Source of the DNA: Gemmatimonadota bacterium
GTDB taxonomy: Bacteria; Gemmatimonadota; Gemmatimonadetes; JACCXV01; JAHWKZ01
NCBI GenBank assembly: GCA_035711625.1
Contig: DASTCA010000054.1
Span: 7,993 to 71,992 of the forward strand
Length of the DNA stretch: 64,000 nucleotides
Reading direction: 5' to 3'
In this document: positions 1 through 64,000 of the stretch, piece after piece
How the letters are laid out: each line of letters starts with the position of its first letter
How positions within the stretch are numbered: position 1 is the first letter of the stretch
Translations under genes and position numbers: made by a program
Notes under the pieces: model-generated
Databases searched by the model: none
The model's input: only the letters and a program-made list of their open reading frames with translations
Told to the model about the DNA's origin: nothing

Positions 1-935
1 GGGAGGTCACGGTCGTCGATCGCCAGGCCGGCCGCTTCGCCTCGTGGGAGGACGTCCAGACGGCCGCCGGGGCGGGCTGGGAGTTCGCGGTCGCCCAGGA
101 CCTGCCCGGCCGGGTTGAGCGCGCGGCGGAGCTCGCGCGCGAGAAGCTGACGGCCCCCACGCTCGAAGCTCCGATTCAGAAAGACCTCGTGCTCCTTCCG
201 AACCACCTGTGGCTCACGATGCACGAGTCCGTGGGGCATCCCACCGAGCTGGATCGAGCGCTCGGGCACGAGGCGAACTACGCCGGCACGTCGTTCTGCA
301 CCCCCGATAAGCTGAACGAGCTCCGCTACGCCAGCGATATCGTCAGCTTCGAGGCCGAGAGACAGGCGCCGGGCGGCCTCGCCTCGGTCGGGTGGGACGA
401 CGAAGGAGTACCGGCGGACCGCTGGCATCTCGTCCGGGACGGCGTTTTCGTCGATTACCAGACGACCCGTGAGCAAGCCCACCGGATCGCAGAGGCGACC
501 GGGGTTACACGGTCCCACGGCTGCTCTTACGCCCAGAACTGGTCGCTGGTCCAGTTCCAGCGCATGCCGAACATCAACCTGTTGCCGGACCCGGCGGGCG
601 GGTCGGTGGACGACCTGATCGCCGGCGTGGACGACGGTCTGCTGATCGACACCCGAGGCTCGTTCTCGATCGATCAGCAGCGGTACAACTTCCAATTCTC
701 GGGCCAGGGAACGTGGGAGATCAAGAGCGGCCGGCGCGTGCGGATGCTCCGCGACGTCGCCTACCAGGCGACGTCGATCGAGTTCTGGAACAGCTGCGAC
801 GGGATCGGGGGGCCCCAGACCGTCGAGATGCACGGCTCCTACTACGACGGGAAGGGGCAGCCCGGGCAGGTGAATGCCGTCAGCCACGCTTGCCCGCCCG
901 CTCGGTTCCGCCGTGTGAACGTGCTCCCCGCGTGA
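1..935 (+). CDS. tldD: Metalloprotease TldD, 5'-truncated at window edge (reading frame 3, stop at 933-935)
   Basis: ORF 189..935 is in frame with a stop-free stretch back to position 3. The translation contains an HESVGH zinc motif and TldD-like C-terminal sequence. Confidence 0.8.
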   Translation, partial: EVTVVDRQAGRFASWEDVQTAAGAGWEFAVAQDLPGRVERAAELAREKLTAPTLEAPIQKDLVLLPNHLWLTMHESVGHPTELDRALGHEANYAGTSFCTPDKLNELRYASDIVSFEAERQAPGGLASVGWDDEGVPADRWHLVRDGVFVDYQTTREQAHRIAEATGVTRSHGCSYAQNWSLVQFQRMPNINLLPDPAGGSVDDLIAGVDDGLLIDTRGSFSIDQQRYNFQFSGQGTWEIKSGRRVRMLRDVAYQATSIEFWNSCDGIGGPQTVEMHGSYYDGKGQPGQVNAVSHACPPARFRRVNVLPA

Positions 936-942
936 TGGCGCC

Positions 943-2280
943 GTGACGGTCCTCTCGGAGCGCGAGGCACGGCGGATCGTCGACGCCGTGATGGAGCGCG
1001 CGGCCGCCGATTCCACGGTCGTCGACCTCGCATCGCAGGAGGGAGGGAACACCCGCTTCGCGGGAAACGGCGTCACGACGTCCGGGGAGATCTCCGACGT
1101 CGCCTTGACCGTGACCTCGGCGTTCGGGAATCGCCGGGGGAGCGCCCAGACGAACGGCATCGACGATGAGGCCATCGCCGCCGTCGTAAGTCGAGCCGAG
1201 GCCGCCGCGCGGCTCGCCCCCGAAGACCCCGAGTACGTGCCGCCCCTCGATTCCGCGGACTACGTCCGACCGCAGGCGCACTTCGAAAGCACGGTCGCCT
1301 ACGGACCCGCCGAACGGGCGGCCGCCGTGGCCGCGGCGATCGGCGAAGGAGTCGCGCGGGACACGACGGTTGCGGGCTTCCTGGAGAACTACGAGACGGC
1401 GCAGGCGACCGCGAACGACCGAGGCCTGTTCGCCTACCTCCCGACGACCTGGCTCGAGTACACGAACACGGTCCGGACGCCCGATGGCCGCGGCTCCGGG
1501 TGGGCGGGCATTCGACTCCACGACGCGGCCGGCCTCGACGCCGCGGCGAGAGCCCGGGTCGCCGCCGAGAAGGCGGTCGCGTCGCGGACGACGCGGCCGC
1601 TCGAACCCGGGGACCATCCGGTCATCTTCGAGCCGACCGCGACGGCGGTGATGGCAGGGGCGCTCGTGAGCCAGATGAACGCCCGCCGGGCCATGGAGGG
1701 CCGCTCCTATCTGTCCGCCCCCGAGGGGGAGACGAAACGGGGGCAGCGGCTCCTGGCTCCGATCGTCACGATCGAGACCGACCCGCTCCATCCCGTCGCG
1801 CCCGGAGGGGCGTGGGCGGGGGAGCAGCTCCCCGCGCGCCCGACCACCTGGTACCGTTCCGGCGTCGTCGAGACGCTCCAGTTCGACCGCTGGTGGGCCG
1901 CCAAGAACGATGTCGAGGCGGTGCCGGGCTCCACGAACCTCGTCATGCGGGGCGAGGAGCGCTCGCTCGAGGACCTGATCCGGGACACGGAGCGGGCAGT
2001 CCTGGTCACGCGGCTGTGGTACATCCGCGAGCTGAACCCGACGGACCTCACGTTGACCGGCCTCACCCGGGATGGCACGTTCTGGATCGAGGGCGGGAGG
2101 ATCTCCCACGCAGTGAACAACTTCCGCTGGAACGAGTCGCCGGTGCGATTCTTCGAGCGCGCGGAGGCGCTCTCGCGGCCGGAGCGGGTCGCGAACGAGG
2201 ACTGGGCGATCAGCCCCTCCTTCGTGCCGGCGGTACGCGCCTCGGCGTTCCGGTTCTCGAGCGTGAGCCAGGCGGTCTGA
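943..2280 (+). CDS. pmbA: PmbA/TldE family metalloprotease modulator
   Basis: The 445-aa product is TldD/PmbA-like. It sits directly downstream of tldD with an 8-nt gap and starts with GTG. Confidence 0.75.
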   Translation: MTVLSEREARRIVDAVMERAAADSTVVDLASQEGGNTRFAGNGVTTSGEISDVALTVTSAFGNRRGSAQTNGIDDEAIAAVVSRAEAAARLAPEDPEYVPPLDSADYVRPQAHFESTVAYGPAERAAAVAAAIGEGVARDTTVAGFLENYETAQATANDRGLFAYLPTTWLEYTNTVRTPDGRGSGWAGIRLHDAAGLDAAARARVAAEKAVASRTTRPLEPGDHPVIFEPTATAVMAGALVSQMNARRAMEGRSYLSAPEGETKRGQRLLAPIVTIETDPLHPVAPGGAWAGEQLPARPTTWYRSGVVETLQFDRWWAAKNDVEAVPGSTNLVMRGEERSLEDLIRDTERAVLVTRLWYIRELNPTDLTLTGLTRDGTFWIEGGRISHAVNNFRWNESPVRFFERAEALSRPERVANEDWAISPSFVPAVRASAFRFSSVSQAV

Positions 2281-2411
2281 GGGGCGGGAGCGTCCCTTCT
2301 GCGGCTTGACTTCCCGACGGTTCGGGATCTACGTTCCGACCTAAGGTCCGGCCTCAAGCTACGTCCATATCTTCTTCAACAGGAACTGGTTAGGCTCTTC
2401 CGTCGGAGACC

Positions 2412-3689
2412 GTGATCATGGTCCAGTGGCGTCCGTTCCTGATGATCTCCTGGGCGGTCCTGCTGGCGCTCTTCCTGTGGAGCGTCCTGCCGGTCCTGTC
2501 TCCGCTGATCCTGTTCCTCGTCCTGGCCTACATGCTGTGGCCGCTGTTCGGCACGGACACCTACAAGCGGCTCATGCTGCCGCTCGGAGCGTTGACGTTC
2601 CTGTGGCTCCTGCACGTGGCGGGAAGCGTGCTGGCGCCGTTCGTCCTCGCGTTCGTGCTCGCGTACGTCGCCGACCCACTCGTCGACTGGTGGGCCACGC
2701 GCGGGATCGGGCGGACCTGGGGCGCGCTGGCGATCCTCATGCTCGCGCTCATCCTGGGCGCGCTGGCGGTGGCGCTGATCGGCCCGCTCGTCGCGGCCCA
2801 GGGAGCTCAGTTTCTGATCGACCTGCCGCGGATCCTGGAAGAGCTGCGGGCGTGGTACAACGCGCAGGTCATGGGTCTCGCGAATTCGCAGCTGCCGATC
2901 CTGCGCGACATCCCGTTCGAGCGCGCCCTCGACGTCGAGAGCCGCGACGTGGGTCAGTACCTGCTGGATGAAATCCAGCGCCTCCATCCCTCGTGGGAGG
3001 CGGCGATGGGCGTGGGCCGCGGTCTCCAGACGGGCCTCACCATCCTCGGATACCTGATCCTTACGCCGGTCCTGACGTTTTATCTCTTGCGCGACTTTCC
3101 GAAGATGGGACGCGCCATCGAGCAGGTCCTCCCCCCGACGCGGAGGGACGGGATGCTCGACTTCCTGCGGCGATACGACCGGCTCCTGGGCGAGTACCTG
3201 CGGGGGCAGCTTCTGGTGGCGACCTTCGTGGGAATCGCGACCGCGGTCGGGTTCTGGATCGTGGGGTTCCCGAACGCCGTCCTGCTCGGTGTCGTGGCCG
3301 GCGTCTTCAACATCGTGCCATATCTGGGCCTCATCGTGAGCCTCGTGCCGGCGCTTCTGATCGCGCTCCTCACGCCGCCGTTGTGGCTGTCGCTGCTCAA
3401 GGTGATGGGGGTGTTCTTCGTCGTGCAGTCCCTGGACAGCTATTTCTTCTCCCCGAAGATCGTCGGCGACCGGGTGGGGCTGCATCCGGTCTGGGTCATG
3501 TTCGCGATCATCGGCTTCGCGTCCGTCTTCGGCATCGTAGGACTCCTGCTAGCGATCCCGCTGGCCGTTCTCGTGAAGCTCGTGATCGAAAACGGCGTCG
3601 GGACGTACAAGTCGTCGGTGTACTATCGCGACACGGTGCAGCCGCTCCTTGCAGAGGACCTCAAAGGCGAGGGAGGCGGGCCTGCATGA
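2412..3689 (+). CDS. AI-2E family transporter (PerM/YhhT-like permease)
   Basis: The 425-aa product is a polytopic membrane protein with the AI-2E/UPF0118 hydrophobic pattern. Its stop overlaps the der start (ATGA). Confidence 0.7.
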   Translation: MIMVQWRPFLMISWAVLLALFLWSVLPVLSPLILFLVLAYMLWPLFGTDTYKRLMLPLGALTFLWLLHVAGSVLAPFVLAFVLAYVADPLVDWWATRGIGRTWGALAILMLALILGALAVALIGPLVAAQGAQFLIDLPRILEELRAWYNAQVMGLANSQLPILRDIPFERALDVESRDVGQYLLDEIQRLHPSWEAAMGVGRGLQTGLTILGYLILTPVLTFYLLRDFPKMGRAIEQVLPPTRRDGMLDFLRRYDRLLGEYLRGQLLVATFVGIATAVGFWIVGFPNAVLLGVVAGVFNIVPYLGLIVSLVPALLIALLTPPLWLSLLKVMGVFFVVQSLDSYFFSPKIVGDRVGLHPVWVMFAIIGFASVFGIVGLLLAIPLAVLVKLVIENGVGTYKSSVYYRDTVQPLLAEDLKGEGGGPA

Positions 3690-5062
3690 GCCTCCCGGTG
3701 GTAGCGATCGTCGGACGGCCGAACGTGGGGAAGTCCACGCTATTCAATCGCGTGCTGGGCGCGCGAGACGCGATCGTCCATGACGAGCCCGGCGTGACCC
3801 GGGACCGGCACGCGGCGACCGCCGAATGGGCCGGCCGGCGCTTCACGCTCGTCGACACGGGCGGCCTGATCCCCGAATCTCAGGAAGAGATCGCGCGCCA
3901 GGTGAACGCGCAGATCTATGCCGCGATCGAGCAGGCCGACGTCTGCCTGTTCGTGGTCGACGGGCGCACGGGTCCCACACCGGTCGACCGCGAGCTGGCT
4001 CAGGTGCTCCGCTCGAGTGGCAGGCCGACCGTCCTGGCCGTGAACAAGGCGGACAACGCCCGCATCGGCCAGCGGATGACGTGGGAATTCTTCGAGCTCG
4101 GGCTCGGCGAGCCGCTCGCAGTCTCGGCGCTCTCCGGCATCCAGAGCGGCGACCTGCTGGACGCAGTGGTCGCCGCACTGCCCTCCGATGTGGCCGATCC
4201 TTCGGCCGATCCCGACGAGATCACGATCACGGTCATCGGAAAGCCCAATGTCGGGAAGTCCTCGTTCCTGAACCGTCTGCTGGGCGAGGAGCGATTCATC
4301 GTCTCGCCCGTCGCGGGAACGACCCGTGACGCGATCGACACCACGTTCACCTACCGCGACCGCAGGTTCCGCCTGGTCGACACCGCCGGGATCCGCCGCC
4401 ATGCCGCGCTCGAGGAGGGCCTCGAGTACTACACGTACCTGCGCGCGGTGCGGAGCCTGGATCGGGCGCAGATCGCGATCGTGATGCTCGACGCGTCCGA
4501 GCCCCTGTCGCGGCAGGACCTGAGGATCCTGAACCTCGTGGAAGAGAGGCGGCGCGGCATCGTGGTCTGCGTGAACAAGTGGGACCTGATAGAGAAGGAC
4601 GAGCGGACGGCTGCGGGGTACGAGGCCGCCTTCCGCGCGCAGGCGCGCACGCTCGCCTGGGCGCCGATGGTCACGATCAGCGCCGCGACCGGACAGCGCG
4701 TCACACGCGCGCTGGAGGTGGCCGAAGAGGTATGGAAGGAGTGGCACAAGAAGGTGCCGACCCCCGAGCTAAACAAGGTGCTGCACCGGGCGACTGCGAA
4801 CGTCCATCCGCCGCAGTCGAAAAGCCGGCGGGGAAGTCGGGTCGTGCGCGTCCTCTACGCGCACCAGGCCGAAACCGGCCCGCCGCTGTTCCTCTTCTAT
4901 GCGAACGAGCCGCAGGCGATCCCCGAGCATTACCGCCGCTATCTCGAGAACGAGATCCGCGATGCGTTCGGCTTCGCGGGCGTTCCACTGCGCCTGTTTT
5001 TCCGTTCTTCCACCGCCCGGTCGCGGCAGCGCGTCGACCCGGCGGGTCGGGAGACCGGGTGA
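3686..5062 (+). CDS. der: Ribosome biogenesis GTPase Der (EngA), two tandem GTPase domains
   Basis: Two GxxxxGKS P-loops (GRPNVGKST and GKPNVGKSS) with DTGG/DTAG motifs and a KH-like C-terminus. The listed ORF 2993..5062 has a spurious N-terminal extension; the internal ATG at 3686 overlaps the upstream stop. Confidence 0.9.
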   Translation: MSLPVVAIVGRPNVGKSTLFNRVLGARDAIVHDEPGVTRDRHAATAEWAGRRFTLVDTGGLIPESQEEIARQVNAQIYAAIEQADVCLFVVDGRTGPTPVDRELAQVLRSSGRPTVLAVNKADNARIGQRMTWEFFELGLGEPLAVSALSGIQSGDLLDAVVAALPSDVADPSADPDEITITVIGKPNVGKSSFLNRLLGEERFIVSPVAGTTRDAIDTTFTYRDRRFRLVDTAGIRRHAALEEGLEYYTYLRAVRSLDRAQIAIVMLDASEPLSRQDLRILNLVEERRRGIVVCVNKWDLIEKDERTAAGYEAAFRAQARTLAWAPMVTISAATGQRVTRALEVAEEVWKEWHKKVPTPELNKVLHRATANVHPPQSKSRRGSRVVRVLYAHQAETGPPLFLFYANEPQAIPEHYRRYLENEIRDAFGFAGVPLRLFFRSSTARSRQRVDPAGRETG

Positions 5063-5688
5063 GCGATCTCGTCCTCGGACTGCTGGCGGCGTACCTGGCG
5101 GGCTCGTTCCCGACGGCCTACCTCGTGGGGCGCGCGCGAGGCGTGGACCTCGGGTCGGTGGGAAGCGGGAACTACGGCGCCACGAACGTCTTCCGGAACC
5201 TGGGGCGCGGTCCGGCCACGATCGCCCTGGTCGTCGACGTGGCGAAGGGATACCTGCCGGTCGCCCTCCTCCCCCGGTGGCTGACTCCCGGGGCCGTTGG
5301 TCCCGGGACATTCGCCGTCCTCCTGGCAGTGGCGGCCGTGCTCGGGCACGTGTTCTCGATCTTCCTCCGCTTCCGCGGGGGGAAGGGTGTGGGGACGGCG
5401 GCGGGCGCGTTTCTCGCGCTCTCGCCGTGGGCTACCCTACTGGCAGCGGTCGCGTGGCTCCTGGTCCTGGCATGGCGACGGATCGTGTCGTTGGCATCGC
5501 TGACCGCGACCGTCGTCCTCCTGATCGCCGTGGCCGCCCTACAGTTGAGCGATTGGCCGCGCGGCTGGCCGCTCGTCGCGCTGACCGTGTTCCTCTGCGT
5601 GTTCGTGTTCTGGACGCACCGGGACAACATCCGTCGCCTGACGCGGGGGGAGGAGAAGCCGATCGTCGGCCACCGGGGCGCCGGATGA
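5059..5688 (+). CDS. plsY: Glycerol-3-phosphate acyltransferase PlsY (acyl-phosphate dependent)
   Basis: The 209-aa membrane protein carries the PlsY motif GSGNxGATN. The GTG start overlaps the der stop (GTGA). Confidence 0.85.
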   Translation: MSDLVLGLLAAYLAGSFPTAYLVGRARGVDLGSVGSGNYGATNVFRNLGRGPATIALVVDVAKGYLPVALLPRWLTPGAVGPGTFAVLLAVAAVLGHVFSIFLRFRGGKGVGTAAGAFLALSPWATLLAAVAWLLVLAWRRIVSLASLTATVVLLIAVAALQLSDWPRGWPLVALTVFLCVFVFWTHRDNIRRLTRGEEKPIVGHRGAG

Positions 5689-6704
5689 GTCGCGGCGCTC
5701 GCGAGCCGATCGCGGTCGTGGGAGGCGGGGCCTGGGGCACCGCGCTGGCGCGCGTCCTGGCGGGGAAGGGGAGCGGCGTGCGCCTGTGGGTGCGCGACCC
5801 AGAGCTGGCCCGCGCAATCGATCGGGCCGGCGAGAACACCCGCTACCTTCCCGGGGTCTCCCTCGAGGGGGTGGTCGCGACCGCCGATCTCGAAGGGGCG
5901 CTCGACGGCGCCCGGCTGGTCGTGTCCGCGGTCCCGAGCCACGTCGTCCGAACGGTCATGGGCATGGCCGCCGCCCGGGTGGACCCCGAGGCGATCGTGG
6001 TCTCGGCGTCCAAGGGAATCGAAGAGCGAACGCTCAAGCGCATGACCGAGGTGCTGGCGGACGTTCTGGGCGGGGAGCGCAGGCTGGCGGCTCTCTCCGG
6101 GCCTTCGTTCGCCGCGGAGGTCGGCCGCGGCGCGCCGACGGCGGTTACGCTCGCGGCCCACGATCCCGTCGTCGCCGAGTCGGCGCGCGAGGCGTTCTTC
6201 GCCCCCCGCTTCCGGGTCTATACGTCGGAGGACGTCGTCGGTGTGGAGCTCGGCGGCGCGGTGAAGAACGTGGTCGCGATCGCGACCGGGATCGCGGACG
6301 GACTCGACTACGGGCACAACGCGCGCGCCGCGCTCATCACGCGCGGACTCGCGGAGATCTCGCGCCTGGGGACCGCGCTGGGCGGGCAGCGACTGACGTT
6401 CATGGGCCTCGCCGGTCTCGGCGATCTGGTGCTGACGTGCACGGGAGACTTGAGCCGGAACCGCACCGTGGGTTTGCGGCTGGCCAGGGGCGAGGCGCTG
6501 GAGTCGATTCTCGCGGGTATGGGACAGGTGGCCGAGGGCGTGCGCTCGACCCGGTCGGTGCGGGATCTCGCCGTACGCATCGGGGTCGAGCTGCCGATCG
6601 TCGAGCAAGTGTACGAGATGTTGTACCACGCGAAGAGCCCGCAGATCGTGGTCGAGGAGCTGATGACTCGGGAGTCCAAGCCGGAGTTCCAGCCGGCGCG
6701 GTAG
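5685..6704 (+). CDS. gpsA: NAD(P)H-dependent glycerol-3-phosphate dehydrogenase
   Basis: N-terminal GxGxWG Rossmann motif, a GAVKNV motif and a typical GpsA C-terminus. The ATG overlaps the plsY stop. der-plsY-gpsA is a conserved cluster. Confidence 0.9.
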   Translation: MSRGAREPIAVVGGGAWGTALARVLAGKGSGVRLWVRDPELARAIDRAGENTRYLPGVSLEGVVATADLEGALDGARLVVSAVPSHVVRTVMGMAAARVDPEAIVVSASKGIEERTLKRMTEVLADVLGGERRLAALSGPSFAAEVGRGAPTAVTLAAHDPVVAESAREAFFAPRFRVYTSEDVVGVELGGAVKNVVAIATGIADGLDYGHNARAALITRGLAEISRLGTALGGQRLTFMGLAGLGDLVLTCTGDLSRNRTVGLRLARGEALESILAGMGQVAEGVRSTRSVRDLAVRIGVELPIVEQVYEMLYHAKSPQIVVEELMTRESKPEFQPAR

Positions 6705-6717
6705 GAAAGGAGGACGA

Positions 6718-7119
6718 ATGGGATTCAATCCGATCGCGAGGAAGGAGTACTACTCGATCGGCGAGGTGTGCCGGATCACGGGGCTCAAGCCCCACGTGCT
6801 GCGCTACTGGGAGACCCAGTTCAAGGGGCTGGTCCCCGTCAAGAACCGCGCGGGGAACCGCGCCTATCGACGCCGTGAGATCGAGATGATACAGCTCGTA
6901 AAAGAGCTGCTCTACGACAAGAAGTACACGATCGAGGGCGCCCGCCGGCGGCTCGAGGACCTGAAGCGGAGCGCGGGGTCGAAGCTCGAGTCCGAGCTGG
7001 AGGAGGCGAAGGTGAAGGACACCTTCGAGACGCTGGCCGAAGATCTGGGCGCGCTGGTGGGATACATCGACGCCTTTCGGCGCGGCGACGCCGAACCCGG
7101 AGCGCCGGGAGCCGCGTGA
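6718..7119 (+). CDS. MerR-family HTH transcriptional regulator
   Basis: N-terminal HTH (YSIGEVCRITGLKPHVLRYWE) followed by a coiled-coil. The stop overlaps the GTG of the downstream Trx-NHL gene. Confidence 0.75.
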   Translation: MGFNPIARKEYYSIGEVCRITGLKPHVLRYWETQFKGLVPVKNRAGNRAYRRREIEMIQLVKELLYDKKYTIEGARRRLEDLKRSAGSKLESELEEAKVKDTFETLAEDLGALVGYIDAFRRGDAEPGAPGAA

Positions 7120-8576
7120 CACCAGCGCCGCGGGTCCGTGCGCCCGTCTTCCCCGAGGACCTGGACTGGCTGCACGTGACCCGGCCCCCGACGTGGGACG
7201 ATCTGCGCGGCAAGGTCGTCGTGCTGGACTTCTGGACGTACGGTTGAATCAACTGCGTTCACATGCTCCCGCGGGTCCGGGAGCTGGAACGCGAGCTCGG
7301 CGACGCCGTCGTAGCGATCGGAGTCCATGCCGGGAAGTACCACCGCGAGCGGTTCACGGAGGCGATCGCCGACGCCTGCCGCCGCGAGGGTGTTTCCCAT
7401 CCGGTCGTGAACGACCGTCGCTTCCGATTCTGGCGCGAGAACGCAGTCGCGGCGTGGCCGACGATCTCGATCGTCGATCCGGAGGGGTATGTCGTCGGGC
7501 AGCAGTCCGGTGAGCTGCCGTACGGGCCGCTGCGCGACTTTGTCGCGAACCTGATCCAGGAGCACGAAGGGAAGGGGACGTTGGATCGACAACCCTGGTC
7601 GCTGCATGCCACGCCGGACGAAGGGGTCGGCGGTGCGCTCCGCTATCCCGGCAAGGTGGCCGCCGATATCGAGGGCAGGGTCGCGGTGTCGGACAGCGGG
7701 CACCATCGGGTCGTTTTCGGGCATGCGCTCGGGAACTCGCTCGAGGTGCAAGCCGTGGTCGGGAGCGGCGCGGCCGGATTCGCGGACGGATCGTTCGAGG
7801 AGGCCGAGTTCCGCGAGCCGCAGGGCCTGGCACTGGCGGGCGACATGCTGATCGTCGCGGATCGGGGGAACCACGCGATCCGGATGGTCGACCTCGCGTC
7901 CCGCACGGTGGCGACCATGGCCGGGACCGGCAACCTGGGGGAGGGTCGCTCGGGCCCGGGGGATCCGCTCGAGACCGCGCTCCGGTCGCCGTGGGACGTG
8001 CTCCTGCACGACGCCGGCTTGTTCATCGCGATGGCCGGCGCGCATCAGATCTGGCGGCTCGACCTGCGCGCCGGGCGGATCGGCCCCCATGCGGGCTCGG
8101 GGCGCGAGGACATCGCGGACGCCCCCGCACCCGCTGCCGCTCTCGCTCAGCCCATGGGGTTGGCGACCGACGGCGAGCGGCTCTACTTCGCCGACGCCGA
8201 GACGTCCAGCGTGCGGGTCACGTCGTTCGAACCGGGCGGCAGGGTCGAGACGCTGGTCGGGACCGGCTTGTTCGAGTTCGGCGATCGGGACGGGGAGGGG
8301 GACGAAGTCCGACTGCAGCATGCCGCCGGGCTGGCGTGGGGTCCGGGGAACCACCGGCTCTGGATCGCGGACACGTACAACCACAAGCTGAAGACGCTGG
8401 ACCCCGCGACGCGCCGGGTCGAGACCGTGGAGCCGTTCGAGGAAGAGCTATCCGAACCGATGGGGTTGGCCGCAGCCGGGCACTACATGCTCGTGGCCGA
8501 CACGAACCACCACCGGATCCTGCGGGTCGACCAAATCGACAAGCGGGTCGTTGAATTGCAAGTAGAAGGTCTGTGA
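7116..8576 (+). CDS. Thioredoxin-fold (TlpA/AhpC-TSA-like) + NHL-repeat beta-propeller protein (NHLRC2-like). Candidate selenoprotein with in-frame TGA at 7245..7247 in a U-x-x-C redox motif. The ORF-track version is 7263..8576.
   Basis: A GTG at 7116 overlaps the MerR stop and reads in frame ...LRGKVVVLDFWTYG-TGA-INCVHMLPRV... This places TGA exactly at the first Cys of a WCxxC-type thioredoxin active site. The protein continues in frame into ORF 7263 and the NHL repeats. Confidence 0.55.
7265..7284 (+). other. Stem-loop GCUCCCG-CGGGUC-CGGGAGC starting about 17 nt downstream of the in-frame UGA; candidate bacterial SECIS element
   Basis: Perfect 7-bp stem with a GGU-containing apical loop, placed where bacterial SECIS hairpins sit (apex about +25 to +30 from UGA). 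Confidence 0.35.
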
Positions 8577-8648
8577 TTGGTTAACATGGATCGCGTGAGG
8601 CGCAACTAGAGATCGACGGTTCCGCCAGGCACTGGTAGAATTGCTTGT

Positions 8649-8924
8649 ATGCTTCCCCCGAAGGACCCCCGCCAGAAGACCGGCTATCAGCTGCGACGCT
8701 CCGTCGTTCACGCTGTCCGCGATGCCGTCCGCAACGGAGCCGCCGAGAGCCAGAGTGCCTTCGTCGAGCGCGCGCTCGTCCGTGAACTGAGAGACCTCCG
8801 CAAAGCGAACTTCTCTGTGGCCTACGGCGAGGCGGCCCGAGACCCACTGTTCATGGAAGAGATGAAGGCCACCGATGCCGCGTGGGATGCCGTCACGGAC
8901 GACGGCCTCCATGCGAATGGCTGA
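8649..8924 (+). CDS. Type II antitoxin, ribbon-helix-helix (CopG/ParD-like)
   Basis: The 91-aa product has an RHH-like segment (SVVHAVRDAVRNGAAESQSAFVERALVREL). Its stop overlaps the MazF start. Confidence 0.6.
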   Translation: MLPPKDPRQKTGYQLRRSVVHAVRDAVRNGAAESQSAFVERALVRELRDLRKANFSVAYGEAARDPLFMEEMKATDAAWDAVTDDGLHANG

Positions 8925-9324
8925 GAGGCCCGATCGTGGGAGCATTCGCCGGTGGGATCTCTACGGGGTCGACTTGGAGCCCGTGGTAGGAAGCGAACAG
9001 GGCGGCGCACGTCGTCCCGGATTGATCATCTCGAGCGACGACTTCAACGAGCACTTCCCGATCGTAACCGTCATTCCCCTGACCGGAACGCACCGCAAAC
9101 GCCGCCGGGTCTACCACTTCGAGATGATCCTGGAGCGTGGAAGCGCGGGCAATTCCGAGGATTCGATTGCCATGCCGCAGCAGATCCGAACCGTCTCCAA
9201 GACCCGACTCCGCGGACGGATGGGCAGGCTGAGTGCTCGGCATCTCCAGGCAAAGATCGAGCATCGCGTACTCGAGCACCTCGGCATCGAATCCGAGTTT
9301 GCCGCACCGGAGAGTGGCGCCTAG
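8911..9324 (+). CDS. mazF: Type II toxin, MazF/PemK family endoribonuclease
   Basis: Motifs [35 protein letters not shown] and VIPLT match the MazF/PemK core. Start is ATG at 8911 or 8917; the listed ORF begins at 8875. Confidence 0.8.
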
Positions 9325-9335
9325 CTTTTCTTCGT

Positions 9336-9412
9336 CGGGGCGTAGCGCAGCCCGGTAGCGCACCTGAATGGGGTTCAGGTGGTCGCAGGTTCAAATCCTG
9401 TCGCCCCGACCA
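9336..9412 (+). tRNA. tRNA-Pro (anticodon GGG)
   Basis: Manual cloverleaf: acceptor CGGGGCG/CGCCCCG, U8, D-stem GCGC/GCGC, anticodon stem CCUGA/UCAGG with loop AUGGGGU, T-loop UUCAAAU, discriminator A, encoded CCA. Confidence 0.9.
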
Positions 9413-9610
9413 GCATAAACGGAAGTCCGATCATGACTTACACGTTCGGGCTTCGCCTTTCTTAAGGTCGGGGTGTTCCAAGTGCGCAATAAGTGCCCGC
9501 GGTAGTGCTGAAGAAGGCAACACAGAACAGCCTCCAATCAGCAGACATACCCGCTGTCGCTCATCAGGGGCTTCCAAGCACGGGTAACACGGCTCTTAAA
9601 TCAGCAAGCT

Positions 9611-9638
9611 CCTGGTTCGATTCCCGGGCGGCGCACCA
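9611..9638 (+). other. Orphan tRNA-like 3' element: T-arm (CCUGG-UUCGAUU-CCCGG) + acceptor 3' strand GCGGCGC + A + CCA, with no detectable 5' acceptor strand, D-arm or anticodon arm upstream
   Basis: A canonical GGTTCGATTCC T-loop and encoded CCA lie about 200 nt downstream of tRNA-Pro. A search of 9413-9610 for a GYGYYGY 5' strand found none. It is either a tRNA 3'-fragment (att remnant) or part of an unrecognised ncRNA. Confidence 0.5.
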
Positions 9639-9787
9639 GCAAGGAAAACAACGACTTACGGGGGCGTGGAACAGGTCGAAATCGGTCGGGGAGTGGCCTC
9701 TGGGGTCCATATGGGGTCCGCGGGTGAAGGGCCTGTGGCGATCATGATGGTGTCCGGGTTCGCGTTCTTCGCGATCGATAGCTGGCT

Positions 9788-10039
9788 ATGGTAGACGCGT
9801 TGCTGCTCATCGGCTTCTACGTCGTGGCGCTCGTGGTGCTCCTGCCGGCGATCAAATGGATCAACACGACCCGGCCTCGCAAGCGCGACAGAACGCAAAT
9901 GGTGGGCGCGCTGATCGCTATGACGCTCATCACCGCGCACCTCGTCGAGCGTTTGCCGATACTCTGGTGCCTGTTGTTCCTGCTCCTGCCGGTGGCGATG
10001 ATCGGCTTCGGGTTCTGGCTCCACGGTCGCAAGTGGTGA
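9788..10039 (+). CDS. Hypothetical small membrane protein (83 aa, two predicted TM helices)
   Basis: ORF with strongly hydrophobic segments. No obvious SD sequence. Confidence 0.3.
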   Translation: MVDALLLIGFYVVALVVLLPAIKWINTTRPRKRDRTQMVGALIAMTLITAHLVERLPILWCLLFLLLPVAMIGFGFWLHGRKW

Positions 10040-10682
10040 TGCGCTACGACGCGATCCGGATCGCGCTGGCGGCGAGGATGTTCCTGTCGATGGCGTTCGA
10101 GGTGGACTTTCCGACGGGCGGGAAACCACATCGACGGGTTCCGGCGTGGGGCCTCCTCCGCCTCAGTACCTCATCCACGCCACCAGCGTTTCGGTCACGT
10201 CGAGTACGCTGACACCCGGCTGTATGACGAGACTGCCGGGCGTACGGCTCAGATCCACCACATCCCTCTCATCCGCGCGCATCGAATAGATCCCGAAAGT
10301 GCCATCCCTGGCGCTGGTGACCCGAGCCGCGTGCGGGGCAGTATCGCGATGGACAGGATCGAGTGGCCGGTCTGCTGGGATGTCCGTCGTGGAAGACACG
10401 CGACCGGAACCGACTCCTGCTGCACCAGCGGAAGGACGGGACGTTCGGCTAGGGCCCGACGCTATCGAGGCGGGATCCAAACGCATACCTGCGCGCTCGA
10501 GCGCCTGGACCCGGCGTGCCGCACCAGATACTCGTAGACGTTCATCCGATGACACCGAGCCGACCCGAGGCATGGACGAGCAGAGTCACGTACGCCAACG
10601 GCTCGCGCGTTGAACGGGGGCGGGCGGATGGGCGTCGGTAGGGCAGGTCCGCCGGAGCCGCCCTACTCAAGGAGGAATGTCG

Positions 10683-11465
10683 ATGATCACGCACCTGCTC
10701 CTGATGGGATCCTTCCTCACTTCTCCCAGCGTGATCCACCAAGAAACGGTGAGCGACACGATCCGACTGGAGGTCGGATCTCGCGAGGTAGATGGCCGGG
10801 TGTTTCCGGTGCATCGCGCACGCAATCGAGTCTATCTGGGGGAATCCAGCGAGCCGGTCGTGACTTGGACGAACGAGCTGACCCTCGGGGACTCCGCCGG
10901 GGTTCCCGTAATGCGATGGGTGACCCGGGGGGAGCCGGGTCCGGCCGCAACGGGCGGGCATCGATGGGAGCTCCTGCAGACCTACAACGCGCGCACGCTG
11001 GCCCCTCTGGCCTACTCCAATACCTCGAGCACGGGTGCGTACATGCGCCTGACGATCGACGGCACGCGGGTACGCGGGGTCAAGCGCGGACCGGGCGGTG
11101 ATGCACAGGAGGAGCAGGTGGATCAGACGCTCGAGCGGCTGGGCTTCATGGCCAGTGCGTCGGACCTCGTGCCCATGGCCGTGGGGCTTCGGGCCGGGAG
11201 CGTCATCCGAGCGCCGGTCTGGGGTCCGAGCATGCAGGCCGCCGAAGACCGCATATTCGCTGTTCTGGACCAGGAGACCGTGTCCGTGGAAGGCGCGGAG
11301 GTCGTGGCCTGGAAGGTCGAGGAGCGGTTCGCCGACACGGGAAGGCTCTACGCCACTTGGTGGCTCACCGAGGCCTCACCCTATATGGTCCTGGCAGAAG
11401 TCATCCAGCCGGATGGGCAGGTGAGGCGGATCACCGGGGTGGCTCTGGAGGAGGATGTCGACTGA
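10683..11465 (+). CDS. Hypothetical secreted protein (signal-peptide-like N-terminus)
   Basis: A strong AAGGAGG SD sits 8 nt upstream of the ATG at 10683 (the first ATG at 10677 is too close). N-terminus is hydrophobic (MITHLLLMGSFLTSPS). The composition is protein-like. Confidence 0.5.
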   Translation: MITHLLLMGSFLTSPSVIHQETVSDTIRLEVGSREVDGRVFPVHRARNRVYLGESSEPVVTWTNELTLGDSAGVPVMRWVTRGEPGPAATGGHRWELLQTYNARTLAPLAYSNTSSTGAYMRLTIDGTRVRGVKRGPGGDAQEEQVDQTLERLGFMASASDLVPMAVGLRAGSVIRAPVWGPSMQAAEDRIFAVLDQETVSVEGAEVVAWKVEERFADTGRLYATWWLTEASPYMVLAEVIQPDGQVRRITGVALEEDVD

Positions 11466-11662
11466 TCTCCATTCGCGGAGGGTGAGATCGCCGTATAGGT
11501 CGAGCATCTGATCGAGATCAACGCTGACGACCGCGGCTTCATTGTCTTGAATTGTTAGTTTCCATACGATCGTGACTAGCATTGTGTTTTACTATCTCGC
11601 CAGAGAGACTTAATATTTGGCGAAGCGGGGCCAGCGCAAGCTAGTGCGCCTGGAGGCTCACG

Positions 11663-12235
11663 ATGTGGGGAGTTCCACGTATCAGCGTCATAGCCGCTAC
11701 GTGTCTCTCACTTGGCGGCTGCAGTGACGCAGGGCCAGTCGCGGATCCGCGATTGCTCGCCACGACAGGTAGTGACCAGCGGATAGCATCCCTTTGCTCA
11801 GCCGAGCGCTTCCCGACTAACCAAGTCAACTCTATCAGTTGCTGTCAGGACGGGGACCGTACTTGGCACACCAATAACGGCACGCGCTTGGTGTTCCGGA
11901 CTTATGACGGGAACGTGTGTACTGAAGCCGATGGAATCAGCACAAATTGCGGGGTGGGAACGTCACCTTTTGTTCCTTGCACCTATGGCCCATGTGGAGC
12001 CAAGAATGAGTGGGCGGTCGATGCGGAGGCAGTGTTCGTCTTCATGCCAACTTCCAAACCGGACAAGTGTGGTTGGGAGGCGAGAGGCGTGACGGGATGC
12101 GCCTTGGGATGCGATTGGCCCACGGGCGCCGTGCGTGGACATCCGGAACCGTTCGTCGATCAGGTCCAGTACGGGGGCACTGCGAACAGTTGCCCCTATA
12201 CGAGGTGTCTGAAGGGCGGCATTCCGAGTCTATGA
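11663..12235 (+). CDS. Cysteine-rich secreted lipoprotein (lipobox LSLGGC), hypothetical; lies in a lower-GC patch
   Basis: Signal peptide plus lipobox Cys, about 16 further Cys in 190 aa, Gly/Thr/Asn-rich. Local GC is clearly below the roughly 70% background, and AT-rich DNA lies upstream (11480-11660). Confidence 0.55.
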   Translation: MWGVPRISVIAATCLSLGGCSDAGPVADPRLLATTGSDQRIASLCSAERFPTNQVNSISCCQDGDRTWHTNNGTRLVFRTYDGNVCTEADGISTNCGVGTSPFVPCTYGPCGAKNEWAVDAEAVFVFMPTSKPDKCGWEARGVTGCALGCDWPTGAVRGHPEPFVDQVQYGGTANSCPYTRCLKGGIPSL

Positions 12236-12435
12236 TTGTTCGGTCACGCGACCGACTTTGACATTTCAGCTCTGATCCCACAACTAACGCCCGATCCTTC
12301 TAGTAGGGCGAGTCTTGTCGCCAGTTGGCGACGATGAGCGCCAGCCAGACACGTTTGCGCCAGCTGTCAGCTGCCTGGGCTGGCCGTCGCTGTTAGCATG
12401 CTCTTCATGCGGGCTCCCTCGGATAGGAACGCCTC

Positions 12436-13305
12436 GTGGCACAGCTGATTCTCCTCGCTCTGCAGACCAGCATCTTCGCGCTCGTCTTCGCGCTTGGTCT
12501 GAGTGTCGGCATGAAGGAGGCGACGTGGGCGCTCCGTCATCCCCGCGACCTGGCGCGAGTCGTCCTCGCGATGTTCGTGATCATGCCACTGGTCGCCGCC
12601 GCCATGGCCGCCTTGCTGGACCTGAATCCCGCGGTCAAGCTCGCGCTCGTCGCTTTGGCTCTCTCACCGCTGCCACCGCTGCTTCCGAACAAGGGGATCA
12701 AGGCGGGAGGCGAGATCTCACATGCCGTGGGGCTCCTCGTGGCGGCGGCGCTCCTCGCTGTCGTGGTGACGCCGGTCGGCTTCGCCATCCTTGCGGAGCG
12801 GTTCGGCCTCGATGTCGCCGTGCCGACCGGCCGGATCGTGCGCGTCGTAACCTTCAGCGTCCTTCTGCCGCTGGTGGCCGGTATCATTATCCATCAGGTG
12901 ACGCCCGGGCTCGCGAGTCGACTGGCAGGTCCGATCGGGAAGGTCGCGTCTCTCTTTCTCGTCCTGTCGTTTGTGCCGATCCTACTTACGACGGCTCCCG
13001 CCATTTGGTCGCTCATAGGGGGTGGCACGGTAGCGGCCTTCGCCGCGTTCATCGTCGTAGGCCTCGCCGTCGGTCACTATCTGACAGGGGGACGCGAGGA
13101 GGACCGTACGATCCTGGCGTTGTCCACGGCGACACGGCACCCGGGGGTGGCGATCGCACTGTCGGGCGCAGTGGCCGCGGCGACGGCCAGACCGGAGGCG
13201 AGGTTGGCCGCGCCAGCGATCCTGCTCTACCTGGTGCTTGGAGCCGTAATATCCGCGGTTTATCTGAGGATCCGAAGGAAGTCGACACCGCGTGGCGCTC
13301 CTTGA
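12436..13305 (+). CDS. Integral membrane transporter, AEC/BASS-like (putative Na+-coupled carrier)
   Basis: 289 aa with about 8-10 TM helices. Family assignment is tentative. Confidence 0.55.
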   Translation: MAQLILLALQTSIFALVFALGLSVGMKEATWALRHPRDLARVVLAMFVIMPLVAAAMAALLDLNPAVKLALVALALSPLPPLLPNKGIKAGGEISHAVGLLVAAALLAVVVTPVGFAILAERFGLDVAVPTGRIVRVVTFSVLLPLVAGIIIHQVTPGLASRLAGPIGKVASLFLVLSFVPILLTTAPAIWSLIGGGTVAAFAAFIVVGLAVGHYLTGGREEDRTILALSTATRHPGVAIALSGAVAAATARPEARLAAPAILLYLVLGAVISAVYLRIRRKSTPRGAP

Positions 13306-13424
13306 AACTTCTGCCTAGTCTTGTTGAGTTTCTTTGTTTTCATGGACGCCGATGATCCTATCGAATAGGCTCCCGATGCTGCGTCGGTGAAGCGCGCCGG
13401 ATACCCGCTGGTAGAGGAATCCTG

Positions 13425-15623
13425 ATGAGACGGGTCCTGAGGCTGCACGTGATCGTGTTCGGACTGTGTGCACTGGCTCCGGCTGTCGGGGAGAGAGTCT
13501 CGGCCCAGGAAGCGCCGGCCGACCCGGCGATCGGGCTGGTCTTGAGTGGCGGCGGCGCGAAGGGGTTCGCCCATCTCGGCGTCCTCAAGGTGCTCGAGGA
13601 GTACCGCGTCCCTGTCCACTACATCGCAGGGACGAGCATGGGCTCGATCATGGGGGGACTCTACGCCTCCGGACTGTCGACGCAGGAGATCGAGGAAACG
13701 CTAGGGGAAGTCGACTGGGTGTCGCTCTTCGACGATCAACTCCCTCGCGAGGAGCTCGACTATAACCGGAAAGATGACGACTTCCGGTACCTGTTCGATC
13801 TCGGGGTCGGCTTTCGGGTTCGGGGCGGGATCGTGATCCCGACCGGTCTCCTGGCGGGCATCCAGGTCGAGGGTCTCTTGAGGGAAAACACGATCCACGT
13901 GACAGGGGTCGACGACTTCGACGATTTCCCGATTCCGTTCCGCGCTGTCGCCGCCGACATCGAGCACGGGGAGTCTTACGTCCTGGAGCGCGGCGACCTG
14001 GCGCGCTCGATTCGAGCCAGCATGTCGATTCCGGGTGCCTTTGCGCCGGTCGAGATCGATGGGCGCCTTCTCGTGGATGGAGGGATCACAGACAACATGC
14101 CGGTCGATCTCATCCGCTCGCTCGGCGCCGACGTCGTGATCGCGGTAGACGTGAGCGAGCCCCTCCGCTCGCGCGAGCAGCTCGAGAACGTATTCGGTGT
14201 TGTCGGGCAGCTGACCGGGATGCTGACGCGCCTCAATGTCGAGGCCCAGATCCCTCGGGCGGACATCCTGTTGGACCCCGAGCTGGGAGAGCTGAGTGGA
14301 GGGGACTTCACGAAGTTCGCCGAGCTCGTGGCCATCGGGGAGGCGGAGGCCAGAAGTCATGAGGCGGAACTCCGGCGCTACTCGGTTTCGGAGGCGGAGT
14401 ACGCGGCATATCGCGAGCGATACCGCTATCGCCCGGACCTTCAAGGACGGGTGGACTTCGTCGACGTGCAAGGAAACGAGCGGGTGGATCGTCGCATGAT
14501 CGATGCCCGAATCCGGCTCGAGCCGGGGGATCCGTTCGATCCCGCGGTGATCCGTGAAAACGTCACGCGCGTCTACGGCATGGGGGCTTTCCGGAGCGTG
14601 GCCTGGGACGTCGAGCGGCGGGGCGAGGAGCTGGGCGTCGTGATCCGGGTGGTCGAGAAACCCGAGGGCCCGAATTACGCGAAGTTCGGGATGGTCCTGG
14701 ACGATGCTGGGACCTTCGACGGCCGCATGAATCTGACGCTGACCCAGCTCAACCGGCGCGGGGCAGAACTGCGGAACGATTTTCAGTTCGGAGCTATCGT
14801 CGGATTCTCTACGGAATTCTACCAGCCGCTCGACTATGCTGGGACGTTCTTCGTCGCGCCTTCGATCGCGGTGCGGAACGAGGACCAGGACGTCTTCGAT
14901 GACGACGGAGACAAGGTCGCGGTCTACGAGGTCGACCGAAGGGTCGGCCGGTTCGACGTGGGATACAATATCGGCCGGCACGGAGAGCTCCGGCTGGGTG
15001 TCCTGCGAGGCAAGATCGACGCGCACGTGGGCGTCGGAGCGGCGGACCTTTCCGACTTCGACGCGACGGCGGCAGGATTCCGAGTCGCGCTCAACCTCGA
15101 CCGGCTCGACGACTCGAGCTTCCCCGAGCGCGGCTACCTGACATGGGTGTCGTATTTCATGTCGCGGGAGGGGATGGGCGCGGATGACGGGTACGACAAG
15201 CTCACGCTGAATTCGGCCGTTTTCTGGACGCGCAATCGCTGGACCTGGACGACCGCTCTCCTCATGGGCTCGGCTCTGGGCAGCGACATTCCCGCGTACG
15301 ATCAGCATACGCTGGGAGGTTACCTGTCTCTGGCGGGCCTGCAGGACGACCAGCTTCGGGGTCAGTACGCGGGTCGGGCGCGACTGGGAGGGTACTACCG
15401 CCTGGCAACGCTGCCGCGGTTCGTCGGCGAAGGCCTCTTTCTGGGCGCCTTCCTCGAGACCGGGCAGGCGTGGGATCGGTCGGACGAGATCTTCGAGGAC
15501 CTAATCTGGAGCCTCTCGGGATTCCTCGGCATCGACACGTTCCTGGGTCCCTTCACGATGGCCTACGGCGTCGCGAGCAGTGGTCAGGACGAGTTCTACG
15601 TCTCGCTCGGAAGGAACTTCTGA
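13425..15623 (+). CDS. Patatin-like phospholipase fused to POTRA/Omp85-type beta-barrel (Type Vd autotransporter, PlpD-like)
   Basis: Signal peptide, GLVLSGGGAKG oxyanion motif, GTSMG nucleophile elbow and a D-G-G catalytic Asp region. A C-terminal region of about 400 aa is beta-rich and ends in an aromatic residue (RNF). Confidence 0.8.
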   Translation: MRRVLRLHVIVFGLCALAPAVGERVSAQEAPADPAIGLVLSGGGAKGFAHLGVLKVLEEYRVPVHYIAGTSMGSIMGGLYASGLSTQEIEETLGEVDWVSLFDDQLPREELDYNRKDDDFRYLFDLGVGFRVRGGIVIPTGLLAGIQVEGLLRENTIHVTGVDDFDDFPIPFRAVAADIEHGESYVLERGDLARSIRASMSIPGAFAPVEIDGRLLVDGGITDNMPVDLIRSLGADVVIAVDVSEPLRSREQLENVFGVVGQLTGMLTRLNVEAQIPRADILLDPELGELSGGDFTKFAELVAIGEAEARSHEAELRRYSVSEAEYAAYRERYRYRPDLQGRVDFVDVQGNERVDRRMIDARIRLEPGDPFDPAVIRENVTRVYGMGAFRSVAWDVERRGEELGVVIRVVEKPEGPNYAKFGMVLDDAGTFDGRMNLTLTQLNRRGAELRNDFQFGAIVGFSTEFYQPLDYAGTFFVAPSIAVRNEDQDVFDDDGDKVAVYEVDRRVGRFDVGYNIGRHGELRLGVLRGKIDAHVGVGAADLSDFDATAAGFRVALNLDRLDDSSFPERGYLTWVSYFMSREGMGADDGYDKLTLNSAVFWTRNRWTWTTALLMGSALGSDIPAYDQHTLGGYLSLAGLQDDQLRGQYAGRARLGGYYRLATLPRFVGEGLFLGAFLETGQAWDRSDEIFEDLIWSLSGFLGIDTFLGPFTMAYGVASSGQDEFYVSLGRNF

Positions 15624-15655
15624 CGCCCGGCCGCGATGCGCTGCGGCCGGGCGTC
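15622..15655. terminator. Perfect 13-bp inverted repeat (GACGCCCGGCCGC...GCGGCCGGGCGTC) between convergent genes; likely bidirectional terminator
   Basis: Seen directly. The hairpin has an 8-nt loop and sits in the 37-nt gap between the stops of 13425..15623 (+) and 15661..16263 (-). Confidence 0.5.
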
Positions 15656-15660
15656 CGACG

Positions 15661-16263
15661 TCAGGGAAGCGCGCCGGGCGGAAGCTCCCGCAGGACGACC
15701 TGGATGCGTCGATTCTGCGCACGCCCTTCGGGCGTGGAGTTCGACGCCACCGGATCGAACTCTCCTTTCGAGATCGCGATCACCCGCCGGGGATTGACTC
15801 CCTGGGAGACGAGGAACTTCACGGCATTCGCGGCGCGGGCCGCAGCGAGCTCCCAATTGGTCGGGTAGCGTTGCGCCAGCCCGCCGGTCGGCTGCTGATT
15901 GTCCGTATGGCCGATCACGCTGATATGGAAGGTCGTTCCCTTCAGATACTCCGCGAACTTGGTCGCGAACTCCCGCCCCTCCGGTCCCACGTCCGCCCCG
16001 GCGGCGCCGGACGGGTACAGGATGTCGGATGGGATCTCGACCTGGACTCCCTCGACGAGCTGCTGGACCCTCAGCTCGTTGGCGGCGATCTCTTCCGCGA
16101 ACAGGACCCGCAGGCTGTCGTTGGCCGCGCGGAGCGACGCCGCCTCAACCGCAAGCGTGTCCCCGCGCGCGACGGCTTCCTCGTACTGGCCGCGCGACAC
16201 GCAGCCCACCGAGAGCGCGAGACAGACGAGTCCGGACCATCGTGTGGCGAGATGTCGCTTCAT
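15661..16263 (-). CDS. OmpA-family (OmpA/MotB C-terminal domain) lipoprotein, Pal-like
   Basis: Lipobox LSVGC. The OmpA_C peptidoglycan-binding motif includes NQQPTGGLAQRYPTNWELAAARA. An AAGGAGG SD sits 6 nt upstream. Confidence 0.8.
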   Translation of the reverse strand: MKRHLATRWSGLVCLALSVGCVSRGQYEEAVARGDTLAVEAASLRAANDSLRVLFAEEIAANELRVQQLVEGVQVEIPSDILYPSGAAGADVGPEGREFATKFAEYLKGTTFHISVIGHTDNQQPTGGLAQRYPTNWELAAARAANAVKFLVSQGVNPRRVIAISKGEFDPVASNSTPEGRAQNRRIQVVLRELPPGALP

Positions 16264-16664
16264 GGCGTCCTCCTTTGTTCTTCTGCACCAGACCCCTTGC
16301 CGTTCCGGGAACGACGCGGAGTCGGGGGGTGCCCCACTGTCGAGGCGTTGGCCTGCCGTCCGCTCCTTGCGAGAATCACGCCAGCGGCGGGTACCCCCGC
16401 TCGGAAAGCTCGCCGCGTGTCGGGCGTCTGCTCAGAACGGCAGTGGAGATTGTTCCAGGCCTTCGGGTTGGGCAGACGCCAACGCGCAGAATATTCGGAC
16501 GGCTGCGCCCGGTTTGCCACTCTCGGGAGCTCGGCCCAGCCCAGTGCGGCTCCGACATATCGGAGTTCCCCCGAGAACTCGGACCTGGGCCGTGAACTCC
16601 CGCTACGGAAGGCGAGAGCGCGGCGAAGTACATACTTTCTGCTCGCAGTCGGCTTTAGGATGGC

Positions 16665-17615
16665 TTGCGCTGGGTCCCACGAGATCGTCATGCCGCCGGT
16701 GCAACCGGGAAGGAGCAGATCCATGAGGCACGGCCTCGCGCGGCGCCTTGGCTCGATCCAAACTCGACTCGCCGCGTGACATCGGCCGATACCACGGCGG
16801 ACAGGTCGGCGATCTCCATTTCGGAGGAGCGGACCCTCCGGTACCCGAAGGAGCGGCCGATCTTCATCGCCGGCGTGCTGTTCAACGTCGCGATCATCGT
16901 CGCCGCACTGACCGGAGTGGACATCGCAGCCGAGCGGCTCGCTTCCTACCCGCGTCTTGCGGGACGCGTGTCCGAGATCCGGACCATCGCGACGCTGGCT
17001 GTCTTCCTCCCACCCGCGATTCTGCTGCTGCGAAACTGGAGGATCGCGTTCGTCCGCGGGAACTCCGTGCAGCTGTCCCGAACTCAGCTTCCGGAAATTT
17101 ACGGAATTCTTGAAGCCCAGTGCACGCAATTCGGAATGGCCGTTCCCGAGCTCTACCTCACGGAGGACTCCCGCTACGGCGACGCGAAGGCGTTCTCGAC
17201 CCTCCGAAGGAACTGCATCGTGCTGAGCAGCAAGTACGTGCTGCTGGAGCACGCGCAAGAGAAGAACCTGCTCTCGTTCCTGATCGGCAGCGAGCTGGGT
17301 CGCATTCGTCTGGGGCATACGAAGTGGTGGCACGAGGTCCTCGCCGCGTACACGCTATACGTCCCCATCCTGAAGAATCCGCTGCTTAAGGCCCGCACAT
17401 ACTCGAGCGATCGGTATGGCGCGCGGCTGTCGCCCGGCCCACTAGACGGCCTGATCGTTCACGCGACCAGCTGGCGCGCTTTGCGTCGAATCGACGTGGA
17501 TGAGTACCTGGCGCAGGCCCGGGCGTACGGAGGCTTCTGGGCGCGGGTGTCGGAGCTCGGCCAGTCGCGACCGCACCTGGCGTACAGGATCCAGAACCTC
17601 GAGCGAGCCGAATAG
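16665..17615 (+). CDS. M48-like membrane protein with degenerate zinc motif (SELGRIRLGH in place of HEXXH); start uncertain (TTG 16665 or downstream GTG)
   Basis: N-terminal TM helices and an HtpX-like layout. The first His of HEXXH is replaced by Ser. It overlaps an Arg/Asp-rich antisense ORF (16260..17333) judged spurious. Confidence 0.45.
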   Translation: MRWVPRDRHAAGATGKEQIHEARPRAAPWLDPNSTRRVTSADTTADRSAISISEERTLRYPKERPIFIAGVLFNVAIIVAALTGVDIAAERLASYPRLAGRVSEIRTIATLAVFLPPAILLLRNWRIAFVRGNSVQLSRTQLPEIYGILEAQCTQFGMAVPELYLTEDSRYGDAKAFSTLRRNCIVLSSKYVLLEHAQEKNLLSFLIGSELGRIRLGHTKWWHEVLAAYTLYVPILKNPLLKARTYSSDRYGARLSPGPLDGLIVHATSWRALRRIDVDEYLAQARAYGGFWARVSELGQSRPHLAYRIQNLERAE

Positions 17616-17789
17616 TGGGCGACGTGGTTCAAGCGGCCGCCCATCCGCATCCGAGATTTCGGGGCCCGCCCCGATATCTCGGAGTCTCGAGTCGCCCCGA
17701 AGCGAGGGGCGAGAGCGAACGCGGCGATCGCGGGGACCCGATACACGAAGCATGACGAACTCGACTGGACGGCGAAGGTCGACCGATCG

Positions 17790-18164
17790 CTAGCCGGATG
17801 TCCCGTCCTTCCGCTGGTGCAGGAGGATCCGGTTGCCGTCGGGATCGGCGACGACAGCCATCCAGCAAACCGGCGTTTCGATGGTGTCCATCGAGATCTC
17901 GATGCCCTTGCTCCGAAGCTCCCCGACCGCCTCGCCCACGTGGTCGACCGCCAGCGCGACGATCGCGTTCGGATGAGGCTGCGGCATAGCGACGAGACCG
18001 ATCGCGACGCCGCCCGCATCGAGCTCCATGTATCCGTTCGCGCGGGTCCCGGGCTTCCCGCGAGCGACCTCGACGTCCAACCCGAGCACGTCCCGCCAGA
18101 ACGCCTCCGAGCGATCCATGTCCGTCACGCTGTAGGATATGAAGTCCACGGCTTTCGCCTTCAT
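17790..18164 (-). CDS. VOC family protein (glyoxalase/bleomycin-resistance fold)
   Basis: 124 aa with beta-alpha-beta-beta-beta module motifs (FWRDVLGL and ADPDGNRILL). Confidence 0.75.
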   Translation of the reverse strand: MKAKAVDFISYSVTDMDRSEAFWRDVLGLDVEVARGKPGTRANGYMELDAGGVAIGLVAMPQPHPNAIVALAVDHVGEAVGELRSKGIEISMDTIETPVCWMAVVADPDGNRILLHQRKDGTSG

Positions 18165-18181
18165 TCGACCCCTCCCGCGTG

Positions 18182-18258
18182 TGGCGCGCCCTGAGGGAGT
18201 CGAACCCCCAACCTTCGGATCCGAAGTCCGACGCTCTATCCAGTTGAGCTAAGGGCGC
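18182..18258 (-). tRNA. tRNA-Arg (anticodon UCG)
   Basis: Minus-strand manual fold: acceptor GCGCCCU/AGGGCGC, U8, D-stem GCUC/GAGC, anticodon stem UCGGA/UCCGA with loop CUUCGGA, T-loop UUCGACU, discriminator G, CCA. Confidence 0.9.
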
Positions 18259-18379
18259 GCAAGCCCCATGATAGACGTACCGGCAAGGCCGGTCGAGGGT
18301 CTGTAGCGTACTTTGCGGCCGTTTTCCCCGGCACTCGCCGATCGTCGCCGGGGGGTGGTGCCTTCTTCGGGAGGTCGAG

Positions 18380-18613
18380 ATGGTGGAGCGCAAGCACGCC
18401 GTGCGCGCCGAGCTCACCGTGCAGGAGCTGACGCGCGCGGGCACGAGCCTGGATCTGAAGATCTACGCGGAGGGCGAGCAGATCGGAACCCTGATCATCG
18501 GCCAAGGCTCGCTCTTCTGGCGGGGAGGCAAGCGCCAGAAAGTGAAGCGGATCGACTGGTCGAGCTTCGCCGAGATGATGAACGAGAAGGTCTACGGCGA
18601 AAAGCGCGTCTGA
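18380..18613 (+). CDS. Hypothetical small protein (77 aa)
   Basis: A GGGAGG SD sits 6-7 nt upstream of the ATG. Composition is protein-like. No family recognised. Confidence 0.45.
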   Translation: MVERKHAVRAELTVQELTRAGTSLDLKIYAEGEQIGTLIIGQGSLFWRGGKRQKVKRIDWSSFAEMMNEKVYGEKRV

Positions 18614-18663
18614 ACGGCGGTCGAAATGCGGCGATTCACCCCAGCCGAGATCGTGACCGCGCC

Positions 18664-20790
18664 CTAGGGAAGCGACTCCGGCGACGACGCGGGAATGCCG
18701 TTCAGCGCGTCGACGACAGCGAGCACGTTCCCCCGGTCGTAGAAGTTCACGGCCACGAAGTTGGGGATCCTGCCTCGCTCCATCTGGCATTCGAGGGCGC
18801 GGCGCAGGAGAACGTCGTACGCGTTCACCGAATCCGCATCGGCGGGCGACGGGGTCACCTTGTGGATCCAATGGTTGAGGATGAAGAGGGGGCTGTCCGG
18901 TCGGCCGCGGCTTTCCGCGCAGTTGAAGTCGGCGGGGGTCCGGAAGGCATAAGGGGTCTCCTGCATCAGCTCCCAGCCCGAGTGGAGCCAGGGCGGCCCG
19001 GTGGCTCCGCTCTCCGTCATCACGAGGAGGGGCCGGTTCGCGTCGATCATCTCGGCCAGCGTGGGCCAGGGTTCGGAGGGTCGCTTGACGAAGGCGAGCT
19101 CGTCGAGCGCGGCCTCGCGAAAGGCCTCGACCGTGTCCTCAGGCCGCGTTCCGTCCTCGAGGATGATCACCACGACTTCGTCGTGGTTGGACTCGAGGAA
19201 CTCTCGAACGTCCGTCAGGGCGTCCGCGAGCCGGGTGGCCCCGACCTCACACATGACGTGGCACATGAAGACCTCCGGTCGAGCGCCTTCCTCGACGGGC
19301 CCGAGCCTCGCGGCCAGCCGGTCCGCGGCCTCGGTGAACTCGACTCCGAATTCTTCGATCAGGGTCTGGCGGCTGCGCTCGTGGAGCGGTGACGTCCGTA
19401 CTCCCCGGGAGACCGCGAATCCGTAGTAGGTGTCGATCATGAATCCGCGCATGCCGAACTCCAGCTGGCGACGGAGCCCGCCGTCCTGCGAGGCGAAGAA
19501 CCACCCAGGCTCGGCGGCCGCCGCCATCGCGTTGTGGCCGGTCGCCAGAACGACGTCGGTGAGAGGGCGGTCGCAGAGCTCGGCGTGGCCGTTGCAGCGG
19601 CGGATGCCGCCGGGGTCTCCGGGAGCGGTCGCGGAGCGCGAAGAAACGTAGAGCCACCCGGCGCCGACCAGCCCCAGAACGAGAATCGCCGCTGTGAGCG
19701 CGTGCCTGAGCGCGCGCAGACCCGCCGCGCGTCCGGACGACTGCGCCCCACGCGGGACCTCCCCTTCGATCCCGATCCCGCTCGCGCGAATCAGCTCGTT
19801 CAGCCCCACGTAGAGCGCGTAGAGACCGGCCGCGATGCCGAGCCCCCCCATCAGGGTCGACGGCCAACGGATCATCGCCACGGCCGCCAGGACGATACCC
19901 AATGCCCGGGCCAGCCGGCCGAGACGGCTCTCGGGGACCGTCGTCAGCGCGCGGCGGACGCGATCGGCGTCCGCTCGAATATCGACCGGGCGAAAAGCCG
20001 ATGCGGCGGCCGCGGCCAGCGCGATCCCGAGCACCGCGGTGCCGAGCCCCCAGATCGCCAGGTCGCCCGCGAAGGGACGCCAGATCCCCAGCAAGGCCCG
20101 CTCCGCGAGCGGCTCCAGGTCCGACGACATCAGGATCGCGCGCCCGATGCCGACCGTTGCGGTGACGGCCGCGCCTGCCGCAGCGGCGGAGACTCCCACC
20201 CGCGATACGGCCCGATCCCGGTCCGATGCCAGCCACACACCGGCGCCGAACGCGAGAAAGGCGAGGAGAGGAAGCAGCCACCCGAGAAACCGAACCCTGG
20301 TTCCGGTCGCGATGGCTTGCGCGGCGAAGTCCCGCTTTCGCAGCTGGATCAGGGTCGCTCTTACGTCGGGAAGCCGCTCGGCGAGTTGCGGATCGATGGC
20401 GCGGACGGCGCCGTCCACGATGATCATGAGATCGAGAAGCTCGAGGACGATCGCCTGGTCCGGCGCGAAGAGAGACGCGTGGGCCTGGCGTACCGCGTTG
20501 CCGTAAATGGCGCGGAACGGCCGACTCTCGACGACCTGGCCGACCGCCAGCTCGAGGACCGGTCGGACAGCGACGAGCTGCGCGGAGCCGCGGGCGACGA
20601 TCTCATCGACGACGTTCTCGGTGACGACCGTTCGGACCGCGTCGTTCTCGAGGACCTCGATGGCGCGGGACGAGAAGCCGTGGGGATCGTAGATCGCGAC
20701 CCTGCCCCAGAACGCGATCAGACCGGCGAACAGGAGGATTCCGCCCACCGCGATCAGGCCGGACGACACGACCGGACGAGAGCGAGTCAT
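18664..20790 (-). CDS. Membrane-anchored protein with C-terminal PI-PLC X-domain-like phosphodiesterase domain
   Basis: Multiple N-terminal TM segments. The C-terminal region (CDRPLTDVVLATGHNAM ... FMIDTYYG ... ILEDG) resembles PLC-like phosphodiesterase TIM barrels. Antisense ORFs on the plus strand are judged spurious. Confidence 0.6.
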   Translation of the reverse strand: MTRSRPVVSSGLIAVGGILLFAGLIAFWGRVAIYDPHGFSSRAIEVLENDAVRTVVTENVVDEIVARGSAQLVAVRPVLELAVGQVVESRPFRAIYGNAVRQAHASLFAPDQAIVLELLDLMIIVDGAVRAIDPQLAERLPDVRATLIQLRKRDFAAQAIATGTRVRFLGWLLPLLAFLAFGAGVWLASDRDRAVSRVGVSAAAAGAAVTATVGIGRAILMSSDLEPLAERALLGIWRPFAGDLAIWGLGTAVLGIALAAAAASAFRPVDIRADADRVRRALTTVPESRLGRLARALGIVLAAVAMIRWPSTLMGGLGIAAGLYALYVGLNELIRASGIGIEGEVPRGAQSSGRAAGLRALRHALTAAILVLGLVGAGWLYVSSRSATAPGDPGGIRRCNGHAELCDRPLTDVVLATGHNAMAAAAEPGWFFASQDGGLRRQLEFGMRGFMIDTYYGFAVSRGVRTSPLHERSRQTLIEEFGVEFTEAADRLAARLGPVEEGARPEVFMCHVMCEVGATRLADALTDVREFLESNHDEVVVIILEDGTRPEDTVEAFREAALDELAFVKRPSEPWPTLAEMIDANRPLLVMTESGATGPPWLHSGWELMQETPYAFRTPADFNCAESRGRPDSPLFILNHWIHKVTPSPADADSVNAYDVLLRRALECQMERGRIPNFVAVNFYDRGNVLAVVDALNGIPASSPESLP

Positions 20791-20913
20791 CAGCTCGATC
20801 TCCTGAAGGATGCGAAGTCGAATGCCCTGGGTTTCATCGGACCTCCCAGCGCTGGTATGTTCTCGGCACCAGGATCCGGTACGTAATCATAGGACCAGCG
20901 GAGGGGCGAGTCG

Positions 20914-21807
20914 ATGGGTCGGAGCTTCCGAGCCGTTCCGCGAGTGGCGCTCGAGACCGCCTTCCTCACGACGGGCCTTCCCGAGGACGTGCGCCTCGCA
21001 ACCGCTCAGGCGATGGCCCGATCGGTTCGCGAGCGAGGGGCGGAGGCCGCGTTCGCCGGTGTCGTCGGTGGAACGCCGGTCGTCGGGATCGACGACACCA
21101 CGCTCGAGGGACTGGCGTCCGCGGGGCGAAAGCTGGCCACCCGTGATCTGCCGATCGCGGTGGCCGAAAGGGCCGACGGTGGGACCACCGTCTCCGCCAC
21201 CCTGTTCCTCGCGCACCGCGCGGGCGTGGGGGTAGCGGCGACGGGCGGGATTGGCGGCGTGCACCGCTCTGGTTCGACTGGAGCGGGAGGTGCGCGCGAT
21301 GAATCCGCCGATCTGATCGAACTCTCGCGGACCCCCGTGATCCTGGTGTGCTCGGGCGCGAAGGCGATTCTCGACCTGCGCGCGACGATGGAGCGACTCG
21401 AAACCCTTGGAGTCACCGTGATCGGCTGTGGTACGAGAGAGCTCCCCGCGTTCTGGTCGTCGGAAAGCGGGATCGACTTGCCGCACACGGTCGCGGATGC
21501 TCGCGAGGCGGCCGCCGTAGGGAGGGAAGCGCGGGCGCTCGGCTTGCGGGGGGCGGTTCTCGTCTGCGTCCCGCCGCCGGCGCAGCAAGCGCTCCCTTGC
21601 GAGGAGAGCGACCGCGCAGTCGAGGTGGCGGTGGCGGAAGCCGAGCGACGCGGCATCGCGGGCGCTGCGCTCACGCCGTTCCTCCTGTCCCGAATCGCCG
21701 ACATCACGAACGGCCGATCGCTCCGCGCGAACCGAGCGCTCCTCGAGAACAACGCCGGCGTCGCGGCGGAGATCGCCGTCGCGCTGGCTGCAGATCCGGC
21801 GACATGA
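20914..21807 (+). CDS. psuG: Pseudouridine-5'-phosphate glycosidase
   Basis: Motifs ATGGIGGVHR and LVCSGAKAILD match PsuG, which also has a comparable length. Confidence 0.8.
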   Translation: MGRSFRAVPRVALETAFLTTGLPEDVRLATAQAMARSVRERGAEAAFAGVVGGTPVVGIDDTTLEGLASAGRKLATRDLPIAVAERADGGTTVSATLFLAHRAGVGVAATGGIGGVHRSGSTGAGGARDESADLIELSRTPVILVCSGAKAILDLRATMERLETLGVTVIGCGTRELPAFWSSESGIDLPHTVADAREAAAVGREARALGLRGAVLVCVPPPAQQALPCEESDRAVEVAVAEAERRGIAGAALTPFLLSRIADITNGRSLRANRALLENNAGVAAEIAVALAADPAT

Positions 21808-23000
21808 GCCCCCGAGGTTTCCATACGGGACCCCTCGGCGTGGCGATCGCGGTCGCGCTCCTTCACGCGTTCAACGACGCCTACACCGCCTTCCTGCCTC
21901 CGCTCCTGCCGCGGATCATGGGCGACCTCGGGCTGTCGATCACGCTCGCCGCCGCGCTCATGACAGCGCTCGCGCTCGGATCCTCGCTCGCGCAGCCCCT
22001 GATGGGTCGGCTCGCTGACCGGCGCGGACGACGCGCGCTGGTGGTGCTCGGTCCCGTAGCGACCGGCGGGTTCCTGTCGCTCATGGGGCTCGCCCCCGGA
22101 TTCTGGACTCTCGTGGCGATCCTCCTGCTCGGAGGGCTGGGGAGCGCCGCGTTCCATCCGCCGGCAGCTTCGCTCGCCGCGCGCGTGGGAGAGGGGGGGC
22201 GAACGGGGATGCGCCACGCAATTTTCTCGTTCGGTGGCGCGTTCGGGCACGCGTTGGGACCGCTGATCGCCGTTTCGCTCGTCGCCGCGGTCGGCCTCGG
22301 GCGGTTGTGGATCGCGGCAATCCCCGTTGTCGCGCTAGGAGCGGTGGCGTGGTTCGCTCTGCCGCCGGGCGCGTCAGACCGGATCCTCGCGCCCCCGCCG
22401 TCAGCGCGCGAGATCGTGCGGATATTGCGCGGTCCGCTGGGTCTCGTGTTCGGGATCAGCGCCTGCGGCGCGTTCCTCAATAACATGTTCCTGACGCTCC
22501 AGCCGATCTCCATGGCGGCGGGCGGCGCGAGCGAAGCTCGGGGCGCGGTCGTGCTATCCGTGTACATGGGAGGACAGGCCGTGGGGACGCTTGCCGGGGG
22601 GTGGCTCTCGGATCGCATGGACCGGCCGCTCCTCCTGGCTCTCCTGACCGGCGTCTCGTTCCCCCTACACCTGCTCGCTTTCCTTCTCCCTGCCGGCGGG
22701 CCGTTGGCGCTCGCCGCCGCCGTGCTCGCGGGCGCGAGCAACATGGCGGTCCTGCCGCCGATCGTGATCACCGCGATCGAGCTGGCCCCCTCGTTCGTGT
22801 CCACGAGCTCGGGGATCGTGATGGGGCTCGCATGGGCGGTGGGCGCGCTCGGAGTGCTCGCCGCCGGCGCGGTGGGGGACTGGCTGGGCCCGCAGCTGGC
22901 CGCCGTGGTCCTCTCTCCGATCATCCTCGCTGGCTCCTGGCTGGCGCTCCGTCTGCGGCGGCGCGGACTGAGGGCTTGGCGGCCAGCGGAGGCGGCGTGA
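21804..23000 (+). CDS. MFS transporter
   Basis: 398 aa with 12 predicted TM helices and an MFS-style GRLADRRGRR loop. The ATG overlaps the psuG stop (ATGA). Confidence 0.75.
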   Translation: MSPRGFHTGPLGVAIAVALLHAFNDAYTAFLPPLLPRIMGDLGLSITLAAALMTALALGSSLAQPLMGRLADRRGRRALVVLGPVATGGFLSLMGLAPGFWTLVAILLLGGLGSAAFHPPAASLAARVGEGGRTGMRHAIFSFGGAFGHALGPLIAVSLVAAVGLGRLWIAAIPVVALGAVAWFALPPGASDRILAPPPSAREIVRILRGPLGLVFGISACGAFLNNMFLTLQPISMAAGGASEARGAVVLSVYMGGQAVGTLAGGWLSDRMDRPLLLALLTGVSFPLHLLAFLLPAGGPLALAAAVLAGASNMAVLPPIVITAIELAPSFVSTSSGIVMGLAWAVGALGVLAAGAVGDWLGPQLAAVVLSPIILAGSWLALRLRRRGLRAWRPAEAA

Positions 23001-23662
23001 GCGTCCGGGTCAAGGTGTGCTGCATCGCCAGCGTCGAGGAAGCGCGCCTAGCCGTAGCGCGCGGCGCCTCGGCTCTCGGCCTCGTGTCCGAGATGCCGAG
23101 CGGACCTGGGGTGATCCCGGCGGAGCGGATCGCCGAGATCGCCGCAGCCGCGCCTCCCGGCGTCGCCACGTTCCTGCTGACATCGCGAACGGATCCGGAG
23201 GAGATCGCCGAGCAGCAGCGCGCGAGCGGCGTTGGCGTGCTCCAGCTGTGTGACGAGCCCGCGCCCGGGGCGCGAGCGCTTCTCCGGCGGGAGCTCCCGG
23301 GGGTCAAGCTCGTTCAAGTCATCCATGTGCGGGAAACGGGCTCTCTCGAGGAGGCCCGCGCGGCGGCGCCGGAGGTGGATGCGCTGCTCCTCGACTCGGG
23401 CCGTCCGGATCTGCCGATCAAGGAGCTCGGCGGCACTGGGCGGGTCCACGATTGGGAGACGAGCCGGGCGATCCGCGAGGCCGTTGAGGTGCCCGTTTTC
23501 CTAGCGGGAGGTCTCCATCCCGGCAACGTCGCGAGCGCGATCGCGACCGTGCGCCCCTTCGGTGTCGACCTCTGCAGCGGGATCCGGGTCGATGGGCATC
23601 TCGACGAGACGCTGCTATCGAGCTTCATGCGGGCGGTCGCGGCCGCTTCAGCCGGGGTGTAA
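22997..23662 (+). CDS. trpF: Phosphoribosylanthranilate isomerase
   Basis: (beta/alpha)8 PRAI motifs (VKVCCI...G.....D; LDSG...GGTG; FLAGGL). The GTG overlaps the MFS stop. Confidence 0.8.
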   Translation: MSVRVKVCCIASVEEARLAVARGASALGLVSEMPSGPGVIPAERIAEIAAAAPPGVATFLLTSRTDPEEIAEQQRASGVGVLQLCDEPAPGARALLRRELPGVKLVQVIHVRETGSLEEARAAAPEVDALLLDSGRPDLPIKELGGTGRVHDWETSRAIREAVEVPVFLAGGLHPGNVASAIATVRPFGVDLCSGIRVDGHLDETLLSSFMRAVAAASAGV

Positions 23663-23705
23663 GGGCTCCGACATCGCCGCGACGCGGATCGCGTAGCTTG
23701 GCTAC

Positions 23706-24983
23706 GTGACCCGGAAGGCCTTCCTCTATCCGCTCGCCGGCATAGGCGCCGTGGCGCTCCTCTATGCCGTCTACGCCCTGGGAACCGCCGAGCCCGTCGA
23801 CGTCCTTCCGGACACTATGAGCTCGGCGCCGTCGCGAGGCTTCGACCTCGCCTCCACAGTGGCGATAAACCTCGGTGCCCCACTCCTCGCAGGTGACCGC
23901 GTGGAGCTGCTCGAGAACGGGAACGAGATCTTCCCCCCGATGCTCGATGCGATCCGCGATGCCGAGCAATCGGTCAACCTCCTGACCTTCGTCTACTGGC
24001 AGGGCGGCATCGCCCGCCGCTTCGCCGCTGAGATGTCCACCGCTTGCCGACGTGGCGTCGAGGGCAGGGTGCTCCTGGATGCGGTAGGCGCCGCGAAGAT
24101 GGACAGGGCGCTGATCGAGGAGATGCGTGCCGCCGGGTGCAAGGTCGCCCACTTTCGTCCTCCGCGGTGGAACGAGCTCCGGCGGATGAATCGTCGCACC
24201 CACCGCAAGGTGCTGGTCGTCGACGGTCGGATCGGGTTCACGGGCGGAGTGGGGATCGCGGAGGAGTGGACGGGCGCGGCGACGGATCCCGGTCACTGGC
24301 GCGATGACCACTTCCGAATCGAGGGTCCCTCCGTCCACTATCTCCAGGGGGCGTTCGCGGAGAACTGGCGCGAGGAGACCGGCGAGGTGCTGGTAGAGGA
24401 GCGGTTTTTCCCCGACCTAGAGCCGGCCGGAGAAGCGAAATCGGTCCCTATCCTGGGTGCGCCGGGCGGAACGATCTCGGACATCGCGTTCCTGTACTGG
24501 ATCTCGCTTCAGGCAGCGCGGGAGCGGGTCTGGATCGCGACCCCGTACTACATGCCCGATCCGGACCTGCAAACTGCGATCGAAGCCACGGCGAAACGAG
24601 GAGTCGAGGTCAACCTGATCGTCCCGAACGAGCTCAACGACTCATCGCTGGTCCGCTGGGCGAGCCGCACGCACTACCGCGGGCTCCTCGAGGCGGGAGT
24701 CCGGATCTTCGAGTACCAGCCGACGATGTTCCATGTCAAAGCGGTGACAGTCGATGACGACTGGGCGATTGTCGGATCCGCGAACTTCGACAATCGGTCG
24801 TTCGAGTTGAACTACGAGGTAGTGGTCGCGGTCCAGGACTCCTCGCTCGTGAGAGCGCTGGAGCGGTCGATGCAGGACGACGTGCGGGAATCGCGGGAAA
24901 TCACGCTCGAGGACGTCGAGAGGTGGTCACCGCTCGCGCGAGCACGCGACCGCCTGGCGACCGTCTTACGGGAACAGATCTGA
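23706..24983 (+). CDS. cls: Cardiolipin synthase (PLD superfamily, two HKD motifs)
   Basis: N-terminal TM segment. HxK(x)4D motifs at HRKVLVVDG and HVKAVTVDD. Confidence 0.85.
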   Translation: MTRKAFLYPLAGIGAVALLYAVYALGTAEPVDVLPDTMSSAPSRGFDLASTVAINLGAPLLAGDRVELLENGNEIFPPMLDAIRDAEQSVNLLTFVYWQGGIARRFAAEMSTACRRGVEGRVLLDAVGAAKMDRALIEEMRAAGCKVAHFRPPRWNELRRMNRRTHRKVLVVDGRIGFTGGVGIAEEWTGAATDPGHWRDDHFRIEGPSVHYLQGAFAENWREETGEVLVEERFFPDLEPAGEAKSVPILGAPGGTISDIAFLYWISLQAARERVWIATPYYMPDPDLQTAIEATAKRGVEVNLIVPNELNDSSLVRWASRTHYRGLLEAGVRIFEYQPTMFHVKAVTVDDDWAIVGSANFDNRSFELNYEVVVAVQDSSLVRALERSMQDDVRESREITLEDVERWSPLARARDRLATVLREQI

Positions 24984-24984
24984 T

Positions 24985-25383
24985 TCACTCGCTCCACGGT
25001 TCCTTAAGACGATCGAGCTCACGGCGCTCGCGCTTCGTCGGCCGGCCCTTCCCGCGGAACGACGTCTCCGGCATGAGCTTGAGCTGGGCTTCGCGCTGCT
25101 TGCGCCGGGCTACGCTGTCGGCAGTCTCCTCGCAGAGCGCGGCCGCGGCGGCGGCTGTGCCTCGTCGTTCCGCGAGGCCGGTCACGCGCACCGTTCGCTC
25201 GATCGGCCCCATGCGCACGCGCACGAGGTCGCCGACACGAACCGCGGCGCCGGTCTTCGGCCGCGCGTCGTTCAGACGCACCTTGCCACCGTCGATCGCG
25301 CTCGCCGCCTGGCTGCGCGTCTTGTAGAACCGCGCCGCCCAGAGCCAGCGGTCGATCCGCACGCTGTCTGCGCCCGCGGTCAC
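24985..25383 (-). CDS. hslR: Ribosome-associated heat shock protein Hsp15 (S4 RNA-binding domain)
   Basis: VRIDRWLWAARFYKTRSQA..IDGGKVRLN is the classic S4/Hsp15 N-terminus. Confidence 0.75.
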   Translation of the reverse strand: MTAGADSVRIDRWLWAARFYKTRSQAASAIDGGKVRLNDARPKTGAAVRVGDLVRVRMGPIERTVRVTGLAERRGTAAAAAALCEETADSVARRKQREAQLKLMPETSFRGKGRPTKRERRELDRLKEPWSE

Positions 25384-25916
25384 GGCTCGACCCCGGCGAG
25401 CAGGATCCGAAGCCGCGCGGGGGTCGATTCACTGCTCGAGAACGCGCGCACGACGGATTCCGCGAGCTCGGCCGGATGGACGCCCATGACGCGGGAACCC
25501 AGCGCGCGCGAGGCGCGGAGCCCCCGCACCGCGCGGGCCGCCTGGCGGCGCGACGCTTCCACGTGCCCCCGCCGATCGTTCAAGCAGGCAGCCGAGAGGT
25601 GGACGAGCGACTGGACGAAGCGGGCTTGCGGCGTGGTCCGGCCCGCCGCGAGCCACAGGCCCTCGAGCGCCTCATGGCATTCCCACCAGTACCCGTAATT
25701 GAACAGGTCGACGGCCCTTAGCCACTCCTCGAGATCCCGCCACTCCTCGAGTCGCCAATGCGCCGGCGCGGGCAATCGCTCTCCAGGCGAGTGGCCCTCG
25801 GGGTCGCGAGTCGGGTGCGGGACTTCGCCCGGAACGAAGCGGTAGGGGGGGAGTGGACGCGAGGAATAGCGCGGCGGAACGTTTCCGCCCGGCATTGCGC
25901 ATTCGCACATATCCAT
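25380..25916 (-). CDS. DUF309 domain protein
   Basis: The DUF309 signature (LFNYGYWWECHEALEGLW) is present. It overlaps the hslR start by 4 nt. Confidence 0.6.
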   Translation of the reverse strand: MDMCECAMPGGNVPPRYSSRPLPPYRFVPGEVPHPTRDPEGHSPGERLPAPAHWRLEEWRDLEEWLRAVDLFNYGYWWECHEALEGLWLAAGRTTPQARFVQSLVHLSAACLNDRRGHVEASRRQAARAVRGLRASRALGSRVMGVHPAELAESVVRAFSSSESTPARLRILLAGVEP

Positions 25917-25951
25917 AGGCTACCCATTGTCCGCAACACCGCCAAGAGAGG

Positions 25952-28900
25952 TTGAAATGTGGCCACGGTCGGGACAAGATTGAATGTAGAATGTCCGAAA
26001 CGATGGTTTCCGCAGTTTCCACCCACCGTCTTGCCGCCGTTTGGTTCGCTGACATCGTCGGGTTCACCAGGTTGTCCGCACGCGATGAGCGCACGGCGAT
26101 GACACTCATTTCCATCCTTCAGCTCTGTGCGCGGCGGGCGGTGGGAGGACATTCCGGTCGACTGGTCAAATTCATGGGCGATGGAGCGATGGCAGAGTTC
26201 GGAAGCACGGACGCCTCCATCCGCGCCGCCCTGGCGCTCAAAGCCGACTTCGAGGAGCTGTCAAGAAAGCGGGGTGCTCCAGCTCTGCTCAGGATCGGCG
26301 TGCACGTGGGCGATGTGGTGAGCGCCGAGAACGACATCTATGGGGATGGGGTGAACACCGCGAGCAGGATCCAGCGCGAGGCGCGGCCGGGGGAAGTTCT
26401 TGTGAGCGATGACGTCTGGCGCCATCTGAAGGGGCGCGACGAGTTCACAATGGAGGATCGAGGGGAGCGGGAGCTGCGCGGGTTGGATGGGATGCATCGC
26501 TTGTACGCGGTGCAGATGGTCGAGCAGAAGAAGCGAGAGACACGGGACGACTCCAACCTCCCTGATTCCTGGGCCATCGCGGTCCTTCCATTCGTCGACA
26601 TCAGCCCCGGGCAGGACAACGAGTACTTCAGCGACGGCATGACAGAGGAGCTCATCCACTCCCTTTCTCGAGTCGACGGTCTGCGGGTCGCCTCGCGAAC
26701 GTCATCGTACTCGTTCAAGGGACGCTCCGCCGGGATCGACGAGATCGCCGAGGCACTGCGAGTGAACGTCGTTCTGGAAGGAAGCGTGCGAAAAGTCGGC
26801 AGCCGCGTCCGCGTCACGCCATTGCTGGTGGATGCCGCGAATGGCTTTCAGCTCTGGACGGACACCTACGAGCGGGAGCTCGAGGACGTCTTCGATCTGC
26901 AAGAGACGATCTCGAGCGCCATCGTCGATGCCCTTCAGGTGAAGCTCGGAGCGCCCGATCGAATCACGCGGGAGCATACGAGTGTTTCCGCGGCGTACGA
27001 TGAGTATCTGAAGGGACGGTACCACTGGAATCGACATACTCCGGAGGATTTCAAGACGAGCATCGAGCATTACGAGAGAGCGATCGCCGCCGATCCGGAC
27101 TACGCGCTGGCCTGGGCCGGCCTCGCCGACTCCTACATCACGATGGGCGCCGTCTTCCTGGGCCGGCCCAAGGATCTCTACCCGCGGGCGCGTGAGGCCG
27201 CCCGGAAGGCGTTGGAACTCGATCCTCGCCTCGCGGCCGCACAGGCGGCCCTGGCGGAGGTACAGCTGCGCTACGACTGGGACTGGGACGCGGCCGAGCG
27301 CGGGTTCAAGCGCGCACTGGCCCTGGATCCCAACTACCCGGACGCGCGTTACCGGTACGGGAACTTCCTTCGTGACATGGGGCGGTTCGACGAGGCGATC
27401 GTCGAGGTGCGCCGCGCCCAAGGGATGGATCCGTACTCCCGCCCCATTTCGGCGGCCGTGGCGGGGGTCTTCTATTACGCAAAACGGTACGACGAGGCGA
27501 TCGAGGAATGCCTTCGAACTCTCGAACAGGACAGCTTCTACAATGTGAACTACTACCTGGCGGTTTCTTACATCGAAAAGGGAATGCCCGACAAAGCCGT
27601 GCGTCAGTTCGAGCGGGTTCGGGAGCTGGCGGGGTTCCGGGGATCGATCGCCGGATTGATCCTGGGATACGCGGCGGCCGGAAGGACGGACGAGGCGTGG
27701 GTTCTTCTGGAGGATCTGCGCTCGATGGCGGAAAAGGGAGAGGCTTCGGCCTTCCTCGTCGCGACGGCCTGCCTGGCCCTGGGCGACCGGGACGAGGCAT
27801 TCCGCTGGTTCGACATCGCGGTAGAAGAGCGAACGAGCTGGTTCACGAGCCTTCGCGTCGAACCGCGTTTCGCTCACCTCCACGAGGATCCCCGCTTCCA
27901 GCGCCTTCTCGCCCGGGTCGGGTTCCCGATGCCGACCAACCGCATCCCTCACAATCTCCCGACCCAACCGACCCCCATCGTTGGACGCGAGCCCGAGTTG
28001 AAAGCTGTCCGTGGGTTGCTGCTCGATCCCGCTGCTCGGATCGTCACGCTTGTCGGACCCGGTGGCGTGGGAAAGACCCGGCTGGCGATCGAAGCGGCTT
28101 CCCACACGCTGGAGGGGTTCCCCGACGGCGTCCGGTTCATCCCCCTCTCCGCGGTCGATCTGCCCGACATCCTACCGCCCGCACTGGCGCGGGCGATCGG
28201 CATCGTGGAAATGGACCCAACTCCTTACGACGCGCTCGTGGCCGGTCTGCGGGGCCGCCGACTCTTGCTCATTCTCGACGGCTTCGAGCATCTCCTTCCG
28301 GGGGCACCCCTCGTCGCGGAGCTGCTGGGCGCGCTTCCGGAGTTGCGCGTGATGATCACTAGCCAGGCCACCCTGCGGGTGAGAGGCGAGCGAGTGTTCC
28401 AGGTGCAGCCGTTGGCGCTGCCGGCTCCTGGCGCGCGCGAACGGAGCGTCGGCGCGCTGAGCAAGTACGGGGCCGTGGCTCTGTTTCTCGAGCGGATGGA
28501 GGCGGTGAAGCCCGCGTACTCGCCGGGGCCGGAGGATATGGATGCCGCGGTTGAGATCTGTCGCGAGCTGGACGGCCTACCACTCGCGATCGAGCTCGCG
28601 GCGGCGCGCCTCCGAATGATGTCGCCGCCGGCTCTGCTCGGTCGACTGAGGGACCGCTTCGACTTTCTCGTCCAGGGCCCGCGCGACCTGCCGGAGCGGC
28701 ACCAGACCCTGCGAGCGGTGTGCGATTGGAGCTATGGCCTTCTCGATCCACGGGAGCAGGCCATGTTCCGCCTCCTGGCACCGTTCGTAGGTGGATGCAG
28801 TCTGGAAGCGGCCGACTGGATGGTAAGGGACGGAAGGGACGACCCGAATGCGTATGGGGCGTCGGAGCGACGAGGCGTCATCGACCTGCTCGCCTCGCTG

Positions 28901-30196
28901 GTCGAGAAGAGCCTGGTGCGGCAAGAGGAAACGGGCGAGGGCGAGCCTCGCTTCCAGATGTTGGAGACGATTCGCCAGTACGGGCTCGGCCTCCTCGATT
29001 CACTTGGAGAGGGCACGGCCGCGCGTCGTCTGCAACTCGACTATTTCCTGGAGCTCGCGATGCGAGCTGAGCCATTCCTGACCGGGCCCGATCAGGCGGA
29101 GTGGCTAGACCGGCTGGATCGGGATCACGAGAATGTCGCCGCCATCATGGACTGGGCGCTCGAAGTCGGGGAGGTCGAGAGCGCGGTTCGGTTGGGCAGC
29201 GCGATGTGGTGGTTCTTCTGGTTGCGCGGGCACTTCGAGGAGATGCGCACTCGGTTGGAGCTGGCTCTCCAGCGAGCTGCGGACCTGCCACCCTCGTTGC
29301 AGGCCAATCTTCACGTCGCGAGCGGGGCGATCGCGACCATGGACGGGGAAGGGGAGCTGGCTGCGCGGCATTACGAGCAGGCGCTCGAGCTGGAGCGCGG
29401 TCGTAAGGACGGACGCGGAGTTCCGCGCGCACTACGGAGCTTGGCATCCAGCCTGGTGAATCTAGGGCGCTCCGAGGAAGCGCTTCCGCTCTACGAGGAA
29501 GCGCTCGCCATGGACCGGGGGTTCGGAAATTCCCTCGGGGAGTGTGCGGCGTTGCGGGGATTGGCCAAGGCAGCGCTGCACATAGGAGAGCTCGATCGGG
29601 CGGGCGAGCTGTATTCCCAGGCGCTCGCGTTAGCGCGCTCGATCGGCGATCGACATTACGTCGCCTACGGGCTGGCGGGACTGGGAGAAGTGGCTCGGCA
29701 GCGAGGTCGACTGGATGAGGCGGAAGCGCTGTATCAGGAGGGACTGGACCTGTGTCGACGGATCGGTAGCCAGCCCGGCATCGCGAGCGCGCTTCAGCAC
29801 CTGGCCACGATCGCTCTCGCCTCGGGGAAGCCCGATCGATCGGAGGAACTGTATCGAGAGGCGCTGGAGATCGATCGCCGGTTGAACAACAAGCGGGGCA
29901 TCGCATTCTCGCTGGCGGGGCTGGGGGCGACGGCTGTAATGCGGCAGGACAGGGAGCGGGGGGTTCGCATCCTGGGTGCGGCGGAACGTCTGATAGGATC
30001 TTCCGGAGCCGTATTGCCGCCCCATGAGCAGCAGTGGTGGCAGGATCGCTTCACCACGGCCGTCCAGGCCCTGGGGACCACAAGAAGCGGAGATTTGCTT
30101 GCGGAGGGGCGATCGCTTTCGCTGGAAGCGGGGATCGAGCTCGCGCTCGAACGCGCCACGGCGGTGCCGGGGAATCCACCCGGGCGAGCCGCCTAG
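25952..30196 (+). CDS. Multidomain signalling protein: class III adenylate/guanylate cyclase + TolB_N-like domain + TPR + STAND (NB-ARC) P-loop NTPase + TPR; no HTH output domain
   Basis: Cyclase domain motifs ([21 protein letters not shown]). A TolB_N-like block ([33 protein letters not shown]...VLEGSVRK). TPR repeats. A Walker A ([13 protein letters not shown]) with an NB-ARC region, then more TPR repeats. Start may be a later ATG (about 25991). Confidence 0.8.
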   Translation: [1414 protein letters not shown]

Positions 30197-30306
30197 CGCA
30201 GGGACTTCTGCAGGCGGCTCGCCACTACGAGCCGGCGGGACTGGGCGGGCGTCGGCTTGAGCGCCGCCAGGATCGCCATCCCGATCGTCAGGGCCAGGAT
30301 CTCCAT
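30193..30306 (-). CDS. Putative 37-aa single-TM membrane peptide (MEILALTIGMAILAALKPTPAQSRRLVVASRLQKSLR)
   Basis: Not in the ORF track (too short). An AAAGGAGAA SD sits 4 nt upstream of the ATG. It is convergent with the cyclase gene and its TAG overlaps the cyclase stop. Confidence 0.35.
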   Translation of the reverse strand: MEILALTIGMAILAALKPTPAQSRRLVVASRLQKSLR

Positions 30307-30470
30307 CGTATTCTCCTTTCTCTGCTTGGGTTCGCGTTACCTTCCGACCCGACCTACGAGTGCTTCCGCGAGTGGGTTTCAAGGTGCTGCTACTCCCTTT
30401 GATCGCTACATCCCTCTGGAAGGTTGCAAGGGTGAACCGGCTCGAGGACGAGGTGAGCGTCCCCTCGGAG

Positions 30471-31454
30471 ATGCGCGCGGTCGAGATCTCGCGGCCGGGC
30501 GGGCCCGAAGTCCTGGTGCCGACACGGCGGCCGGTCCCGCGGCCCGCCGCCGACGAGATTCTGATCGCCGTGCGGGCGGCCGGCGTCAACCGGCCGGATC
30601 TCCTCCAGCGTGAGGGGCGCTACCCTCCGCCGCCTGGGGCGTCCGACCTGCCGGGCCTCGAGATCGCGGGCACGGTGACCGCGCGCGGGGAAAGTGCGCG
30701 CCGATTCGATCCTCGTGACCGGGTGTGCGCGCTGGTCGCGGGCGGGGGGTACGCGGAGTACTGCGCGGTCCCCGAAGTCCAGGCGCTACCGATTCCGGCC
30801 GGCCTGGGGTTCGTGGAAGCCGCGGCGATCCCGGAGACGTTCTTTACCGTCTGGACGAACGTCTTCGACCGCGGGCGTCTGACGGCCGGAGAGACGCTTC
30901 TGGTCCAGGGCGGATCCGGAGGGATCGGGACGACCGCGGTCCAGCTCGCCGCGGCACGCGGGGCGCGGGTCTTCGCAACGGCGGCCGGCCCCGAGAAATG
31001 CCGCGCCCTCGAGGGGCTGGGCGCGGAGCGGGGTATCGACACCCGCGTGGAGGCGTACGACGAGATCGTTCGCGCCGCGACGGCCGGACGGGGGGCCGAC
31101 GTGGTCCTCGACATCCTCGGCGGACCGCACCTGGCCCGTCACCTCGATCTCCTTGCGCCCGAAGGGAGGCTCGTCCTGATCGCGTTCCTCGAGGGTCGCG
31201 AGGCGACGGTCGATCTGTGGCCGATCATGGGAAAGCGGGTGACCGTGACCGGCTCGACCCTGCGTCCGCGGTCGCCGGAAGAGAAGGGGGCGATCGCCCG
31301 GGTCCTCGAGCGGGAGGTCTGGCCGCTCCTCGAATCCGGCCGAGTCCGGCCGCGGATCGATGCGACGTTCCCGCTCGAAGCCGCGGCCGACGCCCACCGA
31401 CGGCTCGAGTCCCGCCGGCACTTCGGGAAGGTCGTGCTGAAGGTCGTGGCTTGA
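30471..31454 (+). CDS. qor: NADPH:quinone oxidoreductase / zeta-crystallin-like MDR family
   Basis: MDR fold with a GGSGGIGT cofactor motif; 327 aa from the internal ATG. Confidence 0.8.
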   Translation: MRAVEISRPGGPEVLVPTRRPVPRPAADEILIAVRAAGVNRPDLLQREGRYPPPPGASDLPGLEIAGTVTARGESARRFDPRDRVCALVAGGGYAEYCAVPEVQALPIPAGLGFVEAAAIPETFFTVWTNVFDRGRLTAGETLLVQGGSGGIGTTAVQLAAARGARVFATAAGPEKCRALEGLGAERGIDTRVEAYDEIVRAATAGRGADVVLDILGGPHLARHLDLLAPEGRLVLIAFLEGREATVDLWPIMGKRVTVTGSTLRPRSPEEKGAIARVLEREVWPLLESGRVRPRIDATFPLEAAADAHRRLESRRHFGKVVLKVVA

Positions 31455-31474
31455 CAGGGAAGAGAACGGTAGCT

Positions 31475-31496
31475 ATTCCTGTTCGGGAATCATTCC
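31475..31496. promoter_or_regulatory. Overlapping palindromes ATTCC-TGTTCG-GGAAT / GGAAT-C-ATTCC about 30 nt upstream of ferritin; candidate operator, with a TTGACA -35 at 31451..31456
   Basis: Seen directly in the qor-ftn intergenic region. The partner regulator is unknown (Fur-like?). Confidence 0.3.
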
Positions 31497-31525
31497 TTTA
31501 GCCTGAAAGCACCGGAGACGAGCCC

Positions 31526-32023
31526 ATGCTGAGCGACACGCTCCTGAAATCCCTGAACGAGCAGATCAACAACGAGCTCTTCGCCGCGTACCAGTACCTC
31601 GCGATGGCGGAATACTTCGCCGCGCAGAACCTGGACGGCTTCGCCCACTGGATGCGGCTCCAGCGGGAGGAGGAGATCACCCACGCGATGAAGATCTTCG
31701 ACTTCGTGATCGACCGGGACGCGCGGGTGACGCTGGCGCCGATCGCGGCTCCGGACGCGAAGTTCGCGTCGCCGCTCGCCGTCCTGAAGAAGGCCCTCGA
31801 GCACGAGCGCTCAGTGACCGCGAAGATCAACGCGCTGTACGCGGCGGCGAAGAAGGAGAACGACTATCCGACCGAGGCGATCATGCAGTGGTTCGTCCTC
31901 GAGCAGGTCGAGGAAGAGGCGAGCGCGCTCAAGCTCGTCGAGCGGCTCGAGATGGCCGGAGACGACAAGGCCGCGCTCCTGATCCTCGACCGCGAAGTGG
32001 GGCAGAGAACGGCCGCCGAGTAG
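31526..32023 (+). CDS. ftnA: Non-haem ferritin
   Basis: Ferroxidase-centre residues in context (NELFAAYQYLAMAEYF ... EEEITHAMK ... EHE ... QWFVLEQVEEE). 165 aa. Confidence 0.85.
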   Translation: MLSDTLLKSLNEQINNELFAAYQYLAMAEYFAAQNLDGFAHWMRLQREEEITHAMKIFDFVIDRDARVTLAPIAAPDAKFASPLAVLKKALEHERSVTAKINALYAAAKKENDYPTEAIMQWFVLEQVEEEASALKLVERLEMAGDDKAALLILDREVGQRTAAE

Positions 32024-32035
32024 ACGATTCTCTCA

Positions 32036-32452
32036 CTACTCCTCGTCGTCCCGGTCGAGGAGGTCGTCCGGGACCCTGGCGGGGGGATTCCGATCGAGGA
32101 GCAGGATCGCGCCCTGGGGGACGATCAGGTACGTCCGCCCCTCGAACTTGATCTCGACCGACGCTTTCCGGAGGAAGATCGCGTAGTCGCCCACGCGGGC
32201 CTGCATCGGCACATGCCGCGACGAGGACTCGAGCGTCTTCCACGGCTCCTCCTCCATCGATCCGGGATCCGGGAGTGGAATGCCGGGCCCGGCGGCGACG
32301 ATCCGGCCCGCCTGGACCGACTCTTTCTCGACCGCCCAGCGGGGCAGGTAGAGACCCACCTCGGTCCGGTGCTCCCCTTCGTCAGGCTGGATCAGGACGC
32401 GGTCCCCGATCACCACCAGCCGCTCGTCGATCGGCATCGATTCTTCGGGCAT
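32036..32452 (-). CDS. GroES/Cpn10-fold protein with internal insertion (orphan; no groEL nearby)
   Basis: The C-terminal 138 aa of listed ORF 32036..32968 carry GroES-like blocks (IGDRVLIQ ... AGRIVAAGPG ... VGDYAIF ... IVPQGAILLL). The ATG at 32452 was confirmed on the sequence. The upstream part of the listed ORF is low-complexity and rejected. Confidence 0.55.
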   Translation of the reverse strand: MPEESMPIDERLVVIGDRVLIQPDEGEHRTEVGLYLPRWAVEKESVQAGRIVAAGPGIPLPDPGSMEEEPWKTLESSSRHVPMQARVGDYAIFLRKASVEIKFEGRTYLIVPQGAILLLDRNPPARVPDDLLDRDDEE

Positions 32453-32531
32453 GACCGGAAGGTGGGTGTCCACCCGCGGCCGGGCAAGCGCGATCGTTCC
32501 GCCGGCGGCCGGGCGCGCATAGCTTGGGCGC

Positions 32532-33914
32532 ATGGATCTGGTCGTCCGGAGCTCCAGGGTCGTTCTCCCGGAAGGCATCGTGCCGGCCGCGGTCTTCGTT
32601 TCGGGCGGAAGGATTGCGAAAGTCGTCCGGGCGAAGGCCCCCGTCCTCGCCACCCTGGAGATCGACGCCGGCGACTCGGTCGTGATGGCCGGCCTCGTGG
32701 ATCCGCACGTCCACGTGAACGACCCCGGGCGAGCGGACTGGGAAGGGTTCGAGACGGCAGGCCGGGCTGCCGCGGCGGGAGGAACGACGACGATCGTCGA
32801 CATGCCGCTGAACTCGCTTCCGGTCACGACGACGGTCGACGCGCTCGAGGCCAAGGTCCGCGCCGCGACCGGGAGCTGCCGCGTGGACTTCGGGCTCTGG
32901 GGCGGGATCGTCCCCGGGAACGGCGGTGATCGCAGGGCTCTGATCGACGAGGGGGCGCTGGGGCTCAAGGCATTCCTGGTCCCGTCGGGGATCGAGGAGT
33001 TTCCGGAGGTCGACGACCTCGAGCTGGGCCGCGCGATGTCGGAGCTGGCTCCGACGGGAGCGCCCGTGCTCGTTCATGCCGAGGACGCCGACGAGCTCGA
33101 ACGCGCCGCGGAGCGCGCCGCGCGTTCGAGGCCCGGATCCTACGCGGAATGGCTGGCGTCGCGGCCACCTGAGGCCGAAGCGCGTGCGGTCGCCCGCGTC
33201 GCCACCCTCTGCAGGCAGACCGGCGCCCGCGCGCATGTCGTTCATGTCGCCGCGGCCGAAGCGGTGGACGAAGTCGCAGCCGCGAAGGCGGGGGGAATCC
33301 CCGTGTCCGCCGAGACCTGCCCTCACTACCTGTCGTTCATCGCCGAAGAGGTGCCCGAGGGAGACCCGCGCTTCAAGTGCGCGCCGCCGATCCGCGAAGC
33401 CCGACATCGTGACGCCCTCTGGCGAGGCCTCGGCTCGGGCGCCCTCGACCTCGTCGCCTCGGACCACTCGCCCTGTCCGCCCGCCCTCAAGCCGCCCGGT
33501 GAGCTGGCCGGCGCGTGGGGCGGGATCGCCGGCCTCGAGCTCCGGCTTCCCGTCACCTGGACGGAGGGCCGGATCCGCGGCGTGTCGCTCCGGGAGCTGG
33601 CGCGCTGGCTGGCCGAAGCCCCGGCGCGACTCGCCGGCCTCTCCTCTCGGAAGGGTCGCATCGCGGTCGGTCAGGACGCCGATTTCGTGATCTGGGACCC
33701 CGAGCGCGAGTTCGTGGTCGACGCCGCCAAGCTCCACCAGCGACACACCGCGACGCCATGGGAGGGACGCGCGCTCCGCGGGGTCGTCGAGACCACGATC
33801 CTCCGCGGGCGCATCGTCTACGAGCGGGATCGCTTTCCCGGAACCCCCGATGGTCGCTGGCTGCGACGGACCGCCGGGATGGTCGCGCCCCTCGCGGAGG
33901 CAGGATCGAGGTGA
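32532..33914 (+). CDS. allB: Allantoinase (cyclic amidohydrolase)
   Basis: DPHVHVNDPGR metal-binding start with the amidohydrolase fold. It has allantoinase-like length and lies next to allantoicase. Confidence 0.8.
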   Translation: MDLVVRSSRVVLPEGIVPAAVFVSGGRIAKVVRAKAPVLATLEIDAGDSVVMAGLVDPHVHVNDPGRADWEGFETAGRAAAAGGTTTIVDMPLNSLPVTTTVDALEAKVRAATGSCRVDFGLWGGIVPGNGGDRRALIDEGALGLKAFLVPSGIEEFPEVDDLELGRAMSELAPTGAPVLVHAEDADELERAAERAARSRPGSYAEWLASRPPEAEARAVARVATLCRQTGARAHVVHVAAAEAVDEVAAAKAGGIPVSAETCPHYLSFIAEEVPEGDPRFKCAPPIREARHRDALWRGLGSGALDLVASDHSPCPPALKPPGELAGAWGGIAGLELRLPVTWTEGRIRGVSLRELARWLAEAPARLAGLSSRKGRIAVGQDADFVIWDPEREFVVDAAKLHQRHTATPWEGRALRGVVETTILRGRIVYERDRFPGTPDGRWLRRTAGMVAPLAEAGSR

Positions 33915-33922
33915 GCGGCTTC

Positions 33923-34906
33923 ATGCAGCTTCCGGATCTCGCGTCCGCGCGTCTCGGCGGTCGGGCCGTCGCCGCGAATGACGAGTTCTTCGCCCCCAAG
34001 GAGAACCTGGTCCTGGACGCGGCACCGATCTTCGATCCCGCCCGGTACACCGATCGAGGAAAGTGGATGGACGGCTGGGAGACGCGCCGCCGCCGCGAGC
34101 CGGGCCAGGACTGGTGCGTCGTGCGCCTGGGAGTACCGTGCGTCGTGCGCGGCGTGGTCGTCGACACCACCCACTTCCGCGGGAATCATCCCCGGAGCGC
34201 GTTCATCGACGCCTGCCGCCTGGCCACCGAGCCGGAGAGGTGGGAGGACGTGGAATGGAGCCCGCTGGTTCCGGAATCGACGCTCACGGGCGACGCGGAA
34301 AACCCGTTCGCGGTGACGGACGGCGGATCCTGGACCCACGTCCGGCTCTCGATCGTTCCCGATGGCGGCGTGGCCCGTCTCCGGGTTCATGGCGAGGCCG
34401 CTCCGGACTGGGCGCGCGTTTCGCGGACCGAACCGACGGGCGACGTCGAGGTCGCGTCGATTCCCCGCGGCGGCGTTGTGATCGCATGCAGTGACGAGTT
34501 CTTCGGGGCGCCGAATCACCTTCTCCTTCCCGACGCGTCGGAAGGCATGTGGGACGGGTGGGAGACCCGCCGTCGCCGCGACTCGGGTCACGACTGGGTC
34601 GTCGTCCGGCTCGGGCACCGCGTCCGGGTGGAACGTGTCGAGGTCGACACCCGGCACTTCAAGGGAAACTACCCGGGAAGCGCGAGCGTTGAGGCGATCG
34701 ACGCGACGGATGCTGGCCCGACCGAGCTGTTCGCGGAGAGCGCGGCATGGCGGGAAGTCGTTCCGCGACGACCTCTCCGGCCCGACGTGGCGCATGTCCT
34801 GGAGCCGCCCGAGCTGTCCCCGGCGGACGCGACCCACGTGCGGCTCTCGATCTTCCCCGACGGTGGGGTCGCGCGACTCCGCGTTCGGGGAACCCTGCTC
34901 GATTGA
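33923..34906 (+). CDS. alc: Allantoicase (two allantoicase repeats)
   Basis: Duplicated motif blocks (FFAPKENL...WMDGWETRRRR... and FFGAPNHLL...MWDGWETRRRRD...). An alternative GTG start at 33911 overlaps the allB stop. Confidence 0.8.
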   Translation: MQLPDLASARLGGRAVAANDEFFAPKENLVLDAAPIFDPARYTDRGKWMDGWETRRRREPGQDWCVVRLGVPCVVRGVVVDTTHFRGNHPRSAFIDACRLATEPERWEDVEWSPLVPESTLTGDAENPFAVTDGGSWTHVRLSIVPDGGVARLRVHGEAAPDWARVSRTEPTGDVEVASIPRGGVVIACSDEFFGAPNHLLLPDASEGMWDGWETRRRRDSGHDWVVVRLGHRVRVERVEVDTRHFKGNYPGSASVEAIDATDAGPTELFAESAAWREVVPRRPLRPDVAHVLEPPELSPADATHVRLSIFPDGGVARLRVRGTLLD

Positions 34907-35424
34907 GCGGGGAGGCGCTGGCGCGGCTGAACGCGCTGCCGGCCGCGTCCGCCGAGGCCATGCTCCGCGAGGTGTGCGGCGCGCCGGGATGGGCGGAATC
35001 GGTAGCGGCGAACCGGCCGTTCGTCGACCGGGCCGCGCTCGAGGTCGCCGCCGAGACGGCGTGGGACGTTCTTGACCGCGACGCGTGGGTGGCGGGGTTC
35101 GAAAGCCATCCGCGGATCGGAGAAGAGCGGCGAGTGTCCGGTGGGGACGCGTCCGCCTGGTCACGGGCGGAACAGGCAGGCATGGGATCGGCGGACGACC
35201 TCGTCCGCGCCAGCCTGGCCGAGGCCCAGCGCGAGTACGAGCGGCGATTCGGCTGGACCTATGTCGTATGCGCGTCGGGCCGGACCGCAGAGGAGATGCG
35301 GGCGGACGCGCTCGCCCGCCTCGGGAACGAGCCCGACGTCGAGATCGCGGTCGCGGCGAGGGAAGAGCGCCGCATCGGCCGGCTGCGACTGGAGAAGCTC
35401 CTCACGAAGGGAGGTGTCGGATGA
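34903..35424 (+). CDS. uraD: OHCU decarboxylase (2-oxo-4-hydroxy-4-carboxy-5-ureidoimidazoline decarboxylase)
   Basis: About 173 aa (LNALPAASAEAMLREVCGAPGWAE...) with an OHCU decarboxylase N-terminal pattern. The TTG start overlaps the alc stop. Start is uncertain. Confidence 0.65.
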   Translation: MSGEALARLNALPAASAEAMLREVCGAPGWAESVAANRPFVDRAALEVAAETAWDVLDRDAWVAGFESHPRIGEERRVSGGDASAWSRAEQAGMGSADDLVRASLAEAQREYERRFGWTYVVCASGRTAEEMRADALARLGNEPDVEIAVAAREERRIGRLRLEKLLTKGGVG

Positions 35425-35753
35425 GCATCACGACCCACGTCCTCGACCTGACCCGCGGCCAGCCGGCGGCGGGCATGGGCGTCCTCTTGTCCGTGCGGTC
35501 GGGCGACGGGTGGCGCGAGCTGGCGCGCGGGACGACCGACGCCGACGGCCGTGCGAGCCTCCCGCTCGAAGATCCCCTGCGCACCTCGACGTACCGCCTG
35601 CGATTCGAGACCGGGGACTGGTTCCGGGGTGCGGGGGTGGACGGATTCTGGCCGCACGTCGAGATCGCGTTCGACGTGACCGAGCCCACGCGGCACCACC
35701 ACGTGCCGCTTCTCCTCTCGCCCTACGGCTACTCCACCTATCGGGGGAGCTGA
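35421..35753 (+). CDS. uraH: 5-hydroxyisourate hydrolase (transthyretin-like)
   Basis: 110 aa with an HVLD N-terminus and the C-terminal signature YRGS. The ATG overlaps the uraD stop. Confidence 0.85.
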   Translation: MSITTHVLDLTRGQPAAGMGVLLSVRSGDGWRELARGTTDADGRASLPLEDPLRTSTYRLRFETGDWFRGAGVDGFWPHVEIAFDVTEPTRHHHVPLLLSPYGYSTYRGS

Positions 35754-35759
35754 GGAGCG

Positions 35760-36941
35760 GTGCCGGGGATCGAATGGCTCGAACTCGCGGTTCGCTGGAT
35801 CCATGTGATCGCCGGGATCGCGTGGATCGGAACGTCGTTCTATTTCATCCGGCTGAACGCGGTGCTCGCTCCCGCCGAAGTACCCGCCGACGGCGTCGAA
35901 GGGGAGGCGTGGGAGGTGCACGGCGGAGGCTTCTACCGCGTCGCGAAGTATCGGATCGCGCCGAGCGCGTTGCCGAGCGAGCTCCACTGGTTCAAGTGGG
36001 AGGCGTACGCGACGTGGCTCTCGGGCGCGTCGCTCCTCGTGCTCGTCTACTACCTGGGCGCGGACGCCTTTCTGCTGGATCGGAACATCGCGGACATCGC
36101 ACCGGCGACCGGCATCGCGATCGGCGCGGGCTCGGTGATCGCGGCGTGGCTCGTGTACGAGATGCTCTGCCGTTCTCCGCTGATCGAGCGGCCCGGCCTC
36201 TTCGCGGCGCTCGGCCTCGCGCTGGCCACGGCCACGGCCTGGGCGCTCTCCGAATGGATCTCCGGACGCGCCTCGTATATGCACGTCGGCGCGGCCGTGG
36301 GGACGATCATGGCCGCCAACGTCTTCCTCGTGATCATCCCGGCGCATCATGGCCTGGTGGCCGCGGTAAAGGCGGGCGGCGAGCCCGACGCCTCGCGCGG
36401 GAAGGCCGCGGCGCGGCGATCGCTCCACAACAACTACCTGACGCTCCCGGTCGTGTTCCTCATGATCTCGAACCACTATCCGCTCACCTACAATCACCCG
36501 CTGGGGTGGCTGATCCTGGGAGCGCTGAGCTTCCTGGGAGGCTGGATCCGACACTATTACAACTTGCGCCACGCGGGCAGGCACCGTCCGTGGATGCTGG
36601 TGGCGGCCGCCGCCGGGTTCGCCGGCATCGCCGTCCTGGCCACCTTCGGCACCCCGGCGCCGGCAGCCGCCGGCGCGGACGATGCTCCGGTCGGCCTCAC
36701 GGACGTGAGGGAGGTGATCGCCGTCCGGTGCGGGGTCTGTCACTCCGCCGAGCCGGTCCACGAGCTGTTCGAGGCACCTCCGGGCGGGATTGCGTTCGAC
36801 ACCGACGACGAGATCGTCTCGAGGGCCGATCGCATCTACGCGGTGACGATCGAGAGCCGGGTCATGCCGCTTGGAAACCTGACCGGGATGACGGAAGAGG
36901 AGCGGGCGCTGGTCGGCCGCTGGGCGAGGCAGGCGAAGTGA
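35760..36941 (+). CDS. puuD: Urate hydroxylase PuuD (membrane cytochrome-c-type urate oxidase)
   Basis: Polytopic membrane protein with a C-terminal CGVCHS haem-c motif, sitting in the urate-pathway context. Confidence 0.75.
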   Translation: MPGIEWLELAVRWIHVIAGIAWIGTSFYFIRLNAVLAPAEVPADGVEGEAWEVHGGGFYRVAKYRIAPSALPSELHWFKWEAYATWLSGASLLVLVYYLGADAFLLDRNIADIAPATGIAIGAGSVIAAWLVYEMLCRSPLIERPGLFAALGLALATATAWALSEWISGRASYMHVGAAVGTIMAANVFLVIIPAHHGLVAAVKAGGEPDASRGKAAARRSLHNNYLTLPVVFLMISNHYPLTYNHPLGWLILGALSFLGGWIRHYYNLRHAGRHRPWMLVAAAAGFAGIAVLATFGTPAPAAAGADDAPVGLTDVREVIAVRCGVCHSAEPVHELFEAPPGGIAFDTDDEIVSRADRIYAVTIESRVMPLGNLTGMTEEERALVGRWARQAK

Positions 36942-37021
36942 ACGCGAGGCGAAGCGGATGCGCCTGAGCTAGGCGATCGTCGACAGCCTGGCGTTCTCGG
37001 TGGGGAGAACCGGCCCGGGAC

Positions 37022-38341
37022 CTAGCGCTCTCCCCGGCCGCGGAGGATCGCAACGAACGATCGGGTGGCGATCTCTTCCGGAGAGAGACCCGTGGCCTCG
37101 ACCTCCGCTTCCGTGATCGCCCCGCACCCCAGTCCCCGCAGGAAGAAGTTGAGGAGCGCCTGGCCGGTCGCCGCGTCGTCGAAGACGTCTCCGGTCAGGG
37201 TGGCGCGCGCCGCGCGTTCGACGAAGCGCGAGAGCCGCTCGGTGGCCGCGGGAAGCGCTTCCAGGTAGAACGCGTACACGGCGGCATAGCGGGTCGGGAG
37301 CTGGGCCGGATGGAGGTCCCATCCCTGATACCAGCCGTGCCGGAGCGAGTGGCGAACGTGGCGGTAGTGGAGCGCCCAGCCGGCGTGGACCGCGGCCCGG
37401 TTCTCCGCTTCCTGCATGCCGGTCAGCGCGCGTCCCTCGGGGGGCCGGTGGGGCGCCGCCGGCATCACATTCGTGGCTCCATCGGAAAGCCATATACCCG
37501 AACCCGATAGGGCTACCTGCATCACATGGCGCGCGAAGTCGCACGCCGGGTGATCGAGGTCCTGGTGGAAGGCCGTGATCCCGAGCGCGGCGGTGTAGTC
37601 GTACACTCCGAAGTGGGCGCCGGCGCACCGGCCGCGGCCCGCGGCGACCAGGTCGGGAAGGGGGCAAGCGCCGTCCGCGCTTAGGATCGAGGCCGGGGTC
37701 TCGACCATGATTTCGATTCGCACGGAGCCCGGGGCGAGCCCCGCCCGATCCTCGATTCCGTCCAGGAGGTCGGCCAGGGCCGCGACTTGCTCGGGTACGA
37801 CGACCTTGGGATTGGTGACGAAGAGCCGCCCGGGGAGAAGCCCGCCGCTCGCCTCGAGGAGCGCCGAGAGGAAGAGGTCGAGTGTGCGGGCCGCTCGCTG
37901 CGCGAGCTCGGCCGTGAACGGCTTCACCCGGATCCCGACGAAGGGCGGCAATGTGCCCTCCGCGAGCCCGCGCGCGACTTCACGGCCCGCGGCTTCCGCC
38001 GCGGCGTCCTCCTCGGGGTCGAGACGGTTGCCGAAGCCGTCCTCGAAGTCGATCCGGAAATCCTCGACCGGCTCGGTCTCGAGCTTCGCGACGACCCGCT
38101 CGTACACGGGCTGAGCGATTGCGGACTCGAGTCCGACCGCATCCGCGAAGCGTCCGGCGTCCGGAGCATAGGCTTCGAGCGAGCGCAGCGCGAGATCGCC
38201 TAGGCGCCGTGCGGTGTCGGCGCGGAAGAGGTCTGCGCCGCCGTAGACGGTGTGGACGGGCTGGCGGGATGCGGGGTCTCCGGGATGGTAGCGCGCCCAC
38301 TCCCGATGGGCGGCGATCGCGCGATCGAGCGGAGTCGTCAC
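37022..38341 (-). CDS. Malate synthase / HpcH-CitE aldolase superfamily TIM-barrel protein (possible glyoxylate-processing enzyme)
   Basis: Motifs IDFEDGFG, GIRVKPF and IEIMVETPASIL. It is the last gene of the minus-strand xdh-like operon, convergent with the urate genes. Assignment is tentative. Confidence 0.45.
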   Translation of the reverse strand: MTTPLDRAIAAHREWARYHPGDPASRQPVHTVYGGADLFRADTARRLGDLALRSLEAYAPDAGRFADAVGLESAIAQPVYERVVAKLETEPVEDFRIDFEDGFGNRLDPEEDAAAEAAGREVARGLAEGTLPPFVGIRVKPFTAELAQRAARTLDLFLSALLEASGGLLPGRLFVTNPKVVVPEQVAALADLLDGIEDRAGLAPGSVRIEIMVETPASILSADGACPLPDLVAAGRGRCAGAHFGVYDYTAALGITAFHQDLDHPACDFARHVMQVALSGSGIWLSDGATNVMPAAPHRPPEGRALTGMQEAENRAAVHAGWALHYRHVRHSLRHGWYQGWDLHPAQLPTRYAAVYAFYLEALPAATERLSRFVERAARATLTGDVFDDAATGQALLNFFLRGLGCGAITEAEVEATGLSPEEIATRSFVAILRGRGER

Positions 38342-39162
38342 GCCCCGCCTTTCCGCGTCGCGTCGAAGAGCACCCGGGCGAGGACGCGCGCGCGATAGTC
38401 CGCAGTCGAGCGCAGGTCATCGATCGGAGCCACGTCGGCGCGAAGCGCGTCGTCCAGCTCTTCAGGGGATCCCGGCAGACCGCGCTCCTCGAGGCGGCGC
38501 TCCACGGCCCGGCAGCGGCGCACGGTCGGAGCCACGCTCGCAGCCACGACGCGCCAGCCCTCTTCCGAACGCGCGACCGCGAGGCCGACTTTCGCGATCG
38601 CCTGAGCGCGTCTGGGCCCGACCTTGACGAAGCGCTGGAGCGCGTGCGCGCGACGCGGGATCCTGATCGCGACGATGAGCTCGGCCTCCCGGCGCGCTCC
38701 CTCGCGATACCCTGAATAGTACGCGTCGAGCGGCACTTCCCGGCGGCCCTGTCGGGACTCCAGGACGATTACCGCCCCGAAAGCCATGAGAACGGGCACC
38801 CCGTCGGCGGCGGGGGAGCCGTTCGCCACGTTCCCGGCCCACGTGCCGCGAGACTGGATCTGGATCGCGCCCACCTGGCGCGCCGCCTCGACGAGGATCG
38901 GGAACTCCGCGCCCACGCGCGAATCCGTGATCACGTCCCAGTACGTCGCGAGCGCGCCGAGCTCGAGAGCGTCCTCGCTCCAGCGGATCCCGCGGAGCTC
39001 GTCGAGGCGCTGGAGGTCGAGGTAGCCCCGGGTGCGTGCGTCGGGCCGGACCGGCCAGTGGACGAGGAGGTCCGTTCCACCGGCAAGGGGGACGAGGGGA
39101 GCGGCCGCGTCGCCGAGGAGCCCGAGTGCAGCCGCCAAGGCGCGGGGGCGTTCGACCTTCAC
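38338..39162 (-). CDS. Xanthine dehydrogenase family FAD-binding subunit (CoxM/XdhB-like, no Fe-S insert)
   Basis: GTG start at 39162 (VKVERPRA...). FAD-binding motifs PLAGGTDLLV and IQSRGTWAGNVANGSP. The listed ORF 38338..39477 is extended upstream. Confidence 0.8.
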   Translation of the reverse strand: MKVERPRALAAALGLLGDAAAPLVPLAGGTDLLVHWPVRPDARTRGYLDLQRLDELRGIRWSEDALELGALATYWDVITDSRVGAEFPILVEAARQVGAIQIQSRGTWAGNVANGSPAADGVPVLMAFGAVIVLESRQGRREVPLDAYYSGYREGARREAELIVAIRIPRRAHALQRFVKVGPRRAQAIAKVGLAVARSEEGWRVVAASVAPTVRRCRAVERRLEERGLPGSPEELDDALRADVAPIDDLRSTADYRARVLARVLFDATRKGGA

Positions 39163-39623
39163 GAGCGGGTTCCCAGCGCGGCCTCGATCCCTTCGATGAT
39201 CCCGTCGTAACCGGTACAGCGGCAAAGATTTCCCGCCATGAGCTCGCGGATCGCATGCGATCGGAGAAGTCCCGGGTTCTCGAGGATCCACAGGCCGGTC
39301 ATGACGACCCCGGGGGTGCACGCCCCGCATTGCGTTGCGCCCGAGGAGAGGAGCGGCCCCAGCCGCGCGGGATCGACGGACTCGATCGTCCGGACCTCCC
39401 GCCCATCGACCTGGAACGCGGGGACGAGGCAGGAGTCGGCCGGGAGGCCGTCGATCCAGACCGTGCACGCCCCGCACTCGCCCTCGCCGCAGCCTTCCTT
39501 CGTTCCCGTCATGCCAAGGTCGTAGCGGAGGAGATCCAGGAGCCGCGCGGCCGGATCGGCCTCGACGGAAACGGCATCCCCGTTCAGCGTGAAGGAGAGC
39601 GGGAGCTCAGGCGATCCGTGCAT
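39159..39623 (-). CDS. Xanthine dehydrogenase family [2Fe-2S]-binding small subunit (CoxS/XdhC-like)
   Basis: Two [2Fe-2S] motifs (CGEGECGACTV and CGACTPG...NLCRCTGY). Confidence 0.85.
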   Translation of the reverse strand: MHGSPELPLSFTLNGDAVSVEADPAARLLDLLRYDLGMTGTKEGCGEGECGACTVWIDGLPADSCLVPAFQVDGREVRTIESVDPARLGPLLSSGATQCGACTPGVVMTGLWILENPGLLRSHAIRELMAGNLCRCTGYDGIIEGIEAALGTRS

Positions 39624-41853
39624 GTCGGCCTTCCGCGCGCCTGTCGAGATCCATCAGCCGCTCGGGCGTCAGCGGGATCTCGGTCGGAGCGACGCCGATC
39701 GCCCGCGCGACGGCGTTGACGACCGCGGGCGCGGGGCCGTCGATGGGCAACTCGCCGAGGCCCTTCGCGCCCATCGGGCCGCCCGGCCATGGGGTCTCGC
39801 CGAAGTGCACGCGGATCGGCGGCAGATCGAAGGACGTCGGCACGATGTAGTTCGTGAGCTGCGCGTTCTGCATCGCCCCGTCCTTCCAGCGACACTCCTC
39901 CATGAGCGCCCATCCGATCCCCTGCGCCACGCCGCCCTGGACCTGGCCCGCCGCGAGCGTCCGGTGAAGGACGGTTCCCACGTCCTGAACCGCGACGAAA
40001 TCGACGACCCTCGTGGCCCAGGTCCTCAGGTCGACCTCGACCTCGGCCACGTAGGCCCCCCAGCCGTACGCCGCGTAGGCGTCGCCCCGATAGGTCGCGT
40101 CGTCCCAGAGAACGCCCCGGGGGGGCTCGTATTCGGCGCGGCCGACGGTCTCCTCGCCTGTGGCGCGGGCGTGCTCGCGCACCGCCTGGCGGATCTCCTC
40201 GCCGCGTGCGTCCGCGGGAAGTCCGAGTCGAAGGCGGAGGTCGTCGCACGCCTCCTCGACCAGTCGCCCCACGATCATCGCCGTGCGGGACGCGACCGTC
40301 GGGCCGCTGTTCGGTACGCGGCCGGTGTCCGCCTCCGCGATCGCGACCTCCGACGGCGCCAGGCCGAGACGCGCAGCCGCGATCGCGGTGAAGATCGTCA
40401 GCGTCCCTTGGCCCATCTCGATGTTCGCGCTCCGCACTTCGACCCGTCCGTCCGGGAGCCCGGCGACGTCCAGCCGCGACGCGAGCATGACCTCGCCGCT
40501 CCCGGTGAACCCCGCGCCGTGGTGAAAGCACGCCAGGCCCATCCCGCGGCGGAGCCACGGATCGGTGCGCGCGAGCTCGGCGTGAGCGGCTTCCTTCTCG
40601 CGCCAGCCGGAGAGATCGACGGCCTGGTCCAGGAGCGCGATCCGGTCCACGCCATCGACGATCCGCTGACCGGTGGCGGTCTCGTCCCCGTCCAGGAGCA
40701 GGTTCCGACGACGCAGCTCGATCGGGTCGAGCCCCGCGGCCGCGGCCACTACGTCCATGTGGCGCTCGTTGGCGAAGTGGGTCTGCGGCGCTCCGAACCC
40801 CCGGAAAGCGCCGTGGGGCGGGCTGTTCGTCAGCATCACGCGGCCGTGGATGCGCACGTTCTCGCAGCGATACGGGCCGGACGCGTGGATGATCCCGCGC
40901 GAAAGGACCACGGGGGAGAGGGTGACGTAGGCACCGCCGTCCATGACCACGTCGATGTCCTGCGCGACGAGGCGACCGTCGGCGTCCACTCCGGTCCGGT
41001 GGCGCACGATCGCGGGATGGCGCTTCGTCGTCGCCTCCATATCCTCGCCGCGGTCGTAGACGATCTTCACCGGACGATCGGCCGCGAGAGTGAGGAGCGC
41101 GGCGTGGAGCGCGATCATCGAGGGATACTCTTCCTTCCCACCGAAACCGCCGCCCGTCGCCGCCTGGACGATGCGTACGCCATCGGGCTCGCGTCCGAGC
41201 GCCCGGATCGCGGCTTTGTGCACATAGTAGGGACACTGCAGGCTCCCCTTGATGAAGACGACCCCGTTCTCCTCCCAGGCCAGCATGCCCTGAGTCTCGA
41301 TGTAGACGTGCTCCTGCGCACCCGTCCGGTACTCGCCCTCCACGACGCGGGCCGCCCTGGCGAGCGCGGTGTCCACATCCCCCTTCTCGATCCGGAGGCG
41401 CTTGAAGACGTTATCCTCGCCGCGCTGGAGCTGGTCGGGTCGCGGGGGCACGGAGACGTCGAGGTAGGGGGGCTCGGGATCGACCTCGATCTCGATCGCG
41501 TGCGCGGCGCGGCGCACCACCTCTCGCGAGGGATGGGCGAGGAGGAGGACGGGCTCGTGAACGTGGCGCACCCGCTCCGCTGCGAGAACCGGCTGATCGG
41601 GCTCGATCAGGAGGACCTCGTTCGCGCCGGGGATGTCGCGGTGGTCGACGACGACGATCTCGGACCAGTCGACGGCCGGGTCGAAGCGGATCTCGCGGAT
41701 CCGCCCGCGGGGGGCGCGGCTTCGCACCGTCATTCCCCACAGCGCGCCGTCGACCTGAAGATCGTCGACGTACCGTTCCCGCCCGGTGAGCTTGGCGAGC
41801 CCCTCGATCCGCTCCATCGACGCAAGTTGGCGAGAAGCCGCGGCGCGAAGCAA
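39607..41853 (-). CDS. Xanthine dehydrogenase family molybdopterin-binding large subunit (candidate xanthine dehydrogenase)
   Basis: 748 aa with molybdopterin-dehydrogenase motifs (GGGFGGK, the AGQVQGG region). Confidence 0.85.
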   Translation of the reverse strand: MLRAAASRQLASMERIEGLAKLTGRERYVDDLQVDGALWGMTVRSRAPRGRIREIRFDPAVDWSEIVVVDHRDIPGANEVLLIEPDQPVLAAERVRHVHEPVLLLAHPSREVVRRAAHAIEIEVDPEPPYLDVSVPPRPDQLQRGEDNVFKRLRIEKGDVDTALARAARVVEGEYRTGAQEHVYIETQGMLAWEENGVVFIKGSLQCPYYVHKAAIRALGREPDGVRIVQAATGGGFGGKEEYPSMIALHAALLTLAADRPVKIVYDRGEDMEATTKRHPAIVRHRTGVDADGRLVAQDIDVVMDGGAYVTLSPVVLSRGIIHASGPYRCENVRIHGRVMLTNSPPHGAFRGFGAPQTHFANERHMDVVAAAAGLDPIELRRRNLLLDGDETATGQRIVDGVDRIALLDQAVDLSGWREKEAAHAELARTDPWLRRGMGLACFHHGAGFTGSGEVMLASRLDVAGLPDGRVEVRSANIEMGQGTLTIFTAIAAARLGLAPSEVAIAEADTGRVPNSGPTVASRTAMIVGRLVEEACDDLRLRLGLPADARGEEIRQAVREHARATGEETVGRAEYEPPRGVLWDDATYRGDAYAAYGWGAYVAEVEVDLRTWATRVVDFVAVQDVGTVLHRTLAAGQVQGGVAQGIGWALMEECRWKDGAMQNAQLTNYIVPTSFDLPPIRVHFGETPWPGGPMGAKGLGELPIDGPAPAVVNAVARAIGVAPTEIPLTPERLMDLDRRAEGRHARIA

Positions 41854-41872
41854 GCCGGACGAGCGGGTTCGC

Positions 41873-44098
41873 CTACGGCGACCGACCGAGCGAAAGGGTC
41901 ACGCGTCCCCGGCCGCTCTCGGCCCGCGACCAGCCAAGGAAGATCGGACCCAGCAGGGTCTCGACGCCCAGCGCCGCGGTGACGGCGAGTCGGATGTCGA
42001 GTTCTTCGTCGAGGGACGGATCCCAGGCGTCTCCGGCTTCGCCCCAGATTCCAACCACCACGGCGCGAAAGGCCGGCGGCAGCTCGGCTACGCGCCGGAG
42101 CCATCCCGCGCGCGCCACCGCGAACGCCTCGCCCCGGAGCTCTCTGTCTCCGTAGCCGGCCAGCGAGCCGAAGCCGCCGAGAAGGAACTCCTCGTGGACG
42201 GGGAGGCGGTCCGCGGGGCTGGACCCTCCCGCCTCTCCACGCGCGAACAGGGTGTGCGGCCCTCGGCTCCAGTAGGCGCGCCCGTCGACCGCGGCGGTCG
42301 TCCAGGACCGCTCGGCGCCGAGCTCCTCGCGCGACGCGCGCGCCGTCACGCTCGCAAAGATCCCGTGCCGGGGGATGCCGACCGCGTCGAGTCGATCGAC
42401 GACGATCGAGGCGCGAAGTTCCGCGGCGTTTTCCGCTACGGTGGGGAATCGATCCGTGAGACCCGGGGCCTCGGGGTCCAGCTCGGAGGTCTCGCGCCCG
42501 CCGCGCACGCCCGCCCGGACCTCACCCGACAGCCCGAGCGCCCTGCCCACCTCGAACCCGGTCAGGATGCGGTGAGTGTCGTACTCGGTGCCGGCGGCTT
42601 CGTTGGGGAACAGCGGGTGCTGAACCTGGACCGCCAGCGCGGACGGCTCGACGAACCAGCGGCCGGCGAAATCCAGCGGCTGGCGGAAGGCGGTCTCCAC
42701 GCCGCTCGTCACACCGGCGCGGAGGTCTACGCGCCACTCGGCGGCCCGCGCCCCGATCCGCGTCCGGACATAGCTGACGATGCCGTCGAACCCGAGGCGG
42801 GGAGATGCCTCTCCGGCGGAGTCCATCGACAGGTCGATTCCGAAGAGCAGGAGATGCGGGCCTCGTGGCTTGTCGTGGGCCTCGATGACGAGCACGGGCG
42901 CGGCGGTGGCAGGCTCCAGGTCGTACCCGACCCGCTCGAGCTCCCCGATCGCGTAGACGCGGCCGGCCGTACGCTCGGCGAGGTCGGGATCGAACCGGGG
43001 GACGAGCTCGGGATCGACGCGCGAGAGCGCGAGCCGGTCGTCGAGCCAGTCCGGGCCGTGGATTTTGACACCCGTGAGTTCCGCGGGCGGACGAGGCCGC
43101 CGAAGGGCGCGAGCCGCGCGATGGTTTTCGTAAGCGTCGGGGGCGAGCGACCACTCGGCCAGCGACGGGGCGTGCGCGCGCGCTGCTCTCGAGCCCCGCA
43201 AGAGGATTTCGTCCGCCTGACGGAAGTCGAAGACTCCGATCTCCTCGAGGTCGGGAGCGATCCCCACGTCGGCGGAGGCGAACTGGCGTTCCACGCCCTC
43301 GTGTCCGAGACGGCGAGCGATCTGCTGCGTGACGCCCACCAGACCGGCCATCTCGTCGCGGCCCAGCAGCGGAGGCGTCACATCGACGGCGATCACGACG
43401 TCAGCGCCCATCCTCCGAGCCAGATCGACGGGAAGGTTGTCCACAAGGCCACCGTCCACGAGGAGCCGGCCGTCGATCTCCACCGGCGCGATCGCGACGG
43501 GGATCGCCATGCTGGCACGCATCGCCCCCACCAGGTCACCTGTGTCGAGGACGACCTCCTCGAATGTCACGATGTCGGTCGCGACGGCCGCGAATGGGAT
43601 CGGCAAGCGCGCGAATTCGTCGACCGTCGCCACCGGCAGCGTGATCCTGCGCAGGAGCAGGCCCAGCTCCTGACCGGAGATGAGCCCCTGCGGGAGCTCG
43701 AGCCCGGCACGAGTGATCCCGACCTCGATCTCGACCGTGTTTCGCCGCTGGCGTGCGCGGTGCGCGAAATCGAGCGCGGAGCGGGGGGGCGCGTCGGTAA
43801 GGATCTGCTCCCAGTCCACGCTCGAGACGAGGAGACGGATGCTGTCCGCCGGCAGGCCGGATGCGTAGAGGCCTCCGACGATCGCCCCCATGCTGGTTCC
43901 GGTGATCACGTCGACCGGGACCCGGAGCTCCTCCAGGACCTCGATGACGCCGACGTGGGCGAGGCCGCGCGCGCCCCCGCCCGAGAGGACAAGGCCGACC
44001 CGGGGACGCTCGAGCGCTCCCGGCTCCTGCACCGCCGCGCCGGCGGCGCACGGGAACGTGGAGAATGCCAGGCTGAGCAGTAGCGCGCGGGTGATCAC
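41873..44098 (-). CDS. Second patatin-like phospholipase with Omp85-type beta-barrel (Type Vd autotransporter, PlpD-like paralog)
   Basis: Signal peptide plus GLVLSGGGARG, GTSMG and DGG motifs, with a C-terminal beta-barrel. It has the same architecture as 13425..15623. Confidence 0.8.
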   Translation of the reverse strand: MITRALLLSLAFSTFPCAAGAAVQEPGALERPRVGLVLSGGGARGLAHVGVIEVLEELRVPVDVITGTSMGAIVGGLYASGLPADSIRLLVSSVDWEQILTDAPPRSALDFAHRARQRRNTVEIEVGITRAGLELPQGLISGQELGLLLRRITLPVATVDEFARLPIPFAAVATDIVTFEEVVLDTGDLVGAMRASMAIPVAIAPVEIDGRLLVDGGLVDNLPVDLARRMGADVVIAVDVTPPLLGRDEMAGLVGVTQQIARRLGHEGVERQFASADVGIAPDLEEIGVFDFRQADEILLRGSRAARAHAPSLAEWSLAPDAYENHRAARALRRPRPPAELTGVKIHGPDWLDDRLALSRVDPELVPRFDPDLAERTAGRVYAIGELERVGYDLEPATAAPVLVIEAHDKPRGPHLLLFGIDLSMDSAGEASPRLGFDGIVSYVRTRIGARAAEWRVDLRAGVTSGVETAFRQPLDFAGRWFVEPSALAVQVQHPLFPNEAAGTEYDTHRILTGFEVGRALGLSGEVRAGVRGGRETSELDPEAPGLTDRFPTVAENAAELRASIVVDRLDAVGIPRHGIFASVTARASREELGAERSWTTAAVDGRAYWSRGPHTLFARGEAGGSSPADRLPVHEEFLLGGFGSLAGYGDRELRGEAFAVARAGWLRRVAELPPAFRAVVVGIWGEAGDAWDPSLDEELDIRLAVTAALGVETLLGPIFLGWSRAESGRGRVTLSLGRSP

Positions 44099-45354
44099 GC
44101 GCGAACGGGGGTCGGGCCCGGTGAGGGGTCGAACGCCTCAGCGCGAGACGCGAAGTCCGCGAAGATCTCCTCCGCCCGTTCCGGGCTCGCCGCGAACGAC
44201 GCGATCCCCACCTTCCCGAATTCGAGTGCGGCGACGGACCATGGGACGACCCCCTCGCCTCGCGCGGGATCGTAGAGGAGACCTCCCGACAGCCGGGCGA
44301 GATCATCGAAGTCCCTGGCAGAACTAGCCACGCTCCGGGTCCGGAAGGCCGCGGGTGTCGGGACTCCGAGCCTTTCCGCGCGCCTCGCGAGGCGACCCAG
44401 GAGCGCCAGCGGGTACGACGCCCCGTTGATCCTCGGGTTGATCTCGGTCAGGAAGTAGCCCGGCAGGCTCTGGCCCGTGCGCTCGACGAAATCGAAGCCG
44501 GCGCGGCCCGCGAACCCGCCCCCACGCATCCAGGCGGCGAGCGCGCGCGCGGACGCGAGCATCTCCGGCAGGCGCCGCGCCCCCGACGGGTGGACGCTGC
44601 CCTGGTAGGCGAGCGCGCCGTCGAGCAGCTGGTCGGTCGCGGCCGCGCGAAGCGCCCCCTCTTCGACGATGACCTCGACGTTGGGCGACGCGGCGGCCTC
44701 GTAGAGGGGCTCGACGACATAGGCCCGGTTGTCCGTCCTGCCGGCGATGGCCTCCAATGACGCCTCGATCCCGCGTGCGTCAGCCGTGAACGTCGAGGAC
44801 CCGGACGCCCCGGACGAGCCGCGGACGATCGCGCGGCCGGTTTCGCTCGACCGTCGCTGGATCGCGGCTCGAAGCGCGGACAGGTCGCTGGACGAAGGGG
44901 CGGGGCTGCCCGAGATCCGGACCACCTCGCCGGGTGCGATCGGGATTCCGAGTCGGCGGGCCAACCGGCGCGTGACGCGCTTCTCGTGCAGCCGGCGAAC
45001 GAGCGCGGGCGGACCACCGAGGAGCCCGGCAGGGCGCGCGAGACGCTCGCCCAGCGCGCGCGAAAGCGCGTCGGCCGCAGGGGTCGCGAAAAACGGGCTC
45101 ACCAGGATCGGCCCGAATCCGATGAGCCGGGACGCGAGTCGATCGAGAGAGTCGGCATCCGCGCAGAGACGCTGGGAGAGCCCGGTGCCGGGCACGACCC
45201 CGGGGATCACGAGCACGTCCTCCGCGCGCGGGCCGATCGACAGAGAGCCGAGGAACTCGAGGTATCCGGGCTCGACCGGGTGGGCGAGGCACACGACATC
45301 ACCCGGTCGGGCGAGGAGGAGCGCCCGCTCGCCGAGCCGTTCGAAGTCCGGCAT
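44095..45354 (-). CDS. ATP-grasp domain protein (PGM1-like); start uncertain (ATG 45354 or GTG 45417)
   Basis: ATP-grasp C-terminal motif FLTEINPRINGASYP. Its stop overlaps the start of the patatin gene. Confidence 0.55.
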   Translation of the reverse strand: MPDFERLGERALLLARPGDVVCLAHPVEPGYLEFLGSLSIGPRAEDVLVIPGVVPGTGLSQRLCADADSLDRLASRLIGFGPILVSPFFATPAADALSRALGERLARPAGLLGGPPALVRRLHEKRVTRRLARRLGIPIAPGEVVRISGSPAPSSSDLSALRAAIQRRSSETGRAIVRGSSGASGSSTFTADARGIEASLEAIAGRTDNRAYVVEPLYEAAASPNVEVIVEEGALRAAATDQLLDGALAYQGSVHPSGARRLPEMLASARALAAWMRGGGFAGRAGFDFVERTGQSLPGYFLTEINPRINGASYPLALLGRLARRAERLGVPTPAAFRTRSVASSARDFDDLARLSGGLLYDPARGEGVVPWSVAALEFGKVGIASFAASPERAEEIFADFASRAEAFDPSPGPTPVRA

Positions 45355-45448
45355 GCGGGTCACGACGACAGGAGCGTCCGGCGCCTCGGAGGGGCTGTGG
45401 ACGAACACGCGTGTCACGCGGGGAGAGCCACCCGCGCGACCCTGCGCC

Positions 45449-46708
45449 TCACGCTCGACCGGTCGCAAGGGGCTCCACCAGCGAGAGGATCGCCCGCACC
45501 TTGCCGCCGGCGCCTGGAGGGATCCGGGCCACGGACTCGACACGGAAGTCGACGCCCGGTCCCAGGAGCGGCGCGACCGCCTTCGAGAGTCCGCGGCCGG
45601 CCTCGTCGTCCACCGGTCCGTGCGGGACGCACCGCAAGACGATCCGCTCCCGGGTCTCCTGGACCAGCTGGTACTGCCGGATCCAGGGCGCAGCGGCGAG
45701 CGTGGGGCCCAGGATCCGATAGGGATGGATCCGGCGACCGTCGGCCATCTCGAAATAGTCGATCGAACGCCCTTCGATGTGGGTCAGCGTGGGTCCGGCG
45801 CGGCCACACGGGCACGCGTCCGGACCGCGGGTTACGACGTCGGTCAACCGGTAGCGGATGAGCGGGGCTGCGAAGGAATCGAGCGCGGTGACCACGATCT
45901 CGCCGGACCCGGAGACCTCGACGGGCCGGCCGTCATGGTCCAGGACCTCGACGAGCAGGTCGCTGCGACCCAGGTGCATGAGCTCGCCGCCGGGACAGTC
46001 CGACGCGAGCAATCCCACCTCGTGCGTCCCGTAGGCGTTGTGGACGGAGGCACCGAACGCGTTCCCGATCCGGGTCCGCGCGACCGTCGTCAGCACCTCT
46101 CCCGAAACCCACACGACTCGCGGACGTATATGCCGCAGCTCGGCGACGGGGATCTCGACGGCAAGGCGATCGACGACGCCCGCCATGCCGCGCAGGAAGT
46201 CGGGGCGTATCTCGGCGACCCGGCGGTGGATCTCCGGTGGATCGAGGCTGCAGTCCACGACCGTCTCCCGCACCAGCTTCAGCGCGGAGAGTGTCCCGAT
46301 CCCGTCGGGTTGAGCTTCCCGGAGCGCGAAGATCGTGGCCACCCGGTCGCCCGTCCGCAGGCCGGCGCGCAGGAGGTCGTCGAGCCAGGTCCTGGCCCAG
46401 CGGGCCTGCTCGGCTCGCGTCCGCCGGATGACGAACGGCTCGCCCGAGTATCCGGACGTCATCGTGGAAACGAGATCGTCCGGATCGACCGTTCGGTCGG
46501 TGATCTCCTCGATCGGGCGCTCCTGGAGATTCCTCTTCTCCGTGAGGGGAAGTCGCCCGATGTCGGCGACCGAACGAATGTCGGAGGGTGTGACGCCCGC
46601 CAGAGTGAAGCGCTCGCGGTAGTACGGCACCCGGCCGTACGCGTGCGCCACCAGCGCCCGCAGGCGCTCGTCCCGGCGCTCGGCGCTCCGTTCGAAAGGA
46701 ATCGTCAT
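45449..46708 (-). CDS. PaaK-like adenylate-forming enzyme (phenylacetate-CoA ligase / F390 synthetase family)
   Basis: Internal ATG (MTIPFERS...) confirmed at 46708. PaaK-type N-terminus (YGRVPYYRERF...GVTP.DIR...L..LPLTEK.NL) plus an AMP-binding core. The upstream 239 codons of the listed ORF are antisense to the hcrC-like gene and rejected. Confidence 0.75.
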   Translation of the reverse strand: MTIPFERSAERRDERLRALVAHAYGRVPYYRERFTLAGVTPSDIRSVADIGRLPLTEKRNLQERPIEEITDRTVDPDDLVSTMTSGYSGEPFVIRRTRAEQARWARTWLDDLLRAGLRTGDRVATIFALREAQPDGIGTLSALKLVRETVVDCSLDPPEIHRRVAEIRPDFLRGMAGVVDRLAVEIPVAELRHIRPRVVWVSGEVLTTVARTRIGNAFGASVHNAYGTHEVGLLASDCPGGELMHLGRSDLLVEVLDHDGRPVEVSGSGEIVVTALDSFAAPLIRYRLTDVVTRGPDACPCGRAGPTLTHIEGRSIDYFEMADGRRIHPYRILGPTLAAAPWIRQYQLVQETRERIVLRCVPHGPVDDEAGRGLSKAVAPLLGPGVDFRVESVARIPPGAGGKVRAILSLVEPLATGRA

Positions 46709-46774
46709 CGAGGAAAGACTGTCCCAGAGGGTCCCGTCGGTGCAAGGACGCCCTGCGCCATTTACCTTGTCCAG

Positions 46775-47308
46775 ATGCGGATCTACAGCCCCGAAACGAC
46801 CGTCGCGCTGCGGCTCACCGTGAACGGAGAGACGCGGACGGTATCGGTCGCGCTCCATCACACCCTGCTCGAGGTCTTGCGGGAAGATCTTGGGCTGACC
46901 GGCACGAAGCATGGCTGCGAGCTGGGGGAGTGCGGCACGTGCACGGTGCTCGTCGACGGGCGCCCGGTCCTGTCGTGCCTGGCGATCCCCGCGGCGATCG
47001 AAGGGCGGAACGTGACGACGGTCGAGGGCATGGAGACGGCGCGCGGCCTCCATCCGCTTCAGCGCTCGTTCGCGGACCTCGGCGCGGCGCAGTGCGGCTA
47101 CTGCACGCCCGGGTTCCTGCTCGCCGCGATGGCGCTCCTCGAGGAATCCCCGGACCCTTCGCGCGAGGAGATCGTCGAGGCCCTGGGGGGGAACCTCTGC
47201 CGCTGCACCGGCTACCTGAAGATCTACGAAGCCGTCGAGCTGGCGGCCGCCCGCATGCGCGGGGAGAACGCCGAACCTGCGCCGGAGACCCTGTATGGCG
47301 ACGTCTGA
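46775..47308 (+). CDS. [2Fe-2S]-binding small subunit of second molybdo-flavo enzyme (HcrC/CoxS-like)
   Basis: Motifs CELGECGTCTV and CGYCTPG...NLCRCTGY. Start is the internal ATG of listed ORF 44729..47308. Confidence 0.8.
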   Translation: MRIYSPETTVALRLTVNGETRTVSVALHHTLLEVLREDLGLTGTKHGCELGECGTCTVLVDGRPVLSCLAIPAAIEGRNVTTVEGMETARGLHPLQRSFADLGAAQCGYCTPGFLLAAMALLEESPDPSREEIVEALGGNLCRCTGYLKIYEAVELAAARMRGENAEPAPETLYGDV

Positions 47309-49775
47309 CCGTCCCGCTTCGGACGAAGGGCTGCGCGTGGTCGGCCGCTCCCTTCCCAAGGTCGATGCGGTCGCAAAGGTCACCGGCCGGACCCGGTTCG
47401 CCGATGACCTGTCCTTGCCCCGCATGCTTCACTGCAAGCTCCTCCGCTCGACCACTCCACACGCCGAGATCCGAGCGATCGACACCCGGCTCGCCGAGGC
47501 GATGAGCGGGGTGGTCGCGATCCTGACGGGCAAAGACCTGCCGATTCCGTACGGGATCCTCCCGGTCAGCGTGGACGAGCACGCCCTCTGCCTCGACAAG
47601 GTGCGGTTCGTCGGCGATCCCGTCGCCGCGGTGGCGGCCGTGGACGAGGAAACCGCCGAGGAGGCATGCCGCGCGATCGAGGTCGAGTACGCCGATCTCG
47701 ATCCCGTCGCCTCGATCGAGGACGCCCTCGACGCGGAGGATCCCAGGATCCACCTCTACGGAGACGGGCACAACGTCCACAAGGCGGTGGCGCTCGAGTT
47801 CGGGGATGTCGACGCCGCGCTCGCCGACGCCGACCTCGTCCTCGAGGACACCTTCTTCTACGAGGGGAACACGCACCTGCCGATGGAGCAGCACGCCGCG
47901 CTGGCGGAATGGCGTCCGGACGGCAAGCTCACGCTCTGGACCTCGACACAGACGCCCCACTACGTCCACCGCGCGCTGGCCCGCGTCCTCGAAGTCCCGG
48001 CCAGCCGGATTCGCGTGATCGCGACGCCGAACGGCGGTGGCTTCGGTGGGAAGAGCGATCCGTTCAACCACGAGATCGCGGTGGCGGAGCTCTCCCGCCG
48101 GACCGGCCGACCGGTGAAGATCTGCCTCACGCGCGAAGAGGTCTTTTACTGCCACCGCGGGCGGCATCCGACGCTCATGTGGATCAAGACAGGGTTCCGG
48201 AAGGACGGCTCGATCACCGGCATGCACTTTCGCTCCTACCTCGATGGCGGAGCGTACGGCAGCTACGGGGTCGCGTCGACGTATTACACAGGCGCGCTAC
48301 AAACCGTGACCTATCCCGTGCCCGCGTACCGCTTCGAGGGGTTGCGCGCGTTCACGAACAAGCCACCTTGCGGCCCGAAGCGGGGTCACGGCACGCCGCA
48401 GCCGCGCTTCGCGCTCGAGGCCCAGATCGACAAGGCCGCCGAGCGGCTCGGCCTCGATCCCGCGCGGATGCGGCTGGACCATCTCGTCGAGCCGGGCTCG
48501 GTCACCGCGAACTACATGCGGATCGGCTCGATGGGACTCGGCGCCTGCATCGAGAAGGTCGTTGGGGCCTCGGGATGGCACGCGAAGCACGGCAAGCTGC
48601 CGGAGGGGCGCGGGGTCGGAATCGCGTGCGGGAGCTACATCTCGGGCGCGGGACTGCCGATCTATTGGAATGCGATGCCCCACTCGGGCGTCCAGCTCAA
48701 ACTGGACCGGGGCGGCGGCGTGACCGTCTTCTGCGGCTCGACCGACATCGGGCAGGGGTCGGACTCGATCCTCGCGTACGTGGTCGCGGAGGTGCTCGGC
48801 GTCGATCCGTTCGAGATCGACGTCGTGACGGCGGACACGAGCCTGACGCCGGTCGACCTCGGATCGTACTCGTCCCGCGTCACCCTCATGAGCGGCAACG
48901 CGGCCATTCAGGCGGCCGAGCGCGCCCGGGAGCTCCTCGTGCAGGCAGTCGCCGAATCGTGGGGGATTCCGGGGGGCAGGGTTGCGCTCGCGGACGGCCG
49001 CGCGCTCGATGTCGAGGACCCGGATCGTTCGATTCCGTTCGCCGAGGCGGTGGTGATCGCGGAGGCGAAATTCGGCACGATCGGAACCGTCGGCTCCTAC
49101 ACGCCGCCAGCGTCCCCGGGCCGGTACAAGGGCGCGGGCGTGGGCCCGAGCCCCGCGTACTCGTACGCTGCGGCAGTCGCCGAGGTGACGGTCGATCCGG
49201 AGACCGGCGAGACCCGAGTCGAAGAGATCTGGATCGCCCACGACATCGGGCGCGCGATCAACCCCGTGGTCGCGATCGGGCAGGTCGAGGGCTCCGTGTA
49301 CATGGGGCTGGGCGAAGCGCTGATGGAGGAGATGACGTACCGTGGAAACCGCAACGTCGTCCACCGGCATCCATCGCTCCTCGAATACAAGAGCCCGACA
49401 ACCCACGAGATGTGCAAGGTCCATACGTTCCTGATCGAGGATCCCGACCCGAACGGTCCGTTCGGCGCGAAGGAGGTCGGACAGGGACCGCTGCTCCCGA
49501 TCCCGCCCGCGGTGGTCAACGCGATCCACGATGCGGTCGGGGTGCGAATCGACGAGGTTCCCGTGACTCCGCAGAAGGTGCTGGCGGCGCTCAAGCGGAA
49601 GGCGAAGGGGCAGGAGCCGCGAGAAGGTCCGGGACCCGTCCCGGAGTTCGCGTGGCCCGAGTCGGTGCAGGTTCGTCCGCCCTGGGAAGGGGGCGACGGA
49701 CGCGCCGACGACGACCCGCGCCGGATCGGCGCCGGCGGGGTGCGCGGCGACGTGACCGGGGGCGTTCCCGCATGA
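47295..49775 (+). CDS. Molybdopterin-binding large subunit of second molybdo-flavo enzyme (HcrA/CoxL-like)
   Basis: 826 aa with GGGFGGK and typical XDH-family blocks. It overlaps the small-subunit stop. Confidence 0.8.
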   Translation: MATSDRPASDEGLRVVGRSLPKVDAVAKVTGRTRFADDLSLPRMLHCKLLRSTTPHAEIRAIDTRLAEAMSGVVAILTGKDLPIPYGILPVSVDEHALCLDKVRFVGDPVAAVAAVDEETAEEACRAIEVEYADLDPVASIEDALDAEDPRIHLYGDGHNVHKAVALEFGDVDAALADADLVLEDTFFYEGNTHLPMEQHAALAEWRPDGKLTLWTSTQTPHYVHRALARVLEVPASRIRVIATPNGGGFGGKSDPFNHEIAVAELSRRTGRPVKICLTREEVFYCHRGRHPTLMWIKTGFRKDGSITGMHFRSYLDGGAYGSYGVASTYYTGALQTVTYPVPAYRFEGLRAFTNKPPCGPKRGHGTPQPRFALEAQIDKAAERLGLDPARMRLDHLVEPGSVTANYMRIGSMGLGACIEKVVGASGWHAKHGKLPEGRGVGIACGSYISGAGLPIYWNAMPHSGVQLKLDRGGGVTVFCGSTDIGQGSDSILAYVVAEVLGVDPFEIDVVTADTSLTPVDLGSYSSRVTLMSGNAAIQAAERARELLVQAVAESWGIPGGRVALADGRALDVEDPDRSIPFAEAVVIAEAKFGTIGTVGSYTPPASPGRYKGAGVGPSPAYSYAAAVAEVTVDPETGETRVEEIWIAHDIGRAINPVVAIGQVEGSVYMGLGEALMEEMTYRGNRNVVHRHPSLLEYKSPTTHEMCKVHTFLIEDPDPNGPFGAKEVGQGPLLPIPPAVVNAIHDAVGVRIDEVPVTPQKVLAALKRKAKGQEPREGPGPVPEFAWPESVQVRPPWEGGDGRADDDPRRIGAGGVRGDVTGGVPA

Positions 49776-49797
49776 GCGTGCAGCGGAGCTCACTCGC

Positions 49798-50787
49798 ATG
49801 ATGCGACTTCCGCGATTCGAGTACCGCGCCCCGGCCTCGATCGCCGACGCCGTCGCAGCGAAGGCCGACGCGCCACCCGACGCCATGTACGTCGCCGGCG
49901 GAACGGACCTGTATCCGAACATGAAGCGCCGCCACCAGGTGCCGGGAACCCTGATCGCGCTCCACGGGGTCGAGGAGCTGAGGGGGATCGACACCCGCGC
50001 GGACGGAGGGATCTCGATCGGCGCCGGGGCCACGCTCACGGCGGTACGTCGCGACCCGCGCGTCCGCGCTTGCTGGCCCGCGCTGGCCGAGACATGCCGG
50101 CTGATCTCGACCCCGATCCTGCAGAACATGGGGACCCTCGGAGGCAATCTGCTCCTCGACACGCGCTGCAACTACTACGACCAGAGCTTCGATTGGCGGA
50201 GCGCGATCGACTTCTGCATGAAGAAGGACGGGTCGATCTGCTGGGTCGCCCCGTCGTCGCCGCGCTGCTGGGCGGTCCAGTCGGCGGACACAGTGCCGCT
50301 CCTCGTCGCGTTGGGAGCCGATGTCGATCTCGCGAGCGTCTCGGGGAAGCGGCGCGTGCCGGTCGCGGCACTCTACCGCGACGACGGGATCGTGTATCTC
50401 GCGAAGCAGCGCGACGAGCTCCTGACCCATGTGCACCTGCCCGCGCCGAACGGCTGGCGCGTGGTCTACCGTAAGGTGCGCCGTCGCGGGGCGTTCGACT
50501 TCCCGGTGCTCGGAGTCGGTGCCTGGGTGCGATTCGCCGGCGACGGCTCGGTCGCCGAGGCGCGCGTAGTGCTGGGCGGGGTCGGATCGTCACCCGAGGT
50601 CGTCGAGTCCGCGTCGGTCGCGCTGGTGGGTGGACGCCTCGAGGACGAGGCCATCGAAGCGGCCGCCACCGCCGCGTGGAAGGCGGGTCGTCCGCTCGAC
50701 AACACGGACTTCACGATCTCCTGGCGCAAGGAGATGATCCGGCCCACTGTCGCCCGTGCTCTGAGGGAGCTCCGGGGAGCACCGTGA
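49798..50787 (+). CDS. FAD-binding subunit with four-Cys insertion (candidate [4Fe-4S] loop), HcrB-like
   Basis: FAD motif VAGGTDL. The insertion LLLDTRCNYYDQSFDWRSAIDFCMKKDGSICWVAPSSPRCWAV carries 4 Cys. Such an insert is typical of the 4-hydroxybenzoyl-CoA reductase beta subunit and absent from the other FAD subunit at 38338..39162. Confidence 0.75.
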   Translation: MMRLPRFEYRAPASIADAVAAKADAPPDAMYVAGGTDLYPNMKRRHQVPGTLIALHGVEELRGIDTRADGGISIGAGATLTAVRRDPRVRACWPALAETCRLISTPILQNMGTLGGNLLLDTRCNYYDQSFDWRSAIDFCMKKDGSICWVAPSSPRCWAVQSADTVPLLVALGADVDLASVSGKRRVPVAALYRDDGIVYLAKQRDELLTHVHLPAPNGWRVVYRKVRRRGAFDFPVLGVGAWVRFAGDGSVAEARVVLGGVGSSPEVVESASVALVGGRLEDEAIEAAATAAWKAGRPLDNTDFTISWRKEMIRPTVARALRELRGAP

Positions 50788-51368
50788 AGATCGCGGGGAT
50801 CGTCCTCGCGGCGGGGCGCTCTGCGAGGATGGGCAGCCCGAAGGCGCTCCTGGAGATCGGCGACCGCACGTTCCTCGAACGCGCGATCGGGATCCTCGAG
50901 CGCGGCGGCTGCGCTGACGTGATCGCCGTGCTCGGCCGCGGCGAAGTCGTGGGTCGCGCCGGCGAGCTGGCTCGCGCGCACGGCGCCAAACCGGTTGAAA
51001 GTCCCGGCGGCGAACAGATCGAGAGTCTTCGCCTGGGCTTGGCCGCCGTCCCGGCCGACGCCGCCGCCGCCGTGGTCCTTCCAGTCGACCATCCTCTCGC
51101 AGACGCGCGCACGGTTGCCGCCCTGATCGGCGAGTTCGAAGCCACCGGTTCGCCGATCGTGCGGCCGGTCTACCGTGATCGGCCAGGTCACCCGATTCTG
51201 CTCGCGCGGGGCCTTTGGCTGGAGTTCGCGGATCCGGCTCTCGAGGAGGGCGCCCGCGACGTCATTCACCGCCACGCCGAGGAGATCCACGACGTCCCGA
51301 TCAACGACCGCGGCGTCACGGTCGACATCGACACTCCCGCGGAGTATCAGCGCGAGATCGGCTCGTGA
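50784..51368 (+). CDS. mocA: Molybdenum cofactor cytidylyltransferase (MocA-type nucleotidyltransferase)
   Basis: N-terminus [18 protein letters not shown]. The GTG overlaps the upstream stop. It sits in the maturation position downstream of the Mo enzyme. Confidence 0.7.
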   Translation: MKIAGIVLAAGRSARMGSPKALLEIGDRTFLERAIGILERGGCADVIAVLGRGEVVGRAGELARAHGAKPVESPGGEQIESLRLGLAAVPADAAAAVVLPVDHPLADARTVAALIGEFEATGSPIVRPVYRDRPGHPILLARGLWLEFADPALEEGARDVIHRHAEEIHDVPINDRGVTVDIDTPAEYQREIGS

Positions 51369-52183
51369 AGCGACTGGACGTCGCCGAGGCCCTCTCGATC
51401 GCCCGTCGCGCGATCGCCGCGGGACAGGACGCCGCGCTCGCCGTCGTCGTCTCCGCTCCGGAAGCCGGCCTCGTCGGCGCGCGCCTGGCGTGGGACGGTC
51501 ACGCCCATCATGGCGGGCTGGGGAGCGCGGACGTCGATGACGAGGGGCACGCGCTCCTGGAAGCCGCCCCCGACGTCCCGGGATGCCGGACCCTCGCGTG
51601 CGGGATCGAGCTGTATGTGGAGCGCTGGTCGCCGCGTCCTGAGATCGTGATCGTCGGTGCCGGCCACGTCGCCCGGCCGCTCGCTACGGTGGGCCGTCTG
51701 CTCGACTTCCGCGTCACGGTGCTCGATGACCGGCCCAAGCTCGCGACTCGCGAGCGCTTCCCGGACGCCGATCGGGTGATCGTGGCCGACTTCGAGCGGC
51801 CGTTCGCGGACGTCGCGGTCGGGCCCCGGACGAGCCTCGTCCTCGTCACGCGCGGGCACCGTCACGACTACGACTGCCTGCGGGCGCTGGCCGCGACCGG
51901 CACGGAACCCTCGTACGTGGGAATGATCGGGAGCCGCAGGCGGGTGCGTGCCGCGTTCGAGCAGCTCGCGGCGGAAGGCGTGGACGCGGTGTGGCTTTCC
52001 CGGATCCACGCACCGCTGGGACTCGACATCGGGGCGGAGAGCCCGGCGGAAATCGCGATCGCGGTGGGAGCCGAGATCGTCCTGGCCTCGCGCGGCGGGA
52101 GCGGGCGGCCGCTGTCAGAGAAGGCGGACGTCCTCCGTCACGTGCGCGCGCTCGCGCGAACGGGCCCGGTGGAGGCGTCATGA
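51365..52183 (+). CDS. XdhC/CoxI family protein, Rossmann-like C-terminal domain (encoded first)
   Basis: IVIVGAGHVARPLA dinucleotide-fold motif in an XdhC-like sequence. Confidence 0.7.
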   Translation: MKRLDVAEALSIARRAIAAGQDAALAVVVSAPEAGLVGARLAWDGHAHHGGLGSADVDDEGHALLEAAPDVPGCRTLACGIELYVERWSPRPEIVIVGAGHVARPLATVGRLLDFRVTVLDDRPKLATRERFPDADRVIVADFERPFADVAVGPRTSLVLVTRGHRHDYDCLRALAATGTEPSYVGMIGSRRRVRAAFEQLAAEGVDAVWLSRIHAPLGLDIGAESPAEIAIAVGAEIVLASRGGSGRPLSEKADVLRHVRALARTGPVEAS

Positions 52184-52518
52184 CGGAAGCGCTCGACGTC
52201 CTGTCGGCGTTCGAGGACGCGGTACGGGCCCGTCGGCCCGTGGTATTGGCCACGATCGTCCGGGCGAAGGGATCGACCCCGCGCGGCGTCGGGAGCCGGA
52301 TGACGATCGAGCCGGGCGCGGGTGCGGTGGGGACGATCGGCGGGGGATGCGGCGAGGCCCAAGTGGTCGAGGACGCGAGAGCGGCCCTGGCCGAACGCCG
52401 CCCGCGCCTCGTGCGCGTGAACCTGACCGAGGATCTCTATTCCTGGAGCCCAGCCGTGTGCGGGGGGGTATTCGACGTCCTGCTAGAGCCCTGGTGGCCG
52501 CCGGACCAAGGCGAATGA
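52180..52518 (+). CDS. XdhC/CoxI N-terminal domain protein (encoded second; split and permuted relative to canonical XdhC)
   Basis: VVLATIVRAKGSTPRGVGSRM...GTIGGGCGE matches the XdhC N-terminal domain. The ATG overlaps the upstream stop. Confidence 0.6.
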   Translation: MTEALDVLSAFEDAVRARRPVVLATIVRAKGSTPRGVGSRMTIEPGAGAVGTIGGGCGEAQVVEDARAALAERRPRLVRVNLTEDLYSWSPAVCGGVFDVLLEPWWPPDQGE

Positions 52519-52580
52519 GCCGGGGATCCCTCGGGCGAGTAGAATAGGCGGTCACGTCAACCCTCGTTACGGAGAACCGC

Positions 52581-53288
52581 ATGGCCTTGCGCGTCGCTCT
52601 CGTCCTCGGTGCGGCGGCGATCCTCGCCGCTAGCGTCTTCGGCCTCTTCTTCCGCTCCGCTCGCACCACGCGGGACACGATCCAGGTCACCGGCGCGGCC
52701 ACCGAGCGCTTCGAGGCGGATGTCGTGAAGTGGTCGATCACGATCAGCCGACAGGTGGGGACCGACGGAGTGGCCGACGGGTACACCGCCCTCCGCGAGG
52801 ACCGCGCGCGGGTCACCGGCGCACTCGCGCAGTCCGGTATCGCCGAGGGCGCGGTAAACGTGCAACCGGTCAGCGTGAATCCCCGCTGGGACCAGTTCGG
52901 AAGCCAGGTCGGGTTCAGCCTCGACCAGGGCCTGACCGTGGTCGCCGAAGGCGGCGGCCAGGCCCTGGAGGCGATCGCCCTGGACCCGGGACCTCTGCTC
53001 GAGAGCGGTGTCGTGCTCCAGTTCTCGCGGCTGGAGTACTTCTATTCCGGCATCGACGAGCTGAAGCACTCGTTGCTGTCCCAGGCCACCGCCGACGCGC
53101 GCCGGCGCGCGGAGGAGATCGCGGGCGGCTCCGACATGGCCGTCGACAAGATCGTCTCCGCCCGGGCCGGGGTGTTTCAGATCACGGAGCCCTTTTCGAC
53201 CGAGGTCAGCGACTACGGGGTGCACAACACAGCCACGCGCAGCAAGGAGATCACGGTAACCGTCCACGCGACGTTCACCGTCGACTGA
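52581..53288 (+). CDS. SIMPL domain (DUF541) periplasmic protein
   Basis: Signal peptide plus a SIMPL pattern (RLEYFYSGIDELKHSLLSQATADARRRAEEIA). Confidence 0.7.
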   Translation: MALRVALVLGAAAILAASVFGLFFRSARTTRDTIQVTGAATERFEADVVKWSITISRQVGTDGVADGYTALREDRARVTGALAQSGIAEGAVNVQPVSVNPRWDQFGSQVGFSLDQGLTVVAEGGGQALEAIALDPGPLLESGVVLQFSRLEYFYSGIDELKHSLLSQATADARRRAEEIAGGSDMAVDKIVSARAGVFQITEPFSTEVSDYGVHNTATRSKEITVTVHATFTVD

Positions 53289-54062
53289 ATGCTGTTCCTG
53301 GTGACGAACGACGACGGGTACCTGGCACCGGGCCTGCGTTCGTTGTCGGGAGCGCTGGAAGAACTGGGCGAGGTCGTCGTCGTCGCTCCGGATCGCGAGC
53401 AGTCCGCCACCAGCCATTCCCTCACGCTCCACCACCCGCTCCGGGTCCGGCAGACCGCTGACAACCGCTACCACGTCGACGGCACGCCCACGGACTGCGT
53501 GATGCTCGCCGTGAACGCGATCCTCGAACGGCGGCCGGATTACGTGTTCAGCGGGATCAACCACGGGGGGAACATGGGGGAGGACGTATCGTACTCAGGG
53601 ACCGTTTCGGCCGCCATGGAGGCCACGCTCCTGGGGATTCCGTCCGTCGCCGTGTCTCTTGTCCACGCGAACGAGGAGTGGCTCGAAGGCTACGAGCACG
53701 TGGTCCGGCGACTCGCGCGCATGATCGTGGAGGAACCGCGCCAGACGCTCTTTCCCGCCGACACATTGCTCAACGTGAACCTGCCGGATCGGCATCCCGA
53801 CACCATCGAAGGGGTTCGGATCACCACGCTCGGGAAGCGGGTCTACTCGGACCCCGTGCTCACCGACAAGGACCCGCGCGGCAAGACCTACTACTGGATC
53901 GGCGGGGGAGAGCCGACCTGGGAGGGGCCCGAGGAAGCGGACTATCGGGCCGTGGAGCGCGGATATATCTCGATCACGCCCGTCCACTTGGACCTCACGA
54001 ACCATCGCGTCATCCCGCACCTCAAGAAGTGGGAGTCCTTCGCGCTGCAGGGCGGCGCGTGA
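53289..54062 (+). CDS. surE: 5'/3'-nucleotidase SurE
   Basis: N-terminal MLFLVTNDDGY...APDREQSATSHSLT is a classic SurE start. Confidence 0.85.
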   Translation: MLFLVTNDDGYLAPGLRSLSGALEELGEVVVVAPDREQSATSHSLTLHHPLRVRQTADNRYHVDGTPTDCVMLAVNAILERRPDYVFSGINHGGNMGEDVSYSGTVSAAMEATLLGIPSVAVSLVHANEEWLEGYEHVVRRLARMIVEEPRQTLFPADTLLNVNLPDRHPDTIEGVRITTLGKRVYSDPVLTDKDPRGKTYYWIGGGEPTWEGPEEADYRAVERGYISITPVHLDLTNHRVIPHLKKWESFALQGGA

Positions 54063-54646
54063 CCTGGCACCGCCGGTTATACCACTGGGTCCTGTCGTGG
54101 GCGGAGCACCCGCAAGCGACGTGGGCCCTGTTCGCGCTCGCGTTCGCGGAATCGTCCTTTTTCCCGATCCCCCCGGACGTGCTGCTGATCGCGCTCTGCC
54201 TGGGCCAGCCGCGTCGGGCGTGGTGGTACGCGGTCGTGTGCACGATCGGCAGCGTCCTGGGCGGTCTCGCCGGGTATGCGATCGGCATGGGCCTCTACGA
54301 ATCGGTCGGCCGTCCGATCCTCGAGTTCTACGGGCTCATGGAGAGGTACGGTGAGGTTCAGGAACTCTACCGTCGCTACGACGTCTGGGCGGTCGGTATC
54401 GCGGGGCTCACGCCGATCCCCTACAAGGCGTTCACGGTCACGGCCGGCGCCTTCGAGATCTCCCTGCCGGGCTTCGTCGCGGCCAGTATCGTCGGTCGCG
54501 GTCTTCGCTTCGGACTCGTCGCGACATTGCTCCGGCTCTGGGGAGAACCCGCGCGCGAGTTCATCGACCGCCATCTCGGGATCCTGACGATTCTCTTCGC
54601 CGTTTTGCTCGTCGGCGGATTCTTCGTCATCCGGATGGCTCTCTGA
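54059..54646 (+). CDS. DedA/YqaA family membrane protein
   Basis: FAESSFFPIPPDVLL signature. The GTG overlaps the surE stop. Confidence 0.75.
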   Translation: MTWHRRLYHWVLSWAEHPQATWALFALAFAESSFFPIPPDVLLIALCLGQPRRAWWYAVVCTIGSVLGGLAGYAIGMGLYESVGRPILEFYGLMERYGEVQELYRRYDVWAVGIAGLTPIPYKAFTVTAGAFEISLPGFVAASIVGRGLRFGLVATLLRLWGEPAREFIDRHLGILTILFAVLLVGGFFVIRMAL

Positions 54647-54682
54647 CGCGTTCGGGCTGGGGCGGTTCCGGCAAACGAAAGG

Positions 54683-54710
54683 TTTACAAATGAAAGGAAT
54701 TCCGTATAAT
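54683..54710 (+). promoter_or_regulatory. Near-consensus sigma70 promoter: -35 TTTACA, 16-nt spacer, -10 TATAAT
   Basis: Seen directly. It is AT-rich and lies about 55 nt upstream of the Lys-rich micro-ORF. Confidence 0.4.
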
Positions 54711-54762
54711 CGGTGCAATTCACCGTAGTTGACCGGGACCTGAAACCACGGAGGAACGACGC

Positions 54763-54837
54763 ATGGCCAAGAAGAAGACGGCCAAGAAGCCGGCGAAGAA
54801 GTCGGCGAAGAAGTCGAAGAAGAGCAAGAAGAAGTAG
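54763..54837 (+). CDS. 24-aa lysine-rich micro-protein MAKKKTAKKPAKKSAKKSKKSKKK
   Basis: A GGAGGAA SD sits 7 nt upstream of the ATG. It has its own promoter and an intrinsic terminator, and is absent from the ORF track because of its size. Confidence 0.45.
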   Translation: MAKKKTAKKPAKKSAKKSKKSKKK

Positions 54838-54861
54838 CCTTCGTTCCACGAGCAGTTGGCG

Positions 54862-54890
54862 AAGGGCCGCCCGTTTCGGGCGGCCCTTTG
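54862..54890 (+). terminator. Rho-independent terminator (AAGGGCCGCCCG-TTTC-GGGCGGCCCTTT + U-tract)
   Basis: Perfect GC-rich hairpin followed by a T-run, immediately after the micro-ORF. Confidence 0.6.
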
Positions 54891-54968
54891 CGCTTGGGGG
54901 TCCTCGGAACTCGCGTTGCCGGAGCGCGGAGGGGCGGGTAGTTTCTCGATTCTGCCGTTGGAAATCGT

Positions 54969-55045
54969 CGGGGAGTAGCTCAGCCCGGTAGAGCACTACG
55001 TTCGGGACGTAGGGGTCGCAGGTTCAAATCCTGTCTCCCCGACCA
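54969..55045 (+). tRNA. tRNA-Pro (anticodon CGG)
   Basis: Manual fold: acceptor CGGGGAG/CUCCCCG, D-arm GCUC/GAGC, anticodon stem CUACG/CGUAG with loop UUCGGGA, T-loop UUCAAAU, discriminator A, CCA. Confidence 0.9.
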
Positions 55046-55109
55046 CGAAGAAGCGCGCGGAGGGCATGCCCCCCGCGCGCTCGTCGTTTCGGCCCCCGGG
55101 CGTGGCGGG

Positions 55110-57719
55110 TCAGAAGGTCAGCGTGACGCCACCCAGTGCGCGGCTGCCGATCACCGAGCCCCCGTAGAGCTCGTAGTGCTGCTTGTCCAACACGTTGCTC
55201 CATACCAGGTTGAGCCGCGCCCACTCGTTCACCACATAGCCTCCGTTCAGGTCCACGGTCGCGAAGCCGGGGACGTGCCCCGCGAACACCCCGGCCGCCC
55301 AATCGAACCCTTCCTGGAGGTGGACGCTGGATCCCACGCTCCAGCGATCCAGGTTGTTGAACGTGAACCCGAGGTTCCCTTTGTGCTTGGGCGTGTTGGG
55401 GAGCAGGGCGTCGCCCGCCAGCGTGCTCTCTTCCACGTTGAAGTCGAAGTACGTGTAGTTCCCGAAGATCTCCCACTTGACCGCCGGCTGAACGCTGAGA
55501 CCGACCTCGACTCCGCTCTCTGTGACACGGCCCGCGTTCGCGTAGGAAAGCACGTACTCGAGCGTCCCGTCGGGCTTCAGGACGAGGAGCGGGGCCACCG
55601 CCCCGACGGCCCCCGTCGTGAGCGCCTGGAGGACCGCCGGCGCGAACGCCGACAGGGGCGGCGATCCGAAGGCGGGCTGATACGCCACCAGGTCCTCGAC
55701 CGAGTCAAAGGTCTCGAAATCCGGGTGCACGCCCGGAAGGAGGTCGGTGACGAAGTCCTCGATCTCGTTGTAATAGATGTCCGCCGTGGCGTACGCCCGG
55801 CCGCCCATGAAGGATCCCTTCCAGCCCACCTCGTAGCCCGTCAGCTGTTCGGCCGTGAGCTCTGAGTTCCCGCGGGCGACGACCGGCGTGGGAACGAAGT
55901 TGAGCGGGAGGTCGATCGGCTGGCCTATCTGGGCGCTGATCGCCGCCTCGAGCCCCAGCTCGACCTGATTGAGCGGAATCACCGGGCCCGCTGCCACGCG
56001 CAGGAACATCTCCGAGTAGTTCGGCGTCTGGAACGCGCGGTTGAAGGTGAAGCGCAGCGAGTGCTCCGGGTTCGGGCTGAACACCAGCGCCGCCTTCGGC
56101 GAGACCTCGTTCTGGTCGGAGTCCAGCACCGAGAAGTGATCGAAGCGCGCGGCGGCCAGCAGGTTCAACATCGGGTGGATCTGGTACTCCACCTGCCCGA
56201 AGAGGCTCGAAATCGTGTCCTCGTGCTTGTCCTCCATGAGCGTGCCGTCGGTGTCGACCGAGACCCAGCGGTTCGAGCCGCCGCCGATCAGGCGGAACCG
56301 CTCGTCGGACGTGCTCCAGTTCGCCTGGCCCTCGATGTGGAACAGATCCGATGCCTCGAGGAGCACCGCGCCCGAAGCCAGGGCCGTCTGGTTGTTGCCC
56401 TCGCACGTGTCGCGCGGGATGCACAGCTCGGTGAACTCGTTGAGGGGCGGAGGGGCGGGGTTGCCCTCGCGGTCGTTCGCCCGCCGTCCGCTGTACCAGC
56501 CGAAGACGGTGAACCGGTCGGAAGCGTATTGGGTGCGTGCCCAGGGCCGGTTGGAGCCGTTGATCTGAACGCGTCCGATCCCGGTGACGAACAGCTCGTT
56601 CTCGGTGAATGTGTTTCCACCCTCCGCCGTCCAGACCGAGCCGTTGTCGAAGTTGTAGTCGAGGCGGGCGCTCCCGTAGAGCGAGCTCACGGGATCGTCG
56701 ATCAGCGGCACGGCCTCGACAGGCAGCCCCGCGATTTCGACATCACCCTCGACGAAATTGCAGTTCCGCGCCGTGGCGGGGCAATCACCGACGGCCAGGT
56801 CCCGAGTGCGGGAGGCGGACCACGAGTCGCCGACCCGCACGTACCCCACGTTCGCCTTGTAGCCCACGTTGCCGCTCGCCGTTTCGCCCGCATGCCGCAG
56901 GTCGAAGCGCCCGGATGCGCGCTCGCCTCCCGAAGCCGCGATCTTCGTCCCGACCACGTCGGCTGGGGCGGGCGTCGAGATGTTCAGCACGCCGCTGAAC
57001 GCGTTCGCACCGTAGAGTGCGGAGCCCGGGCCGCGGACCAGCTCGAGCTGACCGAGGTCATCCAGGGGCATCGACAGCGCCGTCCATTCCTGCGCCTGCA
57101 GGAAGCCGACGCTGCGGTCGATCCCGTCCTGGAGGACGAGCACACGCCGGTTGAGCGACGAGTTGTATCCGCGGGCGTTGATATTGAAGTCCTGGACGCC
57201 GCTCTGCACCACGTCGATCCCTGGCTGGTCCGTGAACAGCTTCGGAAGCTGCCCGTGGATCGCCTTTCGCTGGATTTCCTCGGGGGTCACGACGCTGACC
57301 GCCGCGGGCGCCTCCACAATCCGGGTCGGGCGCCGGCTGGCGCCCCTTACGGTGATCGCGCCCATCTCCACGTAGCCCGCGGTCAACGCGATGTCGACGG
57401 TCGCGGTCTCGCCGGCCGCCACGTCGACCTCCTCCCGCAGCGTCTCGAAGCCGAGCACGGAGACGACCAGCGTCTGCGGGCCTGCCGGAACGTTCGCGAT
57501 GCTATACGTCCCGCGCTGGCCGGAAACGGTTCCGATCCCCGTGCCGTCGATGACGATCTGGGCGCCGGCGACGGCGCCGCCAGTGGCGGCTTCGGTGACG
57601 GTCCCGACGACGCGCCCGGTTCCCTGTCCGAACACGGGCGAGCCGAGCGCGAGGAGCAGAGCCGCTCCCAATAGCACCGACGGAACGAACGATGAGCCCG
57701 ACCTGGACTGGATCCGCAT
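55110..57719 (-). CDS. TonB-dependent outer-membrane receptor with N-terminal carboxypeptidase-regulatory-like domain
   Basis: Internal ATG ([33 protein letters not shown] signal peptide), a CarbopepD_reg-like segment, a TonB box/plug and a C-terminal beta-barrel ending ...GGVTLTF. The upstream 442 codons of the listed ORF are rejected. Confidence 0.8.
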
Positions 57720-57905
57720 ATGCCTCCGCAGAGATGGCGGTTGAGCGTCGCGTTCCGAAAAGAGTTGAACGTATATACGGGGCGCTCGGGACATTGTGCA
57801 ACCCCGCGGGGGGGGAGGGGATGCGGCCCGGAAAGTGCTTATCTTGAGAGCCATCGGAGGACCGGACACTCGCTGGAGGACCCATTGGAGACGCGAAGGT
57901 GCGTT

Positions 57906-58160
57906 GTGCGCGGGCGCGTCCAGGGCGTCGGATTCCGCTGGTTCGTGACGCGGAATGCCGAGGTCCTCGGCGTGCGGGGGACCGTGCGGAACCGGCGGGA
58001 CGGAGCGGTGGAAGTCGTGCTCCAGGCGGACGACCTGGGAGCCGTGTCGGATCTCCTCGAGCGGATCCGGCGGGGTCCACCGGCCGCGCGGGTCGAGTCG
58101 CTCGATTGGGAGCCGGTCGAGGATGGCGTGCGCTACCCGGGGTTCGAGGTGGTCCGATGA
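57906..58160 (+). CDS. acyP: Acylphosphatase
   Basis: VRGRVQGVGFR motif in an 84-aa product. The GTG start is preceded by AAGG; an alternative TTG lies at 57885. Confidence 0.75.
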   Translation: MRGRVQGVGFRWFVTRNAEVLGVRGTVRNRRDGAVEVVLQADDLGAVSDLLERIRRGPPAARVESLDWEPVEDGVRYPGFEVVR

Positions 58161-58783
58161 GCTGCGGGGTCGGTCCGGCCGGCGTCCTGGCCGGCCTCTT
58201 CGCGGCAGCTCTGGGCTGCGCCCCCGTGTACTCCGAGAGCACACCGCCGCTTGCAGCCGTGACCGTGCCGCGGTCGTCTCGCTCGAGCGACTTGCGCGCC
58301 GAGCCTTCCGCGGGCGCCGCGGCGGATCTTGACCTGGTCCGAGCGCTGCAGTCGCTCGTCTGGCCGCTGGCCACGGACGGGTCCGGGATCTTGAGCTCCG
58401 TCTACGGGGAACGACTCCATCCTCTGGGCGGCGATCCGCGGTTCCACGCCGGACTCGACCTGCGTGCCCGCGCAGGCACCCCGGTGTATGCGGCCGCGGC
58501 GGGCATCGTGGCCACCAGCGCATCGTCGGGCGCGTACGGAAATTTCGTGATCCTCGAGCACGGGGGTGGACTCCGTACTGTATACGCACACCATCGGGAG
58601 AACCTCGTCCGCTCCGGCGACCGCGTCCGACGCGGGCAGCCGATCGGGCTCGTGGGTCGAAGCGGGAACGCGACGGGGGATCATCTCCATTTCGAGGTCC
58701 GCTGGAAGGACGGGACCGTCGATCCGAGAACCGTGCTGCCGCTCCTCGACGGGCGCGGCCCGTTGATGGGAGGCATTCGATGA
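58157..58783 (+). CDS. M23 family metallopeptidase lipoprotein
   Basis: Lipobox ALGCAP. M23 motifs HAGLDL and GNATGDHLHFEV. The ATG overlaps the acyP stop. Confidence 0.8.
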   Translation: MSCGVGPAGVLAGLFAAALGCAPVYSESTPPLAAVTVPRSSRSSDLRAEPSAGAAADLDLVRALQSLVWPLATDGSGILSSVYGERLHPLGGDPRFHAGLDLRARAGTPVYAAAAGIVATSASSGAYGNFVILEHGGGLRTVYAHHRENLVRSGDRVRRGQPIGLVGRSGNATGDHLHFEVRWKDGTVDPRTVLPLLDGRGPLMGGIR

Positions 58784-59322
58784 AGACAACCACGTTGGCG
58801 GATCGGCTCCGCGAGTCGATCCGAGACATCCCGGACTTTCCGAAGCCGGGAATCCTGTTCAAGGACATCACCCCGGTCCTGCTCGACCCTGAGCTGTTCC
58901 GCGCCACGGTCGGGGCCCTCGCCGACTGGACGGCGGGGCGCGACGCGCACAAGGTCGTGGGCGTGGACGCGCGCGGGTTCCTCTTCGCGGGGGCCGTGGC
59001 GGACCGCCTCGGCCTCGGGCTCGTACCCGCGCGCAAGCCCGGCAAGCTGCCCTCGGAGACGATCCGCGCGTCCTACGACCTCGAGTACGGTGTCAATGCG
59101 CTCGAAGTGCACAAGGACGCCATCGAGCCGGGCGAGCGGATCGTCATCGTCGACGACCTCCTGGCCACCGGCGGGACGATCGAGGCGGCCGTGCGGCTGG
59201 TGGAAGGGCTCGGTGGCAGGATCGCCGGCCTGGCGTTCGTGGTGGAGCTGGGCTTCCTCGACGGTCGCGCCCGACTGGACGGCCACGACATCCTGAGCCT
59301 CGTCACTTTCGACGGATCGTGA
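58780..59322 (+). CDS. apt: Adenine phosphoribosyltransferase
   Basis: PRPP-binding motif VIVDDLLATGGT and a typical Apt N-terminus (IPDFPKPGILFKDITP). Confidence 0.85.
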   Translation: MKTTTLADRLRESIRDIPDFPKPGILFKDITPVLLDPELFRATVGALADWTAGRDAHKVVGVDARGFLFAGAVADRLGLGLVPARKPGKLPSETIRASYDLEYGVNALEVHKDAIEPGERIVIVDDLLATGGTIEAAVRLVEGLGGRIAGLAFVVELGFLDGRARLDGHDILSLVTFDGS

Positions 59323-60293
59323 CCCTGCCCGCGAAGGAGCGCGATCCGGCCGTGTCCCGCGAGTGGCTCCCCCGCGCGCTCCTCCTGGATCCCAGCGCGC
59401 TCCCCGGCGGAGCATGCTGGGCCGACGCGCGTGTGCTGGATCTGGCCGAGGTGCCGATTCTTCTGGGCTGGCGCCGCGGCGGCGGTCTCGTGGTCACCGG
59501 GGCTGCGGAAGGGGAAGCGACGCTCGAGCTCTTCGTCGCTGTGCGTCGATTCGCGAAGTCGGCGACCGGCTGGTCGGAAGAGCGGTGCGATGCGGCGTTC
59601 CGGGAGTTCTGGTCCCGGGCCCAGCGTCCGCTACGGGAGGCGCTCGAGGCACGTCTGCCGCTCCCTCCTCCCGAGGACTGGACGCTCGAGTCGTGGGCGG
59701 TGGCGGTATGGGGGAGGTTCACGGGCGCGGTCGAGCCGCCCGCCATGGTCGTCGTCGGGACCTCGGTTTCGGACGCCGTCGTGGACGCGGTCCTGTCCTG
59801 TGTCGGGCCCGGGCGGACGGCCGCGTTCACCGTCTCTCCGCTCGACGAGTCTCGGAGCCGTGTCCGTTGCTCGCTCGTCGTCGGCGAGCTCGATCCCTCC
59901 GCCGACCGCGTGCTGCCGGGTGTGCTCGAGGGACCGGTGGCTGGGGACTACCGTCCGGACCGGGAACGCAGCCCCGCGCAGCTGATCGGGGCGATCGAGC
60001 GCATCGCGGGGGAGTTCGGAGCGGTGTCGCGCTGGTTTCGCAAGGACTGGGTGCGGATCGAAGGCAGCGGCGGAGCGATCCGGGTGTTCCCGCGTGGAGA
60101 AGGGGCCTGGCTCCAGCTGGCCGGGATCGACGAGGGCACGCTGGCGGGTCTTCGCTATCGACATGGGATCGCGCTCGACATGCCGGCCCAGGCCGACGCC
60201 CCCCCCGGCGCGCACTTGTTCCTCCCGAACGCAGATGCATTCACGCCACAGATCGAGGCGGTCGTACGGCGCTGGCTGCGCGGCCCGGACTAG
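59319..60293 (+). CDS. Hypothetical protein (324 aa), translationally coupled to apt
   Basis: The GTG overlaps the apt stop. No recognisable motifs. Confidence 0.4.
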   Translation: MTLPAKERDPAVSREWLPRALLLDPSALPGGACWADARVLDLAEVPILLGWRRGGGLVVTGAAEGEATLELFVAVRRFAKSATGWSEERCDAAFREFWSRAQRPLREALEARLPLPPPEDWTLESWAVAVWGRFTGAVEPPAMVVVGTSVSDAVVDAVLSCVGPGRTAAFTVSPLDESRSRVRCSLVVGELDPSADRVLPGVLEGPVAGDYRPDRERSPAQLIGAIERIAGEFGAVSRWFRKDWVRIEGSGGAIRVFPRGEGAWLQLAGIDEGTLAGLRYRHGIALDMPAQADAPPGAHLFLPNADAFTPQIEAVVRRWLRGPD

Positions 60294-60922
60294 AGGGCCG
60301 GGTCCTCCGCACTGGAATCGAGGCGCAGCGCGAGCGCGAGTGCTTCCCGGTCGTTCACGTTGAGGAGCGCGCGCTCGGGATCTTCGAGACCGAGCTGCGC
60401 GGCGGGGACCTCGACTCCGCCGATCTCGTCCAACACGTGCTGCACGCGGCGGGCGCCGCGATCGAGCGCGCGGTCGCAGGCGTCCGCGGCGTCGGCCCGC
60501 CAGAGCGCCATCAACGGATGACTCCGGCCGTCGAGGACCGGAACGACGGCGAAAGCGGCCGGCGCGGCGCTTCGAAGGGCGGGGAACAGAGCGGGGTCCG
60601 CGAAGGGATAGTCGCAGGCCGCGACCGCGACCTGCCCCGAGCCTCCGATCGCCGCCAGACCCGCGGCGAGTCCAGCCAGCGGGCCTTCTCCCGGCCGGTG
60701 GTCGTCGACCCGTCGATACGGCCCGGGAGGAAGCTCCTGCCCGGGCCGGGTCGAGACCCAGACGCCGTCCGCCACGGGGGAGAGGCGCGCGATCACGCGG
60801 GACAGAAGCGGTTCGCCCCGCCACGCGAGCGCCGCCTTGTCGCGACCCATTCGCCGGCTCGCTCCCCCCGCGAGGACCAGGAGGGGCACGCGAGGCGCCT
60901 GAAGACTGGTCTCCGAGGTCAC
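60290..60922 (-). CDS. mobA: Molybdenum cofactor guanylyltransferase MobA-like
   Basis: LVLAGGASRRMGRDKAAL N-terminal motif. The listed ORF extends over tRNA-Arg(CCU), so the real start is taken as GTG at 60922. Confidence 0.65.
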   Translation of the reverse strand: MTSETSLQAPRVPLLVLAGGASRRMGRDKAALAWRGEPLLSRVIARLSPVADGVWVSTRPGQELPPGPYRRVDDHRPGEGPLAGLAAGLAAIGGSGQVAVAACDYPFADPALFPALRSAAPAAFAVVPVLDGRSHPLMALWRADAADACDRALDRGARRVQHVLDEIGGVEVPAAQLGLEDPERALLNVNDREALALALRLDSSAEDPAL

Positions 60923-61029
60923 GGGCTTGAAGATACCGACCCTACCCGATCCGGCCCGCGCTGTTACATTCCATCGGATTCCAGGCTTCGAGTCGTGCCC
61001 GGGCCGACGGTCCGCGCCGCTCCCGCATC

Positions 61030-61106
61030 CGCCCCCGTAGCTCAGGTGGATAGAGCAGCGGTTTCCTAAACCGCGTGTCGTGCGTTCGAATCGCGCCGGG
61101 GGCACC
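61030..61106 (+). tRNA. tRNA-Arg (anticodon CCU)
   Basis: Manual fold: acceptor GCCCCCG/CGGGGGC, D-arm GCUC/GAGC, anticodon stem GCGGU/ACCGC with loop UUCCUAA, T-loop UUCGAAU, discriminator A, CCA. Confidence 0.85.
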
Positions 61107-61139
61107 ACTCCATCTCGACTTCAAGGTGATTCTCATATC

Positions 61140-61892
61140 ATGAGCCGTAAGCGATTATCCAAGAAGCAATTAAAGCGAGACAAGTTCGTACAGAGCACGT
61201 TCGACTGGGCGCATTGGGCCGAAACGCATCGGCGCGAGATGATCGGGGCGGCGGTCGCGCTGGTTGTCCTCGCCGCAGGGTTCTTCGTCTATCGCGGGGT
61301 CTCGCGCGGCGCGGAGGAAGAGGCGGCTCGGGACTACCTCATGGCCCGGCAGGCATACTTCGCGGGGAATTACCAGCTTTCCGTGAGCGACCTGCAGGGG
61401 TTCGTCGATCGGCACGGCGGGAGCGGGTACGTCGACGACGCACTCCTGTTCCTCGGGGAGTCCCAGCTTCAGGCCGGCCAACCCGCCGAGGCCGTCGCCA
61501 CGCTCGAGAAGCTGATCGAAGAGCACGGCGACTCGCCGCTGGCGGACAACGCGCAGCGCCTGCTGGCTGCTGCGTACGCTCAGGCAGGCCAGGTCGACCG
61601 GGCGGTCGAGGCGTATCGCGCGGCGATCGATGCCACCCCGTACGATGAGCTGAAGGCCCAGATCCACGCCTCGCTCGCGCTCCTCTTCGTGTCGCAATCG
61701 CGGCCCGAGGACGCGGTGGCGGAGTACCAGGCGATCATCGAGCTCGACCCGGAAGGTGCAGCGGCGGACGAAGCGCGACGAGAGCTCGCCGAGCTGACGG
61801 TGCAGCCGATCGGCGGGGCGCGGGAGTCGTCCGCAGCCACCGCCTCCGATGTGGCGGCGGGCGCCACGCCACCGGACAGCGCGACGCCCTAG
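61140..61892 (+). CDS. YfgM-like membrane-anchored TPR protein
   Basis: Internal ATG (MSRKRLSKKQLKRDKF...), one TM helix, then TPR-like repeats. The listed ORF start overlaps the tRNA. Confidence 0.6.
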   Translation: MSRKRLSKKQLKRDKFVQSTFDWAHWAETHRREMIGAAVALVVLAAGFFVYRGVSRGAEEEAARDYLMARQAYFAGNYQLSVSDLQGFVDRHGGSGYVDDALLFLGESQLQAGQPAEAVATLEKLIEEHGDSPLADNAQRLLAAAYAQAGQVDRAVEAYRAAIDATPYDELKAQIHASLALLFVSQSRPEDAVAEYQAIIELDPEGAAADEARRELAELTVQPIGGARESSAATASDVAAGATPPDSATP

Positions 61893-61904
61893 TCGACCTC
61901 GGGT

Positions 61905-63992
61905 TCAGCTCGAGGTCAGGACCTCCGGGCGCGCCACGAATCCCGCATAGGCCAGACCCTCGGACGCCCCGCCTCCCGAATCGCTCTCCACGAACGCGGC
62001 CATTCTCTCCGCCTGCTCCTCGATCATTCGCACGAACGTTGCCGCCAGCTGGGGATCGAACTGCGTTCCCGCGTTCCTGCGGATCTCCTCTCGCGCATAG
62101 CCCAGTCCCTTCACGCGGCTCTGATACGGCCGTTTGCTCACCATCGCGTGGAACGAATCGACGAGGCTCACTACGCGCGCCCCGAACGGAATGTCCGGAC
62201 CGCGGAGCCCTTCCGGGTAACCCTTTCCGTCCCACCGCTCGTGGTGGTGACGGATGCACGGAACGGCCGCGCTGAAGGGTCGGAGCGGCTCCAGGATGCG
62301 CGCTCCGATCTCGGGATGCTTGCGGACGATCTCGTATTCCTCGCGGGTCAGGAATTCCGACTTCTGCAGAATGTCCTGGGGGACGCCGAGCTTCCCGATG
62401 TCGTGCAACATGCAGGCGATCCGAATCGTGCGTCGCTCGTCCTCTTCGACGGATAGATAGCCGAGGAACAAGTCCGAGAGCGCGGCTGCCTGCTCGAGAT
62501 GATGCCGGGTGTAGGTGTCCCGGGCGTGCATCGCGGTAGTCAGGCTCTCGATGATGTCGTCGAGGTTGTCGATGATGTCGGTATCGGTCGTGAACAGGGA
62601 GAGGCGATCGCGAATCGCTCCGATCCGGGGATCGTCGTGGCTGAAGTGCCGTTCCAGCGAAACCGACGTGAAGGCCTGGACGAGCTCGCGCTGGACTTCG
62701 TCCTCGGAAGCCCGGCGGTGCAGGTGATCGTAGACCGTGATCCGGTTTCGGCCTCGATACTTCGAATAGTAGAGGGCCTGGTCCGCCTGGTGGACCAGGT
62801 CGCGGGGCGTCGTGGCGTCATGGGGGTAGGTGGCGACGCCGATCGAGGCGGTGATCGGGGCGTCGATCCCCGAATGCTCCGATTCCGAGATCGCAGTGCA
62901 GATCCGCTCTGCGACCCTCTGAGCCCGATCGACCTCGGCGCCCGTGAGCAGAATCGCGAACTCCTCGCCGCCGTACCGGGCGACGAAGTCGACCTCCCGG
63001 ACCTGCTCACTCAGGATCGTCGCGATCGTTCGCAAAACGCCGTCGCCTGCGAGATGCCCGAAGGCGTCGTTCACACGCTTCAAGTAATCGATGTCGATCA
63101 TGAGGAGGGACAACGGTCGCGAATCCCGCTCGGAGCGCGCCACCTCCAGGTCCAGCCGCTGGTGGAACGCGCGCAGGTTGCGGAGGCCGGTCAGTGGATC
63201 CCGCGTCGCTGCCTCCTCCATCTCCGCATAGCGCTCCGCGTGCCCGACGGCACGGGCCGCGGCGTGGGCCATCAACTGACAGAACGCGAGCTCCTGCCGA
63301 CTGTAGTCCGCCGGCGAATGGTCGTTCCGGATGTAGAGGACACCTCGTGGCTCCTCACCGACCAGGATCGGGGCGACGAGGATCGATGTCCGCCGAACGC
63401 GTTGCCGCAGCGTAAGGCGGGAATCCCGCGCCCGTCCCCGACGATGGACGACGATCGGGCTCTGGCGGGCGATCGCTTCAGCGACTTCCGGATGCTCGGA
63501 CAGCTCCACGTAGAGATCCTGTTGGAGGGGTTGACCCAGGTCCGCGGCCGCGACGACGCGCCCGACGTCCGGCTCGCTCGTCAGCTGAATCATGGCCACG
63601 CGGTCCGCCTGGAGGAGGCGAGCCATGAGCTCCACCAGCCGGCGGTACACCGTATCGACGTCGAACGTCCCGGCTACGAGGGCGGAGATCTGAAGTGCGC
63701 TGTCGAGGAGATCGCCCGTCGACTCGTGCCGCGAGAGCTCTTCGGTCAGATGACCCACCGCCGCGCCGGCGACGAGCAGGATCACCCCCTGCAGGATGAG
63801 AGCGCTCCACTCCAGCGCCATCGCTTGCCCGGTCCCGAAATCGGTGCCGGTAGCGTAGAGCGGAATCTGGACGAACGCCGCGACCGCAGCGACCGTGATC
63901 GCCCAGCCGACGTCACGGGCGAAGGCCGCGAGCAGGATCGTCACGAGGAAGACCGGCAGGTAGATCCAGCCGCCCTCTTCGTACAGGGTCAC
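61905..63992 (-). CDS. Membrane-anchored GAF-GGDEF-HD-GYP protein (c-di-GMP cyclase/phosphodiesterase); start near window edge
   Basis: GGDEF motif RYGGEEF with the RxGD region. HD-GYP motifs HDIGK and HHERWDGKGYP. A GAF-like segment lies upstream. Confidence 0.8.
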   Translation of the reverse strand: MTLYEEGGWIYLPVFLVTILLAAFARDVGWAITVAAVAAFVQIPLYATGTDFGTGQAMALEWSALILQGVILLVAGAAVGHLTEELSRHESTGDLLDSALQISALVAGTFDVDTVYRRLVELMARLLQADRVAMIQLTSEPDVGRVVAAADLGQPLQQDLYVELSEHPEVAEAIARQSPIVVHRRGRARDSRLTLRQRVRRTSILVAPILVGEEPRGVLYIRNDHSPADYSRQELAFCQLMAHAAARAVGHAERYAEMEEAATRDPLTGLRNLRAFHQRLDLEVARSERDSRPLSLLMIDIDYLKRVNDAFGHLAGDGVLRTIATILSEQVREVDFVARYGGEEFAILLTGAEVDRAQRVAERICTAISESEHSGIDAPITASIGVATYPHDATTPRDLVHQADQALYYSKYRGRNRITVYDHLHRRASEDEVQRELVQAFTSVSLERHFSHDDPRIGAIRDRLSLFTTDTDIIDNLDDIIESLTTAMHARDTYTRHHLEQAAALSDLFLGYLSVEEDERRTIRIACMLHDIGKLGVPQDILQKSEFLTREEYEIVRKHPEIGARILEPLRPFSAAVPCIRHHHERWDGKGYPEGLRGPDIPFGARVVSLVDSFHAMVSKRPYQSRVKGLGYAREEIRRNAGTQFDPQLAATFVRMIEEQAERMAAFVESDSGGGASEGLAYAGFVARPEVLTSS

Positions 63993-64000
63993 GAGGGCGC

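Follow-up and report, generated by a model that had tools for sequence, protein, structure and literature searches.

An in-frame TGA in a bacterial thioredoxin-NHL gene is almost certainly a selenocysteine codon at the active site of an NHLRC2/SOQ1 relative

Comparative sequence analysis indicates that an in-frame TGA in DNA of a Gemmatimonadota bacterium is almost certainly a real selenocysteine (Sec) codon at the active site of a relative of NHLRC2 and SOQ1. The codon lies in the 64-kb stretch of DNA that we analysed, referred to here as the window. Across several phyla, a downstream hairpin is conserved jointly with the UGA and with the reading frame to either side of it. We consider it very probable that positions 7116-8576 form one gene, which would encode a cytoplasmic two-domain thiol/selenol oxidoreductase with UGA 7245-7247 decoded as Sec.

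Results

A single TGA lies within one thioredoxin-NHL reading frame

The gene, its upstream neighbor, and the parts of the predicted thioredoxin (Trx)-NHL protein are as follows:

6718..7119, + strand: MerR-family regulator gene (Pfam MerR_1, 3.9e-19), whose stop overlaps the GTG start of the Trx-NHL gene
7116..8576, + strand: complete read-through gene by translation, 486 codons plus stop, for a Trx-like plus NHL protein with predicted Sec at residue 44
7194..7520, + strand: Trx-like domain of the TlpA/ResA/DipZ type, residues 27-135 (Pfam Redoxin 27-135 and Thioredoxin_8 32-126; DipZ 2hyx, 3.1e-17)
7245..7247, + strand: TGA read as putative selenocysteine, U44, in the redox motif U-I-N-C, where it holds the nucleophilic N-terminal position
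7254..7256, + strand: TGC, Cys47, the predicted resolving Cys of U-x-x-C, an invariant Cys in 156/156 motif-bearing loci
7458..7460, + strand: cis-Pro site, where awpt aligns with SWPT of SOQ1 (W-P-T, residues 114-116)
7638..8573, + strand: NHL-repeat beta-propeller region, residues 175-486 (Pfam NHL; SOQ1 NHL construct 7djm, 1.3e-58 over 174-438)

The GTG at 7116-7118 overlaps the MerR stop TGA at 7117-7119 (GTGA), and from it the frame reads ...GKVVVLDFWTYG-(TGA, 7245-7247)-INCVHMLP... and meets its next stop only at TGA 8574-8576. The TGA at 7245-7247 is thus the single in-frame TGA of the 486-codon frame, and the ORF listing begins a 437-aa ORF at ATG 7263, six codons past it. The positions that the initial annotation gave for the GTG/MerR overlap, the frame, the TGA, the 437-aa ORF start, and the hairpin were all confirmed. 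The MerR gene is the conserved upstream neighbor in the Gemmatimonadota clade; the order der-plsY-gpsA-merR followed by the split gene was found again in three loci (L161, L162, and L163), and a Gemmatimonadota relative, L021, has the order gpsA-merR-NHL.

We then considered how TGA is used elsewhere in the window. TGA is the ordinary stop of 18 of the 23 Pfam-supported ORFs, the Trx-NHL gene's own end included, and an alternative genetic code in which UGA is a sense codon was rejected on this ground. When normal gene ends and antisense artefacts were set aside, a GC3 scan of the 64-kb window singled out TGA 7245-7247 as the sole TGA with a coding-type signal both before and after it in one frame; the same scan found no further in-frame TGA genes in the window.

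The read-through protein corresponds to the NHLRC2/SOQ1 Trx-NHL core

The read-through protein matched Pfam NHL (1.2e-19), Thioredoxin_8 (1.8e-11), Redoxin (5.5e-06), and AhpC-TSA, and its residues 8-438 matched the PDB structures of SOQ1 (7djj, 3e-101) and NHLRC2 (6gc1, 1.7e-87), with the propeller region aligning with the SOQ1 and NHLRC2 propellers over residues 174-438. No NCBIfam model covers it, and the ResA/TlpA models match below cut-off. The Trx active site of the family is present as G-U-I-N-C-V-H, in which Sec would take the place of the pair's first Cys: the protein reads FWTYG-U-INC where SOQ1 and NHLRC2 read FWTYC-C-INC, and the TGA therefore corresponds to the second Cys of CCINC, which is the first of CxxC. 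The alignment with SOQ1 and NHLRC2 bears out the initial proposal of an NHLRC2-like Trx-NHL protein with the TGA at the first Cys of its CxxC motif. The cis-Pro would have the role described for Pro-163 of NHLRC2 (PMC6107167).

The beta-stranded C-terminal domain that carries a Cys pair in human NHLRC2 and in SOQ1 is absent, as the protein ends 442 residues past the Sec. All 23 complete Sec forms belong to this short class, and 104 of the 126 Cys forms are long. Since this domain is missing, we file the window protein, by sequence, as an orthologue of the NHLRC2/SOQ1 Trx-NHL core only. No N-terminal hydrophobic segment was found in the read-through sequence.

The TGA and both flanking reading frames are conserved

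At the identical codon, TGA is present in 27 independent loci (24 including the window, plus L161-L163), which come from Gemmatimonadota, three classes of Chloroflexota, and Methylomirabilota/Rokubacteria. On the other hand, 132 other homologous loci have TGC or TGT at the equivalent codon, and every non-TGA homologue encodes Cys. Close relatives truncated or pseudogenised at this site had been named at the outset as refuting a Sec codon; instead, close relatives are neither pseudogenised nor carry TGC/TGT here, and the TGA recurs in at least three phyla with intact flanking ORFs. In 24/24 Sec loci checked, the window included, an intact ORF with a start codon precedes the TGA, and its 43 codons in the window match, residue by residue, the Trx fold's first strand and its active-site loop in Cys homologues. 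The 36 codons 5' of the TGA are under purifying selection (dN/dS 0.06-0.2), with equally low values in the downstream half of the Trx domain. All 37 of the closest near-full-length database proteins (64-96% identity) begin directly after the TGA, with N-termini reading M(H)MLPRVR or MQPTVR.

These observations bear on whether the TGA arose from TGC/TGT through a pseudogenising mutation, or through a sequencing or assembly error, the alternative raised by the initial annotation. In favor of such an accident, the source is a metagenome-assembled genome, whose public annotation has a stop at TGA 7245-7247 and a 437-aa protein (HET9333174.1, "alkyl hydroperoxide reductase") without the active site. 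However, the 27 loci were assembled separately, from different studies and phyla, the ORFs on both sides are intact, the upstream codons are constrained as above, and the hairpin described below is conserved together with the TGA and missing from Cys forms. We regard a mutation or error as extremely improbable.

A second alternative is that the TGA is a true stop and that the product is the 437-aa protein from ATG 7263, consisting of the NHL propeller and a crippled Trx remnant, with the 43-codon upstream ORF as a separate or leader peptide. In L021, the gpsA-merR synteny is kept, the Trx domain is deleted, and an NHL-only ORF of 316 aa is left, showing that the propeller alone can be retained. 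The ATG/Met at +6 is kept across the window's clade, and some termination at the Sec-UGA is normal for bacterial selenoprotein mRNAs. Nevertheless, the TGA falls inside the Trx domain, so that neither the catalytic residue nor the first beta-strand is encoded by the 437-aa ORF alone. The upstream codons are homologous to precisely this part of the Cys proteins and as constrained as the downstream half of the domain, and the stop falls exactly on the catalytic Cys in every clade. Termination would also leave the covariation and frozen synonymous sites of the hairpin unexplained. A true stop is accordingly very improbable.

A hairpin 3' of the TGA has the properties of a bacterial SECIS element

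Two nested hairpin features lie downstream of the TGA:

7265..7284, + strand: conserved core of the candidate SECIS, a 7-bp stem (7265-7271/7278-7284) with a 6-nt loop, CGGGUC, starting 24 nt after the UGA
7254..7293, + strand: extended hairpin with a lower stem, 7254-7260/7287-7293 (MFE fold -29.7 kcal/mol, z = -2.25)

The core stem is perfect, with GCTCCCG at 7265-7271 pairing with CGGGAGC at 7278-7284 around the loop CGGGTC at 7272-7277. The core is identical in L081, L161, L162, and L163, differs by one loop change in L001, and has a 6-bp stem in L082. Since the lower stem is lost in L161-L163, it is probably dispensable.

To compare the hairpin with known elements, we used the published bacterial SECIS (bSECIS) model, which specifies an apical loop of 3-9 nt, an upper stem of 4-16 bp, an MFE of at most -7.5 kcal/mol, a G within the first two nucleotides of the loop, and a distance of 16-37 nt from the UGA (PMC13188914). 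The window hairpin falls within all four published constraints (7 bp, CGGGUC, 24 nt, and -12.2 kcal/mol for the 20-nt core). The model was passed by 20 of the 27 Sec loci and by 2 of the 132 Cys loci (Fisher p = 1.5e-17), and the seven Sec loci that fail its strict perfect-stem version have stems that are shorter, bulged, or register-shifted. Across Sec loci, the loop starts 22-26 nt downstream of the UGA, and a perfect stem of at least 4 bp was present at the equivalent place in 22/24. The mean MFE of the UGA plus 57 nt was -17.1 kcal/mol in Sec loci vs -9.3 kcal/mol in Cys forms (p = 2.5e-10).

Covariation was assessed by counting pairs on a named structure, and each sequence was also scanned separately. 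Compensatory CG<->UA changes were found at pair 24:37 (9 vs 8) and at pair 22:39 (17 vs 3), and 72.7% of cells are paired in Sec forms compared to 33.3% in the same columns of Cys forms. Among seven relatives, 5/7 hairpin codons are identical, with synonymous sites frozen, and between clades the stems vary through compensatory changes. Within the Trx-NHL Sec family, there are at least three loop/stem versions by clade (CGGGUC, AGUU, and CGUGC/AGUUC), and hairpins of the Chloroflexia and L057 types lie 1-3 nt off the main register. Run on all 24 Sec loci, aligned without gaps, RNAalifold found no consensus structure, owing to differences in register from clade to clade. An Rfam search of 7150-7400 (E <= 10) gave no match, a result that is uninformative since bacterial SECIS elements are family-specific.

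We also considered whether the hairpin is a by-product of the GC-rich codons for LPRVREL. Among synonymous recodings with the window's codon usage, 13.7% pass the model and 4.4% give an equally strong, model-fitting hairpin. By itself, the window hairpin is therefore only modestly beyond chance (about p = 0.04), and the strong statistics are those of the cross-locus comparison. The by-product explanation is partly true for the window alone; we rejected it as a full explanation because of the covariation, the frozen synonymous sites, and the Cys-form control. With a core that is exactly conserved, fits the bSECIS model, and is absent from Cys forms, the initial suggestion that 7265-7284 is a bacterial SECIS has held up.

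The hairpin also shapes the protein. Helix alpha-1 reads L-P-R-V-R-E-L in the window vs I-P-D-L-K-K-L in Cys forms, and the Asp at +9 is present in 117/132 Cys forms and in none of the Sec forms. Furthermore, base pairing couples Leu...Glu to Phe...Lys substitutions. The SECIS within the helix alpha-1 coding sequence thus dictates the residues of the helix and displaces a nearly invariant Asp, making the Trx-NHL family a clear case of an RNA element overriding protein conservation.

Sec is the most probable reading of the UGA

A Pfam scan of about 40 ORFs found no selA, selB, or selD in the 64-kb window, nor were these genes found in the flanks of 23 other Sec loci; tRNA-Sec was likewise absent from the window and from those 23 loci. 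Our literature search on Sec machinery in Gemmatimonadota/Gemmatimonadetes gave nothing usable, and we infer the Sec competence of the host organism. This negative survey of window and flanks would be in keeping with a UGA recoded but not as Sec, either through hairpin-stimulated decoding by a near-cognate Trp, Cys, Arg, or Gly tRNA or through a lineage-specific suppressor tRNA, and downstream hairpins are known to stimulate stop-codon read-through. However, the position is that of the redox nucleophile, whose function only Cys or Sec would keep, and all non-TGA homologues have Cys. In addition, the geometry of the hairpin agrees with that of SelB-type bSECIS elements (spacing of 16-37 nt, a G within the loop's first two positions), TGA is the main stop codon of the genome, and the arrangement recurs in unrelated phyla, which argues for shared portable machinery. 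Recoding as an amino acid other than Sec is thus highly unlikely.

By analogy with the established bacterial Sec pathway, SelB-GTP carrying Sec-tRNASec would bind the G-containing apical loop of 7265-7284 when the ribosomal A site holds the UGA, and this complex would outcompete RF2, leading to Sec insertion. As suggested by thioredoxin-fold chemistry, U44 may then attack an oxidised substrate in the cleft that separates the propeller from the Trx domain, forming a U44-Cys47 selenenylsulfide that would be re-reduced. The substrate is most likely a protein disulfide or methionine sulfoxide, which we favor because of the reported activity of SOQ1.

Discussion

The proposed Sec-insertion mechanism is canonical, and the Sec form of the Trx-NHL family seems to be unreported, as far as catalogue families compared by description can tell (example proteins MGB1650493.1, MAK15852.1, HEU0032618.1, and MBA3499694.1). 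The word NHL is absent from three selenoprotein catalogues, two of them reviews and one a comparative-genomics paper (PMC13188914, PMC9312934, and PMC5029168), the same catalogues make no mention of Gemmatimonadota or Chloroflexi, and our literature search found NHL or NHLRC2 nowhere paired with a bacterial selenoprotein. Tentatively, we propose that Sec Trx-NHL proteins could be a widespread, unrecognised selenoprotein family of soil and subsurface Gemmatimonadota, Chloroflexota, and Methylomirabilota, in which the second Cys of CCINC is the catalytic nucleophile and the Sec-Trx domain acts directly on a propeller-bound substrate. If this is true, the Sec forms, which occur only without the C-terminal domain, would not pass electrons on to a Cys pair at the C-terminus, the relay suggested for SOQ1. 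Sec use would also extend to abundant soil lineages (Gemmatimonadota, Chloroflexia, Dehalococcoidia, and Rokubacteria/Methylomirabilota). Where public records take the TGA for a stop, the gene is split, as on this contig, and gene callers will keep splitting Trx-NHL Sec genes until a Sec-aware model exists.

NHLRC2 is essential and is mutated in FINCA disease. Its Trx domain showed no insulin-reductase activity, and the crystallographers therefore doubted a thiol-disulfide role (PMC6107167). According to a recent preprint, the Trx domain of SOQ1 is redox-active and SOQ1 acts as a methionine sulfoxide reductase. Redox catalysis at the second Cys of CCINC would gain independent evolutionary support from a natural Sec/Cys pair at this position. 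To our knowledge, Sec replaces only catalytic redox Cys residues, and its presence there would therefore be natural evidence for the catalytic nucleophile of NHLRC2 and SOQ1. Bacterial two-domain Trx-NHL enzymes may also serve as simple models for NHLRC2/SOQ1 biochemistry.

Comparison with known systems

The catalogued UxxC Trx-fold selenoproteins include a "thiol-disulfide isomerase-like protein" (PF13905/cd02966), a "redoxin family protein" (PF08534), and a "Prx-like thiol:disulfide oxidoreductase" (PF00578) (PMC9312934, PMC13188914). The window protein shares with them its Pfam domains, the UxxC motif, and a Sec/Cys pair with a bSECIS just 3', and its Thioredoxin_8 and Redoxin domains with U-I-N-C agree with the domain and motif description of the first two of these families. 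The one fusion on record for "Prx-like 3" carries an "Unknown_3" domain that includes a CxxC (PMC2398784), which does not fit an NHL propeller. The initial expectation that a Trx-NHL fusion selenoprotein would be unusual thus stands as far as the fusion is concerned, which the catalogues do not name, but not for the chemistry, as the UxxC Trx fold is the commonest bacterial selenoprotein kind.

The hairpin resembles those of the E. coli fdh genes and the bSECISearch consensus in lying within the coding sequence just 3' of the UGA and in having a small apical loop; its sequence, on the other hand, is unrelated to the fdh SECIS. Like the bSECIS paradigm, its loop has a G within its two leading positions followed by G or U, it is spaced at 24 nt, and its energy is below -7.5 kcal/mol.

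Among single-domain structures, the closest relatives of the Trx domain are the DipZ/DsbD C-terminal domain, TlpA, and ResA (DipZ, 3.1e-17; ResA, about 2e-06), and the SCINC motif of DipZ is related to CCINC (PMC6107167). These proteins are exported or membrane-anchored and use Cys, whereas the window protein has no N-terminal hydrophobic segment and carries a fused propeller.

The closest overall likeness is to human NHLRC2 (6gc1), whose active-site motif is located in a cleft facing the propeller (PMC6107167), and to the lumenal domains of Arabidopsis SOQ1 (7djj), with which the window protein shares the Trx-like plus NHL core, FWTY-x-C-I-N-C-x-H, and the W-P-T cis-proline motif. It differs from them in the predicted Sec for the second Cys of CCINC with Gly instead of Cys before it, in lacking the beta-stranded domain at the C-terminus, the HAD domain, and the membrane anchor, and in being encoded in a bacterial der-plsY-gpsA-merR block.

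An in-frame TGA interrupts a Trx-NHL gene

The initial annotation had proposed a selenocysteine (Sec)-containing thioredoxin (Trx)-NHL protein, and sequence inspection found its coordinates, reading frame, in-frame TGA and hairpin all in place. The genes concerned are:

6718-7119, + strand, MerR-family gene (Pfam MerR_1, 3.9e-19)
7116 to the TGA at 8574-8576, + strand, read-through Trx-NHL frame of 486 codons

The GTG start at 7116 overlaps the TGA stop of the MerR-family gene, and the TGA at 7245-7247 is the sole interruption of the 486 codons, in the context VVVLDFWTYG-TGA-ATC-AAC-TGC-GTT-CAC (G-U-I-N-C-V-H). The ORF listing breaks the frame into a 43-aa ORF (7116-7247) and a 437-aa ORF from the ATG at 7263. 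The public record (NCBI, a third-party-annotated contig of 73,232 bp from a Gemmatimonadota MAG) splits the Trx-NHL gene: the 437-aa ORF (7263-8576) is HET9333174.1, labelled "alkyl hydroperoxide reductase", MerR (6718-7119) is HET9333172.1, and the accession between them presumably stands for the 43-aa N-terminal piece.

When the stop was replaced by Cys, the read-through product matched Thioredoxin_8 (residues 32-126), Redoxin, AhpC-TSA and NHL repeats in Pfam and, over residues 8-438, the solved structures of the Arabidopsis SOQ1 lumenal domains (7djj, 3e-101) and human NHLRC2 (6gc1, 1.7e-87). The TGA aligned opposite the second Cys of FWTYCCINCMH, the leading Cys of the C-I-N-C pair. In thioredoxin-fold enzymes, this leading Cys sits exposed at the N-terminus of helix alpha-1 and acts as the nucleophile. 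A W-P-T cis-proline motif was found at residues 114-116. On its own, the 437-aa ORF would have neither the fold's first strand nor its catalytic residue.

The TGA is conserved and its upstream frame is under selection

Species-representative genomes and metagenome contigs, scanned once each, yielded 160 homologous loci. Among the 156 that bear the motif, TGA occupies this very codon in 24 (window included), and TGC or TGT in the other 132. Three Gemmatimonadota relatives from outside this set, obtained through protein look-up (L161-L163), have TGA too, so that the question raised by the initial annotation, whether homologues carry Sec or Cys here, is answered with 27 Sec loci and 132 Cys loci.

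Loci with TGA at the active-site codon
Gemmatimonadota: window, L001
Anaerolineae: L002
Chloroflexia: L003, L017, L022, L025
Dehalococcoidia and other Chloroflexota: L012, L028, L033, L036
Rokubacteria/Methylomirabilota: L049, L057, L062, L068
Others: metagenome contigs

The closest database proteins (64-96% identity, ~437-441 aa) cover only 90% of the query; 37 of the top 39 start M(H)MLPRVR... or MQPTVR..., directly after the TGA position, and the remaining two start farther along, within the NHL part. The upstream frame is intact, with a start codon, in all 24 loci checked. For the 36 codons that precede the TGA, comparisons inside the Gemmatimonadota clade gave dN of 0.03-0.25 and dS of 0.4-1.9 (0.091 and 1.45 for the window against L001), a constraint at least as strong as that on the next 110 codons. 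The recurrent TGA, the intact frames and this purifying-type relation of dN to dS rule out a pseudogene or an assembly error. A changed genetic code is likewise rejected: TGA is the usual stop in the window, ending 18 of 23 Pfam-supported ORFs, the Trx-NHL gene itself included. When the window was scanned for TGA codons with a coding-type GC3 signal on both sides, three sites emerged, namely 7245-7247, a normal gene junction (53286) and an antisense artefact (56137). With TGA an ordinary stop and a single recoded candidate, the recoding is therefore site-specific.

A SECIS-type hairpin follows the TGA

Published bacterial SECIS elements have an apical loop of 3-9 nt on a stem of 4-16 bp, a G among the two opening loop positions, a UGA-to-loop distance of 16-37 nt and a minimum free energy (MFE) of -7.5 kcal/mol or lower (PMC13188914). 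The window hairpin at 7265-7284, pointed to as a possible SECIS in the initial annotation, agrees with all four published criteria, having a perfect 7-bp stem, the loop CGGGUC, a spacing of 24 nt and -12.2 kcal/mol. In 22 of 24 Sec loci the same place holds a perfect stem of 4 bp or more, with loops AGUU, CGGGUC/CGGGUA, CGUGC, AGUUC, CGGAGCU or GGGC, while L017 and L022 carry a bulged form. Under strict scoring, which accepts perfect stems only, the SECIS model fitted 20/27 Sec vs 2/132 Cys loci (Fisher p = 1.5e-17). Over the 60 nt from the codon, mean MFE was -17.1 kcal/mol in Sec and -9.3 in Cys loci (p = 2.5e-10), with G+C contents of 0.57 and 0.49.

In a gapless codon alignment, the helix 21-28/33-40 was paired in 72.7% of cells for Sec loci vs 33.3% for Cys loci, with compensatory CG<->UA exchanges at pairs 24:37 (9 vs 8) and 22:39 (17 vs 3). 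These exchanges alter amino acids, CUC...GAG (Leu...Glu) becoming UUU...AAA (Phe...Lys) in the Dehalococcoidia group; on this alignment, base pairing ties the changes at codon +7 to those at codon +12. Across seven Gemmatimonadota-clade sequences, where dS elsewhere is ~0.8, the hairpin codons for L, P, R, R and E, five of seven, do not vary, and third bases are invariant in 5/7 hairpin codons vs 18/67 elsewhere (p = 0.027). Taken alone, the window hairpin is only modestly unexpected, since 13.7% of synonymous recodings satisfy the model and 4.4% are equally strong. RNAalifold gave no single consensus structure across all clades because the hairpin register shifts between them, and the window's lower stem (7254-7260/7287-7293) was not conserved among the relatives compared.

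The protein also bears the mark of the RNA. At position +9 after Sec/Cys, Asp is present in 117/132 Cys forms and in no Sec form (Q 12, R 5, A 3, E 3, V 1), as this codon (7272-7274, Arg53 in the window) lies in the apical loop, where SECIS needs G. The residue preceding Sec/Cys is Gly or Cys in both classes, and the first Cys of "CC" is thus dispensable.

In sum, a SECIS-type hairpin is co-conserved with a UGA that takes the nucleophile's place in the CxxC of a thioredoxin fold. Together with the frame on both sides, this supports the reading of the TGA as Sec, and we consider 7245-7247 very likely to be a genuine Sec codon. Non-Sec read-through, or termination with internal initiation, would share the small probability that is left.

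Sec forms share a two-domain architecture

A neighbour-joining tree of 156 proteins placed five all-Sec clades, 42-53% identical to each other, with Cys forms between them; crude as such a tree is, its pattern points to multiple Cys/Sec switches or transfers. The short class (396-461 residues after Sec) takes in all 23 complete Sec forms, whereas 104 of 126 complete Cys forms have ~140 extra C-terminal residues (Fisher p = 6.6e-15, which overstates the independence of the data because the sequences are related and the query is short-form). Sec thus seems confined to the two-domain architecture, subject to the same kinship and query bias.

Relatives at 68-96% identity have the order AI-2E transporter, der, plsY, gpsA, merR and split Trx-NHL gene, and a 42-44-aa ORF ending at the TGA is called in two of three with that order. 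In L021 (Gemmatimonadota MAG M8-44_Bin_140, JBDHED010000019.1, 2599-3960), the gpsA-merR synteny is kept and the whole Trx domain is absent, Sec site included:

2997, end of MerR
3010, start of an NHL-only 316-aa ORF
4011-4670, 1-Cys peroxiredoxin-like ORF

This loss may be the outcome in a lineage after Sec decoding was lost. Neither the 64-kb window nor the regions flanking the other Sec loci contained selA, selB, selD or tRNA-Sec.

Downstream of the Trx-NHL gene, before tRNA-Pro(GGG) (9336-9412), lies a toxin-antitoxin pair (8649-9324) of a 91-aa ORF without Pfam match and a PemK/MazF toxin (2.8e-23). The pair is also in the 96%-identical relative L163 (11387-12062), and in L001 (4455-4592) tRNA-Pro directly follows the Trx-NHL gene; it looks like a recent insertion adjoining the tRNA. 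Other features of the window are:

13356-15623 (+) and 41873-44137 (-), paralogous large patatin-like phospholipase-Omp85 barrel fusions, the first also with a POTRA domain
18664-20886 (-), ORF of 740 aa whose GC3 signal is strongly coding-type (0.85); nothing in Pfam matched it at E <= 0.001
25919-30196 (+), 1,425-aa protein with adenylate/guanylate cyclase domain, AAA_16 ATPase and long TPR arrays; a similar gene is close to the Trx-NHL locus in L161
32523-52183, purine-catabolism cluster: allantoinase-like amidohydrolase, allantoicase, DUF6986, XdhC, PuuD-type urate oxidase (Urate_ox_N 1.3e-120) and, on opposite strands, two subunit sets of molybdenum hydroxylases of the xanthine-dehydrogenase type; a labile selenium cofactor in either hydroxylase would likewise require SelD
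60290-61120, MobA-like transferase, listed with this cluster

Relation to known selenoproteins and to SOQ1 and NHLRC2

Among predicted bacterial selenoproteins, no class is commoner than the UxxC thioredoxin-fold proteins. Existing catalogues list a "thiol-disulfide isomerase-like protein" (PF13905/cd02966) and a "redoxin family protein" (PF08534) (PMC9312934, PMC13188914), broad entries into which its Pfam assignment would place this Trx domain. NHL is not mentioned in three such catalogues (PMC13188914, PMC9312934, PMC5029168), full-text literature gave nothing relevant on NHL or NHLRC2 together with selenocysteine, and no NCBIfam model reached its cut-off against the product. The Sec form of the NHLRC2/SOQ1-type family is therefore probably undescribed, and may sit under a generic label. 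Its recognition corrects a systematic mis-annotation of Trx-NHL genes and extends Sec use to major soil phyla. It also lends support from nature to the idea that the CCINC motif carries out redox catalysis; for NHLRC2 this has been in doubt, its Trx domain having shown no insulin-reductase activity (PMC6107167).

The decoding mechanism is canonical. By the established bacterial pathway, SelA would turn Ser-tRNASec into Sec-tRNASec with selenophosphate from SelD, and SelB-GTP, bound to the hairpin loop, would bring it to the A-site UGA. In NHLRC2, the CCINC motif faces a cleft toward the propeller (PMC6107167); by thioredoxin-fold chemistry and the homologous structures, U44 would attack an oxidised substrate in this cleft, and a selenenylsulfide with Cys47 would form and then be reduced. 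According to a preprint (10.1101/2024.11.01.621559), methionine sulfoxide in a lipocalin is reduced by the SOQ1 lumenal domains, the Trx domain handing electrons on to the C-terminal one. Unlike SOQ1, the Sec forms lack this electron-accepting domain, so their action must be direct, or on a partner provided in trans.

Follow-up and report, generated by a model that had tools for sequence, protein, structure and literature searches.

An uncharacterized clade of HCR-related molybdo-flavoenzymes in Gemmatimonadota with a predicted additional [4Fe-4S] cluster, a glutamine at the catalytic position, and an unrelated neighboring ligase gene

We analyzed a 64-kb stretch of DNA from a soil Gemmatimonadota genome (the window), which contains two molybdo-flavo systems of the XDH type. 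The system studied here lies next to a divergent, leftward operon that begins with a gene for an adenylate-forming enzyme. The features are as follows.

38400 (approximate)-39162, minus strand: FAD subunit of the other XDH-type system
39159-39653, minus strand: FeS subunit of the other system
39607-41853, minus strand: Mo subunit of the other system
41873..44098, minus strand: patatin-like phospholipase fused to an Omp85 beta-barrel (Pfam Patatin and Omp85; N-terminal signal-like sequence)
44095..45417, minus strand: PGM1-like ATP-grasp ligase (Pfam Pre-ATP-grasp and PGM1_C domains)
45449..46708, minus strand: 419-aa adenylate-forming enzyme, CapK family (PaaK/F390-synthetase superfamily), whose gene opens the leftward operon
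46709..46774, no strand: divergent intergenic region between the CapK-like and 2Fe-2S genes (exactly 66 bp)
46775..47308, plus strand: 2Fe-2S subunit (177 aa; Pfam Fer2 and Fer2_2; two [2Fe-2S] clusters)
47295..49775, plus strand: Mo (molybdopterin, MCD) subunit, HcrA related (826 aa; Pfam hammerhead, MoCoBD_1, and MoCoBD_2)
49798..50787, plus strand: FAD subunit (329 aa; HcrB-type insertion of ∼43 aa; predicted [4Fe-4S] ligands Cys124, Cys140, Cys148, and Cys157)
50167..50268, plus strand: DNA of the four-Cys loop, C124 to C157 (C-x15-C-x7-C-x8-C)
50784..51368, plus strand: MocA-type molybdenum cofactor cytidylyltransferase (Pfam NTP_transf_3)
51365..52183, plus strand: Rossmann (XdhC_C) half of an XdhC-family maturation factor (Pfam XdhC_C, E = 1.8e-41)
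52180..52518, plus strand: stand-alone XdhC_CoxI N-terminal domain protein (112 aa; Pfam XdhC_CoxI, E = 3e-23)

The genes for the 2Fe-2S, Mo, and FAD subunits, MocA, and the split XdhC were found where a preliminary description of this DNA had placed them, and the FeS-Mo-FAD order, equivalent to gamma-alpha-beta, is hcrCAB-like as proposed there. The PaaK-superfamily gene is indeed on the opposite strand, 66 bp from the 2Fe-2S gene; a scan of this gap (46709-46774) yielded no sigma-70-like promoter, terminator, or Rfam match. The start of mocA overlaps the stop of the FAD gene by 4 bp. Neither a Tat nor another signal peptide was visible in the 2Fe-2S subunit, so this subunit is probably cytoplasmic. 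On the other side of the gap, the CapK-like, ATP-grasp, and patatin/Omp85 genes share one strand and direction. The ATP-grasp gene likely uses a GTG start at 45417, 31 nt past the CapK-like stop, giving a protein of 440 aa by start-codon analysis (homologs have 438 and 453 aa), and its stop is overlapped by the patatin/Omp85 start by 4 bp (GTGA).

The best NCBIfam models for the three subunits were the three 4-HBCR subunit models, but the scores of all three stayed below the 4-HBCR cutoffs: 836.6 bits for the Mo subunit against TIGR03194 (cutoff, 994.6; next family, 524), 287.6 bits for the FAD subunit (cutoff, 404.6), and 174.1 bits for the 2Fe-2S subunit against TIGR03193 (cutoff, 257.8), the last being similar to its scores with other models of XDH small subunits. 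A genuine HcrA representative (P0238), serving as a positive control for the HcrA cutoff, passed with 1301.7 bits. We therefore rejected the assignment as a 4-HBCR equivalog. Among structures, the Mo subunit scored 629 bits against 1rm6_A (next best, 274) and the FAD subunit 212.6 bits against 1rm6_B (next best, 98.6), which was also the best Foldseek match of the FAD subunit. Judged from sequence, no other family, solved or curated, comes nearly as close to the Mo and FAD subunits as HcrA and HcrB do. The bootstrapped NJ tree placed the window protein with the cluster representative P0219 and TaHcrA with P0238, both at 100%; P0223 fell with the window clade in just 9.5% of the bootstraps. The enzyme is a member of a 4-HBCR-related superclade but belongs to a separate clade and is not a 4-HBCR ortholog. 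This stand-alone, HCR-related clade is common in soil Gemmatimonadota, uncharacterized, and routinely misannotated.

The relationship to HCR is most apparent in the FAD subunit, whose loop reads TRC124-NYYDQSFDWRSAIDF-C140-MKKDGSI-C148-WVAPSSPR-C157. It aligns without gaps to Thauera HcrB with all four cysteines matched (C122, C138, C146, and C155 in HcrB, numbered by counting along the alignment), and the 81-aa loop segment alone matches HcrB (E = 1.8e-14). The HcrB-like spacing (C124-x15-C140-x7-C148-x8-C157) and the conservation of the cysteines thereby withstood scrutiny: all four are present without exception in 122/122 sequences (the window protein and HcrB plus 120 homologs), which is far beyond chance, while the remaining two cysteines of the subunit are not conserved in the same comparison. 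Three further superclade members carry the TRC-x15-C-x7-C-x8-C loop in their FAD subunits. As the preliminary description had noted, only one of the two molybdo-flavo systems has the insertion: the FAD_binding_5 domain spans 211 aa here versus a normal 168 aa in the other system, so that within the window the insertion is confined to this operon. The AF2 model of the FAD subunit has an overall pLDDT of 81, with values below 50 across the loop (residues 122 to 155) and no confident geometry at the cysteines. The FAD subunit bears an additional predicted [4Fe-4S] cluster with C124, C140, C148, and C157 as its ligands.

The active-site motifs of the Mo subunit are STQ219, GGGFGGKS254, PPCGPKR363GHGT, and GAKEVGQ730GP. 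In the last of these, the catalytic Glu of the xanthine oxidase family is replaced by Gln (Q730; codon CAG, 49482-49484), a new point that is absent from the preliminary description. Q730 aligns with HcrA E726 (the counterpart of bovine XO E1261), NdhM E289, Desulfovibrio gigas AOR E869, and the CoxL Glu. Gln occupies this column in all 7 genome orthologs, in all 80 metagenome orthologs (66 to 75% identity), and in P0219 (64% identity), and its strictness in 87/87 orthologs suggests selection rather than drift. Across 134 cluster representatives with an intact motif, the column holds E in 117, Q in 8, and another residue in 9, and the other Mo subunit of the window keeps Glu. The replacement could be tolerable if another residue acts as the acid/base, a candidate being the Glu of GAKE, which is typical of the clade and precedes Q730 by three residues. 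At its C terminus, the Mo subunit is also extended by ∼55 aa, a feature specific to the clade.

The operon carries its own MCD maturation genes, as had been supposed. MocA matched TIGR03310 (115.7 bits) and NF045665 (134 bits), each below its cutoff. The NCBIfam profile XdhC_rel_AOR (NF045664) is covered at positions 185 to 342 by the first of the two following ORFs and at positions 3 to 99 by the second, so both the division of XdhC over two ORFs and the swapped domain order reported earlier are real. In the first ORF, the XdhC_C half occupies residues 94 to 238, and the ∼90-aa N terminus is unassigned, with no detectable XdhC_CoxI similarity. The same split and swapped arrangement recurs in L002 to L007, L084, and L169. 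MocA makes MCD, and the two-piece XdhC inserts and sulfurates the cofactor.

The CapK-like gene product is identical to P0001, which carries PF27533 (CapK_C) and not the PaaK C-terminal domain (PF14535). It scored 134 bits against the DVU_1553 family (cutoff, 300) and 110 and 85 bits against PaaK models (cutoffs, 700 and 646). From NCBIfam names and numbers (NF045664 to NF045668), the DVU_1553 family would appear to go with the aldehyde-oxidoreductase maturation genes of Desulfovibrio. The divergent CapK-like/Mo arrangement is kept in 7 genomes, in which the entire ∼17-kb block is syntenic. We surveyed 80 genomic loci of ligase relatives (the 7 closest and 73 more distant), and a Mo enzyme was next door in only the 7 closest, which represent one syntenic lineage (59 to 66% identity); in the 73 distant loci, neither a Mo nor a FAD subunit was encoded within 10 kb. 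The pairing of ligase and Mo enzyme put forward earlier thus does not hold. The ligase is tied instead to the ATP-grasp/patatin genes, the association that the preliminary description had named as speaking against such a pairing: an ATP-grasp gene is the next gene downstream in 7/7 of the close loci and 29/67 of the distant ones, followed by the patatin/Omp85 gene in L001 to L006. In L081 to L083, the order is GT4, BKACE, CapK-like, PreATP-grasp, FemAB-like/GNAT, flippase. The CapK-family adenylating enzyme works with the downstream ATP-grasp ligase, its conserved partner; in other genomes, the two genes are part of a cluster for cell-surface glycan or amino-acyl modification, and here they are followed by the gene for the patatin/Omp85 outer membrane protein. 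The CapK-like gene is no part of the Mo-enzyme system, and its position is a lineage-specific accident of gene order.

The Mo-enzyme clade gives the same picture, as none of 83 other loci of the clade carries the CapK-like ligase. In the nearest outgroup (L084; Mo subunit 83% identical), Cpn10 takes the divergent position, while mocA, both xdhC pieces, and surE are retained; L085 and L086 have fes-mo-fad only. Across the window and 93 further HCR-like loci (7 syntenic genome loci, L084 to L086, and 83 of the L087-L166/L084 range), we found no PaaK-type ligase, except the CapK-like gene of the window lineage, and no IOR/POR, BcrAD, or HMGL. Two distant superclade members differ: L167, which is of the Q type, occurs with a genuine PaaK-type ligase and IOR, and L170 occurs with BcrAD-type ATPases, an acyl-CoA dehydrogenase, and an IOR-like enzyme. 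These contexts leave room for a thioester substrate whose ligase gene lies elsewhere in the genome.

The cofactor set would comprise Mo-MCD, two [2Fe-2S] clusters, FAD, and the additional [4Fe-4S] cluster on the FAD subunit, and electrons probably pass along a chain like that of 1RM6 ([4Fe-4S], FAD, two [2Fe-2S], Mo). Such a chain would imply a ferredoxin-like one-electron carrier, not NAD(P), as the electron partner. With the general-base Glu of hydroxylation replaced by a conserved Gln, reductive removal or transfer of an oxygen atom would be more likely than classical hydroxylation, and candidate reactions would dehydroxylate or deoxygenate an aromatic or heteroaromatic compound. As a whole, the data seem best explained by a separate HCR-related clade that bears a [4Fe-4S] cluster, is likely reductive, and has no relation to the adjoining ligase; we give this reading, built mainly on sequence comparison, a probability of roughly 60%.

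The original proposal was an HCR-type (hydroxy)aroyl-CoA reductase whose CoA-thioester substrate is made by the divergent PaaK-like enzyme under a shared regulatory region. Part of it stands, as HcrA, HcrB, and HcrC are the closest characterized relatives and the loop spacing is identical. The 66-bp arrangement conserved in seven related genomes, the DVU_1553 family as the ligase's best model, and the two distant loci in which the enzyme shares an operon with a PaaK-type ligase and/or IOR and BcrAD-type genes also fit. However, the HCR equivalog cutoffs are not reached, the catalytic Glu is not conserved, the ligase has CapK_C in place of the PaaK C-terminal domain and scores of 85 to 134 bits against cutoffs of 300 to 700, and the scanned ORFs of the window (most of the 64 kb) include no ferredoxin, 2-oxoacid:ferredoxin oxidoreductase, or benzoyl-CoA pathway gene. 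The ligase context counts, on both the ligase and the Mo-enzyme side, largely refute the pair, which we regard as very improbable. A reductive dehydroxylase of aroyl-CoA, acyl-CoA, or free phenols (4-HBCR- or Ucdh-like), with its ligase and low-potential donor encoded elsewhere and the CapK-like gene irrelevant, is less doubtful, if still unlikely. A dedicated reductase could do without the hydroxylation base, the conserved HcrB-type cluster takes ferredoxin electrons in 1RM6, and the gene contexts of the relatives L167 and L170 are thioester and ferredoxin generating. Supporting context is nevertheless absent from about 90 clade loci, and soil Gemmatimonadota hosts are mostly aerobes.

We consider an ordinary oxidative role, as a dehydrogenase or hydroxylase (e.g., of aldehydes or N-heterocycles) of the PaoABC kind, improbable; the [4Fe-4S] cluster would then be the electron exit and Gln would be tolerated. 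Its stand-alone, detoxification-like distribution without pathway neighbors would suit such a role. On the other hand, E730 variants of Rhodobacter capsulatus XDH are inactive, the strict Gln points to selection, and a Tat signal is absent. Compared with known systems, XO-family members are mostly oxidative, and Ucdh is a precedent within the family for reductive dehydroxylation of free phenols (PMC12771579). The four-Cys loop had been taken as a sign of operation in reverse, but it does not indicate direction: the FAD subunit of PaoABC also holds a [4Fe-4S] cluster, yet this enzyme oxidizes aldehydes, as does the Methylobacillus aldehyde oxidase with its Cys-rich FAD-subunit insertion (PMC13404670), while Ucd is a reductive dehydroxylase without this cluster (PMC12658268). 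PaoB and PaoC are also far less similar to the window enzyme than HcrB and HcrA are (86 versus 213 bits for the FAD subunit; 220 versus 629 bits for the Mo subunit). Against a 4-HBCR-like reductive dehydroxylase, HcrA itself keeps the catalytic Glu where the window Mo subunit has Gln, and its pocket motifs are GGGFGARTE and GAMRGHG, in contrast to GGGFGGKSD and GPKRGHG here.

We called genes in the window (~69% G+C) from ORF lists, third-position GC and translations and assigned domains with Pfam and NCBIfam. The closest homologs of the window place it in a metagenome-assembled genome of a Gemmatimonadota bacterium. Two divergent gene sets were resolved around a 66-bp gap between start codons (46709-46774). 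The gene positions and order given for the molybdenum enzyme operon in the preliminary description were recovered, and every domain assignment was confirmed:

46775-47308, plus strand: 2Fe-2S subunit (Pfam, NCBIfam)
47295-49775, plus strand: Mo subunit (Pfam, NCBIfam; NCBI HET9333209.1)
49798-50787, plus strand: FAD subunit (Pfam, NCBIfam)
50784-51368, plus strand: MocA (NTP_transf_3, TIGR03310-like)
51365-52183, plus strand: XdhC_C-containing ORF (Pfam, NCBIfam)
52180-52518, plus strand: XdhC_CoxI-only ORF (Pfam, NCBIfam)
downstream of the XdhC_CoxI ORF, plus strand: SIMPL and SurE genes of the rightward set
45449-46708, minus strand: PaaK-superfamily gene, the ligase (Pfam, NCBIfam)
44095-45417, minus strand: ATP-grasp gene (Pfam)
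41873-44098, minus strand: patatin/Omp85 gene (Pfam)

The order 2Fe-2S, Mo, FAD is the gamma-alpha-beta order of hcrCAB, and dedicated MCD-maturation genes (MocA and the XdhC-type chaperone ORFs) lie immediately downstream, both as proposed. BLASTP and Pfam gave no signal for a degenerate XdhC_CoxI domain in the N terminus of the first XdhC ORF, and no signal peptide was visible in the sequence of the 2Fe-2S subunit. A scan of the divergent intergenic region found no sigma-70 promoter or terminator. Rfam returned no molybdenum cofactor (Moco) riboswitch between 40000 and 56000, the sole match there being a tRNA gene (54969-55042, plus strand; RF00005, 66 bits). A second MobA/MocA-like NTP transferase (60290-61120, minus strand) lies beside a TPR/YfiO-like gene (61041-61892), and the same pair occurs in L084 (19312-20833), a locus whose Mo subunit is 83% identical to that of the window.

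[quoted passage not shown] The Mo subunit scored 629 bits against HcrA of Thauera aromatica, versus 274 for the next solved structure, and the FAD subunit scored 213 bits against HcrB, versus 99 for the next. In the NCBIfam ranking, the 4-HBCR alpha and beta models came top by a wide margin, with gamma roughly level with other small-subunit models. [quoted passage not shown] Its STQ219 and R363 are kept and are invariant in homolog alignment A2; we take this Gln and this Arg to occupy the positions of bXO Q767 and R880. All three subunits nevertheless missed the equivalog cut-offs (TIGR03194, 836.6 against 994.55; TIGR03195, 287.6 against 404.55; TIGR03193, 174.1 against 257.8), and Mo-site motifs differ between window and HcrA (GGGFGGKSD versus GGGFGARTE; PPCGPKRGHGT versus PPCGAMRGHGT).

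An exhaustive HMMER search over 1.84 billion cluster representatives found many that are nearer to the window enzyme than is Thauera HcrA (~42% identical). Out of ten representatives, only P0238 passed the HcrA cut-off (1301.7 bits; positive control). P0219, P0220, P0222, P0223, P0224, P0229, P0230 and P0236 scored 771 to 960 bits against the HcrA model, like the window protein, and the truncated P0253 (634 aa) fell just short of the cut-off at 980.6 bits. In neighbor-joining (NJ) trees, the window protein with P0219 and Thauera HcrA with P0238 formed separate groups, each with 100% bootstrap, inside a shared superclade in which no order of subclades was supported. Residues ~771 to 826 of the Mo subunit (49606-49775) form a C-terminal extension of ~55 aa past the end of HcrA; its consensus, AWPEPxRVPPPWxGGDGRA, is common to the Gemmatimonadota clade and P0219 and absent from P0223 and Thauera HcrA.

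Of greatest interest at this locus, in our view, is a substitution in the Mo subunit that the preliminary description overlooked. The XO-family general-base Glu (bXO E1261) is absent; its place in FGAKEVGQ730GPLLP is taken by Gln730 (codon CAG, 49482-49484), in the alignment column of HcrA E726, Eubacterium barkeri NdhM E289, Desulfovibrio gigas AOR E869 and the CoxL Glu. Gln is conserved in all 87 orthologs, i.e., 7 of the 7 genomic ones that cover the site (68 to 91% identity) and 80 of the 80 metagenomic ones (66 to 75%), and in the representative P0219 (64%). Among the 134 representatives with an intact motif, the column holds Glu in 117, Gln in 8 and other residues in 9. Gln is also found in P0223 (50%) and in the Dehalococcoidia protein P0254, where it possibly arose separately. 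An NJ tree suggested a single Gln clade that includes P0223; because its bootstrap support was just 9.5%, we make no claim of a single origin. Literature searches for Gemmatimonadota HCR-like enzymes or natural Glu-to-Gln variants returned nothing relevant.

The other Mo subunit of the window retains Glu, in GAKGLGELP. It belongs to the first XDH-type system:

39607-41853, minus strand: Mo subunit, Glu kept
39159-39653, minus strand: FeS subunit
~38400-39162, minus strand: FAD subunit

This system adjoins genes for a DUF6986 protein (37022-38416), a Urate_ox_N membrane protein (35754-36941) and an amidohydrolase (32523-33914), and the region 32523-41853 has the look of a cluster for purine/urate catabolism. 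L084 lacks the block that separates ferritin (31502-32023) from the HCR-like operon in the window; there, ferritin and Cpn10 stand immediately before the operon.

The preliminary description had also pointed to a four-Cys insertion in the FAD subunit, confined to one of the two systems of the window, and both the insertion and its spacing are borne out. The FAD_binding_5 domain spans 211 residues, compared with a 170-position Pfam profile. The extra segment, TRC124-x15-C140-x7-C148-x8-C157, matches Thauera aromatica HcrB (1rm6_B) without gaps, and all four cysteines coincide. The 81-aa loop segment alone retrieved HcrB at an E value of 1.8e-14, whereas it aligned with the Methylobacillus aldehyde oxidase subunit (5y6q_B) only with gaps. 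The four cysteines are invariant across an alignment in which 120 homologs (60 to 95% identity) were joined by HcrB and the window protein (122/122), whereas the other two cysteines of the subunit vary freely. No such insertion is present in the FAD subunit of the first XDH-type system (~38400-39162, minus strand); three other superclade members carry an HcrB-type loop in theirs. The best Foldseek match of an AF2 model (overall pLDDT, 81) was again 1rm6_B. Confidence in the loop itself fell below a pLDDT of 50, as expected for a model built without the cluster, so the model gives no structural confirmation of the cluster geometry. Judged from sequence, the insertion is real and HcrB-type, and its cysteines are predicted [4Fe-4S] ligands. 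The loop had further been read as a sign that the enzyme runs in the reverse, reductive direction, a step that does not follow, as a [4Fe-4S] loop by itself leaves the direction unfixed: PaoABC has such a cluster in its FAD subunit yet oxidizes aldehydes (PMC13404670), and Ucd, which has none, dehydroxylates a free phenol (PMC12771579, PMC12658268).

The divergent ligase had been taken for a PaaK-like CoA ligase working with the Mo enzyme. All of its NCBIfam matches are far under their cut-offs, including the PaaK models (TIGR02155, 85.2 against 646.3; NF041878, 110.3 against 700). P0001, which is identical to the ligase, and most close homologs carry CapK_C (PF27533), not the PaaK C-terminal domain (PF14535), which appeared only in matches at ≤31% identity. 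We aligned 20 relatives and surveyed 80 genomic loci with 10-kb flanks. The Mo operon is adjacent in only the 7 closest loci (59 to 66% ligase identity), which share a stretch, syntenic throughout, that extends from surE as far as the other XDH-type system of the window, and neither a Mo nor a FAD subunit occurs within 10 kb of the ligase in any of the remaining 73. The Mo operon, in turn, lacks the ligase in 83 of 83 other loci (L084 to L086 and 80 metagenome loci). L084 has Cpn10 as the divergent neighbor and keeps mocA, both xdhC pieces and surE. These two counts leave the pairing unsupported, and the ligase goes with the ATP-grasp/patatin genes, the outcome that the preliminary description had itself set against its proposal.

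A maturation role for the ligase was also considered: the best NCBIfam matches of the ligase, MocA and XdhC all fall in the Desulfovibrio DVU_1551/1553/XdhC_rel_AOR set. We dropped it because these scores are far under the cut-offs and because all 73 distant ligase loci lack XO-family genes. The ligase instead belongs to the leftward operon, with the two operons unrelated. An ATP-grasp homolog lies directly downstream of it in 7 of 7 close loci and in 29 of 67 distant loci with enough downstream sequence. By codon inspection, the ATP-grasp gene likely starts at GTG 45417, 31 nt past the ligase stop, and its own stop shares 4 bp with the start of the patatin/Omp85 gene. The window ligase and its relatives share with CapK-family enzymes and PGM1-like ATP-grasp ligases the succession of CapK_C and a Pre-ATP-grasp protein. 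Three ligase loci (L081 to L083) have the order GT4 glycosyltransferase, AMP-binding, BKACE, CapK-like, Pre-ATP-grasp, FemAB-like/Acetyltransf_6, GNATs and polysaccharide flippase; in the window lineage, by contrast, the pair has no glycosyltransferase or flippase gene beside it and is followed by patatin/Omp85. Extra ligase paralogs occur in many of the 73 more distant loci. Two CapK-like copies are common, and four to five stand in tandem in a Gemmatimonadales metagenome-assembled genome (MAG; L051:5261-12594) and a Dehalococcoidia MAG (L080:7106-14195), which suggests a family of diversifying adenylating enzymes. The window holds a second patatin/POTRA/Omp85 fusion (755 aa; 13356-15623, plus strand), a paralog of the 41873-44098 protein, and in L006, one of the seven syntenic loci, two tandem patatin/Omp85 copies follow the ATP-grasp gene.

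Elsewhere in the superclade, Mo genes stand in richer surroundings. Around P0223 (Gln-type, 50% identity; L167:7505-18301), one codirectional string holds fes-mo-fad, large and small aconitase-like subunits, a genuine PaaK-type ligase (AMP-binding_C_2), an HMGL-like enzyme and indolepyruvate:ferredoxin-oxidoreductase-like (IOR) genes, with an ABC transporter and hemerythrin upstream; it looks like an uncharacterized anaerobic pathway. In an Ignavibacteriales locus (Glu-type; L170:77-12450), the 2Fe-2S domain is fused to the Mo subunit (P0220, 949 aa). Upstream of the fused gene lie two BcrAD/BadFG-type ATPases, an ADH, an acyl-CoA dehydrogenase and a pair of IOR-like genes (2-oxoacid:ferredoxin oxidoreductase); downstream come an FAD subunit with the loop and then MocA. 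Thioester and ferredoxin settings thus exist in the superclade. Partner genes of these kinds were found neither in the window nor in the searched HCR-like loci of the Gemmatimonadota clade, and the scanned window ORFs and ~90 clade loci contain no 4-hydroxybenzoate-CoA ligase, ferredoxin donor system or benzoyl-CoA pathway. Ferredoxin and aromatic-CoA genes, which the preliminary description suggested looking for elsewhere in the genome, are not among the scanned window ORFs.

The three-gene unit is not always contiguous, as genes can intervene between Mo and FAD: an ORF of ~640 aa with an N-terminal signal-like sequence in six metagenome loci (L087:12425-14344, L111, L121, L127, L132 and L133) and a nitroreductase plus a SPOR-domain gene in L169, a stand-alone Glu-type locus with the same split XdhC. 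One metagenomic sublineage (within L087 to L166; e.g., L137:2665-3903 and L119:13393-14829) has recurrent neighbors, named by eye from sequence rather than by Pfam scan: a divergent M19-dipeptidase-like gene in at most 26 loci (several of these are artifactual antisense ORFs), a PadR-like regulator in 14 and a TenA/PqqC-like gene in 12. We set them aside as a candidate pathway, since they look like lineage synteny.

The locus thus represents an abundant, misannotated HCR-related clade in which Gln replaces the catalytic Glu. Electrons would pass along a [4Fe-4S]-FAD-2x[2Fe-2S]-Mo chain, as in 1RM6, and may be exchanged with a ferredoxin-like partner. Because Gln stands at the catalytic Glu position, the chemistry may be biased toward reductive oxygen removal over base-assisted hydroxylation. 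Our boldest reading, to which we give a probability of only about 0.3, is of a soil-wide Gemmatimonadota clade related to 4-HBCR in which Glu was permanently exchanged for Gln and the HcrB-type [4Fe-4S] cluster and MCD set were kept; if Gln is functional, these might be obligate reductases or oxygen-atom abstractors that work without a general base on a substrate class new to the family. An abundant clade in which the HCR electron-entry cluster persists and the hydroxylation base is gone is a tangible candidate, amenable to expression, for chemistry of a third kind. JGI/KEGG-style pipelines label the clade "4-hydroxybenzoyl-CoA reductase." As the proteins are not equivalogs and no aromatic-CoA genes accompany them, they are not a safe basis for assigning anaerobic catabolism of aromatics to Gemmatimonadota, and metagenome labels may wrongly assign anaerobic aromatic degradation to aerobic soil bacteria. 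The short divergent intergenic region was misleading here, and a comparison of ~170 loci told two unrelated operons apart.

Among known systems, HcrCAB/HbaBCD (Thauera aromatica, PDB 1RM6/1SB3; TIGR03193 to TIGR03195) comes closest, with the same gene order, subunit architectures and MCD type, an FAD insertion of equal length with the same C-x15-C-x7-C-x8-C spacing, and HcrA and HcrB as the top PDB and NCBIfam matches by a wide margin (~42% identity for Mo and ~39% for FAD). The window enzyme differs in having Gln for HcrA Glu726, the C-terminal tail, no linked ligase, ferredoxin or benzoyl-CoA pathway, and soil Gemmatimonadota as hosts. PaoABC (Escherichia coli, 5G5G) and the Methylobacillus aldehyde oxidase (5Y6Q) are likewise heterotrimeric XO-family enzymes whose FAD subunit holds an extra [4Fe-4S] cluster ligated by Cys (PMC13404670). 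For the window subunits, however, PaoB and PaoC score far under HcrB and HcrA, and the Methylobacillus loop has another length and spacing; a PaoB alignment across the loop was not obtained. PaoABC is Tat-exported and PaoC retains the catalytic Glu, unlike the window enzyme, which has neither the Tat-exported small subunit nor the PaoB-type Cys insertion of that group. The urolithin C dehydroxylase of Enterocloster (Ucdh, or Ucd) is another three-subunit XO-family MCD enzyme with 4-HBCR as its closest characterized relative (PMC12771579, PMC12658268). It comes from a gut anaerobe, is induced by its substrate, lacks the [4Fe-4S] loop and, at ~33% identity, is farther from 4-HBCR than is the window enzyme; it demonstrates that an enzyme of this family can dehydroxylate reductively without a CoA thioester (PMC12771579, PMC12658268).
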